Assembly (NCBI GenBank): GCA_041677125.1 | Contig: JBAYQP010000007.1 | Span: 13,998-77,997, forward strand | Reading direction: 5' to 3' | Length of the DNA stretch: 64,000 nt | From: Desulfuromonadales bacterium | Lineage (GTDB): Bacteria > Desulfobacterota > Desulfuromonadia > Desulfuromonadales > JACZKF01 | Shown here: piece by piece, positions 1 through 64,000 of the stretch | Position numbering within the stretch: the first letter of the stretch is position 1 | Layout: every line of letters starts with the position of its first letter | Position numbers and translations under genes: made by a program | The notes under the pieces: model-generated | What the model was told of the DNA's origin: nothing | What the model saw: the letters and a program-made list of their open reading frames with translations, nothing else | The model's database searches: none

Positions 1-447
1 CGTGATCCTTTAGGCTCCGGGTATCACATCATCCAGTCGAAGATCGCCGTCGGCAGCGGCGGATTTCTTGGGCGCGGGTATATGCAGGGAACCCAATCCC
101 AGCTTTCCTTCCTTCCCGAACGGCATACCGATTTTGCTTTCTCGGTTTTTGCCGAAGAGTGGGGATTCATCGGGTCGCTCTTTCTGCTCCTTATCTATCT
201 GTTCATCATCATCTGGGGGATGTACATTGCGCGCCGCGCCGGCGATAAGTTCGGCATGTTCCTCGCGTTGGGGGTCGTTGCCATGCTGTTCTGGCATATC
301 GTCGTCAACCTGGGCATGGTGATCGGTCTGCTGCCCGTTGTCGGTGTTCCTCTGCCGCTCTTTTCCTATGGAGGAACAAGCATGGTGACGTCCATGATTG
401 GCGTCGGCCTGCTTCTCAACATCAGCATGCGGCGGTTCATGTTTTAG
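1..447 (+). CDS. rodA: Peptidoglycan glycosyltransferase RodA (SEDS family), C-terminal part; the 5' end lies outside the window
   Basis: Frame 1 is open from base 1. The translation ...[27 protein letters not shown]...[18 protein letters not shown]... matches conserved C-terminal RodA/SEDS motifs. Stop at 445-447. Confidence 0.85.
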
Positions 448-532
448 TGGCGGCTGTCGGGTGATCGCTCACCTGAAAACTGCTATACTAGCGGTGTTGC
501 TTTTCAACGGAGAATGAACGATTAAAGAAGCG

Positions 533-1561
533 ATGTTCTGGGAGAAAGCCCCGGCAGGAAAGGTGAAGTGTTCTCTCTGCCGCTTTGGCTGCACCATCCC
601 CGATGGCCGGCGCGGCCTCTGCGGCGTAAGGGAAAACCGTGGCGGGACTCTGACCACTCTGGTTTACGGCCAGGCGATCGCCGAGCATATCGATCCCATC
701 GAAAAAAAGCCGTTGTTTCATTATCATCCCGGATCGCAAAGCCTTTCCGTTGCTGCGGCGGGGTGCAACTTCCGCTGTCTTCACTGTCAGAATTACCAGA
801 TTTCTCAACTGTCTTCCTGCCAGGCAATTCCGGGCCAGCCGCTGTCGCCGGCCGAAATCGTCCGCCGGGCGCAGGCGTCCGGCTGCCTCAGCATTTCCTA
901 CACCTACACCGAGCCGACCATCTTCTACGAGTACGCCTTCGATACCGCTGTGCTGGCCCATGAGCATGAAATCGGCAACGTTTTTGTCACCAACGGCTAC
1001 ATCGGCGAGGCGGCCCTCCGGCATATAGCGCCGTATCTGGATGCGGCCAATGTCGACCTGAAGGGATTTTCCGAGAAGTTCTACGGCGAAATTACCGGCG
1101 CCACCCTGCAGGGAGTGCTGGATTCCTTGCGGATTTACAAGCAACTGGGGATTTGGCTGGAAATTACCACCTTGATCATCCCCGGTCACAACGACAGCGA
1201 TGCCGATTTGCAGGGGATCGCCCGCTTTATCGCCGACGAACTCGGTCCGGAAGTCCCCTGGCACGTCACCGCATTCCATCCGACCTACCGCATGCTCGAC
1301 TGTCCGCCCACCCCGATGGAAACCTTGCGCCGGGCGCGCCGGATCGGTCGGGATGCCGGTTTGCAGTATGTTTATCAGGGAAATTTGCCAGGGGAGGGGG
1401 GAGAAAATACCTACTGTCCGGGATGCGGCCAATCGGTCATCGAGCGTTCGGGCTTTCGCCTTGGCGCCATACGGCTGCGGGACGGCCGCTGTATCCATTG
1501 CGCCACCCCGGTGGCGGGAATCGGCATGTCCGCCCCACCATCCGGCAGCCGCCATTCTTGA
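533..1561 (+). CDS. amrS: AmmeMemoRadiSam system radical SAM enzyme (PFL-activase-like)
   Basis: 342-aa ORF with a canonical CNFRCLHC (CX3CX2C) cluster after HYHPGSQSLSVAAAG. Extra Cys pairs are present at the N-terminus (CSLCRFGC) and C-terminus (CPGCG...CIHC), as in the AmrS family. Confidence 0.8.
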   Translation: MFWEKAPAGKVKCSLCRFGCTIPDGRRGLCGVRENRGGTLTTLVYGQAIAEHIDPIEKKPLFHYHPGSQSLSVAAAGCNFRCLHCQNYQISQLSSCQAIPGQPLSPAEIVRRAQASGCLSISYTYTEPTIFYEYAFDTAVLAHEHEIGNVFVTNGYIGEAALRHIAPYLDAANVDLKGFSEKFYGEITGATLQGVLDSLRIYKQLGIWLEITTLIIPGHNDSDADLQGIARFIADELGPEVPWHVTAFHPTYRMLDCPPTPMETLRRARRIGRDAGLQYVYQGNLPGEGGENTYCPGCGQSVIERSGFRLGAIRLRDGRCIHCATPVAGIGMSAPPSGSRHS

Positions 1562-1595
1562 GCAGCAGCAAAAACAGATTCCGACGGCCTGTGCG

Positions 1596-2918
1596 TTAAT
1601 CGGTGGGATCGCCTGGCTTTTCGCCCCGGCGCTGGTCTTCCCAGTAAGCCAGGCGTTCTTTGATCAGCTTTTCGTAACCGCGTCCGGCCGGTCGGTAGAA
1701 GCGCCGGTCGCGCAGCGCTTCGGGTAGATAATCCTGGGCCACATAGGCATCCGGGTACTCATGGGCATAGCGGTAACCGCGCCCATATCCGAGCTCCTTC
1801 ATCAGCCCGGTGGGGGCGTTGCGGACAGCCAGCGGCACCGGCAGCGCGCCGCTGTTGCGCACTTCGGCCAGCGCTTCCTCAATCCCCCGGTAGGAGGCAT
1901 TGCTCTTCGGGGCGGTAGCCAGATAAGTAACCGCCTGAGCCAGGTTGATGCGTGCTTCCGGCAAGCCGACGAAATGCACCGCCTGCTGCACTGTCACCGC
2001 CATCTGCAGGGCGCGCGGGTCGGCGTTGCCGATATCCTCGGAAGCGAAAACGACCATGCGCCGCACGATGAAAAGCGGGTCCTCCCCCGCCTCCAGCATC
2101 CGCGCCAGCCAATAGAGGGCGGCATCGGGATCGGAGCCGCGCAGGCTTTTGATGAAGGCCGAAATAACGTTGTAATGCTCCTCGGCGCCCTTGTCGTACA
2201 ACAGCGCTTTTTTCTGCAACGCCTCCTGCAATTCGGCAACGCTAAGGCAATTGCTCTGCGCCGTTGCCGCCGCCACCTCCAGGGTGTTCAGGGCGATGCG
2301 GGCATCTCCTTGCGCCTGCTCGGAGAGCCAGTCGAGGGCCTCTTCGGACAACTGCAGTTTTTTTTCCGCCATCCCGCGCGGATCGGAAAGGGCGCGCTGC
2401 AAAAGGGTTTTTATGGCTGCGGGCGGCAGGGGTTGCAGGACGAAAACCCGGGAGCGGGAGAGAAGGGCGGAATTGATTTCAAAGGAGGGATTTTCGGTGG
2501 TTGCGCCGATAAGAATGATATCGCCGCGCGCCACGTAGGGGAGATAAGCATCCTGCTGCGCCTTGTTGAAACGATGGATCTCGTCGACAAAGAGCAGGGT
2601 CTTGCGGCCATGATAGGCCCTTTCCTCCTTCGCTCTGGCGACAATTTCCCTGACCTCTTTAACGCCTTGCAAAACGGCGGAGAAAAAGACCATCCGACTG
2701 GCCGTAGCCGCCGCGATGACCTGTCCGAGGGTGGTTTTGCCGGTGCCCGGCGGTCCCCAGAAAATGACCGAGGCGACCTGGTCCGTTTCGATCAGCCGGC
2801 GCAGCACCTTGCCTTCGCCCAGCAGATGCTCCTGTCCCACCATCTCCGCCAGATTGCGCGGGCGAAGGCGTTCCGCCAACGGCAGAGTTCCCGTCTGATT
2901 GCTTTCAAAGAGGTTCAT
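1596..2918 (-). CDS. rarA: Replication-associated recombination protein A (AAA+ ATPase RarA/MgsA)
   Basis: The track ORF is 600 aa, but family similarity starts at MNLFESNQ (ATG 2918-2916). It has Walker A GPPGTGKTT, Walker B LLFVDEIHRFNK and the MgsA C-terminal helical domain (DPDAALYWLARM). Confidence 0.9.
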   Translation of the reverse strand: MNLFESNQTGTLPLAERLRPRNLAEMVGQEHLLGEGKVLRRLIETDQVASVIFWGPPGTGKTTLGQVIAAATASRMVFFSAVLQGVKEVREIVARAKEERAYHGRKTLLFVDEIHRFNKAQQDAYLPYVARGDIILIGATTENPSFEINSALLSRSRVFVLQPLPPAAIKTLLQRALSDPRGMAEKKLQLSEEALDWLSEQAQGDARIALNTLEVAAATAQSNCLSVAELQEALQKKALLYDKGAEEHYNVISAFIKSLRGSDPDAALYWLARMLEAGEDPLFIVRRMVVFASEDIGNADPRALQMAVTVQQAVHFVGLPEARINLAQAVTYLATAPKSNASYRGIEEALAEVRNSGALPVPLAVRNAPTGLMKELGYGRGYRYAHEYPDAYVAQDYLPEALRDRRFYRPAGRGYEKLIKERLAYWEDQRRGEKPGDPTD

Positions 2919-3062
2919 CGGTAATTCCCGTGCTGAAAATGAGATCCTCACTATACGCGCCCCATCCCGCCCGTTCAAGGGCGTAAGCCGGCGAAAGCGA
3001 TGGACTTCATTGATGGCGTATGCTACACATCCAACATTTGCCAACCAACAGATGGGATACGC

Positions 3063-3917
3063 ATGAAACGAGTCGGCATCTACGCAAAACGCAATCATCC
3101 CGGCGCCGTGAAGATCGCCAGGGAAGTTGCCGTCTGGTTGCAGGAACAGGGAATCGCGGTCTTCGCCGAGCAGTCTCTGGCCGAGGAGATGGGGAGCATC
3201 GTCGGTTATCCCGGCGGTTCGATTCCGCCTCTGGTCGATCTCATCATTGTCCTTGGCGGCGATGGAACGCTGATTTCCGTGGCCCGTCAGGTGGGCGACC
3301 TGCGCACTCCGATTCTCGGAGTGAACCTGGGGAGCCTCGGCTTTCTGACCGAGATCACTCTGGAGGAAATTTATCCCATCCTCGAACGGGTGGTCCATGG
3401 CGACTACACCGTTTCCGACCGGATGATGCTGGATGCCATCGTGCGTCGCAAAGGGCGGGAAATCGATCGATTCCGCGTCCTGAACGATGTCGTGATCAAC
3501 AAGGGAGCTCTGGCCCGGATCATCGATATGGAAACCTGCGTCGACGGCTCCTATCTGACCACCTTCAAGGCCGATGGCCTGATTATCGCAACGCCAACCG
3601 GTTCGACCGCGTATAATCTGGCGGCCGGCGGACCGATCATCTATCCAGGTCTCAACTGCCTGGTGCTCTCACCCATTTGTCCGCACATGCTGACCAATCG
3701 CCCCATTATCGTTTCCGATGAATCGGTGATCCAGGTGGAGGTCAAATTCCAGGGTCAAGATGTGGTGTTCACTGCGGACGGTCAGGTCGGCATGCCCTTG
3801 GAAGGCGGAGATGTTGTCGAGGTCAGAAAATCGCTCAGCAGCACCCTGCTGGTGACCAGCCCGATGAAGGATTATTTCGAGGTGCTGCGAACAAAACTCA
3901 GATGGGGGCAACGATAA
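3063..3917 (+). CDS. nadK: NAD(+) kinase
   Basis: Contains the GGDGTLISVARQ, NLGSLGFL and ATPTGSTAYNLAAGGP motifs. The start is moved to MKRVGIYAK (ATG 3063) inside the 3000..3917 ORF. Confidence 0.9.
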   Translation: MKRVGIYAKRNHPGAVKIAREVAVWLQEQGIAVFAEQSLAEEMGSIVGYPGGSIPPLVDLIIVLGGDGTLISVARQVGDLRTPILGVNLGSLGFLTEITLEEIYPILERVVHGDYTVSDRMMLDAIVRRKGREIDRFRVLNDVVINKGALARIIDMETCVDGSYLTTFKADGLIIATPTGSTAYNLAAGGPIIYPGLNCLVLSPICPHMLTNRPIIVSDESVIQVEVKFQGQDVVFTADGQVGMPLEGGDVVEVRKSLSSTLLVTSPMKDYFEVLRTKLRWGQR

Positions 3918-3979
3918 GTCCAGATTTTTCCTGAGCTGCCCATTTTGGCAACTTTTAGCCGTTTACCTTATTTCTTGCC

Positions 3980-5644
3980 ATGCTTATCGAACTCAATATC
4001 CGCAACTTTGCCATTATCGATCGCCTCCAGGTGTCTATCGGACCAGGGTTGAGCGTGCTGACGGGGGAGACCGGCGCCGGTAAATCGATCATCATCGACG
4101 CCGTTGGACTCCTTCTCGGCGCGCGGGCGCGCCCGGAGTTGATCCGCACCGGAGAAGAAGAAGCGACTGTCGAGGCGCTCTTTGATCTGTCCGCACAGCC
4201 GGAAGTGCGCCAGGAGCTCAAGGAAAATGGTTTCGATAGCGATGCGGAACTGATGGTGAAGAGAACCATCTCCCGCGCCGGTAAAAACCGGGTCTATATC
4301 AACGGGTCCTTGGCCAAACTGGCGCAACTACAGGCGATCGCCGGCCGTTTACTCACCATCTACGGACAGCATGAACACCAGCAACTGCAACGGATCGAAA
4401 CCCATCTGGGCCTGCTCGACCGGTTTGCCGCCCTCGCTGGGGAAATCGGCGCCTACCGGCACTTCTTCCGGGAGTTGGGCGAAACCTCGGCGCGTCTGCA
4501 GCAACTGGAAGCGGCCGAACGGCAGCGCCAACAACGCCTGGAACTGCTGGAACACCAGAGTCGTGAACTTGCCGACGCCGGACTGCTGGAGGGCGAGGAC
4601 GAGGAATTGGCGGCGGAGCGGCTGCTGCTGCAGAATGCCGCTCGGCTGACCGCGGTCGCCGAAGGCGGTCACAACCTTCTCTACGGCGCCGAAGGGGCCG
4701 TTTGTGAAAACATCGGATCGGTGGCCGACGATCTGGAGGCTCTGGCCGGGGTTGAACCGCGTTTTGGAAAAATGGCCGAATCCTTGCGTACTTGCCAATA
4801 CACCTTGGAGGACGCGGCGGGACAATTGCGCAGCTATGGCGGCCAGATCGCCTTCGACCCCGAACGCCAGGCCCACGTCGAGGCGCGACTGGCCCAGCTA
4901 TCGGTTTTGAAGAAAAAATATGCGCCAACCATCGGGGCAATCGTCCGCTATCAGGAAGAAATCGCGCGCGAGATAGAAAGTTTGGGTGAGCTTGAAACCT
5001 CCCGGGAGGAACTGCAACTAAAAGCCGTCGCCATTCGCGAACGCCTGTTGCAAGCGGGAGCGGAGCTGTCGCTGGCCCGCCGCCAGGCGGCCAGTCGGTT
5101 GCAAGAGGCGGTCGAAGGGGAATTGAAGGACCTGTTGATGGAGAAGGCTCGCTTCGAAATGCGTTTTTTCCCGTTGGCCGAGCCCGGTTCGCAGGGATTG
5201 GAGAGGGGTGAGTTTTACCTGACGCCGAACCCCGGCGAAGAGCCGCGGCCGCTGGCCTGGATCGCCTCGGGGGGAGAGTTGTCGCGCATCATGCTGGCGC
5301 TCAAGCGCGCCGCTCCCGAGAGCGAGGCCATTCCCACGCTGATTTTCGACGAAGTCGATACCGGGGTCGGCGGCACGGCCGCCACCGCCGTGGGCGGTAA
5401 ATTGAAGGGGGTTGCCGACCGTGCACAGGTGCTCTGTATCACCCACCTGCCTCAGGTGGCGGCATTTGCCGACACCCATTTGCGGGTGGAAAAACAGGAG
5501 GACGAGGGAAGAACCAGAACCCTCGTCGTACATCTGGACGGCGAGGAACGCGTCAGGGAAATGGCCCGCATGCTCGGCGGCTCTCTGGTGACCGAAAAGA
5601 CCCTGGAGCATGCCAGGGAGATCATTCTGCGCTCCGCGGGGTAA
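3980..5644 (+). CDS. recN: DNA repair protein RecN
   Basis: 554 aa with N-terminal Walker [15 protein letters not shown], a long coiled-coil middle, the SMC signature [14 protein letters not shown] and Walker [13 protein letters not shown]. Confidence 0.95.
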
Positions 5645-5695
5645 CCCGTTTTCTGGCGGCATGCCAGTGCCTGAAAATGGCGAAAGGATGTTCCC

Positions 5696-6145
5696 ATGAT
5701 TCGCAAAGCGCGCATCTCGGATGCCAAGGCGATTCACAAACTTCTTGCCGATTTTGCCCGCGACGGTTTGATGCTGCCACGCTCGCTGTCGGATCTGTAT
5801 GAGGCGATCCGCGATTTTTATGTTTTCGAGGAAGCAGGCCAGGTGGTCGGGACGGTGTGCCTGCACATCTGCTGGGAAGATCTCGCCGAAGTACGCTCCC
5901 TGGCCGTGGCCAAGGATAACAGTGGACAGGGGATCGGACGGCAACTGGTGGTCGCCTGCCTCGATGAAGCCCGGCAGGTGGGCGTACACAGGGTTTTCGC
6001 CCTGACCTATCAGCAGGCCTTTTTCGAAAAGCTTGGGTTTGGTTTAATCGAAAAATCCGAACTGCCGCATAAAATCTGGAGCGACTGTCTGAAGTGCGCC
6101 AAATTCCCCGATTGCGACGAAATTTCGGTGAGTATCGACTTGTAA
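5696..6145 (+). CDS. GNAT family N-acetyltransferase (ArgA C-terminal-domain-like)
   Basis: 149 aa with GNAT motif A (LAVAKDNSGQGIGRQLV) and the typical beta-alpha layout. The specific substrate is not inferable. Confidence 0.75.
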   Translation: MIRKARISDAKAIHKLLADFARDGLMLPRSLSDLYEAIRDFYVFEEAGQVVGTVCLHICWEDLAEVRSLAVAKDNSGQGIGRQLVVACLDEARQVGVHRVFALTYQQAFFEKLGFGLIEKSELPHKIWSDCLKCAKFPDCDEISVSIDL

Positions 6146-6283
6146 ATACTATGTTTGTTGTTAAAAATATTCAAATTAAAGGTTGAATGGTTCCAAAAAG
6201 ATTGACAAAAGGGGGTTTTGTTGATTAATCTCCACCTTCATTAAATTATTCCGGTCTCTGACCACCGCTTCAGGGAGGGCTTT

Positions 6284-7150
6284 TTGTCAGCTAAAAAGTT
6301 TACGATACTGGTAATACCGGAGGGATCGCACCGCGTCCGGCGCTTTAACGTGAAGCGCGGCGCCATTGGCGCTTGCCTTGGCTTGTGCCTTACCGTGGCG
6401 CTGGCCATATCGTGGATGACCTTCGATTATTTCCAGAACGGTCTGGACCGCGATGAGCTCCATCGCCTGAAAGCGCAAAACCGCCAGCAGGAAAAAGAAC
6501 TGCAACGCCTGACCGCCAGCATCGGGGATTTGCGGCAGGAAATGGTGGTTCTGGCGCAAAACGACGCCAAGGTTCGTGTCCTGTCCCAACTGTCCAAGCC
6601 GCGTCCGGAAACCCTGGTCGGCATGGGCGGGCCGCCGGAAAGCGACAGCGACGATCTCTCCACTTTGCAGCGACAAATCGACGAATTGCGCACGGCCATC
6701 GATCTGCGGCGTGAAAGTCAGGAAGAGATTCAGGGCTTTCTCAACGACCAGCGCTCGTTGCTGGCGGCAAAACCCAAGGGATGGCCGGTCAAGGGATGGT
6801 TGACCTCAACTTTTGGGATGCGCAAATCACCTTTCACCGGGCGTCTGAAAATGCATGAGGGGTATGATATCGCCGCCCGCACCGGCACGGCGGTAACCGC
6901 CACCGCCGACGGTATTGTCAGCCGGGCCGAAACCGCCCCGGGCTATGGCAAACTGGTGGTCATCGACCATGGCTACGGCTATAAAACATACTATGGACAC
7001 AATTCGCAATTGCACGTCAAAGTCGGCCAGCGCGTGGTGCGGGGAGATAAAATAGCCGCGGTCGGCAACACCGGCAGTTCGACCGGTCCGCATCTGCATT
7101 ACGAAGTGCGCCTGAATGGCGTCCCGCTCAGTCCAAAAAAATTCCTCTGA
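6284..7150 (+). CDS. M23 family metallopeptidase (murein endopeptidase-like) with N-terminal TM and coiled coil
   Basis: TTG start. It has a TM segment, a coiled coil (LKAQNRQQEKELQRL) and the LytM/M23 motifs HEGYDIAA ... GNTGSSTGPHLHYEV. Confidence 0.85.
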   Translation: MSAKKFTILVIPEGSHRVRRFNVKRGAIGACLGLCLTVALAISWMTFDYFQNGLDRDELHRLKAQNRQQEKELQRLTASIGDLRQEMVVLAQNDAKVRVLSQLSKPRPETLVGMGGPPESDSDDLSTLQRQIDELRTAIDLRRESQEEIQGFLNDQRSLLAAKPKGWPVKGWLTSTFGMRKSPFTGRLKMHEGYDIAARTGTAVTATADGIVSRAETAPGYGKLVVIDHGYGYKTYYGHNSQLHVKVGQRVVRGDKIAAVGNTGSSTGPHLHYEVRLNGVPLSPKKFL

Positions 7151-7170
7151 TTCTCTCTCCACCAATCTGC

Positions 7171-7199
7171 AACCCCGGCGCTCCCGGGGTTTTTTGTTT
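7171..7199 (+). terminator. Rho-independent terminator after the M23 peptidase gene
   Basis: An 8-bp stem AACCCCGG/CCGGGGTT with a 5-nt loop is followed by a T-run. Confidence 0.7.
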
Positions 7200-7349
7200 G
7201 CCGGCGGTTTTTCGCGTCTGGCTTGCTCCTGTTGGCTTTCTTCTTGTCGGGGTTTGAGCCATATGCTAGAATTTGCAGGTTTTGCCGACGAAGATGGCCG
7301 GCCCGGGCGGATTGCCCGTCCGCCGAGATAATTCCTGGAGAATACCTTA

Positions 7350-10043
7350 ATGTTGAGTGTATTGCTGAAGAAAATCGTGGGCAGCAAGAACGAGCGTGAA
7401 TTGCGCCGTCTGCAACCCATCGTCGATAAAATCAATGAGTTCGAGACATCGATTGCTCCCCTGTCCGACGATCAGCTTGCGGGGAAAACCGTAGAATTTC
7501 GCCAGCGGCTCGATAAAGAGGAATCCCTGGACAGCCTGTTGCCCGAGGCGTTCGCCGTGGTTCGCGAGGCGAGCAAGCGTGTCCTTGGCATGCGGCATTT
7601 CGACGTGCAGATGATCGGTGGAATGGTTCTGCATATGGGCAAGATCGCCGAAATGAAAACCGGCGAGGGGAAAACCCTGGTGGCCACCCTGCCGGCCTAT
7701 CTCAATGCGCTGACCGGCAAGGGCGTGCACGTCATCACCGTCAACGATTATCTTGCCCGGCGCGACTCGGAATGGATGGGGCAGATTCATCGTTTTCTCG
7801 GGCTCAGCGTCGGCGTGATCGTGCACGGCCTCACCGACGAGCAGCGCAAGCAGGCCTATGGCTGCGACATCACCTACGGGACGAACAACGAATTCGGCTT
7901 CGACTACCTGCGGGACAACATGAAATTCGCCCTGCCCGACTACGTGCAGCGGCCGCTGAATTTTGCCATTGTCGACGAGGTCGACTCCATCCTTGTCGAC
8001 GAGGCGCGCACCCCGCTGATCATCTCCGGGCCGAGCGAGACTTCCAGCGATCTTTACAATACGGTCAACCGTATCATCCCGATGCTGAAGAAGGGGGAAA
8101 TGATCGAGCATCGGGACGGCAAGATCGGTCCGGCGACCAAGGAATACACCGGCGATTTCACCGTCGATGAAAAAGCCAAAGCGTCTTCGCTTACCGAAGA
8201 GGGCGTGGCCAAAGTCGAACGGCTGCTCGGGATCGAGAACCTCTACGACCCGCGCCATATCGAGGTGCTGCACCATGTCAACCAGGCACTCAAGGCGCAT
8301 GCTTTGTTCCGGCGCGATGTCGACTACGTGGTGAAAGACGGCGAGGTGATGATCGTCGATGAATTCACCGGACGCCTTATGCCGGGCCGGCGCTGGAGCG
8401 ACGGCCTGCACCAGGCGGTGGAAGCCAAGGAAGGGGTGAAGATCGAAAACGAGAATCAGACGCTCGCGACCATCACCTTTCAGAATTATTTCCGTATGTA
8501 CAACAAACTCGGCGGCATGACCGGCACCGCCGACACCGAAGCCGCCGAATTTCACGAGATTTACAAGCTTGAGGTCATGGTCATCCCGACCAACCGGCCC
8601 ATGATCCGGCGGGACAATCCGGATGTGATCTACAAGACCGAAAAGGAAAAATTCAACGCGGTCATCGAAGATATCATTGAGAGCAACCGAAAAGGGCAGC
8701 CGGTGCTGGTCGGCACGATTTCCATCGAGAAATCGGAAACCCTCGCCGAAATGCTGCGCAAGCGCGGTATTCCGCACAACGTTCTCAACGCCAAGCACCA
8801 TGAGCGGGAAGCCGAAATCGTCGCCCAGGCCGGCCGTCGGGGGGCTGTGACCATCGCCACCAATATGGCCGGCCGCGGCACCGACATTATCCTCGGCGGC
8901 AACCCGGAGATGCTGGCGCGTCGCGAAGCGGCCACCGCTGAGGATGCCGAGGCGATTTTCCCCGGCCTTTTGGAGAAGTATCGGCAAATTTGCGCCCAAG
9001 AGCGCGAAGATGTTCTCGCGGCCGGCGGATTCTATATCCTCGGCACCGAGCGGCACGAATCGCGACGCATCGACAATCAGCTGCGCGGGCGTTCCGGACG
9101 GCAGGGGGATCCGGGGCAAAGCCGTTTTTACCTCAGCCTTGAAGACGATCTGCTGCGCATCTTCGGTTCGCACCGGGTGGCCTTTGTCATGGATAAGCTG
9201 AAGATTCCGGAGAATGAGCCGATTGAGCACGGCATCATTTCGCGGGCGATCGAAAACGCACAGAAGAAGGTGGAAGGGCATAACTTCGAAATCCGCAAGC
9301 ATCTTCTCGAATACGACGATGTGATGAACCGCCAGCGCGAGGTCGTTTATACCCAGCGGCGGGAGGTGCTCGGCGGCGAGAACATCCGGGAAACGGTGGA
9401 CGGCATTCTGGCGGAAACGGCCGAGGATATTGTGGCGACGTTCTGTCCGGAGAAGACGCCTGCGGCCGAATGGCAGTGGGAAAACCTGAACGAGGATTTC
9501 CACACTCAATTCAATTTTTCGCCGGATCTACCCGATTCCACCACCCCGGGACTGACCCGCGATACGCTGGAAAGCGCCCTCAAGGAACAGATCCGGCAAC
9601 GGATGGCGGAACGCGAAGCGGAATTCACCACCCCGGTCATGGAGCACCTGATGAAGGTGCTGCTGCTGCAGACCATCGACACGCAATGGAAAGATCACCT
9701 GCTGTCCATCGACCATCTCAAGGAGGGGATCGGTCTTCGCGGCTACGGGCAGCGCAATCCAAAGGAAGAGTACAAGAAGGAAGCATACGGCCTGTTCATG
9801 GAAATGATGGGTCGCATTCGCCAGGAAATCATCCAGAAATTATTCCGGGTCCAGTTGGCGCGCCAGGATGACGTCGAACGCATGGAAGAGGCCGAACATC
9901 GCCGGCGGCGCCTGATTCTGAATCGGGCCGGCGGCGGCGATCAGCAGCCCAAACCGATGACCCGTGAAGGGGACAAGGTCGGACGCAACGATGCCTGCCC
10001 CTGCGGCAGCGGCAAGAAATATAAAAAATGCTGCGGTAAGTAG
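7350..10043 (+). CDS. secA: Preprotein translocase ATPase SecA
   Basis: 897 aa with motor motifs [13 protein letters not shown] and [19 protein letters not shown], and the C-terminal zinc finger [14 protein letters not shown]. Confidence 0.97.
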
Positions 10044-10071
10044 AAAGCTGCAAGAACGCTGATTTCAGGAG

Positions 10072-11277
10072 ATGGACATGGAATCGAAAGATAAATTGCT
10101 GGTAAAAGGCTTCCGCTTCGCGGCGACCGCAGCCGGAATTAAAAAGTCGGGCAAGCGCGATCTGGCCCTGATCTGCTCCGATACGCCGGCGCGTTGCGCC
10201 GGCGTGTTTACCACCAATCGCGTCGTTGCCGCGCCGCTGGTCGTCTCCACGCCGCGAATCCGGACCGGCCTTTGCCAGGCGGTGCTGGTGAACAGCGGCA
10301 ATGCCAATGCCTGCACCGGCGAGTCTGGCTTGCGCGACGCCCGGCGCTGCGGTGAACTTACGGCGCAAGCATTGGGGATTGCAGAAGAACTGGTAGCTGT
10401 ATCTTCCACCGGAGTGATCGGTGCGGCGTTGCCGATGGAGAAATTCGAGCAGCATGTTCCCGCCCTGGCCGGCCAACTGGCGGCGGACGGTCTGGAAGAT
10501 GTGGCGTGGGCGATCATGACCACCGATTTGTTCCCCAAACTGGCGACGGCCGAAGGACGCGTCGGCGCCGCCGCTTACCATATGGCGGGCGTCGCCAAGG
10601 GCGCGGGGATGATCCACCCCAACATGGCCACCATGTTGGCCTTTGTGCTCACCGACGCGCAGGTGGAAGCCGATTTTCTCCAGGCGGCCTTGCGGCGAGC
10701 GGTCGATACATCCTTCAACTGCATCTCCGTCGATGGCGATACCTCCACCAACGACATGGTGCTGCTGCTGGCCAACGGCGCCGGCGGCGCCGGCGAAATT
10801 GTCGGTGGCACCGCTGAAGCCGCAGCTTTTGAGGAGAATTTGCACGCTGTTTTGCTCGATCTGGCGAAGATGATTGTACGCGATGGCGAAGGGGCGACCA
10901 AATTGGTGCAAATCCGCATCAAAGGCGCCATCGATCAGGCAGAAGCCCGCCTTGCCGCGCGCAGCGTCGCCACCTCCAATCTCGTCAAGACCGCCTTCTT
11001 CGGCGAAGATGCCAACTGGGGGCGGATTATCGCCGCTGTTGGTTATTCCGGCGCGCAGGTTGATCCGGACCGGGTGGCGATCTCTTTCAACGACGTGCCG
11101 GTGGTGCGCAATGGCGTCTCCACCGGCAAGGAGATGGAGGAGAAGGCGACCGCCATCCTCAAAACGCCCGAATTCACCGTCACCGTCGATCTGCGGCAGG
11201 GGGACGGCGAAGCGTTCTATTACACCTCCGATCTGACCTACGATTACGTCCAAATAAATGCGGCTTATAGAACCTGA
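10072..11277 (+). CDS. argJ: Bifunctional ornithine acetyltransferase / N-acetylglutamate synthase ArgJ
   Basis: 401 aa of the ArgJ family, with the autoproteolysis site PNMATMLAFVLTDA. Confidence 0.95.
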   Translation: MDMESKDKLLVKGFRFAATAAGIKKSGKRDLALICSDTPARCAGVFTTNRVVAAPLVVSTPRIRTGLCQAVLVNSGNANACTGESGLRDARRCGELTAQALGIAEELVAVSSTGVIGAALPMEKFEQHVPALAGQLAADGLEDVAWAIMTTDLFPKLATAEGRVGAAAYHMAGVAKGAGMIHPNMATMLAFVLTDAQVEADFLQAALRRAVDTSFNCISVDGDTSTNDMVLLLANGAGGAGEIVGGTAEAAAFEENLHAVLLDLAKMIVRDGEGATKLVQIRIKGAIDQAEARLAARSVATSNLVKTAFFGEDANWGRIIAAVGYSGAQVDPDRVAISFNDVPVVRNGVSTGKEMEEKATAILKTPEFTVTVDLRQGDGEAFYYTSDLTYDYVQINAAYRT

Positions 11278-11282
11278 AAAGC

Positions 11283-11347
11283 AGTGACGAGTGACGGGTA
11301 ACCAGTAACTTTCATCATGTCACTCGTCACTCGTCACTCGTCACGTG
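11283..11347. repeat. Inverted array of TCGTCAC/GTGACGA heptads in the argJ-deoC spacer
   Basis: The left arm AGTGACGAGTGACGG (11283-11297) faces (GTCACTC)x3+GTCAC (11319-11344). This allows a perfect 13-bp stem with a >=20-nt loop, and the array ends in the palindrome CACGTG. Confidence 0.8.
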
Positions 11348-11352
11348 CCCTC

Positions 11353-12015
11353 ATGAATCCCGCATCCCTCATCGATCATACCCTGCTGCGGCCCGATGCT
11401 TCTTCCGAACAGATTGCAATACTGTGTGAAGAAGCGGTGGAGCATGGTTTTGCCGCCGTCTGCGTCCCGCCGGTTTATGTTCCTCTGGCCGTCGCGCGGC
11501 TTTATGGCTCGCAGGTGCGCGTGGCCACCGTTGCCGGTTTTCCCCTCGGGTATCAACTTCCGGCGGAAAAAGCCTTCGCCGCTGCCCAAGCGGCCGCGCA
11601 AGGGGCGGAGGAAATCGACATGGTTATTCACCTGGGAGCGGCTTTGGCCGGACGGCTGGACGAGGTCGAAGAGGAAATTCGCGAAGTGGTGCGGGCCGCT
11701 GACGGCACTGCGATCAAAGTTATTCTCGAATGCTGTTATCTGCCCGATGCGCTGAAGAAGGCGCTGGTTACGCGGGTTGTCGCCGCCGGCGCCGCTTACG
11801 TCAAGACATCCACCGGTTTCGGCCCGGGCGGCGCCACCGAGGCGGATGTTCGCCTTCTGTCCGCGGCCGCGGACTCACGGATCGGCGTCAAAGCCGCCGG
11901 CGGCATCCGCGACTGGTCCTTCTGCCAGCGCCTGTTGTCCGGCGGAGCGACCCGCATCGGCACCAGCGCCGGCCCCCGGATCGTCAGCCAATGGCGGCAG
12001 GCGGTCGGCCTGTGA
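11353..12015 (+). CDS. deoC: Deoxyribose-phosphate aldolase
   Basis: Contains LIDHTLLRP..., FAAVCVPP and the Schiff-base Lys region AAYVKTSTGFG. Start chosen at MNPASLIDHT (ATG 11353); ATG 11317 inside the heptad repeat is the alternative. Confidence 0.9.
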   Translation: MNPASLIDHTLLRPDASSEQIAILCEEAVEHGFAAVCVPPVYVPLAVARLYGSQVRVATVAGFPLGYQLPAEKAFAAAQAAAQGAEEIDMVIHLGAALAGRLDEVEEEIREVVRAADGTAIKVILECCYLPDALKKALVTRVVAAGAAYVKTSTGFGPGGATEADVRLLSAAADSRIGVKAAGGIRDWSFCQRLLSGGATRIGTSAGPRIVSQWRQAVGL

Positions 12016-13220
12016 CAACACGAAGCTGGCGGCGTATTGTCCTGCTGATCCTCGATGGGGTCGGCGTTGGCGCCCTCCCCGATGCCGATTGCTACGGGGA
12101 CGCCGACGCCAACACCCTGCGGCACGTGGCCGAAGCCTGTGGCGGGTTGACTTTGCCCAACCTGCAGCGGTTGGGACTGGGAAACATCCTGCCATTGGCC
12201 GGGGTGGCGCCAGTGGGGCGACCGGCGGCGCACTTCGGCCGAATGCGGGAGCTTTCCGCCGGCAAGGACACCGTAGCCGGGCACTGGGAAATCGCCGGTG
12301 TCATCACCGCCAAGCCTTTTGCCACCTTCCCGACCGGGTTCCCGGTGGAAATTATCGACGCGTTCCAGCGCGCCACCGGACTTGCCCCTTTGGGGAATAT
12401 CGCCGCCAGCGGCACTGCCATTTTGCGGCAGCTGGGGGAGGAGCACCTGCGCAGCGGCCGGCCCATCGTCTATACCAGCGCCGACTCGGTATTTCAGATT
12501 GCCGCGCATGAGAGCATCATTCCGCCTGAAAGATTATATGAACTATGCCGAATAGCCAGGGATCTGCTGAAGCCCTGGCGCATCCTGCGGGTGATCGCCC
12601 GACCTTTCACCGGCGCCAATGCCGCCGATTTTCGCCGTACCGCGGGGCGGCACGATTTCTCGCTGCCGCCAACCGGCCCGACGGTTCTCGATGCCATGCA
12701 GAGCGCCGGTCTCGACGTCATTGGCATAGGCAAGATTCACGATATATTTGCCGGTCGCGGATTGACAAGGAGTGTCTTTACAGCGGGAAATGCCGAGGGG
12801 ATGGAGCAAACACTGGCCGCCTTGTCGGCTGTTGAGCGCGGACTGATATTCACCAATCTGGTGGACTTCGATATGCTGTACGGGCACCGGCAGGACGCCG
12901 CCGGCTTCGCGCAGGCACTGGCGCGCTTCGATGCATGGCTGCCGCGGATAATGCGACAAATGACAGCGGGCGATCTGTTGCTCATCACCGCCGATCACGG
13001 ATGCGATCCGTCGACACCGGGCACCGATCACACCCGGGAGTATGTTCCGCTGCTAGCTTGGTCGCCGACATCCAAGGGGGGAAGGAACTTGGGGATTCGC
13101 GGCAGTTTCGCCGATATCGGCGCCACCGTTGCGGCAGCGTTTTCCCTATCCACATCGGCGGGGAGGAGTTTTCTTGTGCGTTTGAATGAGGGGAGCGGGA
13201 TCACATCGGGCGCAGGATAA
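12012..13220 (+). CDS. deoB: Phosphopentomutase
   Basis: Contains ILDGVGVGALPDA, GKDTVAGHWEIAG and TADHGCDPSTPGTDHTREYVPLL. The GTG at 12012 overlaps the deoC stop (GTGA); ATG 11991 is an alternative. The upstream part of the 11730 ORF overlaps deoC and is rejected. Confidence 0.85.
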   Translation: MTTRSWRRIVLLILDGVGVGALPDADCYGDADANTLRHVAEACGGLTLPNLQRLGLGNILPLAGVAPVGRPAAHFGRMRELSAGKDTVAGHWEIAGVITAKPFATFPTGFPVEIIDAFQRATGLAPLGNIAASGTAILRQLGEEHLRSGRPIVYTSADSVFQIAAHESIIPPERLYELCRIARDLLKPWRILRVIARPFTGANAADFRRTAGRHDFSLPPTGPTVLDAMQSAGLDVIGIGKIHDIFAGRGLTRSVFTAGNAEGMEQTLAALSAVERGLIFTNLVDFDMLYGHRQDAAGFAQALARFDAWLPRIMRQMTAGDLLLITADHGCDPSTPGTDHTREYVPLLAWSPTSKGGRNLGIRGSFADIGATVAAAFSLSTSAGRSFLVRLNEGSGITSGAG

Positions 13221-13962
13221 TCGCCTGACCGTTGCGCAACTGGTCCTGTGCAATTTCCGGAAAAGATTTTTCACGTTCCGACAATTCGCCAATAAATGTT
13301 TTCTCGATGAAAGTGTCCAGCGCTCGACGGTTTTCGTCGGATAGCTCGATAAATTCGATGCCAACCCCTTGCAGGTAATTGTTTTCGGGGTCGGGTTCGA
13401 CCCGATAGAGAACCCTTCCTTCCATTTCCAGTTCCTGCTTCATCCCGATCAGCGGAAAAATAACTTTCAGGCGATCTTCTTTTTTCATCCGGCAGCCGGT
13501 TTTGATGAACAGGCCCTGACAGCTCAGACTGAGAACCTCGCTCAACTGGGTGCTGTTGCCGACACAAAGCATTCCGGGAAGATGCACGGAAAGTCGCAGG
13601 TTGTGCCGGGGATGCTTGTTGATGTGGCGCTGGATCATTGAAAAAAGGGCAAATACGTCCGGAGGAAATTCCAGATATTCATGTGGCAACGCCACCGGTG
13701 CATCGATCTGGGCTTCGCCGATGACAATCAATGGACACTTCTGGCTGTTGACGCGATCTGCGACCAACTGCCACAATGGCGCCGGCTGGCCGACCAGAAG
13801 AGAGGCCCCGATGATCAGCAGATCTGGTGAGCTTTCTTCGATAAAAGACTTCAGCTCTTCCGGTTTGGAAGTGACGAGAGCCCGGTAGCCCCAATTCTTA
13901 AGAATAACCTCGAGAGTTGTCAGTAAACGTTCTCGGCTATCCCCAATAAGTAGACGTTTCAC
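13201..13962 (-). CDS. PilZ domain protein with a degenerate N-terminal receiver-like domain
   Basis: The N-terminus is REC-like (MKRLLIGDS..., DLLIIGASL) with Gly where the phospho-acceptor Asp should be. The C-terminus carries PilZ motifs RHNLR and SLSCQG. The 3' end overlaps the deoB 3' end by 20 nt (convergent). Confidence 0.7.
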   Translation of the reverse strand: MKRLLIGDSRERLLTTLEVILKNWGYRALVTSKPEELKSFIEESSPDLLIIGASLLVGQPAPLWQLVADRVNSQKCPLIVIGEAQIDAPVALPHEYLEFPPDVFALFSMIQRHINKHPRHNLRLSVHLPGMLCVGNSTQLSEVLSLSCQGLFIKTGCRMKKEDRLKVIFPLIGMKQELEMEGRVLYRVEPDPENNYLQGVGIEFIELSDENRRALDTFIEKTFIGELSEREKSFPEIAQDQLRNGQAIILRPM

Positions 13963-14128
13963 AATAGATTTCCTTGTTTTGAAATGCAGGGAATGTAAGC
14001 CCGATGGCTTTGCAGGTCAAGAAAAAACCTGTAATAACCTGTAAATGCAATGTCTTGCAAACAGGATGACACCTGGATTGCGATGTGATATAAGCCGCTG
14101 AACTGAATTCCATTAAAAGGAGGCTACA

Positions 14129-14515
14129 ATGAAAAATTTACTGCTGGTGGTTTTGTTCCTGCTCTGGAGCGCCCCTGTTTTCGGAGCTGAACCGCAGGTC
14201 GCCGAAGGCGTGATTACCACCGAAATCGTGGAGCGGGCGCCGGTCGATTCGGTGCAGACTTATCCGGCGAACGTCGATAAGATCTATTGCTTCACCAGGC
14301 TGGTTGGCGCCGAGGAGGATACAACCGTTACCCACGTCTGGTACTATGGCGGCGAGGAGATGAGCCGGATGACTCTACCGGTGCGATCATCCGATTGGCG
14401 CACCTGGTCTTCAAAAAACATTTTACCGGAATGGACCGGAGACTGGCGCGTGGAGGTTCTCAGCGCAGAAGGAAAATTGCTGATGACTTTGCCTTTCGTC
14501 TTGACCCGCAGTTGA
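14129..14515 (+). CDS. Secreted DUF2914-like protein
   Basis: Signal peptide MKNLLLVVLFLLWSAPVFGA, followed by the CFTRL...THVWYYGGEE...RTWSSK...GDWRVEV pattern typical of DUF2914. A strong SD (AAAGGAGG) lies upstream. Confidence 0.6.
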   Translation: MKNLLLVVLFLLWSAPVFGAEPQVAEGVITTEIVERAPVDSVQTYPANVDKIYCFTRLVGAEEDTTVTHVWYYGGEEMSRMTLPVRSSDWRTWSSKNILPEWTGDWRVEVLSAEGKLLMTLPFVLTRS

Positions 14516-14533
14516 TAAGTCGCACCGCAAATG

Positions 14534-14565
14534 AAAAAAGCGCCCCCGCAAGAGGGCGCTTTTTT
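14534..14565. terminator. Bidirectional rho-independent terminator between convergent genes
   Basis: AAAAAAGCGCCC-(8-nt loop)-GGGCGCTTTTTT: a GC stem flanked by an A-run and a T-run. Confidence 0.8.
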
Positions 14566-14584
14566 CGTCGGCACTATTTTCGAT

Positions 14585-15025
14585 TTACTTCTTTTTTTTG
14601 ACTTTTCTCGCCGCACGAGCTTTGGCGAGGTTGTCGCCAAGACCACGATCGACAGCCATCTGCCGGCGGCTTTCCGAGTAGGAGCGGGCGGCAAGCGGCT
14701 GGGTGCGGGGGATGTCGAACTGTTTGCGGTATTCAGTCGGCTTCATCCCGTGCGCCGTTTTCAGATGCCGGGCCAGGGTTTTCATCTCCTTGCCGCAAAG
14801 CATGCAGATGATCTTGTCCTTGCCGAAAGCTTTTTTGCGGGAGATCGAAGGGGCCGCAGCGCCCTCTTCGCCGGGCGCCTCAAGAGAAACCGCTTCCCCT
14901 TTTTCCAGGGCAGAGAGAGCCTTGGCCACTTCGGCCAGTTCGGCAATCAACTCCTCTTTGGTCATGGGGGTGGTGGATGCATGGGCTGCTACAATATCAG
15001 CGGCCATTTCAATCAGATTCGCCAT
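14585..15025 (-). CDS. MucR/Ros family zinc-finger transcriptional regulator
   Basis: 146 aa with the Ros-type finger CMLCGKEMKTLARHLKTAHG (CX2CX9HX4H), then PTEYRKQFDIP and a basic C-terminal tail. Confidence 0.85.
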   Translation of the reverse strand: MANLIEMAADIVAAHASTTPMTKEELIAELAEVAKALSALEKGEAVSLEAPGEEGAAAPSISRKKAFGKDKIICMLCGKEMKTLARHLKTAHGMKPTEYRKQFDIPRTQPLAARSYSESRRQMAVDRGLGDNLAKARAARKVKKKK

Positions 15026-15357
15026 TGTTTCCTCCTTATAAAGACGACCTTGATAACTCGATTATTTTCAGGTTGCTAACTAATACAACAATTTTTTTTA
15101 AAAGCAAGAAAAAATTTTTTTCTATGACAGAAAAAATGTTGAATACGCCATTTTTAAAATGATCATGCAGTTTGCATCGGTGGTTTCGGGAGCCAATTCG
15201 CCGCCGTCGCATTTCTTTGGCGCAACCTTCCTTTTGCGATATGTAAAACTGGTTGAGTGCCGCTGCCAACTACTACTTTTTGCAGAATTTCGATATTTTC
15301 TTTGCAAGGGGACAAGTGGTGCGGTATAGAAGCAATAATGTTTCCAGGGATCGTGAT

Positions 15358-16395
15358 GTGAATATCCGCCTTATTCTTGAACAACGTGAAGACCAAATAC
15401 TTTCACCTTTTGCCCGGCGGAGTGCGGACAGCGTCGGACGGTTGCGCGCTGAAGAGCCGTGCTCGCTAAGGACCGCATTTCAACACGATCGCGACCGGAT
15501 TCTGCACAGCAAGTCTTTTCGCCGGCTCAAACACAAAACACAGGTGTTTCTCTCTCCGGAAGGGGACCATTATCGCACCCGCCTGACCCATACCCTGGAA
15601 GTTGCGCAGATCGCCCGCACGGTGGCGCGCGCCCTCGCGTTGAATGAGGATCTTACGGAAGCGATTGCCCTCGGCCACGATCTGGGGCACACGCCCTTTG
15701 GTCACGCCGGCGAGCGGGTTCTCAATGAACTGGTGGCTGGCGGCTTCCGCCACGTCGACCAGAGCGTCCGGGTGGTGGAGGTGTTGGAAAAAGACGGCGC
15801 CGGACTCAATCTGACGGCGGAAGTCCGGGACGGCATTCGCAGGCATTCCAAAGGCCGGGGACCGCTTCTCGGCGTCGATCCGCTGGTGCAGGCCTCCACC
15901 CTCGAGGGTCGGATTGTGCGGCTGGCCGATATCATCGCCTATATCAATCACGACCTGGACGATGCCATTCGCGCCGGGCTGATCAAGCCCGGGCAGTTGC
16001 CGGCCGAAGTCGTTATTTTAGGCCAAAGGCACTCGCAACGCATCGGAACGATGGTGCGGGACATGATTCAGTCTTCCCTGGCCACCGGCGGCGAAGACAT
16101 CCGGCTTTCTCCGCCGGTCGTCGAAGCGATCGAAGGCTTGCGCAATTGGCTGTTCGAAAACGTTTATCTGGTGCGGACGGTGCACGATGATTTTGCGAAA
16201 GCATCCAGGGTTTTGCGGGAACTCTTCGCCTGCTTTATAGAGGGGCGGGAGAGCCTGACTGCCGCCGGTGGCCGCCCCTTTGCCGAGGACCCGCTTGAGG
16301 TTTCGGTAACCGATTTTATTGCCGGCATGACAGATCGTTATGCCATCAATCTTTATCAGCGACTTTTTCTGCCGCAGCCGTGGAAAATCCTCTGA
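15358..16395 (+). CDS. dGTPase-like HD-domain triphosphohydrolase
   Basis: Contains FQHDRDRILHSKSFRRLKHKTQVF, HYRTRLTHTLEVAQIAR and LGHDLGHTPFGH. The start is uncertain (GTG 15358 or GTG 15316 within the 15253 ORF). Confidence 0.85.
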   Translation: MNIRLILEQREDQILSPFARRSADSVGRLRAEEPCSLRTAFQHDRDRILHSKSFRRLKHKTQVFLSPEGDHYRTRLTHTLEVAQIARTVARALALNEDLTEAIALGHDLGHTPFGHAGERVLNELVAGGFRHVDQSVRVVEVLEKDGAGLNLTAEVRDGIRRHSKGRGPLLGVDPLVQASTLEGRIVRLADIIAYINHDLDDAIRAGLIKPGQLPAEVVILGQRHSQRIGTMVRDMIQSSLATGGEDIRLSPPVVEAIEGLRNWLFENVYLVRTVHDDFAKASRVLRELFACFIEGRESLTAAGGRPFAEDPLEVSVTDFIAGMTDRYAINLYQRLFLPQPWKIL

Positions 16396-16431
16396 ACAAG
16401 GATAACCCCTTGAATTTCCCGGTTAATAATA

Positions 16432-16461
16432 TTGACACAAAAAGCAGCGATATGATAGTTT
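16432..16461 (+). promoter_or_regulatory. Candidate sigma70 promoter for the response-regulator gene
   Basis: Perfect TTGACA (16432-16437), then GATAGT at a 16-nt spacing (or TGaTAGTTT extended -10). This would leave a ~135-nt leader. Confidence 0.3.
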
Positions 16462-16597
16462 GTGGGGCCTCGCGGCAGGGTCGGCGGGACAGGCGTTGCC
16501 GGCCGAAACAGCCCCGCTGGCAAGCCGTTGCACAATCCTGGACTAAGACCCGCGATTAAATTTGGATTCCCGCCAAGGTGGGGGTCAGGAGGATTAC

Positions 16598-18118
16598 ATG
16601 AGCAAAAAACTGTTGTTGGCCGACGACAGTATAACAATTCAAAAAGTTATCGGGATCACCTTCGCCAATGAGGATTATGAATTAAGTATTGTCGACAACG
16701 GTGAGACAGCCCTCGAAACGGCCCGTACATTTTGTCCCGATCTTATTCTTGCCGACGTTTTCATGCCCGGCAAGAACGGCTATGAATTATGCGCCGCGAT
16801 AAGAAATGATCCCGCCCTTAAAAACACCCCGCTTCTTCTACTGACCGGAACTTTCGAACCCTTCGATGAAGGGAAAGCGAAGGCTTCCGGCGCCAATAGC
16901 TGGATATCCAAGCCTTTCGAATCACAGGCTCTTATCGATCGTGTGGAAGAACTGCTGGCCAAAGCGGCGGCAAGCCCGGCTCCTGCCGCCCCCGCCGAGG
17001 CGCCGGTTGCACCGGCCGCTGCCCAACCGGTCGCCACGCCGCCCGCTGCCGCACCGCCGGTGGCCATGCCATCGGGCCCCAAGATTGAGATACCGGACGA
17101 AGCCGACGATTTTTGGGGGGACGACCTGCCGGAATCTCTGGACGCGGACATGGTCGAGGAGACGACCCTCGCCGGGCAGGATGTTCTGGAAAGCGCCGAA
17201 GAAGGAGCCGACGATCTCTGGGGGGGGATCGATCTCGAAGAAGAAACCGCCATCGAAATCGCGCCGGCGGCCGAGGCGCATGTCGAAGAATTCGCGGTGG
17301 CCGAAGATGTCTGGGGCGAACTCGCCGAAGAGACCGCCAGCGGGAGCGTGCAGGAACTCTATTCTGCGACGGTGGAAGAAACCACCCTGTTGAGGGAGGA
17401 AAAAGCCGTAAACGATAGCCAAAGACCCGCTGCCGTCGGGCCGGTTGTCGATACGGGCGGTATTGTCGATTCCGATTGGGAAGAGTTCGGCGAGGATATT
17501 CTGGCTCTGGATGAATGCGACATTCTGGAAGAAGAAGATCTTCTCGAAGCGGGCAAGCCCGCTGATGCGTTTGCAGACCGCTCGCAACTGGCTGACCCTT
17601 TCGCCGACCCCTTGCTGGATGCGGACGATAGCCAGAGTGATGCCTGCCTGACGGAACCGGCCGCCGATGATGCGCGTTGGGGAGATCTCAACGACGAGGC
17701 GAAGATCGCCGAACCCGTGTGGGAGGATTTGGCCGACGAGCCTGCCGGGGGCGCCGAGACGGTCTGGGAGGATGCGCCCGAAAAAGGTACGGCGGATGTC
17801 GCTGCCGCGTCCACCTGGGAAATCACCGACGAGGAAACCATCGCCCCCATTCCTGCTCCTGTTGTCGCTGCACCCGCTCCCGTTCCGCCGCCCGCCAAAC
17901 CCGTTGCGCCGCCGGCGCTGCCCGCCGCTTCCGTCGAGGCGCAGGTAAGCGCTCTCAGCGAGGAGGATATCGCCCGAATCGTCGAGAAGGTCGCTGGCAC
18001 GGTGATCGAACGGTTGGCTCCCGCAATTCTGGAAAAAATCATTTGGGAAGTCGTTCCCGACCTGGCTGAAGCGATGATCCGGGAAGAAATTCGCCTGATC
18101 AAGGAAGATATTCAATAA
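16598..18118 (+). CDS. Response regulator: receiver domain + ~330-aa acidic/Pro-Ala-rich linker + short conserved C-terminal helical domain
   Basis: ATG 16598 follows AGGAGGA. The REC motifs are intact (LLADDS, DLILADVFMPGKNG, LLTGT, SKPF). The rest is low-complexity and acidic, with 8 W-[GE]-x motifs. Confidence 0.8.
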   Translation: MSKKLLLADDSITIQKVIGITFANEDYELSIVDNGETALETARTFCPDLILADVFMPGKNGYELCAAIRNDPALKNTPLLLLTGTFEPFDEGKAKASGANSWISKPFESQALIDRVEELLAKAAASPAPAAPAEAPVAPAAAQPVATPPAAAPPVAMPSGPKIEIPDEADDFWGDDLPESLDADMVEETTLAGQDVLESAEEGADDLWGGIDLEEETAIEIAPAAEAHVEEFAVAEDVWGELAEETASGSVQELYSATVEETTLLREEKAVNDSQRPAAVGPVVDTGGIVDSDWEEFGEDILALDECDILEEEDLLEAGKPADAFADRSQLADPFADPLLDADDSQSDACLTEPAADDARWGDLNDEAKIAEPVWEDLADEPAGGAETVWEDAPEKGTADVAAASTWEITDEETIAPIPAPVVAAPAPVPPPAKPVAPPALPAASVEAQVSALSEEDIARIVEKVAGTVIERLAPAILEKIIWEVVPDLAEAMIREEIRLIKEDIQ

Positions 18119-18154
18119 CCGGCCGCAAACGGCCCGGCCGGCACGTCATTCAAT

Positions 18155-18193
18155 GGAAAATGGGGATTACCGCAATCCCCATTTTCCATTTTT
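18155..18193 (+). terminator. Rho-independent terminator after the response-regulator gene
   Basis: A perfect 13-bp stem GGAAAATGGGGAT/ATCCCCATTTTCC with a 7-nt loop, followed by ATTTTT. Confidence 0.75.
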
Positions 18194-18239
18194 CATCCGC
18201 CGCCCGCTTGCCGCAGGCTCCTGGAAGGATTCGAATTGT

Positions 18240-20891
18240 ATGGAAACCAGGCTCTCCAAGGGCTATGAACCGCACCACGTCGAGGATAAATGGTACCGCA
18301 TCTGGGAAGAGAGCGGTTTTTTTCATGCCGACGAAAATTCCCCCAAACCCCATTATTCCATCGTCATCCCGCCGCCCAATGTTACCGGCGTCCTGCACAT
18401 GGGCCATGCCCTGAACAACACGCTGCAGGACATCCTGGCGCGCTGGAAGCGGATGACCGGCCATGAAGTCCTCTGGATGCCCGGCACCGACCACGCCGGC
18501 ATCGCCACCCAGAACGTCGTCGAAAAACAGCTGGTCAAGGAGGGCAAGGACCGCCACGAACTGGGGCGCGAGGCCTTCGTCGAGCGGGTCTGGAAGTGGC
18601 GCAGCGAATCGGGCGGGCAGATTATCAATCAGTTGAAGAAGCTCGGCGCCTCCTGCGACTGGCCCCGCGAGCGTTTCACCATGGACGACGGCCTGTCGAA
18701 GTCGGTGCGTGAGGTTTTTGTCCACCTCTACGAGGAAGGTCTGATCTACCGCGCCAACCGGCTCATCAACTGGTGTCCGCGCTGCCATACCGCGCTCTCC
18801 GATCTCGAAGTCGAGCACGACGAGAAGAAGGGGTGGCTCTGGCACTTGCGTTATCCGGTGCAGGGGACCGACCGTTTCCTGGTCGTCGCCACCACCCGGC
18901 CGGAGACGATGCTCGGCGACACCGCCGTTGCCGTCCACCCCGAGGACGAGCGCTATCGCGATCTCATCGGCAAAAACGTCATCCTGCCGCTGCTCAATCG
19001 GGAGATCCCGGTGATCGCCGACGAGTACGTCGATCGAGAGTTCGGCACCGGCGTGGTCAAGATCACCCCGGCGCACGACTTCAACGACTTCGAGGTCGGT
19101 CGCCGGCACGGCCTGGAGAATATCAACATCCTCGATCCCTCCGGTTTTATCAATGAAAACGGCGGCCCCTACGCCGGGCTGGAGCGTTACGCCGCCCGCA
19201 CCCAGGTGGTCGCCGATCTGGAGGCGCAGGGGCTGCTGGCAAAGACGGAGGATTACGCCCTCTCCGTCGGTGAATGCTACCGCTGCAAAACGGTCATCGA
19301 GCCGTATCTTTCCCTGCAGTGGTACGTCAATGTTGCGCCGTTGGCCAAGGAGGCGATCAAGGCGGTGCAGGACGGCCGCACCCGCATCATCCCGGAACAG
19401 TGGGAAAAAACCTATTTCGAGTGGATGTTCAATATCCGCGACTGGTGCATCAGCCGGCAGATTTGGTGGGGGCACCGCATCCCCGCCTGGTACTGCGACA
19501 CCTGCGGCGAAATAATCGTCGCCCGGCAGGATCCGGATCGTTGCCCCTGCGGCGGCGCTCTGCGCCAGGAGACGGACGTCCTCGACACCTGGTTCTCCTC
19601 CGCCCTCTGGCCCTTTTCCACCATGGGCTGGCCGGAGCAGACCGAGACGTTGAAAAAGTTCTACCCGACCAGCTGCCTGGTCACCGGCTTCGACATCCTC
19701 TTTTTCTGGGTGGCGCGGATGATGATGATGGGACTCAAGTTCATGGGCGAGGTCCCCTTCAAGGAGGTCTACATCCATGCTTTGGTGCGCGACGCCGAAG
19801 GGCAGAAGATGAGCAAGAGCAAGGGGAATGTCATCGATCCCCTCGGTGTCGTCGAGGAGTACGGCGCCGACGCCTTTCGCTTCACCCTCGCCGCTTTCGC
19901 CTCCATGGGACGCGACATCAAACTCTCCACCGAGCGCATCGCCGGCTACAAGGCTTTCGCCAACAAGCTGTGGAACGCCGCCCGCTTCGCCCTGATGAAC
20001 CTGGAGGATTTCGACCCGGCGACGATCGCGCTGGAAAAGGAGGAACTTTCCCTCGCCGACGCCTGGATCCTCGCCCGCCTCGCCGAGGCGACGCGGGAGA
20101 CCAGCCAGGCCCTCGCCGGCTATCACTATAACGAGGCGGCCAGCGTTCTGTACGCCTTCACCTGGAACGAATTCTGCGACTGGTACATCGAACTGGTCAA
20201 GGGGGATCTCTACGGCGACGATCCGGCCGCCAGAAAGCGCGCCCAGGCGGTCCTTTTCACCGTACTGGAGCAGCTGCTGCGCCTGTTGCATCCGCTGATG
20301 CCCTTCATCACCGAGGAGATCTGGCAGGCGCTTCCCGGCAAACGGCCGGTCGCTTCGCTCATGCTCGCGTCCTGGCCGGAGGCCGGCGTTCTGCCGGTCG
20401 ATGCCGCCCGCGCCCAGCGGATGGCGCGGATTATGGACGTTGTGCGCGGCATCCGCAACATCCGCGGCGAAATGGACGTCAATCCGGGTAAGCAGATCGC
20501 CGCCGTGCTCGACTGCAAGAGCGACGAGGCGCTGGCGATCATGGGCGAAGGGGAGCGTTACCTCCGGGCGTTGGCCAAAGTCAATGAGCTGACCTGCGGC
20601 ATGGGCGTCGAGCGGCCCAAGCAGGCGGCCACCCAGGTCGCCGGCGATATCGAGATCCTCGTGCCGCTCGCCGGACTGATCGACCTCGATGAGGAAGAAA
20701 AGCGCCTGCAAAAAGAGATTGCCAAGGTCGAGAAAGACGTGACGATGTTCGAAAAGAAACTCGCCAACGCCGACTTCGTCGCCCGGGCGCCGGTCGAGGT
20801 GCTGGAGAAAGACCGCGGCAAACTCGCCGACGCACAGGAGAAGTTCCGTATTCTACAGGGGAGTCTGGAGCGTATCCGCGCCATGATGTAA
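18240..20891 (+). CDS. valS: Valine--tRNA ligase
   Basis: Start at METRLSKGYEP (ATG 18240). It has HIGH (PNVTGVLHMGH), KMSKS and a C-terminal coiled coil. Confidence 0.97.
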   Translation: METRLSKGYEPHHVEDKWYRIWEESGFFHADENSPKPHYSIVIPPPNVTGVLHMGHALNNTLQDILARWKRMTGHEVLWMPGTDHAGIATQNVVEKQLVKEGKDRHELGREAFVERVWKWRSESGGQIINQLKKLGASCDWPRERFTMDDGLSKSVREVFVHLYEEGLIYRANRLINWCPRCHTALSDLEVEHDEKKGWLWHLRYPVQGTDRFLVVATTRPETMLGDTAVAVHPEDERYRDLIGKNVILPLLNREIPVIADEYVDREFGTGVVKITPAHDFNDFEVGRRHGLENINILDPSGFINENGGPYAGLERYAARTQVVADLEAQGLLAKTEDYALSVGECYRCKTVIEPYLSLQWYVNVAPLAKEAIKAVQDGRTRIIPEQWEKTYFEWMFNIRDWCISRQIWWGHRIPAWYCDTCGEIIVARQDPDRCPCGGALRQETDVLDTWFSSALWPFSTMGWPEQTETLKKFYPTSCLVTGFDILFFWVARMMMMGLKFMGEVPFKEVYIHALVRDAEGQKMSKSKGNVIDPLGVVEEYGADAFRFTLAAFASMGRDIKLSTERIAGYKAFANKLWNAARFALMNLEDFDPATIALEKEELSLADAWILARLAEATRETSQALAGYHYNEAASVLYAFTWNEFCDWYIELVKGDLYGDDPAARKRAQAVLFTVLEQLLRLLHPLMPFITEEIWQALPGKRPVASLMLASWPEAGVLPVDAARAQRMARIMDVVRGIRNIRGEMDVNPGKQIAAVLDCKSDEALAIMGEGERYLRALAKVNELTCGMGVERPKQAATQVAGDIEILVPLAGLIDLDEEEKRLQKEIAKVEKDVTMFEKKLANADFVARAPVEVLEKDRGKLADAQEKFRILQGSLERIRAMM

Positions 20892-20900
20892 CGCAAACGG

Positions 20901-20929
20901 ACGGCAGCCTCGGGCTGCCGTTCTTATTT
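20901..20929 (+). terminator. Rho-independent terminator after valS
   Basis: A 9-bp stem ACGGCAGCC/GGCTGCCGT with a 3-nt loop, followed by TCTTATTT. Confidence 0.65.
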
Positions 20930-21028
20930 GCAAGGCATTCTTCAACCCAGAATCCTTTTGGCAATCCTCTGGCCAGTGAACTCCTCGGCCGCATCTTTGC
21001 CGAACGCATCACCGGAAAGGAAACAACA

Positions 21029-21475
21029 ATGACCGACCTCGACCGCGCGCTGGTAAGCCTGCGCGCCGACATGAACGATGACGCGGCCAAGTCCGCCTAT
21101 TATGACCTTTTTCTCAATGCCACCTTTTTCGTTCCGACCCTGACCGCCGAGCAGGCGCGGGAAATGGCGCCAGAGGCGGCGGAGGCCGGGGAGGCGCTCC
21201 CCCTCGTGGTGACGGCGGACGGCCAGGATTACCTGATGCTCTTCGACAGCGAGGCGCGGATGCGCGACTGGACAAAGGGGGTCTCGCCCTTTGCCGAGGT
21301 GCCGGGGCACGTTCTGGCAACGATGAGCTCCCCTCCGCTGCACTGGGCGCTGAACGTCGGCGCCGAGCATTCGAAGCAGTTTTTTCCCGATGAAATCGCC
21401 TGGCTTCGGGCGGTGGTGGAACAATGCCAGGCGGCGGATGCCCCTGATCAAGAGGGACGGCAGGCCAGCCCTTAA
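21029..21475 (+). CDS. SseB family protein
   Basis: 148 aa. The N-terminal pattern DLFLNATFFVP...LPLVVTADGQDYLMLFDSE resembles the SseB N-terminal domain. Confidence 0.55.
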   Translation: MTDLDRALVSLRADMNDDAAKSAYYDLFLNATFFVPTLTAEQAREMAPEAAEAGEALPLVVTADGQDYLMLFDSEARMRDWTKGVSPFAEVPGHVLATMSSPPLHWALNVGAEHSKQFFPDEIAWLRAVVEQCQAADAPDQEGRQASP

Positions 21476-21489
21476 CTAAGGACCAAGCC

Positions 21490-21948
21490 ATGAACAACAA
21501 CGATGTGTTACGCCGTATCCGATATATCTTCGACTTGAGCGATTCGGCGATGATCGCCGTTTTCGGCCTGGGGGATTGCGAGGTCACCCGGGAGCAGGTC
21601 AGCGATTGGCTGAAAAAAGAGGAGGATCCGGCGTTCAAGGAAATCGGCGACTCGCTTTTGGCGGGTTTTCTGAACGGCCTGATTGTCGATAAACGGGGTA
21701 AGAAAGAAGGCATCCAGCCGGCGCCGGAAAAACGGCTGAACAACAATCTCATTTTTCTGAAGTTGAAAATTGCCCTGAATCTGCAAGCCGATGACGTCTA
21801 TGCAATTATGGAATCGGCTGATTTCAGCCTGAGCAAGCACGAAATCAGCGCCTTTTTTCGTAAAACGGACCATAAAAATTTCCGCATCTGCAAGGATCAA
21901 GTGCTGCGCAATTTCCTGAAGGGGTTGGAGCTTAAGTATCGTGCCTAG
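21490..21948 (+). CDS. DUF1456 (YehS-like) protein
   Basis: It has two copies of the NNDVLRRIRYIF / NNLIFLKLKIAL ... helix motif typical of DUF1456. Confidence 0.6.
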   Translation: MNNNDVLRRIRYIFDLSDSAMIAVFGLGDCEVTREQVSDWLKKEEDPAFKEIGDSLLAGFLNGLIVDKRGKKEGIQPAPEKRLNNNLIFLKLKIALNLQADDVYAIMESADFSLSKHEISAFFRKTDHKNFRICKDQVLRNFLKGLELKYRA

Positions 21949-22008
21949 GGAAGAGGAAAAAATACCCCGACAACGCTGAAGATGGAATTCACAGAAAAGG
22001 AGTTGGCT

Positions 22009-22575
22009 ATGGCCCATCCTATTGCTGCGGGAAAGAGCAGCTTCGATCTGGTGGATCCGCAAATCGTCTTGACCGAGCTGCGACTGAAGTCCGACACCGT
22101 TCTGCTCGATCTCGCCTGCGGCGTCGGCAATTACGCCCTGGCGGCGGCGCAGATTATCGGCGCGGCGGGGGTAATCCACGCTCTCGATCTATGGACGGAG
22201 GGAATCGCTTCGCTTCGGGCCAGCGCCGAGGCGCGAGGGCTGACCCAAATTCACGCGCGGATTGCGGATGTGAACGGGCCGTTGCCGCTTGCTGCGGCGA
22301 GCGTCGATGTCGCCCTGATGGCGACCGTTCTGCACGACCTGCTGGCGGAAGGGAATGGGCCGGCAACCCTTGCCGAAGTAACGCGTGTGCTGCGCCCAGG
22401 TGGTCGATTGGTCATTATCGAGTTCGACAAAGTCGATGGCCCGCCGGGGCCACCGGCGTCGATCCGCTTGACGCCCACCGAGGTCGAGACCTTTATCGAT
22501 CCGTTTGGCTATCGCCGCGAAAACCTGACTCAGGTCGGCGATACGCTATATGCGGTTTCCTTTCGCCGTGGATGA
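22009..22575 (+). CDS. Class I SAM-dependent methyltransferase
   Basis: ATG 22009 lies 6 nt after AAGGAG. Motif I is VLLDLACGVGNY, and VLRPGGRLVIIEF is also present. Confidence 0.75.
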   Translation: MAHPIAAGKSSFDLVDPQIVLTELRLKSDTVLLDLACGVGNYALAAAQIIGAAGVIHALDLWTEGIASLRASAEARGLTQIHARIADVNGPLPLAAASVDVALMATVLHDLLAEGNGPATLAEVTRVLRPGGRLVIIEFDKVDGPPGPPASIRLTPTEVETFIDPFGYRRENLTQVGDTLYAVSFRRG

Positions 22576-22748
22576 GGGCAGGGCATGGTGGGCCGCAGCA
22601 TCCATGGCCAAAGGCAAGAATCCCAATCCGGTCCTGTGGTTTTTCAGGCCTGGTGTTCGGGCCCTGTGCGCTGGTGATCGCCCTGGTGATGAAGCCAGGC
22701 CCGGGCGACGACCAGGGGTATGAATAAACGTATGCTGGCTCTGGAAAT

Positions 22749-23258
22749 ATGCCCATGATTCTGCACTGTACGCAAAAACTCGCCGGAAAACTTCCCGAAG
22801 TGTCGGCGGCGCCGCTCGCCGAGACGAGCCTCCTGGGGGGCTGGCACGGCAATCTTTATCAGATCGACCGCCGGCAATGCGTTCTGTTCTGCCACGATGA
22901 AACGCGTTACATGCTGTTTCTGCCGGGGCTGAAAAAGGCGCACTTCGAAGATCTGGCCCGGCTGCACCGCGACCTGTTTCTGATGAGCCTGGCCGCCCAT
23001 GGCGTGTCGGACGCGAAAATCATGCGGACGAAGCTGGCCCTCGGGCCCCTCGCCTGCGACCGCGTCACCGATCGCTCGGTTCTTTCCTCCATGAACGTGG
23101 CCATGGGCGATCTGTATGCTTATTTGCAGGGAGTTCCCAATCTGCTGGAAATCGACCCGGCGGCCGCTGCCCTGCATCTCAATGATCGCGCCGTAGGCAT
23201 CCGTGGCAAATATGTTTTCTCGGGTGCGGAGATGATTGCGCGGGTGGAGAGATTGTAA
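22749..23258 (+). CDS. Hypothetical protein (conserved-looking, unknown function)
   Basis: 169-aa ORF with normal composition, sitting 24 nt upstream of the radical SAM gene. I recognise no motif with confidence. Confidence 0.5.
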   Translation: MPMILHCTQKLAGKLPEVSAAPLAETSLLGGWHGNLYQIDRRQCVLFCHDETRYMLFLPGLKKAHFEDLARLHRDLFLMSLAAHGVSDAKIMRTKLALGPLACDRVTDRSVLSSMNVAMGDLYAYLQGVPNLLEIDPAAAALHLNDRAVGIRGKYVFSGAEMIARVERL

Positions 23259-23282
23259 AAGCGAGATTTTAAGTTGCCTTCC

Positions 23283-24176
23283 ATGCACTACTACTTTCAT
23301 TACGAAGAACCGGTATTCCGCCCGCCCTCCGAAGCCAATTCGCTTATTCTGCAGGCGACCATCGGCTGCTCGCAGAACCATTGCGGCTTCTGCGGCATGT
23401 ACAAGATGAAGCGCTTCCGCCTGCGGCCGGTGGCAGAATTGCTCGCCGAGATGCGGGCGGTGCCGATGCCGCACCGCGCCCATATTCAGCGGGTCTTTCT
23501 TGCCGACGGCGACGCCCTGGTCTACCCGCAGGAGGGGTTGACAGCGATTCTCGACGGGCTGGCCGCGACGTTCCCCAGCCTCAACCGGATCGGCATCTAC
23601 GCCTCGCCGAACAGCTTGACCAGCAAAAGCGTCGATGAGCTGCGGGTGTTGCGGGAGAAGAAACTGCGCATCCTCTATTTTGGGCTGGAAAGCGGCGACG
23701 CCGAGACGCTTGCGCTGGCCGGCAAGGGTTTTTCCCCCGAGGCGATGCTGGCGCTTTGCCGCAAGGCGCAGGAGGCGGGATTGAAGCTGTCGGTGACCGC
23801 CATCCTCGGCCTCGCCGGGCAGGAGCGCAGTCACGAGCACGCCGTCGCCACCGCCGATTGGATCAACGCCCTGTCGCCGGAATATTTTTCTCTGCTCACC
23901 ATGTTCCGCCGGCACAACGACGCCTGGTTTCGGACGATCCGCCCGGTAAGCAACGGCCGCATTATCGAGGAGGCGCTGACCATCGTCCGTCGCCTGTCGC
24001 CCAGGCGCACCATCCTGCGCTCGAACCACGTCTCGAACCTTCTGCATCTGACCGGCAGTTATCCCAAGGACCGCGAACGGATCATCGCCCAGGCCGAGGC
24101 GGCGCTGGCCGAAGCCCGCCGGCAACCCGCCTGGTGGCTCCTCGCTGTCCCCGATTACGGCGAGAGTTATTACTGA
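23283..24176 (+). CDS. Radical SAM protein with non-canonical CX4CX2C cluster spacing
   Basis: Contains ATIGCSQNHCGFCGMY, then GDALVYP and YFGLESGD (Elp3/HemN-like TIM-barrel motifs). ATG 23283 is preferred over TTG 23274. Confidence 0.75.
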   Translation: MHYYFHYEEPVFRPPSEANSLILQATIGCSQNHCGFCGMYKMKRFRLRPVAELLAEMRAVPMPHRAHIQRVFLADGDALVYPQEGLTAILDGLAATFPSLNRIGIYASPNSLTSKSVDELRVLREKKLRILYFGLESGDAETLALAGKGFSPEAMLALCRKAQEAGLKLSVTAILGLAGQERSHEHAVATADWINALSPEYFSLLTMFRRHNDAWFRTIRPVSNGRIIEEALTIVRRLSPRRTILRSNHVSNLLHLTGSYPKDRERIIAQAEAALAEARRQPAWWLLAVPDYGESYY

Positions 24177-24207
24177 TGCTTTCGCCGGGGACCCGCCGTC
24201 TTTTCCC

Positions 24208-24236
24208 TTGACACCCCCCCGCCGATTTGCTATTCA
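24208..24236 (+). promoter_or_regulatory. Candidate sigma70 promoter for tRNA-Cys
   Basis: TTGACA, a 17-nt spacer, then TATTCA; it ends 27 nt before the tRNA 5' end. Confidence 0.35.
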
Positions 24237-24262
24237 TACGCGCTCTGACGGCCTCCGGCCGT

Positions 24263-24336
<74 letters not shown>

Positions 24337-24344
24337 TAACCACC

Positions 24345-24377
24345 AAAAGCCAGCCCCGCACGGGCTGGCTTTTTTTT
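24345..24377 (+). terminator. Rho-independent terminator after tRNA-Cys
   Basis: A 9-bp stem AGCCAGCCC/GGGCTGGCT with a 5-nt loop, followed by T8. Confidence 0.85.
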
Positions 24378-24388
24378 CTGGAGGCCGC

Positions 24389-25207
24389 TTGCCCTTTTCT
24401 CCGGCGCTTCTTCCCCTGTTCGCTCTTCTCGGTTCCCTCGGCGGCTTTCTCGCCGGCCTGCTGGGCATCGGCGGCGGGATCATTTTCGTTCCCCTGTTCC
24501 TTTGGGTCTTCCCCCTGGCCGGCTTCCCGCCCGACCTGGTCGCCCACAGCGCTTTCGGCACCAGCCTGGCGATCATCATTCCCACCGCCCTCAGCAGCAC
24601 CCTCGCCCATCGGCGGCGCGGCAATGTCGACTGGCATCAGGTCTATCGCATTGCCCTCGGCGCCGTCCTCGGCGCGATCGCCGGCGCAATGATCGCCGCC
24701 GGCATCTCCAGCGAGGGGCTGAAGACGATGTTCGGTTTCATGCAGGTTCTGGTCGGTCTGAAAATGCTGTTTCAGCCACGCTACCTGCCGCCCGAAGAGA
24801 CGCTCCCCATTCCTTTTCGGCATCTGCTGCTGGTCGGGCTCGCCGGCGGCGCCTTTTCCGCTTTTTTCGGCGTCGGCGGCGGAGTCGTCGCCGTGCCCCT
24901 GATGATCATTTTCCTGCGCCTGCCGGCGCAATTGGCGGTGGGCAATTCGAGCGCCCTCATTGTCGTCTCTTCGATCATCGGCACCCTTTCGTACATGCTG
25001 CACGGCTGGGGGATGCCCAACCTGCCGTCCTTTTCCTTCGGCTACGTGAACCTGCTGGTGGTCGCCATTGTCGCGCCTTTTGCCATTTGCAGCGCCCGGC
25101 TCGGGGTGCGTCTTGCCAGCCGCATCCGTCATGATACCTTGGTTAAAGTCTTCGCCATAGTTTTGATTCTCATCGGTTTGCGCATGCTTGTGCGCACTTT
25201 TTTCTGA
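24389..25207 (+). CDS. Sulfite exporter TauE/SafE family membrane protein
   Basis: 272 aa, polytopic, with repeated GxGGG(I/V)(I/V)xVP motifs (LLGIGGGIIFVPL; FFGVGGGVVAVPL). The TTG start lies only 12 nt after the tRNA terminator, so the start is uncertain. Confidence 0.8.
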   Translation: MPFSPALLPLFALLGSLGGFLAGLLGIGGGIIFVPLFLWVFPLAGFPPDLVAHSAFGTSLAIIIPTALSSTLAHRRRGNVDWHQVYRIALGAVLGAIAGAMIAAGISSEGLKTMFGFMQVLVGLKMLFQPRYLPPEETLPIPFRHLLLVGLAGGAFSAFFGVGGGVVAVPLMIIFLRLPAQLAVGNSSALIVVSSIIGTLSYMLHGWGMPNLPSFSFGYVNLLVVAIVAPFAICSARLGVRLASRIRHDTLVKVFAIVLILIGLRMLVRTFF

Positions 25208-25218
25208 GAGAGGCGATC

Positions 25219-26022
25219 ATGCAGAGAAAACCGTCCGTCGCCGGACAGTTCTATCCCGGGCAGGAACACGCTCTGCGCCGGATGGTGGAAGATTTCACGC
25301 GGGGCGATGTCGCGCCGCAATCCGCCATCGGCATTCTTTCCCCCCACGCCGGCTACATCTATTCCGGCGCCATCGCCGGCGAAACCTTTGCCCGCGTTGA
25401 AGTCCCGGGAAAAGTGGTCCTCCTCGGCCCGAATCATCACGGAATCGGTCATCCGGCGGCCGTCTATGCGCAAGGAAGCTGGCTCACACCGTTGGGGGAA
25501 ATCGCCGTCGATGCGGAACTGGCGGCGGCAATTCTGGCCGCCTGTCCGGGGATGGCTGCGGATAGCGCCGCTCATCGGCTTGAACATTCGCTGGAAGTGC
25601 AACTTCCCTTTATCCAGGTGCGGAGTCCGCAGGCCGCCATCGTGCCGATCTGCCTGGGAGGTCTGCCCCTTGCCGACCTGCTGGCCATCGGCGAAGGGTT
25701 GGGGCGGCTGCTGGCGAGCCGGACCGAAAAGATCCTGTTGGTCGCCAGCAGCGACATGAGCCATTATCTTTCCGGCGATGTCGCCCGGGAGAAAGACGGC
25801 CGCGCCCTTGCACCGCTCCTCGCCGTCGATCCGGCCGCTCTTTATCGCATTGTGAGCGACGAGCGCATCAGCATGTGCGGGATGATGCCGGCCGTCGTCA
25901 TGCTCGCCGCCGCCCGGTTTGTGGGGGCGAGCCGGGCGGAGCTGGTGCGCTATGGCAATTCCGGCGAGGTCACCGGCGATCAGTCGCAGGTGGTGGGTTA
26001 CGCCGGCGCCATCGTCTATTGA
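25219..26022 (+). CDS. amrB: AmmeMemoRadiSam system protein B (MEMO1 family)
   Basis: Contains AGQFYPG, SPHAGYIYSG, HSLEVQLPF and SSDMSHY, the MEMO/AmrB signature residues. Confidence 0.85.
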   Translation: MQRKPSVAGQFYPGQEHALRRMVEDFTRGDVAPQSAIGILSPHAGYIYSGAIAGETFARVEVPGKVVLLGPNHHGIGHPAAVYAQGSWLTPLGEIAVDAELAAAILAACPGMAADSAAHRLEHSLEVQLPFIQVRSPQAAIVPICLGGLPLADLLAIGEGLGRLLASRTEKILLVASSDMSHYLSGDVAREKDGRALAPLLAVDPAALYRIVSDERISMCGMMPAVVMLAAARFVGASRAELVRYGNSGEVTGDQSQVVGYAGAIVY

Positions 26023-26030
26023 AAATAACC

Positions 26031-26059
26031 TTGTCATTACGGTCAGGTTGCAGTATAAA
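26031..26059 (+). promoter_or_regulatory. Candidate sigma70 promoter for gltX
   Basis: TTGTCA, a 17-nt spacer, then TATAAA. Confidence 0.45.
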
Positions 26060-26139
26060 AAGCGGGGTCGTCCGGCGGGCGGCCTCTTTTTATTTGCGGA
26101 TTATCATCCCGTCCGAGTATCGCTTCGAAGGAGTTTCCG

Positions 26140-27540
26140 ATGTCCCAGCTGCGCGTCCGTTTCGCCCCCAGTCCCACCGGTTATCTGCATATCGGCGGCG
26201 CCCGTACCGCTTTGTTCAATTACCTTCTGGCGCGCAAGGAAAACGGCGCCTTTATCCTGCGCATCGAGGACACCGATGTCGCCCGCTCCACCCAGGAATC
26301 GGTGGATGCCATTCTGCAGGCGATGGACTGGCTCGGACTCTCCTACGACGAGGGGCCGTTTTATCAGTCGGAGCGCTTCGATTTGTACCGTGAGAAGGTC
26401 GAGCAGCTGCTGGCCGAAGGCAAGGCGTATCGCTGCTACTGCACCTCGGAGGAGTTGGAGCAGCGGCGCGAGGCGGCGCTGGCCAAGGGGCTGAAACCGA
26501 AATACAACGGCGCCTGCCGGCAGCGTGACGACGTTCCCGAAGGGATGCCCTTCGTGGTGCGCTTTCGCTCGCCGGAAGAGGGGGAAACCGTTTTCGTCGA
26601 CCGCATCAAAGGAGCGATCAGCTTCCAGAACGACGAGCTGGACGACGTCATCATCCAGCGCTCCGACGGCACCCCAACCTACAACTTCGTCGTTGTCGTC
26701 GACGACGCCACCATGAATATCAACCTGATCATCCGTGGCGATGACCACATCAACAACACGCCGCGGCAAATCCTCATGTATCGGGCCCTCGGCTATCCGG
26801 TGCCCGAATTCGCCCACGTGCCGATGATTCTCGGCGCCGACAAGGCGCGCCTGTCGAAGCGGCACGGCGCCACCTCGGTCATGGCCTATCGGGAGATGGG
26901 GTATCTGCCCGAGGCGATGGTCAATTACCTGGTTCGTCTCGGCTGGTCGCACGGCGATCAGGAAATCTTCTCCATGGCCGAGCTGATCGAAAAATTCAGC
27001 CTCGAAAACGTTGGCAAGTCGGCCGGGGTGTTCAACCCGGACAAACTCCTCTGGCTCAACGCCCACTACATCAAAAACGGCGATCCGCAGCGCCTTGGCG
27101 CGCTGCTGGTCGAATATCTCGATACCCGAGGGATCGCTGTCGCCGGCGGTCCCGACCCCGTCGCCGTCGTCAAGACGTTGCAGGAACGCGCCCGCACCCT
27201 CGTCGAAATGGCGGAAATGGCTGCGTTCTACTACGCCGCCGAAATCTCCTTCGTCCCGGAAGCTGCCGATAAATTCCTCATTGCCGAGCAGAAGCCGTTG
27301 CTGGAGAATGTCCGCCGGAAGCTGGAAAACGCACCGGAGTGGAGCCACGACGCCATCGCCGAGGTCTTCGCCGCACTGCAGGCCGAGACCGGGCTCAAGC
27401 TCGGCAAGCTGGCGCCACCGGTGCGGGTGGCGATCGTCGGCGGCACGCAAAGCCCGAGCATCTTCGACGTTCTTACCGTCCTCGGCCGGGAACAGACGCT
27501 GGCGCGGCTGGAGCGGGCGATAGGGCATATCGCCGGCTAA
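26140..27540 (+). CDS. gltX: Glutamate--tRNA ligase
   Basis: Contains the class I motifs [12 protein letters not shown] and RLSKRHG; 466 aa. Confidence 0.97.
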
Positions 27541-27565
27541 TCCGGGTGGACGTTTTCATTTCACA

Positions 27566-27599
27566 GGGGGTCCGGATTTTTTGCGGACTCCCTTTTTTT
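27566..27599 (+). terminator. Rho-independent terminator after gltX
   Basis: Stem GGGGGTCCG/CGGACTCCC (one G-U pair) followed by T7. Confidence 0.7.
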
Positions 27600-27769
27600 A
27601 TCCAGCCGTTGGCGCCGGCCGCCAGAGCCCCGGAGGCCGAGGGCTTCCGGCCGGGCGGCGGCGCCTTCGGTGGTGGCGGCGCGAGTGCCGGTTATTGAGA
27701 ATTATCTCCTGAAATATTGATGACAGACTTCCGTTTTCGGCTGCCAAAACCTGATTAAGTGTGTCCCCT

Positions 27770-28006
27770 ATGAAGAAATTCCTTGCCCATTTCAACTATC
27801 CCACCCTGATCATCCTGGCCCTGCTGCTGGGTCTTGCCCCCTTTACTCCCGAACCGCATCTGCTGGAGAAGCTGCGCATGCTGCGGGAAGGGGCACTGAC
27901 CCGGCCGCTGGACATTTTCGACCTCTTCTTTCATCTGCTGCCGGCCATGCTGCTGCTGCTCAAGCTCACCGTCGAGCGCCCCTGGCGCCAAAGACCACGC
28001 CACTGA
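27770..28006 (+). CDS. Small hypothetical membrane protein
   Basis: 78 aa from ATG 27770, with two hydrophobic segments (LIILALLLGLAPF; FFHLLPAMLLLLKL). No recognisable family. Confidence 0.4.
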   Translation: MKKFLAHFNYPTLIILALLLGLAPFTPEPHLLEKLRMLREGALTRPLDIFDLFFHLLPAMLLLLKLTVERPWRQRPRH

Positions 28007-28112
28007 CTTGCTAAAAAAAGTGTTCCAGGGCAAAGACGTTCCTGATCAGCGAGTCAGGTTATTCAAGGGTCTTGGCTGCCCGTGAGGCTGTAAACCTGAA
28101 CGATTTGAGTCG

Positions 28113-28141
28113 TTGACTCTTTAATTTGCTCCCCGCATAAT
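28113..28141 (+). promoter_or_regulatory. Candidate sigma70 promoter for metY
   Basis: TTGACT, a 17-nt spacer, then CATAAT; it ends 55 nt upstream of ATG 28197. Confidence 0.5.
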
Positions 28142-28196
28142 GTCCCCGCCAATTTAATCCATTCACTTGATCAGCCTGAATCAAAGGAGTGCACCC

Positions 28197-29477
28197 ATGA
28201 ACCCCAAGTGGAAAATCGATACCGTTGCCGTACAGGGCGGGTATGAGCCGAAAGCCGGCGAGCCGCGCATTCTGCCGATCATTCAAAGCACCACCTTCAA
28301 GTACGACAGCGCCGAACATGTGACCAAACTTTTCGACCTGGAGGAGCCGGGCTTTTTTTACACCCGTCTGGCCAATCCGACCACCGACGGGTTCGAACGC
28401 AAAATCGCCCAGATGGAGGGCGGGGTCGGGGCGCTGGCGACCTCCTCCGGTCAGGCGGCGACGACTTTGGCGATCATGAACGTCTGCCAGGCCGGCCAGC
28501 ACGTCGTTACCGCCAGCACCCTTTACGGCGGCACCTACAACCTGTTTGCGGTGACCTTGCCGAAGATGGGGATCGAGGTGACCTTCGTCGATCCCGAATT
28601 GCCGGCCGAGGAGATCAAAAAGGCCTTTAAGCCGAACACCCGCTGTCTGTTCGGCGAGACCATCGGCAATCCCGGTCTGAATATCCTCGATTTTAAAAAA
28701 TTCGCCGCCATCGCCAACGAGATGCAGACGCCGCTGATCATCGACAACACCTTCGGTACGCCGTACCTCTGCCGGCCCTTCGAGCACGGCGCGCACATCG
28801 TTATCCACTCGGCGACCAAGTATATCGATGGCCACGCCACCAGCGTCGGCGGGGTGATCGTCGACGGCGGCGTCTTCGATTGGAACTGCGGCCGCTTCCC
28901 GGAGTTGACGGAGCCGGACAGCAGCTATCACGGTCTGGAGTACGTCAAAACCTTCGGGCCGCTGGCCTACATCGTCAAGGCCCGCGTCCAGTTGATGCGC
29001 GATCTGGGCACCCCGCCGGGACCCTTCAACTCCTTCCTCTTCAACCTGGGGCTGGAGACTCTGCACCTGCGCATGCAGCGCCACAGCGAAAATGCCCTGA
29101 CGGTGGCCAAATTTCTGGAGACGCATCCGCTGGTGAACTGGGTCTGTTATCCCGGTCTGGAGAGCCATCCGACCCATGACCGGGCGCGCACGTACCTGCC
29201 CAAAGGGTGCAGCGGCGTGCTGACCTTCGGCATCAAAGGCGGTTCCCAGGCGGGACGCAAGTTCATGGAGGCGACGAAGCTGATCGCCCTGGTTGTCCAT
29301 GTCGGTGACGCCCGCAGCTGCGTCCTGCATCCGGCCAGCACCACCCATCGTCAGCTTTCCGAAGAGCAGCAGGAAGCGAGCGGCGTCAAGCCCGACCTGA
29401 TCCGCCTCTCCATCGGCATCGAGGATGCCGGCGATATCATCGCCGACATCGATCAGGCGCTGCACGCCAGCCAGTAG
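28197..29477 (+). CDS. metY: O-acetylhomoserine sulfhydrylase (aminocarboxypropyltransferase)
   Basis: ATG 28197 follows AAAGGAG. It belongs to the Cys/Met-metabolism PLP family, with the PLP-Lys motif HSATKYIDGH and an N-terminal TVAVQGGYEP. Confidence 0.9.
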   Translation: MNPKWKIDTVAVQGGYEPKAGEPRILPIIQSTTFKYDSAEHVTKLFDLEEPGFFYTRLANPTTDGFERKIAQMEGGVGALATSSGQAATTLAIMNVCQAGQHVVTASTLYGGTYNLFAVTLPKMGIEVTFVDPELPAEEIKKAFKPNTRCLFGETIGNPGLNILDFKKFAAIANEMQTPLIIDNTFGTPYLCRPFEHGAHIVIHSATKYIDGHATSVGGVIVDGGVFDWNCGRFPELTEPDSSYHGLEYVKTFGPLAYIVKARVQLMRDLGTPPGPFNSFLFNLGLETLHLRMQRHSENALTVAKFLETHPLVNWVCYPGLESHPTHDRARTYLPKGCSGVLTFGIKGGSQAGRKFMEATKLIALVVHVGDARSCVLHPASTTHRQLSEEQQEASGVKPDLIRLSIGIEDAGDIIADIDQALHASQ

Positions 29478-29512
29478 CCGGCCCGCGCAGGCGCAACCTC
29501 CCAGCAAAAAGA

Positions 29513-29550
29513 AAATCGCCGCTTCCGACTCTGTTCGGGCGGCGGTTTTT
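29513..29550 (+). terminator. Rho-independent terminator after metY
   Basis: AAATCGCCGC ... GCGGCGGTTTTT: a long interrupted hairpin followed by a T-run. Confidence 0.65.
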
Positions 29551-29709
29551 CCATTTACGGCCCGAATAACCTGCGGGTAGCTTTAAGCAGAGAGCGTACA
29601 CTTTGTTCGATTATTCATAGACTTAGCTAATTTCATCCGCCGTCATTAGACTTTCTCCTGTGACAATTTGCAGAACTCGCCGCCGAAGCTGCTCCTTCCC
29701 TGCGGTGGT

Positions 29710-29730
29710 GGAAATTTTAATTCAATTTCC
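29710..29730. promoter_or_regulatory. Inverted repeat GGAAATT-N7-AATTTCC, a candidate enhancer (UAS) site
   Basis: Perfect 7-bp arms located ~150 bp upstream of the sigma54-like element at 29871. Confidence 0.25.
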
Positions 29731-29870
29731 CCCTTATCCGAAAACTCATAACCCCCGCCTCATCCGTCTCGGTTCCACGCAAATAAATTCAACCAGATAG
29801 CAACCATCCTTGCTCCCGGCAAATTAAGAAAAGCAACGAAAAAACAGCATCTTCCCGCTCCAGCGGCTCT

Positions 29871-29886
29871 TGGCATCGTACTGGCA
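29871..29886 (+). promoter_or_regulatory. Candidate sigma54 (-24/-12) promoter of the large lipoprotein gene
   Basis: TGGCAT-cgtac-TGGCA has the correct GG-N10-GC spacing. It lies 63 nt upstream of ATG 29949. Confidence 0.4.
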
Positions 29887-29948
29887 GAACGGCCTCCTGC
29901 CAGCCGATTGGGCGGCAATTAAATGAGCAATCTTCAAAGGAGCAAAGA

Positions 29949-32900
29949 ATGACGCAACACAAATTACGACTATCTGGAATTCTGCTATGTATCTCATTTA
30001 TTTTGAGCATCCTGCCCGGATGCGGCGGAGGCGGCGGGAGCGGCGGACATGACAGCGCCGGACCGGAGGCGTCGGTTTCTTCCGGCGTTGCCGTCGATCC
30101 CTATATCGCCGGGGCGATTTTCGAAGAAGTGCCAGAAAATGGCGGCGCGCCGCTACAGGAATCGAGCCCTTCCGACGCCCAGGGGCGCTTCGCCTTTGGC
30201 CAAGCCCTGACCTCCGGCTCCCTGGTGCGGATGAAGGCCGGCCACCAGGGCAAGCACAATGGGACGCCCTTCAACGGCATCCTGAAAAGGATTGTGGACA
30301 AGGAGGGTGAACTGGTGGTTTCGCCGCTGACCACTCTGCTGGCCAACGGCTTTTCCCCCAGGGAGATTTTGTCGGTCCTCGGGGACGCCGGCCTGACCGG
30401 GTTGACCCCGGCCGATCTGTTTGCCGATCCGATGGCGGGAATGCATGGGGCCAGCCTACCGAATGGTCAGGCGCTGACGCGTTTGCAGACGAACATGGGG
30501 ATCAACGCATTTCTGGCCCTGAATGAAAACTATGCCATGTCGGCGGAAGCCATCGTGGCTAATCAGGACCGGCTGGCCGCCATGGTCGCCATGGTCGGGA
30601 CAGTTCTCAGCCCGGAGAAATTCGATGGGGCGATGGCCGATCCGCAGGCGGCGGCCACCCTCCCGGCCGAAGAACGCTCTGGCCTGTTTCTCCAGGCAAC
30701 CGTTTCGGTTATTGACGAAGTAGTAAAAGCTCTCAAGGCGGACAGCACTCTCGATCCGGTGATCGAAGCCGAATATCTGACGGCCGCCATCCCTGAATTG
30801 ATGTTGTTCTACTACGCTCAGGACAACCGGGGAGATCAACTGGTGGAGGATGCCATCGCCACCGGCACGCTTCCCGATGTGCAGGAAGACGAGGCCCCGG
30901 TCATCCTGATGGCCAAATGGTCCAAGAAGCCCGGCAAAGGCATCGGCAGGAACAAGCCGCCGGTCGCCGACGCCGGCGCCGGTCAGAACATTGTCGTCGG
31001 CGACAGGGTGCAGCTGAACGGTTCCGCCAGCTACGATAAAGATGGCGGCGCGCTGACCTATAAGTGGACTCTGTCGGCCAGGCCGGCGGGGAGCAGAGCA
31101 ACGCTGGCCAACCGGACGGCGATCAACCCAACCTTTGTCGCCGATCTCGCCGGCGTTTATAAGGCCACCCTGGTGGTGAACGACGGCACCTTCGACAGCG
31201 GGTCGAGCGTGGTGAGGATTATCGCCGCTGCCGGCAACGTTCCGCCGGTGGCCAAGGCGGGCGGCGATCAGCAGGTTCTTGTCGGCGCCGTGGCGACCCT
31301 CAATGGTTCCGCCAGCACCGACGCCGACGGCGATGCGCTGACCTACAGCTGGAACTTCATCTCCCGCCCGGCCGGCAGTGCCGCCACCCTCTCCAATTCC
31401 GCCGCGGTCGCGCCCACCTTTGCGACCGATGTGGCCGGAAACTATGTGATCAGCCTGGTGGTCAACGACGGGCAGGCTGACAGCGGCATCGATCAGGTCA
31501 CCGTCGCCGCCGTCATGGGCAATCTCCCCCCGGTCGCCGACGCCGGAACCGCGCAGGAAGTGGACGCCGGCGAGCAGGTCGTTCTCGACGGGCGCGGCAG
31601 CAGCGATCCCGATGGCGATTCTCTCACCTACAAATGGTCCCTCGCCGCCAAGCCCGCCGGCAGCGCCGCCGTCCTCAGCAATCCGGCCTCCGCCCAGCCG
31701 ACCTTCATCGCCGACCGGGCCGGCGCCTACGTGGCCAGCCTGATCGTCAATGACGGCAAAGGGGACAGCAACCCGGCAAACGTCAGCATTACGGCGATTG
31801 CACCGGTGGTTATCGATCCGACGCCGACGCCCGAGCCGGTGGCGTATGCAGCGCCGGTTCTGGAATCCGTCGAGATCAACGGCACCAGCTGGATTCTCGA
31901 CTGGTCGCAGCCGGGTGAAATGCCTACTGGTGGTTATGACATCTGGATCGACGGTGCGGATTCCGGCACGGCCAACAGAACGACCCAGTTCAATACCGTT
32001 ATCGACGGACTGACTGCGGGTGTAGAGCACTGTTTCGAGGTTGAGGGGCGGTTTTTGCAGACCAGCCCGACGCAGTATCCCCGATCCAGTAAAGTGTGTG
32101 CGACCTCTGGGGTAGTCAACCCGGAGCCGACTCCCACGCCGACTCCGACGCCCACGCCCACACCTAAACCGAGTGGCCCGGCTAAAGCATTTCCCGGCGC
32201 TCAAGGTTTTGGTTCGGATACCGTGGCTGGCCGCGGCGGAAAAATAATTAAAGTCACCAACCTGAATGATAGTGGCCCCGGATCCCTTCGGGAAGCTGTC
32301 GGTGCTTCCGGTTCGCGGATTATCGTTTTCGAAGTGAGTGGCCGTATAGACCTCAAATCGAATTTGTCCGTAAGTAATCCATATATAACAATCGCCGGCC
32401 AAACGGCACCGGCCCCCGGAATTATGATTACGGGACGCACCTTCATTGTTCGAACCCATGATGTTCTGGTTCAGCACGTTTCAATTCGCGTTGGCGATGA
32501 GGGAAAGGTGGCGGATGGTACCTGGAATTCCACCGATGCCATCCAGATCACCGGCGCCGGTGCCTACAATATCGTTTTCGATCATGTTTCAGCGAGTTGG
32601 TCCATCGATGAGATAGTTGGCATCGGCTACGGCATCAAGGACATAACTTTCAGCAACTGCCTGTTTGCCGAAGGGTTGCAGAAGAGCGTTCATACGAAAG
32701 GCGCCCATGGGTACGGCACTCTCTTGGCCGATAATAGCACTCGCCTAAGCCTGATAGGCAACCTTCTGGCTCATGTTTCCCAGCGAATGCCGCGTATCGC
32801 CGGGGCCTCCGTTCTGCTGGCAAATAATGTATTTTATAATAAAGGTGGTGGTGATTTCTGTGGTATTGGCAGCGGAGATGCTGGACTCCCGTCCTATGTG

Positions 32901-33377
32901 ACGGCCGTTGGGAATCTCTTCCTTGAAGGGCCAAGCGGTGTCCCTGGAAAAGCAATAGCTGAGAGCAGCAGCCAAATCGTTTCCGGTTCGGCGATTTACC
33001 AGAAAGATAATGCTTATCCCGGTGGTGTAGTTTTTAGCGGCCGCCATGCCGTAAGCGCGCCGCCAACCAACACTTGGATCAGCGGCTTTGATTACTTGCG
33101 CGATCCTGTTGGAACCGTCAAGGCGACGGTTATGGCGAATGTGGGGGCGCGTCCTGCCGCCCGCGATGCCGTGGACAAGCGATTAATCAATGATCTGGCA
33201 AATAAAACCGGTCGTTTGATTAACAGTCAGGATGATGTCGGCGGATTTCCGGTGCTTGCGAAAAATACACGTTTCTTCAATGCCGGATCCAATCCCAATG
33301 GTGACGACGATGGCGACGGCTACACCAACATCGAGGATATATTGCACGATATGGCTGCGGCTGTAGAAGGACGCTAG
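29949..33377 (+). CDS. Multidomain surface lipoprotein: novel N-terminal region + 3 PKD/Ig-like repeats + FN3-like module + PT linker + pectate-lyase-fold (beta-helix) domain
   Basis: It has a signal peptide with lipobox LSILPG|C and 3 x ~94-aa repeats (PPVADAG...LNGSAS.D.DGD.LTY.W...RPAGS...NDG). A (PT)7 linker follows. The C-terminal ~395 aa is homologous to the next gene (GQTAPAPGIM.TG, IRVGDEG, SASWSIDE) and ends in an NPNGDDDGDGYTN calcium-binding-type motif. Confidence 0.8.
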   Translation: MTQHKLRLSGILLCISFILSILPGCGGGGGSGGHDSAGPEASVSSGVAVDPYIAGAIFEEVPENGGAPLQESSPSDAQGRFAFGQALTSGSLVRMKAGHQGKHNGTPFNGILKRIVDKEGELVVSPLTTLLANGFSPREILSVLGDAGLTGLTPADLFADPMAGMHGASLPNGQALTRLQTNMGINAFLALNENYAMSAEAIVANQDRLAAMVAMVGTVLSPEKFDGAMADPQAAATLPAEERSGLFLQATVSVIDEVVKALKADSTLDPVIEAEYLTAAIPELMLFYYAQDNRGDQLVEDAIATGTLPDVQEDEAPVILMAKWSKKPGKGIGRNKPPVADAGAGQNIVVGDRVQLNGSASYDKDGGALTYKWTLSARPAGSRATLANRTAINPTFVADLAGVYKATLVVNDGTFDSGSSVVRIIAAAGNVPPVAKAGGDQQVLVGAVATLNGSASTDADGDALTYSWNFISRPAGSAATLSNSAAVAPTFATDVAGNYVISLVVNDGQADSGIDQVTVAAVMGNLPPVADAGTAQEVDAGEQVVLDGRGSSDPDGDSLTYKWSLAAKPAGSAAVLSNPASAQPTFIADRAGAYVASLIVNDGKGDSNPANVSITAIAPVVIDPTPTPEPVAYAAPVLESVEINGTSWILDWSQPGEMPTGGYDIWIDGADSGTANRTTQFNTVIDGLTAGVEHCFEVEGRFLQTSPTQYPRSSKVCATSGVVNPEPTPTPTPTPTPTPKPSGPAKAFPGAQGFGSDTVAGRGGKIIKVTNLNDSGPGSLREAVGASGSRIIVFEVSGRIDLKSNLSVSNPYITIAGQTAPAPGIMITGRTFIVRTHDVLVQHVSIRVGDEGKVADGTWNSTDAIQITGAGAYNIVFDHVSASWSIDEIVGIGYGIKDITFSNCLFAEGLQKSVHTKGAHGYGTLLADNSTRLSLIGNLLAHVSQRMPRIAGASVLLANNVFYNKGGGDFCGIGSGDAGLPSYVTAVGNLFLEGPSGVPGKAIAESSSQIVSGSAIYQKDNAYPGGVVFSGRHAVSAPPTNTWISGFDYLRDPVGTVKATVMANVGARPAARDAVDKRLINDLANKTGRLINSQDDVGGFPVLAKNTRFFNAGSNPNGDDDGDGYTNIEDILHDMAAAVEGR
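30957..31805 (+). repeat. Three tandem ~282-bp coding repeats (PKD/Ig-like modules)
   Basis: They cover aa 337-430, 431-525 and 526-619 of the lipoprotein and share the same motif skeleton. Confidence 0.85.
32127..32165 (+). repeat. Imperfect CCN-ACN hexanucleotide repeat encoding the (Pro-Thr)n linker
   Basis: ccgactcccacgccgactccgacgcccacgcccacacct encodes PTPTPTPTPTPTP. It coincides with the G+C drop inside the gene. Confidence 0.85.
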
Positions 33378-33402
33378 CCTTTTGTTGGATGTTGCAATCA
33401 GT

Positions 33403-33433
33403 GGCACGCCCTTAGGGGCGTGCCTTTTTTTTT
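33403..33433 (+). terminator. Rho-independent terminator after the lipoprotein gene
   Basis: Stem GGCACGCCC/GGGCGTGCC with a 4-nt loop, followed by T9. Confidence 0.85.
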
Positions 33434-33532
33434 GCGCCTTCGCCTTTCTGGAAAGTTTGTTTTTGCGCGAGGCTGGCCGGTGCGGAGACCCGAATCCTTG
33501 CCAAAAACCGTACCCGTGTTAATTTTCTCCTA

Positions 33533-33548
33533 GGGTATGAAATTTGCG
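33533..33548 (+). promoter_or_regulatory. Candidate sigma54 (-24/-12) promoter of the stand-alone lyase-fold gene
   Basis: GGGTAT-gaaat-TTGCG has GG-N10-GC spacing and a TTGC -12 element. It lies 34 nt upstream of ATG 33582. Confidence 0.4.
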
Positions 33549-33581
33549 AAATAAATGCCCGATTTCGAGGAGAGGCCGAAG

Positions 33582-34862
33582 ATGGGCATTCGCGGGAAAT
33601 TTTTATTTTTTCTCTTCCTGATTATCTCGATAAGTGGCAATGGCAAGGCCGAGGGTTCCGGCGGATCGCTGCCAGTGCTGCCGAATGCGCAGGGTTTTGG
33701 CATTTTTACACCTGCTGGGCGTGGGGGGCGCGTGCTCAGAGTGGTTAATCTGAAGGACAGTGGTCTGGGTTCGTTACGGTCTGCGGTTGAGGCTAACGGT
33801 CCGCGGACCATTATTTTTGAAGTTAGTGGCCGAATCGATCTCAAATCAAAATTAATTGTTGAAAAACCGTATGTAACGATTGCAGGACAAACGGCTCCAG
33901 CCCCAGGGATCATGCTTACGGGTCAGACATTCGCAGTAAAAACGCATGATGTATTGGTACAGCATCTTTCAATTCGTGTCGGCGACGAAGGAAAACTGGC
34001 GGACGGAAGTTGGGATTCCTCCGATTCCATCCAAATCACCGGTCCAAACACCTACAATGTTGTTTTTGACCACATCTCAGCAAGTTGGTCCATTGATGAA
34101 ATTGTTGGCGTAGGCTATGGAGCAAGAGATATTACATTGCAGAATTGCCTATTCGGTGAAGGTTTGCAGAAAAGCGTGCATTCAAAGGGGGCTCACGGCT
34201 ACGGAATCCTATTGGCCGATAGAGGCGCCCGAATTTGCCTGATTGGCAACCTTCTGGCCCATGTTTCCGCAAGACTTCCGCGTATCGCCGGAACTTCTGC
34301 TTTGCTGGTCAACAATATTTTCTACAACAAAGGCGGGAGGGATTTTTCCGGAATCGGCAGCGGTGATGCCGGCCTTCCGTCCTTCGTATCGGGAGTTGCC
34401 AATCTGTTTCTTGATGGACCAAATGGAAGGAAAGGAACTGCTTTCGTCGAGATCGCCAACCAGATTGTCCCAGGCTCGCAAATTTACGAATCTGAAAATG
34501 CCTATCCTGGTGGCACCCTATACGATGGTTCTCATGGCTCATTAACTCCGCCAGAGAACACATGGATTCCTGGTTTAATGTATCTGTGGGCCCCTGCTCA
34601 AATTAAATTCTCGGTCTTACGAAATGCCGGCGCTCGTCCCCTTGCGCGCGATGCAGTTGACTCGCGCATTATCGACGATGTGGGGCGAGGGACTGGCAGG
34701 CTTATCGACTCGCAGGAAGATGTCGGAGGATTTCCAGATTTAGCTCAAAATCGTCGTTTCTTCGATGCTGGCCCAAACCCGAACAGTGACGATAATGGCA
34801 ATGGTTACACCAATTTGGAAGAAATTTTACACCGATTGGCGGCAGAAATCGAAGGCCGATAA
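33582..34862 (+). CDS. Secreted pectate-lyase-fold (right-handed beta-helix) protein, paralogue of the lipoprotein C-terminal domain
   Basis: ATG 33582 follows GAGGAG. It has a signal peptide, MGIRGKFLFFLFLIISISGNGKAEG. By hand count, 74 of the first 100 aligned residues are identical to aa ~751-850 of the upstream protein. Confidence 0.75.
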   Translation: MGIRGKFLFFLFLIISISGNGKAEGSGGSLPVLPNAQGFGIFTPAGRGGRVLRVVNLKDSGLGSLRSAVEANGPRTIIFEVSGRIDLKSKLIVEKPYVTIAGQTAPAPGIMLTGQTFAVKTHDVLVQHLSIRVGDEGKLADGSWDSSDSIQITGPNTYNVVFDHISASWSIDEIVGVGYGARDITLQNCLFGEGLQKSVHSKGAHGYGILLADRGARICLIGNLLAHVSARLPRIAGTSALLVNNIFYNKGGRDFSGIGSGDAGLPSFVSGVANLFLDGPNGRKGTAFVEIANQIVPGSQIYESENAYPGGTLYDGSHGSLTPPENTWIPGLMYLWAPAQIKFSVLRNAGARPLARDAVDSRIIDDVGRGTGRLIDSQEDVGGFPDLAQNRRFFDAGPNPNSDDNGNGYTNLEEILHRLAAEIEGR

Positions 34863-35102
34863 CACATTAACGTCAGTATTTTAATCCTTTCCTTTCGCCT
34901 TAGCCGTAATACTTTCCTCTCCTGAATCGAAACTTTAGTTCAATTGCAATCCGTTAGATAATATTTACTTTTTGGTCTGATGCTAATCGGGGTCCACTCA
35001 TCTGGGATTTGTCGCTGTGATGATTGTTGCTGTAATGCCTCTTCAAACTCGCGTCGCAGGCCAATATCAAACTTAATCTAAAGCCAAGTACTGGAAGGTT
35101 TT

Positions 35103-36032
35103 ATGCCGCCGAGAGTTTCAGTAATTATCCCTGCATTCAACGTCGAAGACTATATCGAGGCTGCGGTCTCCTCAGCCCTGATGCAAACAGAGCCCGATAT
35201 CGAAGTTTTGGTCGCCGACGATGGTTCCACCGATGGCACCGCGCAACGATTAATGCAAATTGCCGATCCCCGTTTTCACTTTTTCCTCGGGGATTGTAAT
35301 CGTGGCCCAAGTAACGCTCGGAACCGGGCTCTGAGCTTGGCAACGGGGGAGTGGATTGCTTTTTTAGATGCGGACGACTGGTATGCGCCGAACCGTTTGG
35401 AGATTCTTCTGAAAACGGCGGCGACGCAGAAAACGGTTATGGTGGCCGATGATATATACCGCATCGGTCATCCAAAGCACAGTGGCGCATGGTCGAAATT
35501 GGCCAGATGCAGGCCAAAAAACAGTCTGGAAACACTGGATGCCGCGCGTTTTCTTGCCCTGGATTGCGGGGTGCAACCGGTTATCAAAAGGGATTTTTTG
35601 CACTGTCACGGCATTAAGTTTGACGAAAGCTGCTGTCATGGCGAGGACACGCTTTTTCTTCTGGAATGCTTCCTTGCAGGAGGGCGCCTGGCCCTGCATC
35701 CGGAGGCGTTTTACTACTATCGATGGCGTCCCGATTCGCTGACGGTGCGCAAGATGGAAGCGCTTGAGCAGCGACGAAAGATCTCTCTCGCTCTGCTTGG
35801 CCGTCCATCAATCCGCAACGATCCGGCTATCAAGCTTCTTTTGCAAAAGCGTCTTGCAAGGACAGAGGAGTGGATCTGGTTTTCTAGGATTAGCGATCTT
35901 GTAAAGGAAGGTAATCTCAGACAGGCGTTTCTGCTCGGACTCAGACGCCCTTACCTGATAGCCACCCTTGGCAAAGCGACCTCAAAATTTCTAAGGCATC
36001 GTGTATGGGAACGCATGAAAGCCAATTTCTGA
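35103..36032 (+). CDS. Glycosyltransferase family 2
   Basis: Contains VSVIIPAFNVEDYI, ADDGSTDGT and the FLDADD (DxD) motif. Confidence 0.85.
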   Translation: MPPRVSVIIPAFNVEDYIEAAVSSALMQTEPDIEVLVADDGSTDGTAQRLMQIADPRFHFFLGDCNRGPSNARNRALSLATGEWIAFLDADDWYAPNRLEILLKTAATQKTVMVADDIYRIGHPKHSGAWSKLARCRPKNSLETLDAARFLALDCGVQPVIKRDFLHCHGIKFDESCCHGEDTLFLLECFLAGGRLALHPEAFYYYRWRPDSLTVRKMEALEQRRKISLALLGRPSIRNDPAIKLLLQKRLARTEEWIWFSRISDLVKEGNLRQAFLLGLRRPYLIATLGKATSKFLRHRVWERMKANF

Positions 36033-37156
36033 GTGCTCGCCCTCACTCCGGGAATAAGCGAGTAGCTCTTTTTCTCCCTACTCTCGGCGGGGGAGGGGCC
36101 GAACGGGTCATGCTGACCTTGGCGGGGGCGATAGCGGAGCGAGGATATGCTGTTGACCTTGTGGTTGCCGGCGCAGCAGGGCCGTTGAGAACTGAGGTTC
36201 CCGCATTTGTACGGCTTATCGATCTTGGCTGTTCGCGGGTTCTGGCGAGCCTCCCGGGGCTGGTGCGTTACCTGCGCAAGGTGCGCCCCGATGGGCTACT
36301 CTCCACTCTCGCCCATGCAAACCTGGTGGCGCTTTGGGCGGGACGGATCGCCCGCATACCGGTCCGGATCGTCATTCGTGAGGCAACAACCACCTCCCAG
36401 GTTCCCACCAACGCCGTCCCTTTGCGCAGCCGACTGGTTCCTTATTTGGTCCGACGCTTTTATCCGGCCGCGAGCGCGATTGTTGCCGTATCGGAGGGAG
36501 TGGCCGCAGATCTGGTTCAGCGTTCTGGATTGCCGCAGGGGCGGGTCGAAGTCATCTACAATCCCGTCATCTCCACCGATTTATTGGCCAGAGCCGAACA
36601 GCAGATCCATCACCCTTGGTTTGCCCCCGATGCGCCACCGGTGATTCTGAGTGTCGGGCGGCTTACTCGGGCCAAGGATTATCCGACTCTGATACGGGCT
36701 TTCTCTCTCGTGCGGAAAAAACGCAAGGCGCGCCTGATGATTTTGGGGGAAGGGGAGGAGCGTGGGAGACTCGAATTATTGGTTCGGTCGCTCGGGATGG
36801 TTTGCGAAGTCGATTTGCCGGGGTTTGTCCCCAACCCATTTCCCTATATGCGCAAGGCGGCTGTTTTCGCGCTTTCGTCCGCCTGGGAGGGCCTCCCCAA
36901 CGCCCTTATTCAGGCTTTGGCGCTGGGCACCCCGGTGGTGGCAACGGATTGCAAGAGCGGTCCCCGGGAAGTCCTCCAAGGGGGATTCTTGGGGGACCTG
37001 GTGCCGGTAGGCAAGCCGGAGCTAATGGCCGACGCGATCGGTAGGACGCTTCTCAACCCGAGACAGACGGAAAGAAAGGGCCTGGAGCGCTTTCATCGCG
37101 AAACCATAACAGAGGCCTATCTTGGATTAATACTGGGGGACAGGGCGCATGGGTAA
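36005..37156 (+). CDS. Glycosyltransferase family 4 (GT-B)
   Basis: Contains FLPTLGGGGAERV and the EX7E region SSAWEGLPNALIQALALGTPVVATD. It overlaps the GT2 gene by 28 nt. Confidence 0.85.
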   Translation: MGTHESQFLSARPHSGNKRVALFLPTLGGGGAERVMLTLAGAIAERGYAVDLVVAGAAGPLRTEVPAFVRLIDLGCSRVLASLPGLVRYLRKVRPDGLLSTLAHANLVALWAGRIARIPVRIVIREATTTSQVPTNAVPLRSRLVPYLVRRFYPAASAIVAVSEGVAADLVQRSGLPQGRVEVIYNPVISTDLLARAEQQIHHPWFAPDAPPVILSVGRLTRAKDYPTLIRAFSLVRKKRKARLMILGEGEERGRLELLVRSLGMVCEVDLPGFVPNPFPYMRKAAVFALSSAWEGLPNALIQALALGTPVVATDCKSGPREVLQGGFLGDLVPVGKPELMADAIGRTLLNPRQTERKGLERFHRETITEAYLGLILGDRAHG

Positions 37157-38315
37157 ATACGGTTTTGTCATGGTTTGGCTTCTGCTCTTCGCGATTCCCT
37201 GGGAGAATGTCCTCGTCATCCCCGGGTTCGGTACGGTCAGTCGGGTGGCGGGATTCGCCGCCATTGGTGCGGCTATGTTGTCGATTTTTATCGGCGGTAA
37301 AAAGCTAAGGTTTCACAATTTTCATCTGGCGATGGTCCTTTTCATCTTCCTCATCGGATTGTCCTACTTCTGGAGTATCGACCCAGAGAATGGCCTTAAG
37401 GGCATTATGACGTTTATCCAACTCCTGGCTATGAGTTGGTTGATTTTTCAATCGGCTATTAGTGAAGAAAGGGTCCGATCTTTAATGACCGCCTATGTAG
37501 CGGGGGCTTACGTTACCGTCGGAACCATTTTAAACGGGCTTTTTTCGGCCGACCACTGGAAGCGATTTGGCGCCGAAGGATTCAACCCCAACGATACTGC
37601 GATCATTCTCGCCCTCGGTATTCCGATGGCTTGGTATCTGGCCGAAAAAATGGGGCGCGGCATTATGGCCAGCAGCCTCTATTTCTATCCGTTCTTTGCC
37701 CTAACCGGCATTCTCCTGACAGCCTCTCGAAACGGGCTGCTGGCGGCAGTCCTTGCTTTTCTCTTCATTCTGTTCAGTCTTGCCCGCCGTTCCATGTGGA
37801 AGAATTTTGTCTTTGCCGTTGTTGCCACTGCGACGGTCGCTATCGGCTTTTCAATTGTTCCGGAGGCCTCCCTGATGCGTCTGGGCACCTTTGGCGATTC
37901 GTTGGCAAGGGGAATGAATTCGCGTTGGGAAATTTGGCAGACAGGCTTCCAGATGTTTGGAGAACGTCCGATTTTGGGTTGGGGAATCGCCTCCTTTCGA
38001 ACGGCGATTGAACCGTATTACGGGACAATGGCCGCCCCGCACAATGTTTATCTTTCGATTCTGGTGGAACAGGGCATTGTTGGGTTCGCTGCCTTTTGCC
38101 TCATCCTTGGCGTAGTCTTCTTTTCCTTGCCGGAGTTGCCGAGCGCAGAGCGCGCCCTCTGGATCGTCCTTCTTGGGATTTGGTGCATCTGCGCCTTTGC
38201 CCTGAACTGGGAATGGCGCAAACAGACCTGGTTTTTGCTTACCCTTGCCATAACGCATGCAACGGCATTTGCCCCGGCAGCCCCGCAGATAGAAAAACGG
38301 GTTGTCACGGTATGA
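37149..38315 (+). CDS. O-antigen ligase/polymerase (Wzy-like) family membrane protein
   Basis: 388 aa with about ten hydrophobic segments and a Wzy_C-like region SRNGLLAAVLAFLF. The start overlaps the upstream stop (ATGGGTAA). Confidence 0.75.
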   Translation: MGKYGFVMVWLLLFAIPWENVLVIPGFGTVSRVAGFAAIGAAMLSIFIGGKKLRFHNFHLAMVLFIFLIGLSYFWSIDPENGLKGIMTFIQLLAMSWLIFQSAISEERVRSLMTAYVAGAYVTVGTILNGLFSADHWKRFGAEGFNPNDTAIILALGIPMAWYLAEKMGRGIMASSLYFYPFFALTGILLTASRNGLLAAVLAFLFILFSLARRSMWKNFVFAVVATATVAIGFSIVPEASLMRLGTFGDSLARGMNSRWEIWQTGFQMFGERPILGWGIASFRTAIEPYYGTMAAPHNVYLSILVEQGIVGFAAFCLILGVVFFSLPELPSAERALWIVLLGIWCICAFALNWEWRKQTWFLLTLAITHATAFAPAAPQIEKRVVTV

Positions 38316-39436
38316 GCAGGATTACCTTTATTATCCCGAGCCTGGGATTTGGCGGCGCCCAGAACATGCTTGCAAAGGTTCTTTCTCGTCTGGCGCCGGA
38401 ATTTGTCCCCGAGGTGATCTCCCTGAGCGGGCAGCCCCAGGACGCCGAACGTCTTCAGTATTCGGGGGCGCCCCTTCGTTACCTGAGGATGTCTCGTAAT
38501 CTCCCGGATCCCCGGAAGTTAATTACCCTTGCGAACTGGATTCGCTCATCGAAGCCGGATCTGGTCCATACCTGGATGTATCACGCCGATCTTCTCGGCG
38601 GCCTGGCTGCCCGTTTTGCTGGGATCCCTGTTCTCTGGAATATCCGACATGGCGGACCTGGGCCACAGGACAAGCGGTTAACCAGATGGACAATTCATCT
38701 TTGTGCCCAACTGTCCCGCCGGGTGCCGCGCCGGATCGTTTGTTGCGCCGAGGCGGCAATGAAGTCTCATGTGGCGCTTGGTTACGACGGGTCCCGCATG
38801 TGCGTTATTCCCAACGGTTTTGAGATCGAAAGATTTCGGCCAGACCCGAATATGCGACAGCAGATTCGCAGGGAACTGAACATTCCGGATGATGTTGTCG
38901 TCGTTGGGCTGGTCGGTCGTTATCACCCGATCAAGGATCATGAAAATTTTATGCAGGCTGCGGCGATGCTGTTGAGAAATGGGCGAAAGGCTGTGTTTTT
39001 GCTGGCAGGTGAAGGGGTCGACCGGGACAATCCAATCATAGTGGAGCAAATCGCGGGAATGGATCATCGATCTTTCTTCCTTCTCGGCAGGCGCGACGAT
39101 ATTCCCAGATTAACGGCGGCTTTCGACATTGCCGTATCCGCATCCCGAGGCGAGGCGTTTTCCAACACGATCGGCGAAGCGATGGCTTGTGCAATTCCTT
39201 GCACCGTCACAGATGTCGGTGACTCGGCCATGGTTGTTGGCGACACCGGACGTGTTGTGCCGCCGGGTGAGCCTGCCCAATTGGCGGCGGCGTTGGAGGG
39301 TTTGATCACTCTTGGGCCGGAGGGCCGCAAGGCTCTCGGCCTGCGGGCGCGGCAGCGAATCATCGATAACTTTACCCTGGAGCAGGTCGTCTCCAGGTAT
39401 GAACAATTGTATGCGCATGTTTTGGCGCAAAATTAG
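38312..39436 (+). CDS. Glycosyltransferase family 4 (GT-B)
   Basis: Start at MSRITFIIPSLGFGGAQN (ATGA overlap with the Wzy stop). The EX7E region is SASRGEAFSNTIGEAMACAIPCTVTD. Confidence 0.85.
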   Translation: MSRITFIIPSLGFGGAQNMLAKVLSRLAPEFVPEVISLSGQPQDAERLQYSGAPLRYLRMSRNLPDPRKLITLANWIRSSKPDLVHTWMYHADLLGGLAARFAGIPVLWNIRHGGPGPQDKRLTRWTIHLCAQLSRRVPRRIVCCAEAAMKSHVALGYDGSRMCVIPNGFEIERFRPDPNMRQQIRRELNIPDDVVVVGLVGRYHPIKDHENFMQAAAMLLRNGRKAVFLLAGEGVDRDNPIIVEQIAGMDHRSFFLLGRRDDIPRLTAAFDIAVSASRGEAFSNTIGEAMACAIPCTVTDVGDSAMVVGDTGRVVPPGEPAQLAAALEGLITLGPEGRKALGLRARQRIIDNFTLEQVVSRYEQLYAHVLAQN

Positions 39437-39495
39437 GCGCACCGTGGGGCGACGGCAAATCTACAGCGCTATCGACGTATTGGGAATCTTGGGCA

Positions 39496-41058
39496 ATGAC
39501 TGAAATCGGCAAACGGCAGGTTCCTCGCAACCTGCTGATGAACATTTTGTCCTTTGGCGTCAATATCGGAGCGGGTCTCTGGTTGGTGCCGTACCTCATC
39601 GGCCATCTCGGGACGGCTGCCTACGGTCTCGTGCCGCTGGCCATGGTATTTACGCAATTCGTCAGCGTCATCACGCAATCCTTTAACGTAGCAACCGGTA
39701 GATCCCTGACTCTTTGCATTCAGGGGAAGAACCAAGGCGGGGCGACGGCCGTGTTCAACACGTCACTTCTCGTGGCGCTTGGCTTCGTCACAGTTCAGGC
39801 CTTGGTCTGCGTTGTTATATTGCTCAACCTTGGATATGCGGTTCAGATTCCCGCCGGGCTTTATCGGGACTGCTTATGGTTGTTCGGATTCACCTTTGCC
39901 GGATTCTTGTTTTCACTGATAGGCTCGGTTTTCTCTATATCGATGTATTCCCATAATCGGGTCGATCTGATGCGATTGAATGATATCGCCCGGATGGTCG
40001 GACGCATTGCCACTATCATCACTCTCTTCCTTTTCTTTGGCCCCGCGCTCATCCATGTAGGGATCGGCAATTTTGTCGGCGGTCTGGTTGGCTTGGCGAT
40101 GAACGCCCATGTCTGGAAGAAACTCACCCCGGAATTGAAAATAAGTTTACGTACGGCGGATCTGGGGCAGTTGCGGCCAATGGCCGTCATGGCGGGATGG
40201 ATTCTGGTAAACCAGCTTGGCTATCTGCTGTTTCTGCGCATCGATACCTATGTCATCAACCGATTCATCGGTCCGGAAGCCTGCGGCGAATATGCGGCGG
40301 TCCAGCAGTGGAATCAGTTGGCTCGAACCACGGCGGGAGTTCTCTCCGGAGCGATAGCGCCGCTGGGGATGATCTACTATGCCCGCGGAGAAATAGGCAA
40401 GCTCGTCCGTATGATGCAGCTCGCAGTCAAGCTGATGGCGCTGGCTATGGCTGCGCCCTTGGCGCTTCTGTGTGTCTTTTCGGGCGAAATCCTCGCGCTC
40501 TGGTTGGGAGAAGGCTTTCGCGGGCTTGGGGCGCTGATGATCCTTCAGCTCTCTCCCCTGGTCGTTAATTTGGGTGTGCTGCCATTGTTCACCATTAACA
40601 CCGCACTGAACCGGGTGAAGTTTCCCGCTATCCTCACCTTCGTTCTGGGGGGCGCGAATCTGCTGCTTGCCATCCTGTTTGCCACCAGGACCAATTGGGG
40701 ATTTTACGGGGTCGCTGCTGCGGGTGTCATCGTACTGACCGTGAAAAACCTTCTTTTTACCCCCTTTTATGCCGCGCACATCCTTGAATTGCCGAAATTC
40801 GCCTTCTTCCGTCCGCTTCTCGGTGGCGCTACGGCTTTTCTGACCCTGTCCGGCCTGGGGGTGGCGGTGCACGGCCTATTGCGGTTCGATAGTTTCCCGG
40901 AAATCGCCCTGGCCCTTTGTTTTATTTGTATCGGGGTGGGGCTGCCCATTGCCTGGCTGGGGCTTTCGTCTGAGGAAAGAGGCCTGTTGGCAGACTTCGC
41001 ACCGACATTCAGCCGTAAATTCGCCAGAAGAGCTTTGCTTGTCAGAACTGCGAAATAA
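39496..41058 (+). CDS. Oligosaccharide flippase (Wzx / MOP superfamily)
   Basis: 520 aa, polytopic, with a typical polysaccharide-biosynthesis-protein N-terminus NLLMNILSFGVNIGAGLWLVPYLIGHLGTAAYGL. Confidence 0.8.
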   Translation: MTEIGKRQVPRNLLMNILSFGVNIGAGLWLVPYLIGHLGTAAYGLVPLAMVFTQFVSVITQSFNVATGRSLTLCIQGKNQGGATAVFNTSLLVALGFVTVQALVCVVILLNLGYAVQIPAGLYRDCLWLFGFTFAGFLFSLIGSVFSISMYSHNRVDLMRLNDIARMVGRIATIITLFLFFGPALIHVGIGNFVGGLVGLAMNAHVWKKLTPELKISLRTADLGQLRPMAVMAGWILVNQLGYLLFLRIDTYVINRFIGPEACGEYAAVQQWNQLARTTAGVLSGAIAPLGMIYYARGEIGKLVRMMQLAVKLMALAMAAPLALLCVFSGEILALWLGEGFRGLGALMILQLSPLVVNLGVLPLFTINTALNRVKFPAILTFVLGGANLLLAILFATRTNWGFYGVAAAGVIVLTVKNLLFTPFYAAHILELPKFAFFRPLLGGATAFLTLSGLGVAVHGLLRFDSFPEIALALCFICIGVGLPIAWLGLSSEERGLLADFAPTFSRKFARRALLVRTAK

Positions 41059-41068
41059 GGACTATTCG

Positions 41069-42217
41069 ATGTCTGAAGTCCACATGAACAAAATATTCGA
41101 AGACGTTCTGCTCGCCGGGTACTACGGACGGCAGAACGTCGGGGACGACTGCTTTGGCGTGATTGGGACCTGGGGCGCAAGAAACTACTGGCATACGGAA
41201 ACTGTTCGTCTGCTGTCTCATTACCCTTTGACGTCCACGGTTGCAACGGTGTCCTGCCTGCCTCCTCGCCCGTCCTTCAAAGGGCAAAATCTTCTTGCGA
41301 CCTGTTATCGGATGCTGAAAGCCGGGGTCGTGGTCTGGGCGGGGGGATCGACCTTTCACTCGCGGCAGGTCTGGCACGCGCCGAAGGCGCTGTCGATGGC
41401 CGCGTCGAAGATCGGTGCGGTTCCCGCCGGAGCCATCGGTGTCTCTCTTGGTCCCTATCGGTCGATAGAAGATGAAAAGGCGGTGCATTCCCAACTCACG
41501 AGCCTGAATTTCCTCGCTCTCCGCGATGCCACCTCTTTTCAGGAGGCCCTGACCCTGGATCTGCCCTATCCGCCGGTATTGGCATCCGATCTGGCCATGC
41601 TGCTTCCGCGCATTAAACCGACGGGCGAGAGCCGGTGGAAAGAGGACATTCTGGGAATTTCGCTCTGTCATTATGAAAGATACGCAGGAAAAAAGATCGC
41701 CAGGGAAGAACAGAGAGAAAACGACCTGCTTCTTGCCTTAACAAGATTGCTCCAAAATGGCTACTCCGGAAAGCTGCGGTTTTTCATCTTCAATGGCCAT
41801 GACCGATATGGCGACGCCGAGATCACCCGGCAATTTCTGCACAAGGTGACACCCTACAGTCGGGACATCGAAGTCGTCCCTTATTCCGCCGATCCGCTTG
41901 ATATCTTCAATAAAGTGGCGGAATGCTCTTTCTTTTTAACGATTCGTCTGCACGGTTGCATTTATGCGGCCGCAGCCAATGTCCCCTGTGTTTCGATTGA
42001 ATATCACAAGAAATGTTCCGACTTTCTCGATGATATCGGCGTCGATCCGCAGTGGCGGGTAGGTGACTTGGACTGTGGGGCCGACCATCTGTCGGATTTG
42101 CTCGGCCGATTGGCCGGTTATAGGGAGGATGGTTTCTACCCAGGTCGCGACCGGCTTATCCACTTGGCCGAGCAGAACTTCCTTGGGCCGGTCCAACACT
42201 ACCGCACAAAGGACTGA
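41069..42217 (+). CDS. Polysaccharide pyruvyl transferase family protein
   Basis: Has the YYGRQNVGDD motif near the N-terminus and the C-terminal ...RLHGCIYAAAANVPCVSIEYHKK pattern. Start at ATG 41069 (or 41084). Confidence 0.7.
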   Translation: MSEVHMNKIFEDVLLAGYYGRQNVGDDCFGVIGTWGARNYWHTETVRLLSHYPLTSTVATVSCLPPRPSFKGQNLLATCYRMLKAGVVVWAGGSTFHSRQVWHAPKALSMAASKIGAVPAGAIGVSLGPYRSIEDEKAVHSQLTSLNFLALRDATSFQEALTLDLPYPPVLASDLAMLLPRIKPTGESRWKEDILGISLCHYERYAGKKIAREEQRENDLLLALTRLLQNGYSGKLRFFIFNGHDRYGDAEITRQFLHKVTPYSRDIEVVPYSADPLDIFNKVAECSFFLTIRLHGCIYAAAANVPCVSIEYHKKCSDFLDDIGVDPQWRVGDLDCGADHLSDLLGRLAGYREDGFYPGRDRLIHLAEQNFLGPVQHYRTKD

Positions 42218-42224
42218 ACGGATC

Positions 42225-43394
42225 ATGCGCATAATACTTATTGGCAATTTGCCGGAATCATTGGTCAATTTTCGTGGCCCCCTCATTGAGCAAATGGTCC
42301 GGCTCGGTCATGAGGTGGTGGCCTGTTCGCCTCCCGCTGCGCAGGAGGTGCAGGTGAAATTGCAGGCTTTGGGCGCAGCTTACCGTCCGGTGCCGTTGTC
42401 GCGGGCCGGCATGAACCCGTTTCATGATTTGAAAAGTTTGTTCGCCCTTTTCCGCCTCTTTCGCCAGGAACGGCCTGATCTTGTTTTAACCTACACAATC
42501 AAGCCGATTGTCTACGGCTCTTTAGGCGCCTCTCTGGCCGGAATTCCTCGAATTGCTTCCATTATTACCGGCCTCGGCTTTTCCTTTTCCGCGGGGGCGG
42601 GTAGAAAGACGCTGGTCAACCGGCTGGTCTGTCTTCTCTACCGCTATGGGCTGAAAAGAAACCAGGTGGTCTTTTTCCAAAATCCGGACGACAGGCAACT
42701 CTTTCAGACTCTGGGTTTGGTAAAGCTTCCGAGCCGAAGCGTCCTGATCAACGGCTCCGGCGTTGATCTGGAACGATATTCCATCGCTCCAATGCCGAAG
42801 AAAACCCAATTCCTGCTGGTCGCCCGGCTAATCCGGGAGAAGGGAATCCGCGAATACTGTGAGGCGGCGAAGCGGGTTAAAGCCAAATACCCGCAGGTCT
42901 GCTTTCGCCTGGTCGGCATGCTCGATAAGAACCCCGAGGCGATTCGGCGGGAAGAAATCGAAGCGTGGGTCGCCCAGGGCAGTGTCGAGTTTCTCGGCTA
43001 TCTCCCCGATGTGCGCCCAGCTATCGCCGATACGTCCATTTATGTACTTCCCTCTTTTTATCGCGAAGGAACGCCACGCTCCACATTGGAAGCGATGGCG
43101 ATGGGCCGTGCCGTCATTACGACCGATGCGCCTGGTTGCCGGGAGACCGTGGTCGAAGGGCGCAACGGCTTTCTCGTCCCGACCCAGAATACGGATGCTT
43201 TGGTCCGGGCCATGGAACGATTCATCCTGGAACCGGATCTGATTCGCACCATGGGGCGGGAGAGTCGCAGGCTGGCCGAGGACAAATTCGATGTGCGGAA
43301 AGTCAACCGCGTCATTCTGGAGAACCTGGGGCTGCTTGATACGGGAAAAGAATATCCAGCTCCGCAACCCGTCCATTCCACAATGCGAGGCTAA
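42225..43394 (+). CDS. Glycosyltransferase family 4 (GT-B)
   Basis: Start at MRIILIGNLPESL. The EX7E region is REGTPRSTLEAMAMGRAVITTD. Confidence 0.85.
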   Translation: MRIILIGNLPESLVNFRGPLIEQMVRLGHEVVACSPPAAQEVQVKLQALGAAYRPVPLSRAGMNPFHDLKSLFALFRLFRQERPDLVLTYTIKPIVYGSLGASLAGIPRIASIITGLGFSFSAGAGRKTLVNRLVCLLYRYGLKRNQVVFFQNPDDRQLFQTLGLVKLPSRSVLINGSGVDLERYSIAPMPKKTQFLLVARLIREKGIREYCEAAKRVKAKYPQVCFRLVGMLDKNPEAIRREEIEAWVAQGSVEFLGYLPDVRPAIADTSIYVLPSFYREGTPRSTLEAMAMGRAVITTDAPGCRETVVEGRNGFLVPTQNTDALVRAMERFILEPDLIRTMGRESRRLAEDKFDVRKVNRVILENLGLLDTGKEYPAPQPVHSTMRG

Positions 43395-43395
43395 C

Positions 43396-44514
43396 ATGCC
43401 GGAAATGCAATCGGAATTTATAAATACGACAGATCGTCGCTGGCGGGCCGTTCTGCAGCGGGTTCCGCATGATTTCTACCAGTTTCCCGAGTACCTCCGT
43501 TTCACCGGGGAAGCCGAAGGGGGCGAACCGCTGGCCTTCTGGGCCGAAGCGGAAGGCAGCGCCTTCTTGCTCCCTCTGCTGCGCCGGAAAATTCCTGAGG
43601 CACTGAACGCGCCTGCGGATTGGCATGATCTGGCCACCCCTTACGGTTACCCAGCCCCTCTGCTGGCCGGCGACGCGGCCCTTTGGCCCCGTTTTCTTTC
43701 CCGGTTTGCGGCATGGGGTCGGGAGCACTCCGGGGTCTGCGCTTTTGTCCGGCTGCATCCACTGCTGGCGCAGCCGGTCTTGCCGGCCGATCCGCTCTTC
43801 GCGCTGCAGAGCCACGGGCAGACGATCTACATGGACCTTGAACCGTCCGCGGAGGACATTTCCAGGCGCATTCGGGAGAATCACCGCCGGGATATCAAGA
43901 AGCTGCGGAAGTCGGGATTCGAAGTGCGGATGGACGACTGGGACGATCTTGGCGAATTCGTCAATCTTTACCACCAGACCATGGAGCGCTTGTCTGCCGA
44001 TTCCTTCTATTTTTTCTCTGGCGATTACTTCCGAGAGCTTAGAAGGGCCTTGCCGCACAATATGCATCTCTGCTCGATCCGGTCCCCTGAGGGCGAACTG
44101 GCCGCTGCCGCCCTGTTCGTCTGCACCAATGGAATCATTGAATACCACCTGGGCGGCACCGCCGGAAAATTTCTGTCCCAAGCTCCTTCCAAACTGATGT
44201 TCGATTTCGTCTGGCGCTGGGGGAAAGAGGCAGGTTTTCGATTCTTTCATCTTGGCGGAGGGCTCGGCGCCAGCAAAGATAGCCTGTTTCGCTTTAAAGA
44301 GGGCTTCTCCAGGCAAAGGGGCGAATTCGCTACCTTGCGCATCATTTTCGACATGGAAAAATATCGATTTCTCGAAAAAGAATGGCAGCAAGGGAGCGCT
44401 CAGCTCGATCATGCCGATTACTTTCCCGCTTACCGTCGACCCGGTCGAGGGGATGAAGTCGAAACGGGGTTCTCATCTTCCTTGACAACTGCGCAAGAGA
44501 TGATATCTGAATAG
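43396..44514 (+). CDS. FemAB-like / GNAT-fold aminoacyl- or acyl-transferase
   Basis: Start 1 nt after the upstream stop. It shows a duplicated GNAT-like architecture with IEYHLGGT ... FFHLGGG ... LFRFKEGFS, as in the FemAB / Acetyltransf_6 family. Confidence 0.6.
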   Translation: MPEMQSEFINTTDRRWRAVLQRVPHDFYQFPEYLRFTGEAEGGEPLAFWAEAEGSAFLLPLLRRKIPEALNAPADWHDLATPYGYPAPLLAGDAALWPRFLSRFAAWGREHSGVCAFVRLHPLLAQPVLPADPLFALQSHGQTIYMDLEPSAEDISRRIRENHRRDIKKLRKSGFEVRMDDWDDLGEFVNLYHQTMERLSADSFYFFSGDYFRELRRALPHNMHLCSIRSPEGELAAAALFVCTNGIIEYHLGGTAGKFLSQAPSKLMFDFVWRWGKEAGFRFFHLGGGLGASKDSLFRFKEGFSRQRGEFATLRIIFDMEKYRFLEKEWQQGSAQLDHADYFPAYRRPGRGDEVETGFSSSLTTAQEMISE

Positions 44515-44677
44515 TCTTCCTGATTGATAAAGATGCCAAAGCCAAACCTTTCGCAAGGGAGGGGCGGAAAGCCACGGGTCTCACCGAGACGGCCGGGCTG
44601 CCAAAAGGATGCATCACCCTGAGGCGGTCCGGCCTTTTTGTGCGCATAAGATTAAAAAAATAAAATTGGAGAATTAG

Positions 44678-45439
44678 ATGAAAATTGCCGTTTTGGTCAA
44701 ATCCGTCCCCGACACGGCCGGCACGCCGGAAATCGGCCCGGATGGGCGCAGCGTCGTTACGGAGCATCTGGAAACCGTCCTCAATCCCTATGACGAGATC
44801 GCCGTTGAGGAGGCGGTGCGGATGAAGGAGGCGCTGGGCGCCGAGGTGGTGGCGGTCGGTCTGGGGGACGAGGCAGCGCGCAAGGCGTTGCGCACCGCTT
44901 TTGCCATGGGCGCGGACGCGGCGGTTCTGGCGCGGCGCCCGGAAGAAGAACCGCTGACGGGAAAGGGCGCGGCGCTCTGCCTGGCGCCGGTCCTGCGGGA
45001 GCTGCGGCCGGACCTGATCCTCGCCGGCAAGCAGGCGGTGGACGATGACGGGGCGCAGGTGGCCGAGCGGGTGGCGGAAATGTTGGGTTACCTGCACGCC
45101 TCGGCAGTGACCCGGCTGGCCAAGGATGGGGCGCAACTGGTCGTTGACCGGGAAATCGAAGGGGGCGCCTTGTCCATGGAATTTCCCTTGCCGGCGGTGC
45201 TCACCGTGGAAAAGGGGCTCAACACGCCGCGCTATCCGACCCTGCCGCAAATCCTCAAGGCCAAACGCAGGGAAATCCGGGAGGTGGCAGTCGACGGTGA
45301 AGGCGTGCGGCCTGGCTGGCGGGTGGACGTCCTGTCTTTGCCGGATACGCAACGAAGGCGGCAAATTTTCCAGGGGACGGTGACGGAGCAAGTCGACAAT
45401 CTGCTCCGGGAAGCGCGGCCATTGGGAGGGCTGTCATGA
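44678..45439 (+). CDS. etfB: Electron transfer flavoprotein, beta subunit
   Basis: Contains MKIAVLVKSVPDT, NPYDEIAVEEAVR and LILAGKQAVDDDGAQV. Confidence 0.9.
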   Translation: MKIAVLVKSVPDTAGTPEIGPDGRSVVTEHLETVLNPYDEIAVEEAVRMKEALGAEVVAVGLGDEAARKALRTAFAMGADAAVLARRPEEEPLTGKGAALCLAPVLRELRPDLILAGKQAVDDDGAQVAERVAEMLGYLHASAVTRLAKDGAQLVVDREIEGGALSMEFPLPAVLTVEKGLNTPRYPTLPQILKAKRREIREVAVDGEGVRPGWRVDVLSLPDTQRRRQIFQGTVTEQVDNLLREARPLGGLS

Positions 45440-46413
45440 GCATACTGGTGCTTCTCGAACCGCGCGGTGAACTGACCTCGTCCTGCCTGAGCACCGTCGC
45501 GGCGGCCGGGCGTCTGGCACGGGATACCGGGGTGGAACTGCACGCCGTCTGGCCCTCGCCGGGAATCCGCGCGCAACTCGGCCGGCTGGCGGGTCTGGGC
45601 ATCCAAACCGTGCATACGGTGCGGGAGGATGTTCTCCCCCCATTCAGCCACGAGGCCTGGATTCCGTTTCTGGCGGACTTGACTCGCTCGCTCGGCGCGC
45701 GCCTGGTGGTCGCTCCGGCCTCGGCCTTGGGCAAAGCGTGGAGCGCCGCCCTGGCGGCCCGTCTCGACGCGGAGCTGGCGCAGGATTGCCTCGGCCTCGA
45801 AGCCGCCGAAGGCGGCGTCCCCACGGTCCGGAAACCTCTTTACGCCGGGAAAATTGTCGCCACTCTGCGGCTCACCGGCGCGCCGGCCCTGGCGACGCTG
45901 CGGGCGGGCGCCGCCCAGGTCGTCAGGGCAGGGGAGCAGACGCCGGAAATCGCCTGGCACGTAGTGCCGCCCCCGGAGTTGCGCTCGGTGGTGCGGGAGT
46001 TGGTGCAGAACGCCGGCGGCGCCATTGAGTTGGGAGAGGCGCGGGTTGTCGTCGCCGGCGGTCGTGGCCTCGGCGGTCCCGACAATTGGCCGGTTTTACG
46101 GGAGTTGTGCGCCACCCTGGGCGCGGCCCTCGGGGCGAGCCGGGCCGCCGTCGATGCCGGCTGGATCCAGCACGCGCACCAAGTCGGCCAAACCGGCCGG
46201 GTGGTCAGCCCCGATCTGTACATCGCCTGCGGCATCTCCGGTTCGATTCAACACCTCGCCGGCATGCGCGGGGCAAAAACGGTGGTCGCCATCAACAAGG
46301 ATCCGGCGGCGGAAATCTTCCAGCATTGCGATTACGGCCTGGTCGGCGATCTGTTGCAGATCGTTCCGGCTTTAACCGCTGCCGTAAAGCAGCGGCAGCG
46401 TCGGGTGGCCTGA
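45436..46413 (+). CDS. etfA: Electron transfer flavoprotein, alpha subunit
   Basis: Has a 4-nt overlap with etfB. The C-terminal FAD-binding region is VVAGGRG...GASRAAVDAGW...QVGQTG..V.PDLYIACGISGSIQH.AG. Confidence 0.9.
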   Translation: MSILVLLEPRGELTSSCLSTVAAAGRLARDTGVELHAVWPSPGIRAQLGRLAGLGIQTVHTVREDVLPPFSHEAWIPFLADLTRSLGARLVVAPASALGKAWSAALAARLDAELAQDCLGLEAAEGGVPTVRKPLYAGKIVATLRLTGAPALATLRAGAAQVVRAGEQTPEIAWHVVPPPELRSVVRELVQNAGGAIELGEARVVVAGGRGLGGPDNWPVLRELCATLGAALGASRAAVDAGWIQHAHQVGQTGRVVSPDLYIACGISGSIQHLAGMRGAKTVVAINKDPAAEIFQHCDYGLVGDLLQIVPALTAAVKQRQRRVA

Positions 46414-46422
46414 GGAAATTCG

Positions 46423-48414
46423 ATGGAAATGAGCCGTCCTCTCGGCGTCTACGGTGATTTTTATTGGCTGATGTACCTGCTGAGCGCCGGCGCCCTTGCA
46501 ATTTTCACCTTCGGAGTCCGTGCCCGCGTCCGCCGCTGGCGGGTGGGGGAGGGGCGTCTCGGCGATCGGCTGGACCGGCCATGGCGGCGTCTGCGCGACC
46601 TCGCCGTCGATCTGGCCACCCCGCGCCGGTTCCGCCGGCGCGGCAAGCCCTGGCTGTTTCATTCCCTCATGGTCTGGGGATTCGCGCTGTTTCTGCTGGC
46701 GACTTTTTGTGTGCTGTTGCAGGAGCGTTTCGGCCTGTCGACGTTTGCCGGCGGCTGGTATCTGCTGCTCTCGCTGGCCCTCGATCTTTTCTCGATCCTT
46801 TTTCTGGCGGGAGTGATGTTCGCCGCCTGGCGGCGCTGGGCCGTCCGGCCGGCGGAGCTCGGCGGGGGGGCGGAGGATGGCGCTGTGCTGGCGGTTCTGG
46901 CGCTGTTGCCGACGACCGGCCTGATCCTGGAGGCGGTGCGGATGGCCAAGGATCCGGACCCCTGGGGGGCCTGGTCGCCGGCGGGCGCCTGGCTGGCCGG
47001 CGGTTTTTCCGGCCTCGCTCCGGCGACCCTTGATAGTCTGCACCGGGGACTCTGGTGGGGGCATCTTGCGCTCTCTCTCGGATTTGTCGCCGCCATCCCC
47101 TATGGCCGCTTGTTCCACCTGATTGCCGGACCGCTTTCGTTGTTTTTCGCCGACCGTCACCGGGCGCGGTCCCTGGCGCCCCTGGATTTTACGGACGAGG
47201 CGGCGGAACGCTTCGGCGCCGAGCGCGTCGGCGACCTGCACTGGAAAAGCCTGGTGGAGACCGACGCCTGCCTCGATTGCGGTCGCTGTCAGAGCGATTG
47301 CCCCGCCTGGGAAATCGGCGAGCCGTTATCGCCGCTGCAAATCGGCCAGGGTGTGCGCCGATGTCTGGACCGGGAGACGTCGCTGGGGCGGCGGGCTGCC
47401 GCCTCTCTCCACGAACAAATTTCGGAGGAGGCGCTCTGGGCCTGCTCCACCTGCGGCGCCTGCGAGCGCGCCTGCCCGGTGGCGGTCGAGCATGTGCCCC
47501 GGTTGGTGGCGCTGCGGCGTTATCGGGTGCTGAGCGAATCGCGGTTTCCCGCCGAGCTGCAGACCACTTTCCGCAATCTGGAACGCTCCGGCAATCCCTG
47601 GGGGATGCCGGCGCGGGAGCGCGGCGAAAGGGCGACGGCGGCCGGGTGGCCCCTGGCCGCCGAGACGCCGCCGGCGGAAGTTCTGCTCTGGACCGGGTGT
47701 GCCGGCGTGTTCGATCCCCGCTACCGCCAGGTGACCGCCGCCCTGGCCAAACTCCTCGATTTGGCCGGAATTTCCTATGTCGTGCCGGGAGACGAGGCGG
47801 TCTGCTGCGGCGACGGCGCCCGGCGTCTGGGAAACGAGTACCTGTTCCAGGACCTGGTGGCGAAGAATATGACCTTTTTCGAGAAAATCGGCGTGCGCCA
47901 GGTGGTGACCGCCTGCCCGCATTGCTTCAACTGTTTGCAACACGAATATCCGCAGTTCGGCGGCGATCTCACGGTCACCCACCACAGCGAATTTCTCGCC
48001 GATCTGCTGGCGGCCGGTCGGTTGCCGGCGGCAGACGGTGCGGAAAAATCGACTATCGGCTTTCACGACCCCTGCTATCTCGCCCGCTACAACGGGATAT
48101 CGGCGGCCCCCCGCCGGGTATTGGCCGCCCTCGGGAGCGATCTTTACGAACCGGCGCGGACCGGACCCGACGCCTTCTGCTGCGGCGGCGGCGGGGGCCG
48201 GATGTGGCTGGAAGAAAAGGAGGGCCGGTCGATGGGAAAGCAACGGGTGCGGCAGTTTCTCGATGGCGGCGCCCGGCGGATCGCCACCGCTTGCCCCTTT
48301 TGTCTGACGATGTTGTCCGAGGGCGTACGTCGGAACGCGGAAGCGGAAGACGTCCGGGTCCTCGACCTGGCCGAACTGATGGTGGAAAACATGACCCGAC
48401 CTGATCGGCGTTGA
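46423..48414 (+). CDS. Membrane-anchored (Fe-S) oxidoreductase, HdrD/GlpC-like (putative ETF:quinone oxidoreductase)
   Basis: The N-terminal ~270 aa is polytopic. Two ferredoxin motifs follow (CLDCGRCQSDCP, CSTCGACERACP). There are also two CCG-type Cys-rich domains (CCGDG...CPHC; CCGGGG...CPFC). Confidence 0.85.
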   Translation: MEMSRPLGVYGDFYWLMYLLSAGALAIFTFGVRARVRRWRVGEGRLGDRLDRPWRRLRDLAVDLATPRRFRRRGKPWLFHSLMVWGFALFLLATFCVLLQERFGLSTFAGGWYLLLSLALDLFSILFLAGVMFAAWRRWAVRPAELGGGAEDGAVLAVLALLPTTGLILEAVRMAKDPDPWGAWSPAGAWLAGGFSGLAPATLDSLHRGLWWGHLALSLGFVAAIPYGRLFHLIAGPLSLFFADRHRARSLAPLDFTDEAAERFGAERVGDLHWKSLVETDACLDCGRCQSDCPAWEIGEPLSPLQIGQGVRRCLDRETSLGRRAAASLHEQISEEALWACSTCGACERACPVAVEHVPRLVALRRYRVLSESRFPAELQTTFRNLERSGNPWGMPARERGERATAAGWPLAAETPPAEVLLWTGCAGVFDPRYRQVTAALAKLLDLAGISYVVPGDEAVCCGDGARRLGNEYLFQDLVAKNMTFFEKIGVRQVVTACPHCFNCLQHEYPQFGGDLTVTHHSEFLADLLAAGRLPAADGAEKSTIGFHDPCYLARYNGISAAPRRVLAALGSDLYEPARTGPDAFCCGGGGGRMWLEEKEGRSMGKQRVRQFLDGGARRIATACPFCLTMLSEGVRRNAEAEDVRVLDLAELMVENMTRPDRR

Positions 48415-48516
48415 TCTTCCGCCAGGTTTTACCCCCCTTTCCTAAGGGGGAACTTTGCCTCTGCGGAAAATTGACACGCATCAGCTTACCCGAAGTAAAG
48501 CGGAAGGAGATCCGAC

Positions 48517-48768
48517 ATGAGCGGCAACGAACGGCAGGCGATTCGAGAGTTCATCACCACCCGCATCGCGAAAAAAAGCGAACACCGGCAGATTGGGGAT
48601 CAGGACGACGTCATCGCTTTGGGGGTCATCGATTCCCTCGGCATCATGCACCTGATTGCCTACTTGGAAAAGACCTTCGGCATGCGCATCCGGGACGACG
48701 AGATTTTGCCGGAAAACTTCGCTTCGGTGGAAGCCATTGCTTCTTTTGTTCATCGCACTCGGGCCTGA
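48517..48768 (+). CDS. Stand-alone acyl/peptidyl carrier protein (DltC/PCP-like)
   Basis: 83 aa with the phosphopantetheine attachment motif GVIDSLGIMHLIAYLE. A GGAAGGAG SD lies upstream. Confidence 0.75.
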   Translation: MSGNERQAIREFITTRIAKKSEHRQIGDQDDVIALGVIDSLGIMHLIAYLEKTFGMRIRDDEILPENFASVEAIASFVHRTRA

Positions 48769-48787
48769 CGGCGGGAGAATACAGGCA

Positions 48788-49801
48788 ATGGAAAACTACG
48801 ATTCGTCCGTAAGCACTCGCGACATTCCGATGATTCCCGGCCGCAAGGTGGCCCTGCCGAAGGTCTACGGCGACACTCCGACTTTCCTCGGCGTGCCGAA
48901 GCTCGATCCGGGCGTCCTCGGCCATCCGCCCGATGTGGCCATCATCGGCGTTCCCTGGGAGGGGACGGTCACCTGGGGCTCCTTTACCGGCTGCGAACTG
49001 GCGCCGCGAACCATCCGCCACTGTGCCGCCCGCTACGGGGGTTTTCTGCCGGAGTACGAGATCGATCTTTTCGACCACCTGAGCCTCGCCGATGCCGGGG
49101 ACGTGGCCGTCGATCCGAACAGCCCGCGGGCCACCATGGACCGGATCTTTGCCGCGATGCACGGAATTTACCGCAGCGGCAGCATTCCCATCGTTCTCGG
49201 CGGCGATCATTCCTTTACCCCGGAGGTGATTCGCGCCCTCAACGCCAACCGCCCCGGCAAGGTCGGGGTCATTCATTTCGATTCGCATTTCGACAACGCC
49301 AAGGGGTTCGGCGCCGATCTCATGCCGCGCTGCTCCCCCCTGCATCGCATCGCCCAATTGCCCGGGGTGAGAACGCGCAGCATCGTCCATGTGGGGATTC
49401 GCGGCCCCCGCAACTCCCCGTCGCAGATGGCCTACGCCCGGGAAATGGGGGCGAGCATCTTCACCATCCGCGACATCCGCAAAATGGGGATCGACGCGGT
49501 GATCGAGGAAGCGATCGCCATCGCCCGGCAGGGGACGGAGCATCTTTACGTCACCATCTGCAGCGACTGTATCGACGCCGCCTCCAATCCGGGCGGGCCG
49601 GCCGACTTCAACGGTTTGTTCGCCCATGAGCTGTTCGCTGCTTTGTACCGGCTGGGCGAATCGGGCATCGCCGGCCTCGACTTCGTCGAAGTCTACCCCG
49701 GCCAGGATCCCCATTCCTTCTCCTCGCATCTGGCGTCCTGGGCGATTATTCACGCCCTGGCCGGGATGGCGGCGGGCAAGAAGCGGCAGGGTCTGAGCTG
49801 A
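48788..49801 (+). CDS. Arginase/agmatinase/formiminoglutamase-family ureohydrolase
   Basis: Start at MENYDSS (ATG 48788). All binuclear-Mn motifs are present: LGGDHSFT, HFDSHFD and CSDCIDAASNPG. Confidence 0.8.
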   Translation: MENYDSSVSTRDIPMIPGRKVALPKVYGDTPTFLGVPKLDPGVLGHPPDVAIIGVPWEGTVTWGSFTGCELAPRTIRHCAARYGGFLPEYEIDLFDHLSLADAGDVAVDPNSPRATMDRIFAAMHGIYRSGSIPIVLGGDHSFTPEVIRALNANRPGKVGVIHFDSHFDNAKGFGADLMPRCSPLHRIAQLPGVRTRSIVHVGIRGPRNSPSQMAYAREMGASIFTIRDIRKMGIDAVIEEAIAIARQGTEHLYVTICSDCIDAASNPGGPADFNGLFAHELFAALYRLGESGIAGLDFVEVYPGQDPHSFSSHLASWAIIHALAGMAAGKKRQGLS

Positions 49802-49837
49802 TTTTCCAGAACTGATTTCTCAAGTGGAGGTGCGTCC

Positions 49838-50983
49838 ATGGATTTTTCTTTGTCGCCGGAGCAGAGCGAATTGCGGGAGGCGGTGGTTCGCTTCGCCCAG
49901 AAGGAGCTGACGGATGATGTCGCCGGCCGGGAAAAAAGAGGGGAGTTTTATCGCGACGGCTGGCGCAAATGCGCCGATTTCGGCTTGCTCGGGCTGCCGG
50001 TTCCGGAGGCGTACGGCGGCCTGGGGCTCGACGCCCTCTCCTGCGTGCTGGCCCTGGAGGGGCTCGGCTACGGCTGCCGGGACCACGGTCTGGTGTTCGC
50101 CCTCAACTCCCACCTGTGGACCTGCGTGAAGCCGATACTCGGCTTCGGCAGCGCCGCGCAGAAGGAGAAGTATCTGCCGTCCCTGGTGCGCGGAGAGGCG
50201 ATCGGCGGCCACGCCATGACCGAACCGGACGCCGGATCGGACGCCTTCAGCATGCGCTGCCGGGCGCAGAAGGAAGGCAATCGGTACATTCTCAACGGCA
50301 GCAAAATCTTCATCACCAACGCGCCCATCGCCGACCTGCTGCTGGTGTTCGCGGTGACCGCTCCGGAGCGCGGTTTCGGCAGCATATCCGCCTTCATCGT
50401 CGAAAAAGATTTCCCCGGCTTTTCCGTCGGCCGGCCGCTGGAGCTGATGGGATTGAAAACCTGTCCCATCGCCGAAGTCGTCCTCCAGGACTGCGTGGTT
50501 CCGGAAGAGAACCGCCTCGGCGGCGAGGGGGCGGGGATGGCCATCTTCAACTCGGAAATGGAGTGGGAGCGCGGCTGCCTGTTCGCCGCCCATCTCGGCG
50601 CCATGGAGCGGGAGTTGGAAGCCTGTGCCCGCTACGCCGGCGAACGCCAGCAGTTCGGCAAGCCGATCGGCGGCAACCAGGCGGTGTCGCACAAGATTGC
50701 CGACATGGCGATGCGGGTCGAGCTCTCGCGGCTGATTCTCTACAAGGTCGCCTGGATGAAAGGGCAGGGGGCGCGGGCGCCGAAGGAATCGGCCATCGCC
50801 AAGCTGTTCATCAGCGAAAGCTATGTGCGCAACAGCCTCGACGCCCTGCAGATGCACGGCGCCTACGGCTATTCGGTCGAATACGACCTGGAGCGGCATG
50901 TGCGCGACTCCCTCGGCGGCCGCATCTATTCCGGAACCTCGGAAATCCAGCGCAACATCATTGCCAGTTTTTACGATCTGTAA
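49838..50983 (+). CDS. Acyl-CoA dehydrogenase-fold flavoenzyme
   Basis: 381 aa with GHAMTEPDAGSD, GSKIFITNA and a C-terminal ...IYSGTSEIQRNII. A GGAGG SD lies upstream. Confidence 0.9.
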   Translation: MDFSLSPEQSELREAVVRFAQKELTDDVAGREKRGEFYRDGWRKCADFGLLGLPVPEAYGGLGLDALSCVLALEGLGYGCRDHGLVFALNSHLWTCVKPILGFGSAAQKEKYLPSLVRGEAIGGHAMTEPDAGSDAFSMRCRAQKEGNRYILNGSKIFITNAPIADLLLVFAVTAPERGFGSISAFIVEKDFPGFSVGRPLELMGLKTCPIAEVVLQDCVVPEENRLGGEGAGMAIFNSEMEWERGCLFAAHLGAMERELEACARYAGERQQFGKPIGGNQAVSHKIADMAMRVELSRLILYKVAWMKGQGARAPKESAIAKLFISESYVRNSLDALQMHGAYGYSVEYDLERHVRDSLGGRIYSGTSEIQRNIIASFYDL

Positions 50984-51000
50984 GCCGAAGGGAGTTTCCG

Positions 51001-52593
51001 ATGTCGCCCTACCTCCTGTCCCATCTGCTCGATCTGAGCGCCGAAAAATATCCGCGGCGTCCAGCCGTGATCCAGGGGGAGCGGACCCTGGATTATGCCG
51101 ATCTGGCCGGCCTGGCCGGCCGCCTGGCCGCAGCCCTGGTCGATCTCGGCGTGCGGCCGGGGGACCGGGTCGGTCTGCTGACGGGCAAATCCCTGGAGGG
51201 GGTGGCCGCTATTTACGGCGTCCTTCGGGCCGGCGGGATTTACGTCCCCCTCGATCCGCAGGCGCCGCCGCAGCGGCAGGGGAAGATCCTGGATCGCTGC
51301 GCGGTGGCGGTGATGATCGCCGATGCCCGGCTGGCCGCGCCGATTCTCGCGGATCGGGAAGCGCGGGCCGGGGTGCGGGCGGTTATCCTGATCGGCGAAG
51401 GGGCGGATGTTCAGAGCGGGGTGCGCCTTCTGCCCCTGGCGGCGCTCGAGCACTATCCGCCAGCGGCTCCGGCCCGGATCTCCGATGCCCGGCCGGCCTA
51501 TATCCTTCACACCTCCGGTTCGACGGGCGTGCCCAAAGGGGTGACCATCTCCCATCGGAACGCCCTCGCTTTCGTCGGGATGGCGGCCGACTTTTTCGCC
51601 ATCGGCCGGGAGGACCGCCTGGCCAGCCATGCGCCCTTTCATTTCGACCTGTCGATCTTCGATCTTTTCGTGGCGGCGCAGGCCGGGGCGGCCGTCGTTC
51701 TGGTGCCGGAAAATCTCGGCATTTTTCCGGCGCGCCTGGCCCAGTTCATCGACAAGTCGGGCATTACGGTGTGGAATTCCGTCGCCTCGGTCGTCTCCTT
51801 ACTGGCCGAACGGGGCAATCTCGACGCCTGCCACCTCGACGCCCTGCGGCTGGTCCTCTTCTCGGGGGACATTCTTCCGGTCCGCCAACTGCGCCGGGTG
51901 CGGGAGGCGATGCCGGGGGCCGAACTGTACAATCTCTACGGACAGACGGAAGCCAACTCCTCCACCTTCTTCCGGGTGGGGGAGATCCCGGCCGATCCGT
52001 GCTGGAAAATCCCCATCGGCAAACCGTTTCCCAATTTCGAGGTTTTCGCCCTCGATGAAACCGGCCAACCGATCCGCCGGCCCGGTGAAATCGGGGAACT
52101 GCATGTCTATGGTGCGACGGTGGCTCTCGGCTATTGGCGGGACGACGAAAAAACGGCCGCCGCCTTCGTCGAGCACCCGCTGCATCCCTGGCCGGGGAAG
52201 GTCTACCGCACCGGCGATCTGGTCGCTCTGGACGATGCGGGAAACCTGCTTTTCCTCGGCCGCCGCGATCGCCAGGTGAAGAGCCGCGGATACCGGATTC
52301 AGATCGACGAAATCGAGCATGCGCTCAACAACCATCCGGCGGTGGAGAAGGGGGCTGCGGTGGATATCCCCGACGACCTGCTGGGCTGCCGCATCATTGC
52401 CTTCGTGCGCCTGGCGGCCGGCGGCGACGATACGGATCTGCTCGATTTCTGCAGCCGGTCGTTGCCGCCCTACATGCTTCCCGAACGCATCATCACGCTG
52501 AATGAATTTCCGTGCACCGCCACCGGCAAGATCGATCGCAACGCCCTGCGCGCGATGCGGGGACGGACCGAACCGGCAGAGGCCGTCGGCTGA
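51001..52593 (+). CDS. Stand-alone adenylation enzyme (NRPS A-domain / DltA-like AMP-ligase)
   Basis: Real start at MSPYLLSHL (ATG 51001); the 49969 ORF extension overlaps the ACAD gene. The A-domain cores are HTSGSTGVPKG, FHFDLSIFD, NLYGQTE, YRTGDL, GRRDRQVKSRGYRIQIDEIE, LPPYMLP and TGKIDR. Confidence 0.85.
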   Translation: MSPYLLSHLLDLSAEKYPRRPAVIQGERTLDYADLAGLAGRLAAALVDLGVRPGDRVGLLTGKSLEGVAAIYGVLRAGGIYVPLDPQAPPQRQGKILDRCAVAVMIADARLAAPILADREARAGVRAVILIGEGADVQSGVRLLPLAALEHYPPAAPARISDARPAYILHTSGSTGVPKGVTISHRNALAFVGMAADFFAIGREDRLASHAPFHFDLSIFDLFVAAQAGAAVVLVPENLGIFPARLAQFIDKSGITVWNSVASVVSLLAERGNLDACHLDALRLVLFSGDILPVRQLRRVREAMPGAELYNLYGQTEANSSTFFRVGEIPADPCWKIPIGKPFPNFEVFALDETGQPIRRPGEIGELHVYGATVALGYWRDDEKTAAAFVEHPLHPWPGKVYRTGDLVALDDAGNLLFLGRRDRQVKSRGYRIQIDEIEHALNNHPAVEKGAAVDIPDDLLGCRIIAFVRLAAGGDDTDLLDFCSRSLPPYMLPERIITLNEFPCTATGKIDRNALRAMRGRTEPAEAVG

Positions 52594-52611
52594 CCGAAAA
52601 GGAGAACGACA

Positions 52612-53247
52612 ATGCTGTCGCTGTTGCGCATCAAATACCTGCAATTTCTCGAACATGCGCGGGAGAAGGGATTTTCTTCCGCAGTGGCGTTCACCTTGTA
52701 CAAATACGAAGAAGCGGTGCCGGTGGAGAAGGACCTCGCGACGCTGAAGCCGTTGCCGGAATCGACCGAAACAGATCTGCGGCTCCTCGATCTGGGACCG
52801 GAGAATTTTGCCGGATATTGTCTCGACTATCCCCTGGCCAGCCGCCGGCAACGGGTCGAGCGCTATTTCCGGTGCGGCTACCGGTCTCTCGCCATGGTGC
52901 GCGGCAACCGGGTGCTCGCCGATCTCTGGTACGTGACCCGCGACAGCGCCCGCACCCCCGGTATTCACCCGCATGTCCAATGGTTCGGCATCGACCTCGG
53001 GCCGCACATGGCCTACATGTTCGACATGCATTTTCTGCCCGGACAGCGGGGCGGCGGCGCCGCCACCTTTTTCATGGGCAGCGCCCTGCACCATCTGCGG
53101 GACCGGGGGTTCATCCGGGCCTACGGCTATTTCGCCGCCCACAACACCCCAGCTCTCTGGGTTCACCGGCTGCTGGGCTGGCGGGAACTCCCTCGCTTCG
53201 ATGTCCGGAGATTTCTCCTCTATGAAACCGCCAAGCCCAAAATCTGA
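52612..53247 (+). CDS. GNAT-fold acyltransferase (putative)
   Basis: 211 aa; AAGGAG SD. It has a motif-A-like GQRGGGAATFFMGSAL followed by ...AHNTPALWVHRLLGW. Family assignment is tentative. Confidence 0.5.
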   Translation: MLSLLRIKYLQFLEHAREKGFSSAVAFTLYKYEEAVPVEKDLATLKPLPESTETDLRLLDLGPENFAGYCLDYPLASRRQRVERYFRCGYRSLAMVRGNRVLADLWYVTRDSARTPGIHPHVQWFGIDLGPHMAYMFDMHFLPGQRGGGAATFFMGSALHHLRDRGFIRAYGYFAAHNTPALWVHRLLGWRELPRFDVRRFLLYETAKPKI

Positions 53248-53899
53248 TCCCTTGCCGCCCCGGCCGCAGCCCGGCAAGCGGGCGATGGATGTGTTTTTCT
53301 GTCTCGCCGCCGCGCCGGTCTGGCTGCCGGTTACCGCCCTGGTCGGCCTGCTGGTCAGGTTTTCTTTGGGCTCGCCGGTGCTGTTTCGCCAGGAGCGTCC
53401 GGGAACGCTGGAAAAACCCTTTCTCCTGATCAAGTTCCGCACCATGACCGATGCCCGCAACGCGGCGGGAAGCCTGCTGCCGGATGGCCAGCGCCTGACA
53501 CCACTGGGGCGCTTTTTGCGCCGCAGCAGCCTCGATGAACTGCCGGAGCTGTTCAATGTGCTGCGCGGCGAGCTCAGTCTGGTCGGGCCGCGTCCCCTGC
53601 TGGTGAAATACCTCCCCTACTTTTCGGCGAAAGAGAAGCTGCGGCATACGGTTCGACCGGGATTGACCGGCTGGGCGCAAATAAACGGCCGCAATTATCT
53701 TCCCTGGGACCAGCGGCTGGCCATGGATGTCTGGTATGTCGAAAACTGGTCGCTCTGGCTGGATATGCGCATTTTGTTCGCCACCATCGGCAAAGTCCTG
53801 CGGCGCGAAGGGGCGGCGGCCGACAGCGATCAGGCCGAAACCGATCTCGATTGGGAGCGGCGACGGGAATTGGCCGGGTCCGGAGACAAGGGCCCATGA
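53222..53899 (+). CDS. Small monotopic phosphoglycosyl (sugar) transferase, PglC/WbaP-C-like
   Basis: Contains KRAMDVFF, GSPVLFRQERPG, FKFRTM, DELPELFNVLRGELSLVGPRP and PGLTGWAQINGR. It overlaps the GNAT gene by 26 nt. Confidence 0.85.
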   Translation: MKPPSPKSDPLPPRPQPGKRAMDVFFCLAAAPVWLPVTALVGLLVRFSLGSPVLFRQERPGTLEKPFLLIKFRTMTDARNAAGSLLPDGQRLTPLGRFLRRSSLDELPELFNVLRGELSLVGPRPLLVKYLPYFSAKEKLRHTVRPGLTGWAQINGRNYLPWDQRLAMDVWYVENWSLWLDMRILFATIGKVLRREGAAADSDQAETDLDWERRRELAGSGDKGP

Positions 53900-54873
53900 T
53901 GCCCGGCATCTGGCGGGAAATCCTTTGGCTGATTCTCTGGGCCGGCGCTCTTGGGACCATGACGACTTTTGCTCTGCGCTGGCTGGGCGGCGATCAATAT
54001 CTGGCCGGCCGTCTGGCCGGCTATTTCATGCCCTGGCTGCTGGCGGTCCTGCTCCCCGGGCTGCTTATCGCCATGGTCGCCCAACGCAAATGGCTGGCAC
54101 TCGCCCTCGGTGCGCCCATCGCCCTGATTGTGATCACCTACGCCCCGCTTTTTCTGCCCGCGTCCGAAGAACGGCCACCCGCCGCCTTGAAAGTCATGAG
54201 CTACAACATCTGGTCGCACAACGAGGACATGGCGGCGGCCGCCGCGGTTATCCGCCGGGAGCAGCCGGACATTTTAATGCTTCAGGAAATCAACAGCCGC
54301 CAATTGGGCCGTTTGCAGTTGCTGTTGGACGATCTCCACCCCAGCGGCGCCCTGCACATCATCCATGATGACGATTTGCTGCAAGCCGTGGTAAGTCGTT
54401 TTCCCGTTGTTCCCCTTGAAAGCCTGCGGCATCGCGGTCAGGCGCAACAGGCGCGAATCGCAACGACCTGGGGGCCGGTGACGGTTTTCAACGTCCATCC
54501 CCTGCGGCACGGTGGGTGGCATCATCGGTACAGGCAAATCGTTGCGCTGCTGAAGGAGGAGGTTTTGGACGAACAAGGTCCGACCATTCTGGCCGGAGAT
54601 TTCAATGTCAACGATCAGACGCAACTTTACCGGAAAATCACCCGCTATTTGCGCGACGCCCATTGGCAGGCCGGGTTCGGATTTGGCTTCACCTTTCCGG
54701 CCGATGCGAGCCGCTTTTATCGAAAATATAAAATCCCACCCCTGATCCGCATCGACCATATTTTCTACTCCCCCCATTTTCTCGCCCAAAATGCCCGCAC
54801 CCTCCAGGACTCGGGCGGTTCCGACCATTATCCCGTGGTCGCCGAGCTTATTCCGCCGGCAATTCGCCCCTAG
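53896..54873 (+). CDS. Membrane-anchored endonuclease/exonuclease/phosphatase (EEP) family protein
   Basis: ATGA overlap with the sugar transferase. It has ~3 N-terminal TM segments, then the EEP motifs MSYNIW, LMLQEI, AGDFN and GGSDHYPV. Confidence 0.7.
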   Translation: MMPGIWREILWLILWAGALGTMTTFALRWLGGDQYLAGRLAGYFMPWLLAVLLPGLLIAMVAQRKWLALALGAPIALIVITYAPLFLPASEERPPAALKVMSYNIWSHNEDMAAAAAVIRREQPDILMLQEINSRQLGRLQLLLDDLHPSGALHIIHDDDLLQAVVSRFPVVPLESLRHRGQAQQARIATTWGPVTVFNVHPLRHGGWHHRYRQIVALLKEEVLDEQGPTILAGDFNVNDQTQLYRKITRYLRDAHWQAGFGFGFTFPADASRFYRKYKIPPLIRIDHIFYSPHFLAQNARTLQDSGGSDHYPVVAELIPPAIRP

Positions 54874-55020
54874 CATTTGCGCCGATTTCCCCTCCCTTTT
54901 AAACCGTCCCGCCAAAGTCCTGGTTTCTTTTGCAACCTAAGTTCCTCAACAAAAGGCTGGAAAAGCAAACGTAAGGACAATTGCGTTCTCTTGCCTTTCT
55001 GAAAACATAAGTATCAGTGA

Positions 55021-56265
55021 ATGAACAAAAATAAGCATTGGAACGATGACATGACCATGAGCCGAACCACGCTTTCGCCTGTCGCCGCCGAAAAGAAAAT
55101 CGCCTTTGCCCCATGGCCGTCCTTCTCGGAAGACGAGATTGCCGCCGCCGTTCGGGTTCTGCGATCGGGACGGGTCAATTACTGGACGGGCGACGAAGGA
55201 CGCAAATTCGAGGAAGAGTTTGCCCGCTTTGCCGGCGCCCGCTACGGCGTCGCGGTGGCGAACGGAACCGTCGCCTTGGAACTGGCGCTGCAGGCGCTGG
55301 GAATCGGCCCCGGCGATGAGGTGATCACCACCAGCCGAACCTTCATCGCCTCGGCCAGCGCCGTGGTCATGTGCGGCGCCAGGCCGGTGCTTGCCGATGT
55401 CGATCGCGACAGCCAGAACATCACCGCGGAAACGATCCGCCGCCGCCTGACGGCGCAAACCAGGGCGATTATCGCCGTCCATTTGGCGGGCTGGCCCTGT
55501 GACATGGACCCGATTCTCGATCTGGCGCGGGAACATAACCTGAAGATTATCGAGGATTGCGCCCAGGCGCACGGCGCCACCTATAAAGGGCGGCCGGTGG
55601 GGTCGTTGGGCGATGCGGCGGCTTTTTCTTTCTGCCAGGACAAGATCATGACCACCGGCGGCGAGGGTGGAATGCTGACCACCAACGATGGGGGCCTCTG
55701 GGAACGGGCCTGGTCCTTCAAGGATCACGGCAAAAGCTACCGGGCGGTTTACCACCGTCGGCATCCGAGCGGCTTTCGCTGGCTGCACGAATCCTTCGGC
55801 ACCAACTGGCGGATGACGGAAATGCAGGCGGCCATAGGCCGGGTTTCGCTGCGGCGGCTGCCTGCCTGGCTGACGCAGCGGCGGCGCCATGCCGCCCACC
55901 TGAACGACTATTTCCGTCGATTGCAAGCCCTGCGGGTTGTCGATCCCCCGGCGCAGGTGAGGCACGCCTGGTACAAGTACTATGCTTTTCTGCGGCCGGA
56001 GCGCCTCCGTCCCGGCTGGAGCCGGGATCGGATCGTCGCCGCGGTCAATGCCGAGGGGGTGCCCTGCTTCAGTGGCAGTTGCAGTGAAATTTATCTGGAG
56101 AAAGCCTTTGCCGACCGCTTTTTGCAGCCGGCGGCGCGCCTGCCGGTGGCGCGTGAACTGGGGGAAACCAGCCTGATGTTGCAGGTCCATCCAACGTTGA
56201 GCGGTCGCGAAATGGATGCGACCTGCGACGCGATAGCCAAAGTCCTCCAAATCTCAACCGTGTGA
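55021..56265 (+). CDS. DegT/DnrJ/EryC1/StrS family sugar aminotransferase
   Basis: The PLP-Lys region is FSFCQDKIMTTGGEGGML, and EDCAQAHGA is also present. The start is uncertain (ATG 55021, 55051 or 55057). Confidence 0.9.
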   Translation: MNKNKHWNDDMTMSRTTLSPVAAEKKIAFAPWPSFSEDEIAAAVRVLRSGRVNYWTGDEGRKFEEEFARFAGARYGVAVANGTVALELALQALGIGPGDEVITTSRTFIASASAVVMCGARPVLADVDRDSQNITAETIRRRLTAQTRAIIAVHLAGWPCDMDPILDLAREHNLKIIEDCAQAHGATYKGRPVGSLGDAAAFSFCQDKIMTTGGEGGMLTTNDGGLWERAWSFKDHGKSYRAVYHRRHPSGFRWLHESFGTNWRMTEMQAAIGRVSLRRLPAWLTQRRRHAAHLNDYFRRLQALRVVDPPAQVRHAWYKYYAFLRPERLRPGWSRDRIVAAVNAEGVPCFSGSCSEIYLEKAFADRFLQPAARLPVARELGETSLMLQVHPTLSGREMDATCDAIAKVLQISTV

Positions 56266-56299
56266 GTGCCCGATTCCTCCCTCTCATGAGCATGAAACC

Positions 56300-58231
56300 A
56301 TGGAAAACAATCTTGGCTTTTTCGGCCGCAAACTGTTGATTATCGGTATCCAGATTACGATTGTTGTCGTCTCTTTCTGGTTCTCTTTCCTCCTGCGTTT
56401 CGATCTGCGCATTCCGGAAAAATTCGTTTTCGCCGCCTTATGGCTGATGCCGCTGGTGATCATCGCCAAGTTGCTGGTCTTCTGGGTTTCCGGCCTTTTC
56501 TCCGGCTGGTGGCGCTACGTTTCGATTCCCGATCTGCTGGCTTTGCTGCGGGCCAATATCTTCGGATCTCTCGCGTTTTTGCCGATCGCCCTTTTTTTCT
56601 TCCGCTTCAGCGGGTTTCCCCGTTCCGTGCTGATTATCGATGCCATCCTCTGCTTTTTGCTCATGGGTGGGGTGCGGATCGTCGCCCGGATGCTGCGCGA
56701 GCATATCGAAATGAATCGCAAGGGAAAACGCAACCGGCAGACCGTACTGATTGTCGGCGCCGGAGCGGTCGGGCAGACCTTTGTCCGGGAGATTCGGCAA
56801 AATCCCAATCTGAACATGTCGGTGCACGGTTTCATCGACGGCGATCCGAGCCGGCAGAAGCAGCGCTTTCTCGGCGTTCCGGTGTTGGGAACTCCGGACC
56901 AAATGGAAAAAATTTTCAACCGGGAGCGCATCGACCAGGTGATCATCGCGCAAGCCGCGGTCAGCCCCAGAACGTTGCGCAGGATCGTCGAGATATGCCG
57001 CAAGGCCGGGGTCACTTCGAAGATTTTGCCGGCCGTCGGCTCCTTGCTGAACTGCGATATCTCGGTGCGCCAGATTCGGGATATTCAGGTCCATGATCTT
57101 CTCGGGCGGCCGCCGGTGCAGCTCGAAATCGATGAAATCCGCACGTTTCTGACCGGGAAGCGCATTCTGGTCACGGGCGCCGGGGGCAGCATCGGCAGTG
57201 AAATCTGCCGGCAGGTGGCGGCCTTCGCGCCGCAGAGCCTGATCGTTCTCGACCACGCGGAAACGCCTCTTTTTCACATCGAGGGGGAGCTGCGCGAGCT
57301 GTTTCCCGCTCTGGACCTGTATCCCTGCCTGAACGACATTCGCGACCGCGCGAGCATGCGGGCGATCTTTGCCGCACGGCGTCCCGAAGTGGTTTTCCAT
57401 GCCGCCGCCTACAAGCACGTGCCCATGTCGGAATGCAACCCGATCTCGGCGGTGCGCAATAATATTTTCGGCACACGCAACATCGCCGATTTGGCCGACG
57501 AATTCGGGGTCGGTAAATTCGTCATGATTTCCACCGACAAGGCGGTCAATCCCGCCAATACCATGGGCGCCAGCAAGCGGGCGGCGGAGATTTACGTGCA
57601 GGCTTTGGCGCGACGCAGCGCAACCCAGATGGTGACCGTGCGCTTCGGCAATGTGCTGGGCAGCAACGGCAGTGTCGTGCCGATCTTTCGGCGGCAGATC
57701 GAACGCGGCGGGCCGGTGACCGTCACCCATCCGGATGTGACGCGGTTTTTCATGACCATTCCCGAAGCGGTGCAACTCGTTCTGCAGGCGGGGAGCATGG
57801 GAGTCGGCGGGGAAATTTTCCTGCTCGACATGGGTAAGCCGGTGCGGATCGTGCGTCTTGCCGAAGAAATGATTCGTCTTTCGGGAGTGGGGCTGCAGCG
57901 CGATATTCCCATCGTCTTTACCGGACTGCGGCCCGGCGAAAAGATGCATGAGGAACTCCTGCTCGCTGGCGAGGGGGTGCAGCCGACCCGGCATGCAAAA
58001 ATCAAAGTCGCCCATGCCACTTTTTACGATGAAATCCAATTGAGCCGGTTGCTGGACCAGATGTATCAGGCCGCCCGGAGGATGGAGAGCCAACGCGTCC
58101 TGCGCCTGCTCAACGATATCGTGCCCGAATATCGTCCCGACCGCCCGGTCGGCAACGATCAGCCGTACCTGATCCATCCCCAGAGTCCCTTGATCGCCCT
58201 GCCCACCCTCGACTTCAAGTCGGCGCAGTAA
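56300..58231 (+). CDS. Membrane-bound nucleotide-sugar 4,6-dehydratase (CapD/PglF/WbpM family)
   Basis: It has four N-terminal TM segments, Rossmann motifs VGAGAVG and TGAGGSIGSE, AAYKHVPMSE and STDKAVNPANTMGASKR. Confidence 0.9.
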   Translation: MENNLGFFGRKLLIIGIQITIVVVSFWFSFLLRFDLRIPEKFVFAALWLMPLVIIAKLLVFWVSGLFSGWWRYVSIPDLLALLRANIFGSLAFLPIALFFFRFSGFPRSVLIIDAILCFLLMGGVRIVARMLREHIEMNRKGKRNRQTVLIVGAGAVGQTFVREIRQNPNLNMSVHGFIDGDPSRQKQRFLGVPVLGTPDQMEKIFNRERIDQVIIAQAAVSPRTLRRIVEICRKAGVTSKILPAVGSLLNCDISVRQIRDIQVHDLLGRPPVQLEIDEIRTFLTGKRILVTGAGGSIGSEICRQVAAFAPQSLIVLDHAETPLFHIEGELRELFPALDLYPCLNDIRDRASMRAIFAARRPEVVFHAAAYKHVPMSECNPISAVRNNIFGTRNIADLADEFGVGKFVMISTDKAVNPANTMGASKRAAEIYVQALARRSATQMVTVRFGNVLGSNGSVVPIFRRQIERGGPVTVTHPDVTRFFMTIPEAVQLVLQAGSMGVGGEIFLLDMGKPVRIVRLAEEMIRLSGVGLQRDIPIVFTGLRPGEKMHEELLLAGEGVQPTRHAKIKVAHATFYDEIQLSRLLDQMYQAARRMESQRVLRLLNDIVPEYRPDRPVGNDQPYLIHPQSPLIALPTLDFKSAQ

Positions 58232-58299
58232 TCGCGTGGGGACAGGTTGACAACCCTTTTGGATTTGTTAAACCAACTTAAATGAAAAGGGGGAAAATC

Positions 58300-59652
58300 A
58301 TGAAATTCGCCTGCGCTGTCGGCTGGTCGTGGCGTTTGGTCGCCGGGATGTTTTTTCTCGCCGTATTCCTGCGGGCGCCCCTGATTGCGTCGGCGCAAGA
58401 GGTTTCCCCCATAACCGGCGACAGCGGTTTGGCCCAGGCGGGTCCGTTGCCAGAGTTGCTCACCGAGGGAGACTGGGCCGGCGAAATCTATGGCGGGCGC
58501 AGCGGTTACGTCCACCCCTTCCTGTCGCTGGAAGAATATTATACGGACAATCTCTTCAACGAGCCGGAAAATGAAGAGGATGATTTCATTACCGTCATCT
58601 CGCCCGGGGTGTGGTTTTCCTTCCCCGCCGGTTCTCGCCAGCCCTTGCAGGTTACCACCCTCAATTCCACCCCGGGCGGCCTTGGCGTGACCCGCTTCCC
58701 GATCGAAAACCGGCGGCGTTTGCAGGGTTATGCCCTGTATCGCGCGGATATTACCGAGCACCAGGATTTTACGGGGGAGGACAACGTCTCGCAACGGGCC
58801 GAAGGATTGCTCGGCTACAGTTTTCGCGGCGGACTATCCCTGGAAGTTCTCAATATCTTCGAGATCGAGCAAGAGCCTTATGGCACCGGCGACAGTAGCC
58901 TCGACAACCGTGAACTGGAAGAATTCACCTCCAACCTGTTTCAGGTTTTAGCCAATTACCGCATCAGCCCCAAAACCCGGGTGCGCGCCGATTTTTCCCA
59001 TTACTCTTTGGATTTCGATAACGAGGCGCGCAACGGTTTTCGCGAACGGGAAGACAAACTCCTTTCCCTCTACGGGTTTTACCGGCTCTTTCCGAAATCA
59101 TCGCTGTTGCTGCAATACGAGTACATCGACATCGATTACGATCAGCGGGAGATTTCCGACAGCGACGAGAACCGGCTGCTGACCGGATTGGTCTGGGAGG
59201 TGACCACCAGAACACGGGGTACGATTAAGTTCGGTTACGCCTGGCGCTCCTTCGATGTCGGGCCGGACCGGGACGAGTTCATCGGCGAGGTTCGCCTCGA
59301 CCACCGCTTCACTGCGAAAACGTCGGCCTACCTGCTGTTCACCCGGCGCATCGAAGAGACGGATGTTCGTGCCGCCCAGGATATCCTGTCGCACCGCCTG
59401 CAAGCCGGTTATCGGCAGCGCCTGCTGCCCCGGCTCACCGGAACGACGGACCTTTATTACTATCGGGACGAATATCAGGGGGGCGTGGATCGCGAAGACG
59501 ATGTTTACGGCGCCCGGCTGGCGCTGGGTTATGCGTTTCGCCCCTGGCTGACCGCCGGGCTGGGCTACAACTATTTTGAACGCGATTCGACCCAGGCGGC
59601 GGCCGACTACGTCGGCAACACCCTTTACCTGACCCTCACGGCGGCTCTGTAG
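58300..59652 (+). CDS. Outer-membrane beta-barrel protein of polysaccharide-export loci
   Basis: ATG 58300 lies 6 nt after AAGGGGGA. It has a signal peptide ending ...LIASAQE, then alternating-hydrophobicity strands rich in Y/R/D/G throughout (YYTDNLFN, GYAFRPWLTAGLGYNYFERD). Confidence 0.6.
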   Translation: MKFACAVGWSWRLVAGMFFLAVFLRAPLIASAQEVSPITGDSGLAQAGPLPELLTEGDWAGEIYGGRSGYVHPFLSLEEYYTDNLFNEPENEEDDFITVISPGVWFSFPAGSRQPLQVTTLNSTPGGLGVTRFPIENRRRLQGYALYRADITEHQDFTGEDNVSQRAEGLLGYSFRGGLSLEVLNIFEIEQEPYGTGDSSLDNRELEEFTSNLFQVLANYRISPKTRVRADFSHYSLDFDNEARNGFREREDKLLSLYGFYRLFPKSSLLLQYEYIDIDYDQREISDSDENRLLTGLVWEVTTRTRGTIKFGYAWRSFDVGPDRDEFIGEVRLDHRFTAKTSAYLLFTRRIEETDVRAAQDILSHRLQAGYRQRLLPRLTGTTDLYYYRDEYQGGVDREDDVYGARLALGYAFRPWLTAGLGYNYFERDSTQAAADYVGNTLYLTLTAAL

Positions 59653-59681
59653 AAACATTTCTCCCGAAAGAGGAAGACAAC

Positions 59682-60479
59682 ATGAAAGGCATCTGGATCG
59701 CTGTACTGCTTCTCGGCGCTTTGCTGTCGGCTGGCCCGGGCCACGCCGTCGATAACAATTACCGTATCGGCGAAGGGGACATCATCAGGATTACCGTGTA
59801 CGACAATCCCGACTTGACCACCCAGACCCGGGTGACCAGCAATGGCACCATCAACTTTCCCTTGATCGGCACCGTGCAAATCGGGGCTCTTTCCGTCGGT
59901 CAGGTGGCGGAAGCCATTGCCGGACGGCTTTCCGGCGGCTATCTCGTCGATCCCCAGGTTGCGGTTTTTGTCGAAGAATTCCGCAGTCAGAAGGCGGTCA
60001 TCATGGGGGAGGTGGCGACCCCCGGATTGTACGAGCTGAGCGGCCATACCACGTTGCTCCAGCTGATCTCCAAGGCGGGCGGAGTCACCCCGGATGCCGA
60101 TGATACGGTCAGTATTCGACGCACCGCCGAAGGGCGCGCGGGGGAACAGGTGGTCACCGTCGATCTGCAAAAAATCCTCGAAACCGGCGATCCCTCCCTG
60201 GATGTGGCGATCCTCGACGGGGACAGCATTTTCGTTAACAAAGCCGGCGTTTTTTATGTGACCGGAGAAGTGCGCAAGCCGGATTCCTATCGGCTGGAAA
60301 AAGGCATTTCGGTGATCACCGCCATCACCAAGGCCGGCGGCTTTACCGAGCTGGCCTCCAAGGGCAAGGTGCGCATCATCCGGAAGATCGATGGCCGCGA
60401 GAAAACCATCACCAATGTTTCCCTGCATGAACCGGTGCAGGTCAACGACGTCATCGTCGTGCCGGAGAGCTTCTTTTGA
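59682..60479 (+). CDS. Polysaccharide export protein (Wza-like: Poly_export + SLBB)
   Basis: It has a signal peptide and contains YRIGEGDIIRITVYDNPDL, NGTINFPLIGTVQIGALS and the SLBB motif GDSIFV. Confidence 0.85.
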   Translation: MKGIWIAVLLLGALLSAGPGHAVDNNYRIGEGDIIRITVYDNPDLTTQTRVTSNGTINFPLIGTVQIGALSVGQVAEAIAGRLSGGYLVDPQVAVFVEEFRSQKAVIMGEVATPGLYELSGHTTLLQLISKAGGVTPDADDTVSIRRTAEGRAGEQVVTVDLQKILETGDPSLDVAILDGDSIFVNKAGVFYVTGEVRKPDSYRLEKGISVITAITKAGGFTELASKGKVRIIRKIDGREKTITNVSLHEPVQVNDVIVVPESFF

Positions 60480-60569
60480 AGCCGTCCCCAAAACTCGCCA
60501 ACGGCGGCGTCGCCGCAAGTGCTCCCGCTGCTTCGATCTCCATAAGCACGCATCATTGCCCGACAATCG

Positions 60570-60607
60570 CGCGAATGGCCTTTGGCGCTGTTTGCCTGCC
60601 ATTCGCG
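60570..60607 (+). repeat. 10-bp perfect inverted repeat in the wza-wzc spacer
   Basis: CGCGAATGGC-N18-GCCATTCGCG, ending 27 nt upstream of ATG 60635. Confidence 0.7.
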
Positions 60608-60634
60608 GCGCACCCCCTTTGAAAGGAATAAGGC

Positions 60635-62788
60635 ATGCAACAGGAACTGCACCTGAGAGATATCTTCAAGATCCTCAGAAAACACCGGGTGTCGATTTGC
60701 CTGACCTTTTTCGGCGTCCTGGCGATCGCGATGGCGGTAACTTTCATGACCACCCCCCTGTACGAAGCCAAGACGAAGCTGGTCATCGAACGCAGCGAGC
60801 CAAGCAATCTGACCGACCGCACCCCTTCCGTCAGTCGCGACCCCGAATTCTACGAAACACAGTACCAGTTTATCCGCAGTCGGGCTGTCGCACGGCGCGT
60901 GGTCGATCACCTGGCGGTGGAACAGCAGGAGATGTTGTCGCAATTATTGGTCGAGGATAGCCGCAGCCTGCTGAAGGAATGGCTGGATCGCGCGAAAACC
61001 CTGGTCGGCTGGACCGGTAACGAAGCAATCGAGGAGGAAAAGCCGGCCGATCCGCACGAGCGGTTGGCGCGGATGATCAGCGAAGGGATCAAGGTGCGAC
61101 CGGTGGAAAACAGCCGTTTGGTGCAGATCGGTTTTCTCGCCACCGACCCGCTTTTTGCTTCGCAGGTCGTCAATACCGTCGTCGATTCCTATCGGGCGGA
61201 AATCAACCAGATGAAAATGGAGACCAGCAAGCAATCGATGGACTGGATGAACCGCAAGGCGGACAGCGAATCGGTCAAATTGCGGGCCGCCGAAGACAAC
61301 CTGCAGAAATACATGGGGGACAACAGCGTCCTCACCCTGGAAAACCGCATCGCCATCATTCCGGAGAAACTTTCCCGCCTCAGTGGCGAATTGGTGACGG
61401 CGGAGGCGCGCCGCCAGCAACTGGAGGCGCTGATGGCCAAGGTGGACAAATTTGCCGACAACCCGGACGCGGCGGAATCGGTTTCCGCCGTCCTCTCCGA
61501 TTCGGCGTTGCAGAGCCTGCGGGCGGAAATCGTCGGCGCGGAAAAAACGATTCTCGAGCTGTCGGGCAAATACGGGCCGAAACATCCGGTGATGCTCAAA
61601 GCCGTCGGCGATCTGGACATTCTGCAACGAAAAAAGAATCAGGAAATCGCCAGAATCGTTAGTTCCATCCGCAACGACTACGAACTCGCCCAGGCGAACG
61701 AGAGAAACCTGCGCGTCCAGCTGGAGCAAACGAAAACCGAGGCGTTGAAAATGAATGAAAAATTCATGGAATTTCAAACGCTGAAAACAGAAGTCGACGC
61801 CAATCGCAAGCTGGTCGACGCCCTGGTGACCAGAATGAAAGAAGAGGGGATTACCTCGGAGAGCCAGTCGGTGAAAATGTGGGTGGTGGAAAAGGCCGCC
61901 ATTCCCCAGTCGCCGGCGCGCCCGCTCAAGGCGTTGAATCTGTCTCTCGGGATGGTTCTCGGCCTCCTCGGCGGGGCCGGTCTGGCTTTTTTCCGCGAAT
62001 ATCTCGATAACTCGATAAAAAATCCGGACGAGGCGGAACTGGCCTTCGACACCCCGGTGCTGGGCACCATTTCCCTGAGCCGGCGCGAACGGATCGAGCA
62101 GATTGTGCTGGAAGAGCCCCTGTCCGCATTTGCCGAGGGCTACAAGTCCCTGCGCACCATTATCCTCAACGGCGGCGCCCGCTGCCGTAAAGTGCTGCTG
62201 ACCAGCTCGCTGCCGGGCGAGGGGAAGACAACGACCTCGGTCAACCTGGCCATCGCACTGGCGCAGGCCGATAAGCGGGTGTTGCTAATTGACGCCGATT
62301 TGCGCAAACCCCGCGTCCACGACATCTTCCGCCTGAACAATCGGCAAGGTCTGAGTCGGTTGTTGTCGCAGCCGGGCGCCCAGGAAATCACCTCCTGCCT
62401 CCAACCGGGTCCCTGCCCCAACCTGACGGTGCTGACGGCCGGGCCGATCCCCCCGAACCCGTCCGAATTGCTGCAATCCAAAAGGATGAAAGACCTGCTG
62501 CATCTGTTGGCGGAAAAATTCGATTACATCATCTGCGACTCGCCGCCGGTGCTGGCCGTCGAGGATTCACGCATTCTCAGCGCGCTGTTCGACAGCATAC
62601 TGCTGGTGGCCAAAGCGCACATGACGTCTTTCGAGGAAGCCGGGCGCTCTCTAAAGCAACTGCGCTGCGTCAAGGCGCCGGTTCTCGGCATTGTGGTCAA
62701 CGGCCTCGATCAGCGGAAAACCGATTATTATTACCACCGCCAGTATTACTCGGCGTACCAGGAGAAGCCGTTAAAATTGCAGGCTTGA
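60635..62788 (+). CDS. Polysaccharide co-polymerase / tyrosine autokinase (Wzz domain fused to BY-kinase, Wzc/GumC-like)
   Basis: It has an N-terminal Wzz domain with a TM segment, a long coiled coil and a second TM segment. The kinase motifs are Walker A SSLPGEGKTTTS, A' LLIDADLRKP and B YIICDSPP. The C-terminal Tyr cluster is DYYYHRQYYSAY. Confidence 0.9.
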   Translation: MQQELHLRDIFKILRKHRVSICLTFFGVLAIAMAVTFMTTPLYEAKTKLVIERSEPSNLTDRTPSVSRDPEFYETQYQFIRSRAVARRVVDHLAVEQQEMLSQLLVEDSRSLLKEWLDRAKTLVGWTGNEAIEEEKPADPHERLARMISEGIKVRPVENSRLVQIGFLATDPLFASQVVNTVVDSYRAEINQMKMETSKQSMDWMNRKADSESVKLRAAEDNLQKYMGDNSVLTLENRIAIIPEKLSRLSGELVTAEARRQQLEALMAKVDKFADNPDAAESVSAVLSDSALQSLRAEIVGAEKTILELSGKYGPKHPVMLKAVGDLDILQRKKNQEIARIVSSIRNDYELAQANERNLRVQLEQTKTEALKMNEKFMEFQTLKTEVDANRKLVDALVTRMKEEGITSESQSVKMWVVEKAAIPQSPARPLKALNLSLGMVLGLLGGAGLAFFREYLDNSIKNPDEAELAFDTPVLGTISLSRRERIEQIVLEEPLSAFAEGYKSLRTIILNGGARCRKVLLTSSLPGEGKTTTSVNLAIALAQADKRVLLIDADLRKPRVHDIFRLNNRQGLSRLLSQPGAQEITSCLQPGPCPNLTVLTAGPIPPNPSELLQSKRMKDLLHLLAEKFDYIICDSPPVLAVEDSRILSALFDSILLVAKAHMTSFEEAGRSLKQLRCVKAPVLGIVVNGLDQRKTDYYYHRQYYSAYQEKPLKLQA

Positions 62789-62808
62789 GCCGGGAAAGAT
62801 TTTCTCCC

Positions 62809-62837
62809 TTGACTTTGTTTTCCGATTTCTGTTAAAA
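62809..62837 (+). promoter_or_regulatory. Candidate sigma70 promoter for the tRNA-Gln/tRNA-Glu pair
   Basis: TTGACT, a 17-nt spacer, then TTAAAA; it ends 13 nt before the tRNA-Gln 5' end. Confidence 0.4.
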
Positions 62838-62849
62838 GTGCTGCGCTCT

Positions 62850-62923
62850 TGGGGTGTCGCCAAGCGGTAAGGCAACGGACTCTGACTCCGTCATCCTAGG
62901 TTCGAATCCTAGCACCCCAGCCA
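62850..62923 (+). tRNA. tRNA-Gln (CTG)
   Basis: Acceptor TGGGGTG/CACCCCA, 3-bp D stem GCC/GGC, anticodon arm ACGGA-CTCTGAC-TCCGT, T-loop GTTCGAATC and an encoded CCA. Confidence 0.95.
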
Positions 62924-62961
62924 GATTTACTCAGGCGCCCCACGTTGCGTTCATATATTTT

Positions 62962-63037
62962 GGTCCCTTCGTCTAGCGGTCCAGGACACCGGCCTTTCAC
63001 GTCGGTAACACGGGTTCGATTCCCGTAGGGATCACCA
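62962..63037 (+). tRNA. tRNA-Glu (TTC)
   Basis: Starts GGTCCCTTCGTCTAGCGGTCCAGGAC..., with anticodon loop CTTTCAC, T-arm ACGGG-TTCGATT-CCCGT, acceptor 3' strand AGGGATC and an encoded CCA. Confidence 0.95.
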
Positions 63038-63065
63038 AAACATAGTCGGACAGCGTTCCGGACGA

Positions 63066-63096
63066 AAAAAGACCGCCGAAAGGCGGTCTTTTTTTT
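63066..63096 (+). terminator. Rho-independent terminator after the tRNA pair
   Basis: Stem AGACCGCC/GGCGGTCT with a GAAA tetraloop, followed by T8. Confidence 0.85.
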
Positions 63097-63284
63097 GCAA
63101 ACAACCTGCCTAAGACTTGGCTTTTCCCGTTGTTCAAATTTCCCGGTTTGATTATACTCATGACCTGAACAAGAGCGGAGCTTGCGTCTCGCTCTTGTTT
63201 TCGGTTTGACCACCTGAAAGTCTCCGCATCTTCAACCCCCCGGCCCGGTCGGGGGATTTTTCCTGCTCCCCCACCGGAGTCCCC

Positions 63285-64000
63285 GTGCGTTTCTGGCGCT
63301 TGAATCTCATCACCAAGCTGACCCTGGTGACCAGCCTGACCCTGCTGCTGGCCATGCAGGGCTTCGCCTTTTTCAACCTGCGCACCCTGCGCCAGATGAT
63401 TTTGGAAAAATCGGTTTCCGAAGTCGACAACCTGAGCGAAACCCTTCTGCACACCACGTATTATCAGATGCTGGAAGACGATCGCCAGCGCGTTTACCAG
63501 ATGATGAAGGAGGTCGGCACGCAGCGGGGGATCGAGCTGATTCGCCTGATCAACAAAGACGGGGAGATCATTTATTCGACCCACCAGGAAGAAATCGGCT
63601 CAATGTTGCAAAAGGAAGTCGATAGCGCCTGCAAAATGTGCCACACGGACGAGACCACGCTATTGCATGCCAGCTCGATGAACCGCAGCCGCTTGTTTCG
63701 CAACGGCGAGGGCCAGGAAGTGCTGGGGATGGTGAAGGCCATCTACAACGAGGAGAGCTGTTCGACGGCAAGTTGCCACTTTCATCCGGAGGATGTCGAC
63801 CTGCTCGGTGTTCTGGATGTCACCGTTTGCCTCGACGAAATGCGGGCGGCGCTGAAAAATTATCGCAACGATCTGTTGCTGGAAACATTCATCCTCATTT
63901 TCTCCCTGTGTTTGTGCCTGTCCCTGCTCACCCGGGTCATGGTGCAGCGGCCGGTGGAGACTTTGTTACGCCATACCCGGGCCCTCGCCCGAGGCGAATG
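63285..64000 (+). CDS. Sensor protein (probable histidine kinase), N-terminal part with a periplasmic c-type haem motif; runs off the window
   Basis: This ORF is not in the track because it is open-ended. GTG 63285 lies 5 nt after GGAG, and the in-frame stop upstream is at 63207. My translation is VRFWRLNLITKLTLVTSLTLLLAMQGF...(TM1)...CKMCH...CSTASCH...LLLETFILIFSLCLCLSLL(TM2)...RPVETLLRHTRALARGE (HAMP-like). Confidence 0.65.
   Translation, partial: MRFWRLNLITKLTLVTSLTLLLAMQGFAFFNLRTLRQMILEKSVSEVDNLSETLLHTTYYQMLEDDRQRVYQMMKEVGTQRGIELIRLINKDGEIIYSTHQEEIGSMLQKEVDSACKMCHTDETTLLHASSMNRSRLFRNGEGQEVLGMVKAIYNEESCSTASCHFHPEDVDLLGVLDVTVCLDEMRAALKNYRNDLLLETFILIFSLCLCLSLLTRVMVQRPVETLLRHTRALARGE

Follow-up and report, generated by a model that had tools for sequence, protein, structure and literature searches.

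A complete non-bifurcating EtfAB-EMO trio, probably recruited to a carrier-protein-dependent dehydrogenase in a putative glycan-tailoring operon

Three consecutive genes of a putative glycan-tailoring operon encode a complete non-bifurcating electron-transfer flavoprotein (EtfAB) and its EMO/EtfD-type oxidoreductase, probably recruited there from fatty-acid or amino-acid catabolism. The usual role of an EtfAB plus membrane-enzyme chain is to carry electrons from fatty-acid oxidation to the respiratory quinone pool. Because the trio is conserved beside a carrier-protein-dependent dehydrogenase, gene content suggests that it most likely re-oxidises that amino-acid dehydrogenase without oxygen. 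A respiratory-type chain known from catabolism would here be tied to a biosynthetic enzyme of a polysaccharide locus, in a variant that is conserved across loci.

The stretch of DNA analysed, 64 kb in length and referred to as the window, belongs to a Desulfuromonadales MAG. On its plus strand, etfB (44678-45439, 253 aa) shares 4 nt (ATGA) with etfA (45436-46413, 325 aa), and a 9-nt spacer separates etfA from the gene of the Fe-S protein (EMO; 46423-48414, 663 aa); an ORF check reproduced exactly the coordinates, overlap, gap and protein size given in an earlier note made from the letters alone. As that note had also placed it, the trio lies in the ORF and Pfam map between a FemAB-like gene (43291-44514) and the gene of a carrier protein (PCP, 48517-48768), the latter 102 nt beyond EMO, and every gene from 29949 to 58231 is on this strand. 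The acyl-CoA dehydrogenase-fold (ACAD) gene at 49838-50983 is indeed the only one in the whole window and starts 1.42 kb past the end of the Fe-S gene, matching the earlier estimate of about 1.4 kb. A Pfam scan of the window found no beta-oxidation genes.

EtfB (Pfam ETF, E=1.8e-35) was assigned as the beta (small) subunit of a non-bifurcating ETF. It aligned over its full length with the AMP-containing human and Paracoccus ETF beta subunits (140 and 139 bits), but with bifurcating beta subunits over residues 1-202 only. Its nucleotide loop reads DDDGAQVAE, and the b-FAD motif, DGDTAQVGP, was matched at only 5 of 9 positions, with G123, T125, G129 and P130 missing, in every EMO-linked EtfB examined. 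The EtfB recognition loop, PRYPTLPQILKAK, retains a Leu at the position where human ETF has Leu. The alpha (large) subunit, EtfA (Pfam ETF and ETF_alpha), carries the FAD motif YIACGISGSIQHLAG at residue 262 and has no N-terminal ferredoxin domain, its residues 12-314 aligning with residues 81-388 of CarE. A bifurcating ETF, engaged in ferredoxin/NAD-coupled acyl oxidation or reduction next to an Fe-S protein that acts as a heterodisulfide-reductase-like catalyst and not as a quinone reducer, would agree with the ranking of PDB matches to EtfA, led by bifurcating EtfA of C. difficile (180.7 bits, against 169.3 for the human protein), with the AQV that the EtfB loop has in common with the b-FAD motif, and with the homology of the soluble part of EMO to HdrB/HdrC. 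We consider this highly improbable, given the absent b-FAD residues, the truncated alignment of EtfB to bifurcating subunits, the lack of a ferredoxin domain in EtfA, the description of EMO-linked ETF as non-bifurcating, and an Fe-S protein whose NarI-like heme domain has all three conserved His.

By alignment, that Fe-S protein belongs over its whole length to the characterised EMO/EtfD family of ETF:menaquinone oxidoreductases, in which a NarI-like heme-b membrane domain is joined to an HdrC-like domain with two [4Fe-4S] clusters and an HdrB-like domain with two non-cubane clusters. Its best solved-structure match, 9OJN_A (E=4.5e-100, 339 bits, residues 56-312 and 333-657), spans both the membrane and the soluble domains, and Pfam recognised two CCG domains, a 4Fe-4S dicluster and a weak NarI-like N-terminus. 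The earlier note had described a polytopic N-terminal domain, two CxxCxxCxxxCP motifs and two CCG clusters. All were located: a hydropathy scan found four clear TM segments and a weaker fifth hydrophobic stretch holding H214 and H232, the ferredoxin-type motifs CLDCGRCQSDCP and CSTCGACERACP begin at 283 and 341, and the CCG motifs, at 461 and 586, are both complete (C-X34-CC-X35/36-C-X2-C). All cluster cysteines are invariant across the clade of cassette-linked EMOs described below, as are the heme-ligand residues H80, H214 and H232, which align with the MsEMO histidines; the 18-residue spacing of H214 and H232 equals that of H233 and H251 in the EMO of Syntrophus aciditrophicus (SaEMO). That EMO/EtfD takes electrons from ACAD-reduced ETF is established biochemically and structurally, which puts the ETF-to-menaquinone route on firmer ground than the "proposed" of the earlier note.

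The genes 3′ of EMO form a carrier-protein cassette. The stand-alone acyl/peptidyl carrier protein (83 aa, Pfam PP-binding) has its serine at residue 40 in a DSL motif. Between it and the ACAD lies a gene that the earlier note left unnamed, encoding an arginase/ureohydrolase-fold protein (48788-49801, plus strand, 337 aa; Pfam Arginase, E=3.1e-63). HutG and agmatinase models scored about 116 bits on this protein, under their cut-offs; GGDH and FDSHFD motifs were found, and the third metal motif deviates. This hydrolase is subtype-specific, an Amidohydro_2 protein taking its place in the other cassette subtype. PDB and NCBIfam matches assign the ACAD-fold flavoenzyme, the presumed electron donor to ETF, to an AnaB/PigA-like subfamily of aminoacyl-carrier-protein dehydrogenases: it scored 423.5 bits against AnaB (4IRN), 343.8 against PigA (5ZW0) and 328.8 against the best ordinary ACAD, while its NCBIfam scores for PigA (458.6, cut-off 500) and RedW (430.9, cut-off 650) are both below cut-off. 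The MEWER and IYSGTSE signatures are common to all cassette ACADs. Next comes a stand-alone amino-acid adenylation enzyme (A-domain; 51001-52593, plus strand, 530 aa; TIGR01733, 355.8 bits, cut-off 317.4), for which PltF (6O6E, 283.1 bits) is the best single-domain PDB match. Its pocket code, DLFNLSLSSK, derived by a procedure that returned DAWTIAAICK for the control GrsA, is unlike the prolyl type DL[FL]Y[LI]A[LW]VCK of trio-less triads in Chloroflexota and Actinomycetota. The earlier note had named PltE/RedW-type enzymes as relatives of the ACAD; it is closest to AnaB and PigA, which dehydrogenate prolyl-carrier proteins, although no prolyl-type pocket is present in the partner A-domain.

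We propose that the A-domain, whose pocket is not of the classical prolyl type, would charge the carrier protein with an amino acid, which the ACAD would dehydrogenate as an aminoacyl-S-carrier. ETF, docking via the EtfB recognition loop, would re-oxidise the reduced ACAD FAD and pass single electrons through the EMO non-cubane clusters, the two [4Fe-4S] clusters and heme(s) b to the menaquinone pool, and from there to the anaerobic terminal acceptors of the cell. The arginase-fold hydrolase would trim the oxidised acyl group, and a GNAT-like protein (GNAT211) would then probably put it on a 4-amino-4,6-dideoxy sugar, just ahead of repeat-unit initiation. We infer this direction of electron flow, as well as the substrate and the sugar acceptor. 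Reversed, the chain would run from menaquinol through EMO and ETF to an ACAD acting as an enoyl- or dehydro-aminoacyl-S-carrier reductase, a biosynthetic analogue of enoyl-CoA respiration. Chains of EMO, ETF and acyl-CoA dehydrogenase have been reported to be reversible in Syntrophus crotonate metabolism, and the model for acryloyl-CoA reductase gave the window ACAD 314.9 bits; yet the adenylation enzyme would load a saturated amino acid, no cassette gene would yield an unsaturated precursor, and AnaB and PigA, to which the ACAD is nearest, are oxidising enzymes, so that we think flow in this direction quite unlikely.

The glycan genes downstream are compatible with acyl transfer to a sugar. 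GNAT211 (52612-53247, plus strand, 211 aa; weak Pfam Acetyltransf_1 match) is 53-82% identical among cassette loci and occurs fused to the sugar-phosphate transferase in Bac_transf genes of 422 aa (L004) and 432 aa (L002); it is proposed to take the modified acyl group off the carrier protein and place it on an amino sugar. On the same strand follow a small PglC-like polyprenyl-phosphate sugar-phosphate transferase (53222-53899, 225 aa; Pfam Bac_transf, E=2.6e-59), which is predicted to initiate the repeat unit, an endonuclease/exonuclease/phosphatase-family (EEP) protein (53896-54873; Pfam Exo_endo_phos) kept in most cassette loci (L002-L005, L167, L170 and L036), a DegT-type aminotransferase (55021-56265; Pfam DegT_DnrJ_EryC1, E=8.2e-104) and a PglF-like 4,6-dehydratase (56300-58231; Pfam Polysacc_synt_2, E=2.6e-116). 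The last two are retained downstream in L002-L005, L167 and L170 and are the expected source of the 4-amino-4,6-dideoxy sugar acceptor.

Co-occurrence of the trio with the ACAD and A-domain genes, which the earlier note had suggested examining, was found in 9/9 loci examined inside the EMO clade (the window, L002-L005, L167, L168, L170 and L171). All of them are glycan loci in which the order is EtfB-EtfA-EMO-PCP-[hydrolase]-ACAD-A-domain; around this block, glycosyltransferases and the gene 5′ of it vary. Pairwise EMO identity is 45-88% among the eight loci with intact genes (L002 versus window, 76%). At the EMO stop codon, EMO and PCP share 4 nt in L005, L167, L168 and L171, and in L171 such overlaps run along the entire EtfB/EtfA/EMO/PCP series. 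The seven cassette-context EMOs included in an NJ tree fall in one 23-sequence clade (exact clade in 85/100 bootstrap replicates; catabolic P0021 and P0022 excluded in 100/100), whose sister, P0026, is cassette-type too. PCP, arginase-fold, GNAT211, Bac_transf and EEP neighbours were found at 0/80 background EMO loci and at neither L006 nor L169; in all, 0/82 EMO relatives outside the clade had cassette neighbours, their contexts being beta-oxidation or unrelated (Fisher p = 1.3e-12, uncorrected for phylogeny). A trio kept beside beta-oxidation genes regardless of the glycan locus, the outcome that the earlier note set against its own reading, is not what we found: such contexts were seen only outside the clade (L006, L169 and L130).

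Two further observations point to the dehydrogenation step. At L036, EtfBA without EMO lies immediately 5′ of PCP-ACAD-A-domain and so links the ETF with the ACAD step, and the trio accompanies two ACAD/A-domain subtypes, so that it would serve at least two A-domain pocket types; since pockets and hydrolases differ between these, the common feature is the ACAD reaction itself. The trio might instead be a general catabolic ETF/EMO set, for beta-oxidation or branched-chain acids, that serves many ACADs and has hitch-hiked with the glycan locus. ETFs are typically promiscuous toward ACAD partners, cassettes such as L009, L013 and L034 that lack the trio must use an ETF encoded elsewhere or another acceptor, the trio has the GC3 of housekeeping genes, and trio and ACAD lineages have recombined. 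We nevertheless hold this to be unlikely, as the position of the trio is constant in nine diverse glycan loci and coupled translationally to the PCP gene, separate catabolic paralogs (P0021 and P0022) lie outside the clade in beta-oxidation operons, and 0/9 cassette loci have beta-oxidation genes among their called neighbours.

The earlier note saw in the trio a private anaerobic electron sink; linkage in 9/9 loci agrees with this, but "private", and any reading of the trio as a need of anaerobic life, proved too strong. No Etf or EMO gene was found within 10 kb of the cassette at five loci from other anaerobic Desulfobacterota: L009, L011 and L012 (Geomonas and Citrifermentans, non-glycan context), L013 (a Geobacter MAG, glycan context) and L034 (subtype B, glycan context). 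Among these are cassettes with the window's A-domain pocket class and arginase-fold gene. A dedicated electron sink is therefore not essential, and together with the EtfBA-only locus these cassettes indicate that the trio is a lineage-specific add-on and not a requirement. Moreover, EtfB of L168 is 83-85% identical to those of L005 and L167, whereas the ACADs are 50% identical, which argues against tight co-evolution of the ETF with a single ACAD.

The region 5′ of the trio is variable. The window's FemAB/GNAT-like transferase (plus strand; Pfam Acetyltransf_6 and FemAB; TIGR03019, 42 bits against a cut-off of 260) is replaced elsewhere by an Orn/DAP/Arg-type decarboxylase and a PylC-like ATP-grasp ligase (L003, L004, L005, L167 and L170). 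In the 163-nt gap 5′ of etfB, a plus-strand hairpin at 44591-44639 has a 12-bp stem (GGCCGGGCUGCC...GGCGGUCCGGCC) followed by UUUUU, and the RNA fold of 44515-44677 is -54.9 kcal/mol (z = -2.54). A separate transcription unit may begin at this terminator- or attenuator-like element, which, like the 102-nt spacing of EMO and PCP in the window, counts against the proposed reading. It was absent from the output of a consensus terminator scan, probably owing to a terminal loop longer than the 3-8 nt that the scan allows. Base composition had been taken to group the trio with the downstream cassette. The hand counts behind this were exact (G+C 46/60 at 45721-45780 and 28/60 at 37321-37380), but the GC3 of the trio, 0.79-0.80, sets it apart neither from the cassette nor from housekeeping ORFs of the window; the outlier is the low-GC upstream GT block.

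The closest known system is EMO with EtfAB of S. aciditrophicus, an ETF:methylmenaquinone oxidoreductase with a cryo-EM structure (bioRxiv 10.64898/2026.08.18.745454); an EMO homolog is also gene-linked in Syntrophomonas wolfei. Like SaEMO, the window protein is a single polypeptide in which a 5-TM heme-b domain of NarI type is combined with a 2x[4Fe-4S] domain of HdrC type and a non-cubane cluster domain of HdrB type; it too has three conserved His and a non-bifurcating EtfAB partner, and its electrons would likewise come from an ACAD. Both five-Cys CCG motifs are complete in the window EMO, but the distal cluster of SaEMO is one Cys ligand short. The syntroph systems serve catabolic ACADs (fatty-acid and cyclohexanoyl-CoA oxidation), whereas the ACAD linked here is carrier-protein-dependent, biosynthetic and part of a polysaccharide locus. 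Mycobacterial EtfD (Rv0338c/MsEMO, PDB 9OJN), genetically proven as the ETF oxidoreductase for multiple ACADs, aligns over membrane and soluble domains, but this 1042-aa protein of an aerobe is encoded away from etfBA and works in general beta-oxidation, whereas the 663-aa window EMO is linked to etfBA and one ACAD in an anaerobe. Catabolic Desulfobacterota operons (L006, L169 and L130) share the EtfB-EtfA-EMO order and a partner ACAD, but they fall outside the cassette clade, neighbour thiolase, CoA-transferase, enoyl-CoA hydratase, carboxyltransferase and biotin carboxylase genes, encode IVD-type ACADs with LDYER/IGAGTSE in place of MEWER/IYSGTSE, and have Met where the window EtfB recognition loop has Leu. 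The AnaC/AnaD/AnaB, PltF/PltL/PltE and PigI/PigG/PigA triads resemble the cassette in gene adjacency and in the logic of adenylation enzyme, carrier protein and dehydrogenase, but they make polyketide or pyrrole products and have no linked ETF, whereas the window product is apparently sugar-attached. In vitro, O2 serves to re-oxidise their prolyl-carrier dehydrogenases. The bacillosamine pathway (PglF/PglE/PglD/PglC), whose acyl donor is acetyl-CoA, has counterparts here in the PglF-like dehydratase, the DegT aminotransferase, GNAT211 in the N-acyltransferase position and the small PglC-like phosphoglycosyl transferase; in the window, gene content and the GNAT211 fusion suggest that the acyl donor would instead be a modified aminoacyl-S-carrier protein.

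The genes etfB (44678-45439, + strand, 253 aa, Pfam ETF) and etfA (45436-46413, +, 325 aa, Pfam ETF and ETF_alpha) overlap through an ATGA and are followed after 9 nt by a gene for a 663-aa membrane Fe-S protein (46423-48414, +; Pfam CCG twice, 4Fe-4S dicluster and a weak NarI-like N-terminus); all three ORFs were found exactly where the earlier note had placed them, with the overlap and the gap that it described. This trio lies in a long, single-strand polysaccharide locus that opens with PKD/pectate-lyase-like proteins, followed by GT2/GT4 genes, Wzx, a pyruvyl transferase and a FemAB-like gene. After the trio come a carrier protein (PCP, 48517-48768, +), an arginase-fold protein, an acyl-CoA-dehydrogenase-fold protein (ACAD) that has the PCP and a stand-alone adenylation domain (A-domain, 51001-52593, +) beside it, a 211-aa GNAT-like protein (GNAT211), a PglC-like transferase and an Endonuclease/exonuclease/phosphatase-family (EEP) gene, and then DegT, a PglF-like dehydratase, a BBP2_2 porin and Wzz/BY-kinase. 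No beta-oxidation gene, second Etf or second ACAD was found in the 64-kb window, whose initial 29 kb hold housekeeping genes and whose SecA has Desulfuromonas versatilis and D. soudanensis as its closest cultured relatives (81-82%). The head of the locus (29949-34862) encodes two large secreted-type proteins, one of 1142 aa that combines PKD/Big_9 repeats with a weak match to the pectate-lyase fold and one of 435 aa that has the pectate-lyase-fold match alone, which may be glycan-processing or glycan-depolymerising enzymes. Five ORFs gave no Pfam match: 37631-38011, which sits inside the glycosyltransferase (GT) block, 21114-21752 (-), 22644-24125 (-), 62997-63584 (-) and 59625-60602 (-), the last being the sole candidate minus-strand ORF in the otherwise plus-strand glycan locus and possibly no real gene. 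The exosortase-A/PEP-CTERM ligase/ACP/FemAB set (TIGR03098, TIGR03019) is related in theme, but the ligase and FemAB-like proteins of the window score below its cut-offs (ligase_PEP_1, 312 bits against 592; pepcterm_femAB, 42.2 bits against 260) and do not belong to it.

Judged by its sequence, the 663-aa protein is, with near certainty, a member of the EMO/EtfD family and a predicted ETF:(methyl)menaquinone oxidoreductase (EMO). It aligns with the M. smegmatis EMO (MsEMO, 9OJN_A; E=4.5e-100, 339 bits) over residues 56-312, the membrane domain, and 333-657, the soluble domains. Hydropathy reveals four clear transmembrane segments and a weaker fifth, and the Pfam Nitrate_red_gam match (21.6 bits) falls slightly under its cut-off of 22.9. 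Three histidines, H80, H214 and H232, are aligned to His positions of MsEMO and are invariant in eight clade members; furthermore, the 18-residue spacing between H214 and H232 equals that between H233 and H251 in the EMO of Syntrophus aciditrophicus, whose 2026 cryo-EM preprint defined the family (bioRxiv 10.64898/2026.08.18.745454). The Cys clusters reported earlier are all present, with motif starts at 283 and 341 and CCG triplets at 461 and 586. Both CxxCxxCxxxCP motifs, CLDCGRCQSDCP at 283 and CSTCGACERACP at 341, lie in an HdrC-like domain that matches Fer4_8/Fer4_10, and the HdrB-like non-cubane-cluster domain matches Pfam CCG twice (E=1.8e-35), with both motifs complete (C426-X34-C461C462-X35-C498xxC501 and C551-X34-C586C587-X36-C624xxC627).

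The adjoining Etf subunits have the EtfB and EtfA folds in Pfam, and the alpha-FAD motif YIACGISGSIQHLAG is present. The recognition loop of EtfB, which serves in dehydrogenase docking (PMC9232219), is retained (PRYPTLPQILKAK versus human PRYATLPNIMKAK). EtfB aligns end to end with the AMP-containing ETF beta subunits of human and Paracoccus (140 and 139 bits), and with bifurcating EtfBs over residues 1-202 only. Bifurcating ETFs are marked by the b-FAD motif DGDTAQVGP in EtfB, which we used as quoted in PMC9232219; the loop of the window EtfB reads DDDGAQVAE (5 of 9 positions), and the motif is missing from every cassette-type and catabolic EMO-linked EtfB that we examined. EtfA has no ferredoxin extension and has the FAD motif. 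EMO-linked ETFs have been described as non-bifurcating, and the absence of the b-FAD motif indirectly suggests that AMP would occupy the place of a second FAD in EtfB.

EMO homologues were then taken along a gradient of identity and their neighbourhoods read. The order EtfB-EtfA-EMO-PCP-[hydrolase]-ACAD-A-domain is kept in nine polysaccharide loci including that of the window, the EMOs of the other eight being 76% (L002), 58% (L003, a Desulfuromonas MAG), 56% (L168), 53% (L004), 51% (L005), 50% (L167) and 46% (L170 and L171) identical to the window protein. The glycosyltransferases vary among these loci, as does the gene upstream of etfB, which is FemAB-like in some; others have an Orn/DAP/Arg-type decarboxylase and a PylC-like ATP-grasp protein there. 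In L005, L167, L168 and L171 the EMO stop codon lies within a 4-nt overlap with the carrier-protein gene, and in L171 EtfB, EtfA, EMO and PCP are all chained through such overlaps. Two further homologues, in L006 (49%) and L169 (47%), belong to thiolase/CoA-transferase/enoyl-CoA hydratase/ACAD/carboxylase operons, and in 80 more EMO-homologue loci (34-43% identity) the neighbourhood never includes a PCP, arginase-fold, GNAT211, Bac_transf or EEP gene. A scan of metagenome contigs with the EMO alignment returned relatives of at most 43% identity and no member of the cassette clade, and it was therefore used as a background set only. The association with the cassette (9/9 versus 0/82) gives a Fisher p of 1.3e-12, uncorrected for kinship among the sequences. 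In a neighbour-joining tree of 70 EMO homologues, the seven sequences with cassette context fall into a single clade with 23 members, recovered exactly in 85/100 bootstrap replicates; the catabolic EMO pair falls outside it in 100/100 replicates, and its immediate sister is also cassette-type. The earlier note had read the trio as a private electron sink for the downstream ACAD, a reading that would fail if relatives kept the trio beside beta-oxidation genes whether or not a glycan locus was there. No such pattern is seen in the clade, where 9/9 loci examined are cassette-linked; proximity to beta-oxidation genes is true only of the more distant, presumably ancestral catabolic paralogs.

Several of the compared loci have peculiarities of their own. 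In L170 an EEP-family gene (8930-9886) separates etfA from the EMO gene, which ties the EEP protein closely to the trio. In L002 (ENA contig_63166, 9058-15851), the gene calls break up or shorten etfA, EMO, ACAD and A-domain, which at the protein level are 76-96% identical to the window, and frameshifts of long-read assembly are a more likely cause than pseudogenes. In the catabolic module L130 (5352-11977) a FadE-type 600-aa ACAD stands between etfA and EMO; identity to the window is 51-52% for the Etf subunits and just 35% for EMO, which makes the Etf and EMO phylogenies incongruent.

The window ACAD, 1.42 kb downstream, has AnaB (4IRN, 423.5 bits) and PigA (5ZW0, 343.8 bits) as its best PDB matches, both of which outscore all ordinary acyl-CoA dehydrogenases of the PDB (best 328.8 bits). 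Against the curated NCBIfam equivalogs it narrowly misses the PigA cut-off (458.6 bits versus 500) and stays below that of RedW (430.9 versus 650). Its adjacent partners, a stand-alone A-domain and a carrier protein, are those of the prolyl-carrier-protein dehydrogenase (AnaB/PigA/PltE/RedW) systems, and all cassette ACADs have the signature MEWER/IYSGTSE (the catabolic loci L006 and L169 have LDYER/IGAGTSE in theirs). The A-domain ligase passes TIGR01733 (amino-acid adenylation), with PltF as its best single-domain structural match. Ten-residue pocket codes were compared for more than 30 A-domains from the ACAD scan; a GrsA control fragment was validated by returning the canonical DAWTIAAICK. 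Three classes occur beside AnaB/PigA-like ACADs. DL[FL]Y[LI]A[LW]VCK, which we take to be the type-II prolyl code, is found in Chloroflexota, Actinomycetota and other loci, every one of them without the trio. DLFN[LIH]S[LIV]SSK is found in the window, L003, L004 and a trio-less Geomonas group, always with an arginase-fold gene, and DMFKL[GA][VA][IV]SK in L005, L036, L034 and L038, with an Amidohydro_2 gene in the three of these neighbourhoods that were read (L005, L036 and L034). The window code, DLFNLSLSSK, differs from the prolyl type at positions 278, 301, 330 and 331 and is more polar (N278, S301, S330, S331), with D235 as its sole acidic residue. The trio occurs with the DLFN and DMFKL classes alike. 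The arginase-fold gene was considered as the trio's partner and rejected, since the subtype-B loci have the trio but no such gene.

In the reverse direction, the ACAD alignment was scanned against species-representative genomes and returned 80 loci. About 35 of these have an ACAD of at least 49% identity, nearly all with A-domain and PCP adjoining, and none of the ~35 has the full trio. The closest cultured cassettes are those of Geomonas propionica, Citrifermentans bremense and G. diazotrophica (L009, L011 and L012, ~7300-13300; ACAD 66-67%, arginase-fold protein 65-66%), which read PCP-GNAT211-arginase-ACAD-A-domain in a non-glycan context, have the pocket DLFNHS[IV]SSK and have no Etf or EMO beside them. 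The G. propionica cassette adjoins an MFS_3 exporter and a DJ-1/PfpI protein, and the acyl chemistry may also yield a secreted small molecule in cultured Geobacteraceae. In L013 (a Geobacter MAG) and L034 the cassette sits in a glycan locus without the trio, and L036 has EtfB-EtfA-PCP-ACAD-A-domain-Amidohydro_2 (7929-12745) and no EMO, in a polysaccharide-export locus; a 754-aa polytopic ORF upstream in L036 (5237-7501) has neither a Pfam match nor Cys-cluster motifs. Given these cassettes without the trio and the one with EtfBA alone, the trio is a lineage-specific accessory of the cassette that the chemistry does not universally require, even in strict anaerobes. The trio of L168 resembles those of L005 and L167 (EtfA/EtfB 81-85%, EtfB 83-85%; EMO 67-68%), whereas its ACAD is of the window type (77-84%) and is 50% identical to theirs, the A-domain 39%. 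This chimeric make-up argues for recombination of the trio with the ACAD/A-domain/hydrolase block. Because the trio spans two pocket classes and L168 mixes trio and ACAD lineages, the constant partner of the trio is the ACAD step and no particular substrate, hydrolase or upstream ligase, as expected if the client of the ETF is the ACAD.

Base composition was also assessed. The counts of 46/60 and 28/60 G+C made by hand in the earlier note were exact on recount, and the grouping of trio with cassette that it drew from them holds in that the GC3 of the trio (0.79-0.80) matches that of the downstream cassette (0.71-0.84). However, the housekeeping ORFs of the window match as well (about 0.7-0.83), and it is the upstream GT block that is the outlier (0.58). 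We therefore reject the compositional argument that trio and cassette were horizontally acquired together. The glycosyltransferase/Wzx block (33555-43394) lies markedly below the rest of the window, with G+C of 0.48-0.57 and individual-ORF GC3 of 0.47-0.66, as serotype-specific regions that are hypervariable or exchanged horizontally typically do. The FemAB-like gene and etfB are 163 nt apart, and this spacer holds a hairpin (44591-44639; z = -2.5) whose 12-bp stem is rich in G+C. UUUUU follows it, then A/T-rich sequence and a ribosome-binding site, GGAG; this hairpin may be a terminator or attenuator that divides the GT block from trio and cassette. Consensus scans of 43000-54000 found no sigma-70-like promoter on the + strand and did not pick up this large-loop hairpin.

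Based on synteny, translational coupling and phylogeny, electrons probably pass from the ACAD through ETF and EMO to menaquinone. The identities of the parts in trio and cassette are near certain; the direction, substrate and product of the module and its 'dedicated' role are inferences. In the proposed pathway, the PglF-like dehydratase and the DegT aminotransferase would supply a UDP-4-amino-4,6-dideoxy sugar, and GNAT211 would move the acyl group, once oxidised and trimmed by the hydrolase, from the carrier protein onto the amine of that sugar ahead of repeat-unit initiation. GNAT211 is placed at a PglD-like step because its gene overlaps that of the PglC-like transferase by 26 nt (52612-53899) and the two are a single ORF in L002 (15868-17166, 432 aa) and L004 (16118-17386, 422 aa), a Rosetta-stone hint that it acts directly before initiation. 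The arginase-fold protein (48788-49801) has the metal motifs GGDH and FDSHFD, of the DxHxD type, and scores ~116 bits with the HutG and agmatinase models alike, under both cut-offs. Its third motif, SDCIDAASNP, departs from the usual SxDxDxxDP, which may mean an atypical metal site or substrate.

We tentatively propose, as a possibility held at somewhat under even chances, that a distinct sub-clade of the respiratory ETF/EMO module has been co-opted as a portable 'anaerobic oxidase substitute', serving carrier-protein-dependent aminoacyl dehydrogenases in the decoration of surface polysaccharides. If so, AnaB/PigA/PltE-type enzymes would be natively ETF-dependent dehydrogenases, Desulfuromonadales exopolysaccharides would bear, on a bacillosamine-like sugar, an oxidised N-acyl group that derives from an amino acid and has so far not been described, and glycan tailoring would be wired directly into the menaquinone pool, possibly with the two-site heme domain letting the proton-motive force assist. 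A monophyletic EMO lineage joined to a carrier/adenylation/ACAD glycan cassette would carry the ETF/EMO system into biosynthesis and would offer strict anaerobes a concrete way to desaturate aminoacyl-S-carrier proteins in 'oxidase-type' fashion. The lineage also draws attention to an uncharacterised sugar substituent, derived from an amino acid, in the exopolysaccharides that metal-reducing Desulfuromonadales make, polymers that bear on biofilm and mineral attachment, and etfBA-EMO beside PCP-ACAD provides a genome-mining handle for anaerobic tailoring pathways. Our literature search, whose incomplete coverage limits its weight, found no report tying an ETF/EMO module to an adenylation/carrier/ACAD triad or a glycan locus, and no match for ETF with PCP and ACAD in a biosynthetic gene cluster of an anaerobe. 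Syntrophs and mycobacteria are well established to use ETF with EMO/EtfD for their catabolic ACADs, the mycobacterial protein being a drug target, and to our knowledge the pair is known solely as the electron exit from such enzymes, in syntrophic fatty-acid oxidation and mycobacterial beta-oxidation. The catabolic operons of Desulfobacterota (L006, L169 and L130) routinely have the cognate ACAD beside etfBA-EMO. Adenylation/carrier/ACAD triads, for their part, are established in the anatoxin, pyoluteorin and prodigiosin pathways, aerobic routes in which the aminoacyl-S-carrier protein is desaturated with O2 in vitro.

Follow-up and report, generated by a model that had tools for sequence, protein, structure and literature searches.

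Why should a polysaccharide locus carry a free-standing adenylation enzyme and a carrier protein together with a dehydrogenase and an arginase-fold enzyme, and what could such a set of genes make? In the window, by which we mean the whole 64-kb stretch of Desulfuromonadales DNA analysed, one co-directional block holds an NRPS-type adenylation enzyme (A-domain), a carrier, an AnaB/PigA-type dehydrogenase (ACAD), a ureohydrolase-fold enzyme and a GNAT, with PglC-like, DegT and CapD genes downstream. Judging from sequence, we lean with moderate confidence towards the eight genes at positions 44678 to 53247 being a single module that would build an oxidized, amino-acid-derived acyl group on the carrier for N-acylation of the repeat unit's first sugar. 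The literature that we searched contains no characterized pathway with this gene set, in agreement with the earlier note on this DNA, which knew of no EPS or O-antigen pathway with the combination; what sets the set apart is an arginase-like enzyme whose metal site is altered and, in this lineage, an electron-transfer chain of its own.

Organization and recurrence of the locus

All genes described here lie on the forward strand. The module opens with the beta (44678 to 45439; PF01012, 122.8 bits) and alpha (45436 to 46413; PF00766, 119.3 bits, and PF01012) subunits of an ETF, the stop of the former and the start of the latter overlapping by 4 nt, and continues with a membrane Fe-S/CCG oxidoreductase (46423 to 48414; PF02754 CCG in two stretches, 121.3 bits, and Fer4_8/Fer4_10). 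Then come a free-standing carrier protein of 83 aa (48517 to 48768; PF00550, 31 bits), an arginase-fold protein of the ureohydrolase family (48788 to 49801; 337 aa; PF00491, 214.8 bits), an FAD-dependent ACAD of the AnaB/PigA/RedW type (49838 to 50983; 381 aa; all three ACAD domains), the free-standing A-domain (51001 to 52593; 530 aa; PF00501, 275 bits, PF13193 and TIGR01733) and a GNAT-fold acyltransferase (52612 to 53247; 211 aa), separated in gene order by 19, 36, 17 and 18 nt. The ORF check and profile matches bear out the strand, coordinates, spacings and folds that the earlier note had given for these five genes; the A-domain motifs that it quoted are all found in the translation and its carrier sequence, GVIDSLGIMHLI, in the 83-aa protein.

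The gene of a small PglC-type polyprenyl-phosphate sugar-phosphate transferase, the priming transferase (53222 to 53899; PF02397, 201.5 bits), starts inside the GNAT gene with an overlap of 26 nt, and an identical overlap was called independently in a Desulfuromonas locus (L057). Further downstream are a DegT/PglE-type sugar aminotransferase for the 4-amino group (55021 to 56265; PF01041, 348.1 bits) and a CapD/PglF-type membrane UDP-GlcNAc 4,6-dehydratase (56300 to 58231; PF02719, 388.4 bits, and PF13727). Between them and the priming transferase lies a membrane-anchored protein of the endonuclease/exonuclease/phosphatase family (53851 to 54873; PF03372, 83.9 bits), a constant associate of this locus type (L004, L005, L007, L008 and L055 to L061).

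The quartet of carrier, arginase-fold, ACAD and A-domain genes, for which a neighbourhood search had been proposed, is found together in 36 of the 50 species-representative loci that carry the arginase-fold gene, spread over several anaerobic phyla, in Desulfuromonadales, Syntrophaceae/Smithella, Nitrospirota, Desulfobacter, Aminicenantes, Fibrobacteraceae and Myxococcota; because the same neighbours recur in so many genomes, the arrangement is not due to chance. Every locus with flanks examined has glycosyltransferase, Wzx/Wzy or sugar-modifying genes beside it. That the cassette instead yields a type II NRPS product (a small metabolite free to diffuse, or the head group of a lipid) and sits in a polysaccharide locus fortuitously is, in our view, quite improbable. 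The usual destination of PltF/L/E- and AnaC/D/B-type trios is indeed a polyketide or peptide assembly line, and the best NCBIfam matches of the carrier are carriers of natural-product and ornithine-lipid pathways, all of them far under cut-off; condensation, ketosynthase and thioesterase genes, however, were not found in the window or in any flank-examined locus, the sugar genes surround the cassette in unrelated phyla, and its sole transferase partner has the fold of an amine N-acyltransferase.

Proposed loading and oxidation of the acyl group

In the first step of the proposed pathway, the A-domain would adenylate an alpha-amino acid and load it onto the holo-carrier, the likely phosphopantetheine site being the Ser of GVIDSLG. 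With 357.8 bits, the enzyme clears the curated threshold of 317.4 for TIGR01733 ("amino acid adenylation domain"), while its second-best NCBIfam match, TIGR03098, reaches 314.3 of the 592 bits needed and the DltA model 246.8 against a cut-off of 559.85. Its best single-domain solved relative is PltF, aligned over the core without gaps (159 bits; the next single domain, about 70). The extracted specificity code, DLFNLSLSSK, keeps Asp235, followed in the pocket by L, F, N, L, S, L, S and S; it is identical to the proline code of PltF at 5 of 10 positions and is presumably nearest to cysteine-type codes. This type I pattern, D-L-F-N-[HLI]-S-[ILV]-S-S-K, is kept in 40 of the 41 cassette A-domains of the type. 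Published codes for arginine, ornithine and lysine generally carry an acidic residue and none of the 41 pockets has one of that kind, so arginine is not favoured; the loaded substrate would rather be a neutral, polar, small-to-medium or cyclic alpha-amino acid.

The ACAD may then strip the alpha and beta hydrogens from the aminoacyl thioester, much as AnaB and PltE dehydrogenate prolyl thioesters. The outcome would be an enamine or imine, for instance a pyrroline-carboxyl group, and a second round of oxidation could lead on to a pyrrole. By score, the enzyme is closest to the prolyl-carrier-protein dehydrogenases and not to those of beta-oxidation: among solved structures, AnaB (4irn) is the best match with 423.5 bits (5zw0, 343.8), and the curated PigA and RedW models score 458.6 and 430.9 bits, both under their cut-offs of 500 and 650, against 329 for butyryl-CoA dehydrogenase, 314.9 for AcrC and 257 for FadE. 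The Glu of its MEWERG motif, aligned with the base Glu244 of AnaB, is kept, and IYSGTSE has Ser in place of the MCAD-type Glu. With AnaB, PigA and RedW as the best matches of the ACAD and PltF as that of the A-domain, the analogy to PltF/PltL/PltE drawn earlier holds.

The ETF and oxidoreductase genes directly upstream of the carrier had not been part of the earlier note. The oxidoreductase combines a hydrophobic N terminus (NarI-like PF02665, 21.6 bits, under the cut-off of 22.9) with 4Fe-4S dicluster motifs and two CCG domains, and is a candidate ETF:quinone oxidoreductase. The three proteins probably take up the ACAD electrons, which would pass through the ETF and the membrane Fe-S oxidoreductase to the quinone pool, a route fitting a host that its relatives and the type of its oxidoreductase gene suggest to be an anaerobe. 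ETF pairs with the same type of membrane oxidoreductase in Syntrophomonas wolfei, and together they form the chain by which syntrophs usually oxidize acyl-CoA (PMC3582634, PMC5101538); one could thus see in them and the ACAD a housekeeping beta-oxidation unit that has come by chance to lie beside a ligase/carrier pair. We give this hardly any credence. The chain accompanies the cassette in the window and in L004, L006, L007, L008 and L057, but in at least 30 genomes without ETF genes nearby the ACAD gene still lies between those of the arginase and the A-domain, and the enzyme scores far higher on models of prolyl-carrier-protein than of acyl-CoA dehydrogenases.

The place of the arginase-fold enzyme

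The arginase-fold enzyme would cleave one amidino/imino-type C–N bond, either on the free precursor or on the oxidized intermediate. It keeps five of the six canonical metal ligands and E301, the equivalent of the guanidinium-binding Glu277 of arginase; Cys258 takes the place of the bridging Asp, a substitution that the earlier note had not mentioned, and C258-S-D260 is invariant in all 121 family members. NCBIfam equivalogs all score under cut-off. Among solved structures, the enzyme is most like 7esr/7oi1 (143.5 bits), whose deposited name is "probable agmatinase 2" and which we take to be GdmH, a guanidine hydrolase with a very small free substrate; 9fek and 8ryi are the next best. HypA/HypB-type nickel chaperone genes were absent from the window genes examined. 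Stand-alone relatives adjoin amino-acid-type ABC transporters (LivJ-like binding proteins and permeases), and the cassette enzymes have nearly all family-specific residues in common with them, including four conserved arginines, which makes a small free substrate at least as likely as a tethered one. We lean slightly towards the former over the oxidized intermediate.

The earlier note had the amino acid de-guanidinylated while tethered. L-arginine, or another guanidino amino acid, would then be loaded with its guanidino group as a masked amine, and urea would be freed on the carrier or just after transfer to the sugar, with oxidation earlier or later than urea removal. In favour are the constancy in the cassette of an arginase-family member with the ligands and Glu just described, and arginine being, to our knowledge, the only abundant guanidino amino acid. 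The amidinohydrolase of marginolactone pathways likewise unmasks a guanidino "protecting group" (PMC4737276). In addition, two loci with the usual code and no arginase gene (L076 and L078) could retain the guanidino form. We nevertheless consider arginine loading improbable: besides the missing acidic residue, the pocket has a bulky Phe at position 239, a feature of codes for small side chains; L028 has its arginase gene beside an A-domain whose code is of the proline type (DIFYVALVIK); and both the presumed GdmH and the transporter-adjoining enzymes stand against it. Tethered de-guanidinylation is not upheld by L028, by L076/L078 or by the pocket. L028 and L076/L078 also count against our preferred pathway, in which the arginase step is left without a consistent place.

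Somewhat less improbable, but still unlikely, is that the arginase-fold enzyme supplies the loaded amino acid from a free small molecule, for example ornithine from arginine. An ornithyl-carrier, once alpha,beta-dehydrogenated, could undergo spontaneous ring closure to the same pyrroline-2-carboxyl thioester as arises from proline, and this convergence would explain the prolyl-type ACAD, the proline-type switch in L028 and the loss of the arginase gene in L076 and L078. The likeness of cassette and stand-alone enzymes agrees with such a role. Against it, the pocket is without the acidic residue expected of ornithine and lysine codes, L028 retains its arginase gene, and, since arginine biosynthesis already makes ornithine (ArgJ is encoded within the window), a dedicated supply is not obviously needed.

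A sister cassette, in an equivalent sugar context, has the order carrier, ACAD, A-domain, Amidohydro_2 and GNAT, with 50%, 36% and 56% identity to the window in ACAD, A-domain and GNAT, respectively; in L055 and L059 to L061, a different ETF pair is attached to it. Amidohydro_2 replaces the arginase-fold enzyme and the code becomes DMFKLGVGSK. As the hydrolase is swapped together with the A-domain pocket, the scheme of loading, dehydrogenation, hydrolysis and transfer appears modular.

Proposed transfer to an amino sugar and known systems

In the pathway that we prefer, acylation of the repeat unit's first sugar, the GNAT would take the acyl group off the carrier and attach it to the 4-amino group of a UDP-4-amino-4,6-dideoxy-HexNAc made by CapD and DegT, and the PglC-like enzyme would place the acylated sugar onto the lipid carrier. 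Gene position suggests this role of acyl-carrier-protein:amino-sugar N-acyltransferase. The PF00583 match is marginal (21.0 bits against a cut-off of 20.7); an AlphaFold model (pLDDT 93.1, pTM 0.89) leads in Foldseek to the GNAT fold, with MshD, glucosamine N-acetyltransferase and WecD among the matches, and the fold is like that of amino-sugar N-acyltransferases. In nearly all cassette loci, the carrier homologue has an arginase or GNAT gene as its neighbour. A GNAT homologue is beside the carrier gene in most loci and gives way to a hexapeptide acyltransferase in L001/L031 and L014, an acyltransferase of one kind or the other always accompanying the carrier gene; in L056 the carrier–GNAT pair occurs alone, the A-domain and ACAD genes being absent. 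A DegT aminotransferase is close to the cassette in many loci. The earlier interpretation is only partly right: it stands in its folds, its PltF/PltL/PltE logic and its amino-sugar link, and is not supported in tethered de-guanidinylation or in the transfer role offered to a FemAB/Acetyltransf_6-like protein (43291 to 44514; PF13480, 45.2 bits; PF02388, 39.4 bits), whose gene lies upstream in L004, L055, L059 and L061 and is absent from most cassette loci. On the TIGR03019 pepcterm_femAB model, this protein scores 42 bits (cut-off 260).

Among known systems, the exosortase-A/PEP-CTERM ligase-carrier sets (TIGR03098 and partners) and DltA/DltC likewise use an adenylate-forming enzyme and a small carrier for a cell-envelope polymer, but they are without a dehydrogenase or arginase-fold partner, and the window A-domain misses both cut-offs widely. 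The GdmH branch (guanidine hydrolase Sll1077, metformin hydrolase) has the PF00491 fold, five metal ligands and guanidinium-binding Glu in common with the window enzyme, which differs in its invariant Cys for the bridging Asp and in being embedded in a carrier-protein cassette. The VC0248–VC0252 set of Vibrio cholerae O1 has a carrier protein and an AMP-ligase-like enzyme among its products. It is an O-antigen-locus gene set for perosamine tetronate acylation and, like the window, would dedicate an unusual acyl group to a 4-amino-4,6-dideoxy sugar (PMC3441752). Its pathway, too, has been assigned mostly by homology; unlike the window, it is without ACAD and arginase fold, and its acyl group is a hydroxy acid. 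In the desertomycin/primycin marginolactones, a final-stage amidinohydrolase of the arginase family acts in a carrier-based pathway that keeps an amine masked as a guanidino group (PMC4737276); there, however, 4-guanidinobutyryl-CoA is loaded on a modular PKS, and a guanidino group on the acid loaded in the window is not indicated. Further parallels are the prolyl-carrier oxidation trios PltF/PltL/PltE, RedM/RedO/RedW, PigI/PigG/PigA and, for anatoxin-a, AnaC/AnaD/AnaB, each, like the window, with a free-standing A-domain, a free-standing carrier and an ACAD-fold flavoenzyme. Compared with these, the window code differs from that of PltF at 5 of 10 positions, towards smaller, polar residues, and its ACAD stays under both the PigA and RedW cut-offs; the cassette has, in addition, the arginase-fold enzyme and an ETF/quinone reductase chain dedicated to it, and its product would go through the GNAT to an amino sugar and not to an assembly line.

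An eight-gene module in a polysaccharide locus

All five co-directional genes of the carrier-protein cassette that an earlier note had read from the sequence are present. They encode a carrier protein of 83 aa (48517-48768; PF00550, 31 bits), an arginase-fold protein of 337 aa with the ureohydrolase family domain (48788-49801; PF00491, 214.8 bits against a cut-off of 22), an acyl-CoA-dehydrogenase-fold enzyme (ACAD) of 381 aa with all three ACAD domains (49838-50983), a free-standing adenylation enzyme (A-domain) of 530 aa with AMP-binding and AMP-binding_C domains (51001-52593) and a GNAT-like protein of 211 aa (52612-53247). The genes are separated by 19, 36, 17 and 18 nt, and the last overlaps the Bac_transf gene starting at 53222 by the 26 nt originally claimed; the identical overlap was called independently in a related Desulfuromonas contig (L057). 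The five genes are real, and what had been overlooked are three genes upstream, all of which lie after the FemAB-like gene and before that of the carrier: those for ETF-beta (44678-45439), ETF-alpha (45436-46413) and a membrane Fe-S protein of 663 aa (46423-48414) in which profile searches find 4Fe-4S and two CCG domains. Since the order ETF-ETF-FeS-carrier-arginase-ACAD-A recurs in related loci (L057, the ENA metagenome contig L004, and L006 and L007), we treat 44678-53247 as one eight-gene module; a further locus, L008, has the same genes, but with a gene of the endonuclease/exonuclease/phosphatase (EEP) family inserted between ETF-alpha and the Fe-S oxidoreductase. Overall, the earlier observation holds, with the block reaching upstream to 44678, and its interpretation is borne out in part. 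A scan for promoters and terminators gave no signal above chance.

The block is located in a Wzx/Wzy-type polysaccharide locus. On its upstream side are genes for GT2, GT4, Wzy, GT4, Wzx, a pyruvyl transferase, GT4 and the FemAB-like protein; on its downstream side a PglC-like priming transferase, a membrane EEP-family protein, a DegT aminotransferase and a CapD/PglF dehydratase are followed by a BBP2-type outer-membrane protein, Wza and Wzc. The gene of the membrane-anchored EEP-family protein (53851-54873) starts before the priming transferase gene has ended, and its adjacency to the cassette is conserved in both cassette types described below. Two proteins that may be secreted and modify polysaccharides are encoded at 29949-34862, immediately before the glycosyltransferase genes: one of 1142 aa, with PKD/Big_9 repeats and a weak match to pectate lyases, and after it one of 435 aa that is pectate-lyase-like. 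Between the PKD protein gene and a radical-SAM gene, Pfam gives no meaningful match for four consecutive ORFs on the minus strand (24230-29507; 300, 302, 474 and 482 aa). Further left in the window (1596-20891) are housekeeping genes, those for a MgsA/RarA-type ATPase, a SMC_N/RecN-type ATPase, SecA, ArgJ, a class I aminoacyl-tRNA synthetase with a valyl-type C-terminal arm and a response regulator, and the polysaccharide locus is therefore chromosomal.

In syntrophs that oxidise butyrate, membrane Fe-S proteins of the same gene type are the electron acceptors of ETF (PMC3582634, PMC5101538). From the adjacency of the genes in six loci, we infer that the ETF/Fe-S chain is functionally coupled to the cassette ACAD. 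Inspected Geomonas and Citrifermentans loci are without ETF genes and carry, between the arginase and ACAD genes, a 218-aa Cys-rich ORF with a CxxCxGACC motif (about 11012-11670 in L016, L017 and L027), which may thus be an alternative redox partner. In the Desulfuromonas relative L057, genes for an Orn/DAP/Arg decarboxylase and a PylC-like ATP-grasp ligase (1-1998) stand directly upstream of the ETF genes.

Proposed enzymes of loading, oxidation and transfer

The carrier protein is free-standing and has the predicted phosphopantetheine Ser, its DSL motif lying in GVIDSLG; the DltC model scores 16.7 against a cut-off of 68. The adenylation enzyme has the NRPS core motifs in its sequence and, with a score of 357.8 bits, passes the cut-off of TIGR01733, 'amino acid adenylation domain' (317.4). 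It is not a DltA equivalog (TIGR01734, 246.8 against 559.85), and it stays under the family cut-off of the exosortase-A-associated ligase (TIGR03098, 314.3 against 592.35). Its best single-domain solved relative is PltF (6o6e), at 159 bits where the next such domain reaches about 70, and the substrate-binding cores of the two proteins align without gaps. With the ten Stachelhaus positions taken from the HMMER alignment to PltF and from motif positions, the codes are DLLYLALVCK for PltF and DLFNLSLSSK for the window enzyme, identical at five of the ten; the changes L239F, Y278N, A301S, V330S and C331S make the pocket more polar and, at its bottom, roomier. The enzyme is hence without the proline-type code of PltF, and the nearest classical code is, we believe, the cysteine type DLYNLSLIWK. 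A plain proline-to-pyrrole cassette was not accepted, the pocket departing from PltF at five positions, with four type-specific polar residues (N278, S301, Q325, S330). Arginine as the substrate is also unlikely, because the code DLFNLSLSSK has no acidic residue, a feature of the known Arg, Orn and Lys codes.

Among the NCBIfam models, the ACAD scores best with PigA (458.6 bits, cut-off 500) and RedW (430.9, cut-off 650), followed by AcrC (314.9) and FadE (257), and is thus below the equivalog cut-offs that would place it in a prolyl-carrier-protein oxidation cassette. Its best solved relative is the prolyl-ACP dehydrogenase AnaB (4irn, 423.5 bits), ahead of the L-prolyl-PCP dehydrogenase 5zw0 (343.8) and butyryl-CoA dehydrogenase (328.8). 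The MEWERG motif is retained, with a Glu aligned to Glu244 of AnaB, presumably the base proposed in the AnaB structure paper, and the position of the MCAD-type Glu is occupied by Ser (IYSGTSE), as in AnaB. Judged by these scores against curated models and solved structures, which are best for prolyl-type dehydrogenases, the enzyme does not appear to group with the housekeeping beta-oxidation enzymes, a placement that would have told against the original proposal.

The Pfam match of the GNAT-like protein is marginal (PF00583, 21.0 bits against a cut-off of 20.7). Its AlphaFold model is confident (pLDDT 93.1), and Foldseek matches it at probability 1.0 to many GNATs, including the amino-sugar N-acyltransferases MshD, glucosamine N-acetyltransferase and WecD; with TM-scores of 0.5-0.6, the likeness is at the level of the fold only. 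A GNAT homologue is found in most loci, and Geobacter sp. AOG1 (L001/L031) and one other locus (L014) have a hexapeptide-repeat acyltransferase instead, beside the carrier gene. An Anaeromyxobacter contig has the carrier (67% identity) and GNAT (57% identity) genes as a pair, without the other cassette genes. These pairings, the conserved glycan loci and the nearby DegT genes support the GNAT as partner of the carrier and an amino sugar as acceptor; going by its constant adjacency to the carrier gene, the donor would be the carrier-protein thioester and the acceptor a UDP-4-amino sugar. The FemAB-like enzyme, offered at first as another candidate for the acyl transfer, was set aside as an inconstant neighbour of the cassette, whereas a GNAT or hexapeptide transferase is constantly there.

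The arginase-fold family and the cassette variants

An identity as agmatinase, arginase or formimidoylglutamase was rejected for the arginase-fold protein, every curated model falling far under its cut-off (HutG 116.6 against 229, agmatinase 106.2 against 174, arginase 59.5 against 228) and one metal ligand being altered. Nor is it an equivalog of guanidine hydrolase. Among solved structures it comes closest to 7esr/7oi1 (143.5 bits), whose deposited name is 'probable agmatinase 2' and which in our understanding is the Synechocystis guanidine hydrolase GdmH (Sll1077), to 9fek and to metformin hydrolase. The GGDHS and HxDxHxD motifs are intact, and five of the six canonical binuclear-metal ligands (His, Asp, His, Asp, Asp, Asp) are retained as H141, D165, H167, D169 and D260. 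The sixth is replaced: three separate alignments place Cys258 at the first Asp of SxDxD, which we take to be the bridging ligand Asp232 of rat arginase. C258-S-D260 is invariant in 121 of 121 family members, as is E301, the equivalent of arginase Glu277. More than 900 homologues were found, of which the best 120 are 65-88% identical to the window protein and without an informative name; the closest long relative is the contig L004, with an arginase-fold protein of 88% identity, and named relatives are Desulfuromonadales.

In a survey of arginase-fold loci with one genome per species, carrier, ACAD and A-domain genes stand beside the arginase-fold gene in 36 of the 50 loci, usually in the order carrier-(GNAT)-arginase-ACAD-A. 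The arginase proteins of these loci are at least 54% identical to the window's and come from Geobacter, Geomonas, Citrifermentans, Geomobilimonas, other Desulfuromonadales, Smithella/Syntrophaceae, Nitrospirota, Desulfobacter, Aminicenantes, Fibrobacteraceae and Myxococcota. Polysaccharide or glycan-modifying genes are present at every cassette locus with flanks examined, with a DegT aminotransferase just upstream in many. The A-domain code of this type I cassette, D-L-F-N-[H/L/I]-S-[I/L/V]-S-S-K, is kept in 40 of 41 enzymes, the exception having Ser301 changed to Ala.

A sister cassette, type II, consists of carrier, ACAD (50% identity), A-domain (36% identity), Amidohydro_2 and GNAT (56% identity) genes, and occurs in Syntrophotalea acetylenivorans (CP015519; L055, 5958-10633) and many metagenome contigs, including L058-L061, L063, L068, L069, L080 and L081. 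In L055 and its closest relatives, L059-L061, it has an EEP / Bac_transf / DegT / CapD context and its own ETF pair, and in type II loci a different ATP-grasp-like protein of 409 aa follows the EEP gene. The Amidohydro_2 protein has no match in PDB sequences or NCBIfam. The arginase-fold enzyme is here exchanged for a putative metal hydrolase of another family together with a different A-domain pocket (DMFKLGVGSK, with Lys at position 278); hydrolysis and the choice of amino acid appear to be linked.

Other variants also bear on the mechanism. A Nitrospirota locus (L028), the only cassette with a proline-type code (DIFYVALVIK), still has the arginase gene, whereas this gene is missing from two loci (L076 and L078) in which the A-domain, ACAD, carrier and GNAT are those usual for type I. 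Judged by eye from the translations, putative HMG-CoA-synthase-like, thiolase-like and AAC(3)-like genes lie between carrier and ACAD in L078 (2620-6609), and L076 has a putative HemK-like methyltransferase gene (10741-13205). An attractive, though unproven, idea has different precursors meeting in one pyrroline-2-carboxyl thioester: ornithine from arginine could close its ring after alpha,beta-dehydrogenation. It would explain why the ACAD is prolyl-type, why L028 has a proline-type A-domain and how the arginase gene can be dispensed with, but it sits poorly with the type I pocket and its want of an acidic residue. Type II, these variants and the stand-alone loci, taken together, are not fitted by any single scheme.

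In the remaining 14 loci, twelve of them from Bacillota, the arginase-fold gene stands alone, in several inspected cases adjoining LivJ/LivH/LivM-type ABC transporter genes. All stand-alone enzymes but one retain the Cys, and, compared group-wise, they have nearly every family-specific residue in common with the cassette enzymes, four conserved arginines included. The common residues and the LivJ-type neighbours suggest similar substrates throughout the branch, small and amino-acid-like; its stand-alone part would be a catabolic enzyme family. Around position 10001 in L038-L052, mostly Bacillota MAGs with stand-alone members, single-case neighbours are a glutaminase (L050), an AtzE-like amidase (L052) and a nickel-pincer isomerase with a 2-hydroxyacid dehydrogenase (L041).

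A proposed scheme for the cassette, and its known relatives

The cassette is widespread and conserved and its logic follows known carrier-protein chemistry; two components are unusual, the ureohydrolase with its Cys substitution and the dedicated ETF/quinone link. The A-domain would charge the carrier with an alpha-amino acid that is either neutral and polar or cyclic, and the AnaB/PltE-type flavoenzyme would dehydrogenate the thioester at C-alpha/C-beta in one or two rounds; its electrons would reach the quinone pool by way of ETF and the membrane Fe-S oxidoreductase. One amidino- or imino-type C-N bond, of a free precursor or of the intermediate after oxidation, would be broken by the arginase-fold enzyme; the GNAT would N-acylate the 4-amino group of a UDP-4-amino-4,6-dideoxy-HexNAc made by CapD and DegT, and the PglC-like enzyme would begin the repeat unit with this sugar. 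We lean slightly towards this general scheme of loading, oxidation, hydrolysis and transfer; gene content, similarities and conservation are what the comparison shows, and each chemical step is inferred from them. Within it, we give not quite an even chance to an arginase-fold enzyme acting on a free small substrate, consider its action on a carrier-bound or sugar-bound substrate more tentatively, and leave the remaining probability to something else. It is rather doubtful, if possible, that several novelties hold jointly: a new N-acyl group, for example pyrroline- or pyrrole-2-carboxyl or a related oxidised amino-acyl, would decorate a bacillosamine-type exopolysaccharide sugar, the Cys-bridged enzyme would catalyse a reaction new to its family by hydrolysing an imine or amidine of a carrier-bound intermediate, and types I and II would be two solutions of anaerobes for decorating glycans with oxidised amino acids.

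If the general scheme is right, the natural-product logic of loading on a carrier and oxidising there would be widely used for the cell-surface polysaccharides of anaerobes from sediments, soils and digesters, whose glycans are almost unstudied. The cassette predicts new sugar N-acyl groups, would connect the tailoring of polysaccharides, by a dedicated ETF chain, with the quinone pool of the membrane, and brings to light a large, well conserved branch of the arginase family with Cys in the metal site. Type II, with its other hydrolase and other A-domain pocket, offers a natural comparison for working out the chemistry.

The earlier note knew of no characterised pathway with this gene combination, and we likewise found no paper on it, in a search with subscription journals outside its scope, so that the absence is not proof. 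Parts of the scheme have precedents: the tetronate genes of the Vibrio cholerae O1 O-antigen locus form a dedicated acyl-group pathway for a 4-amino sugar (PMC3441752), and the marginolactone amidinohydrolase is an arginase-family enzyme serving a carrier-protein pathway (PMC4737276). By curated criteria, the module stands outside the PltF/L/E and AnaC/D/B type, and, with its ACAD below the cut-offs and its A-domain lacking the proline code, it is not a member of the prolyl trio class; its working principle is nonetheless like that of these trios.
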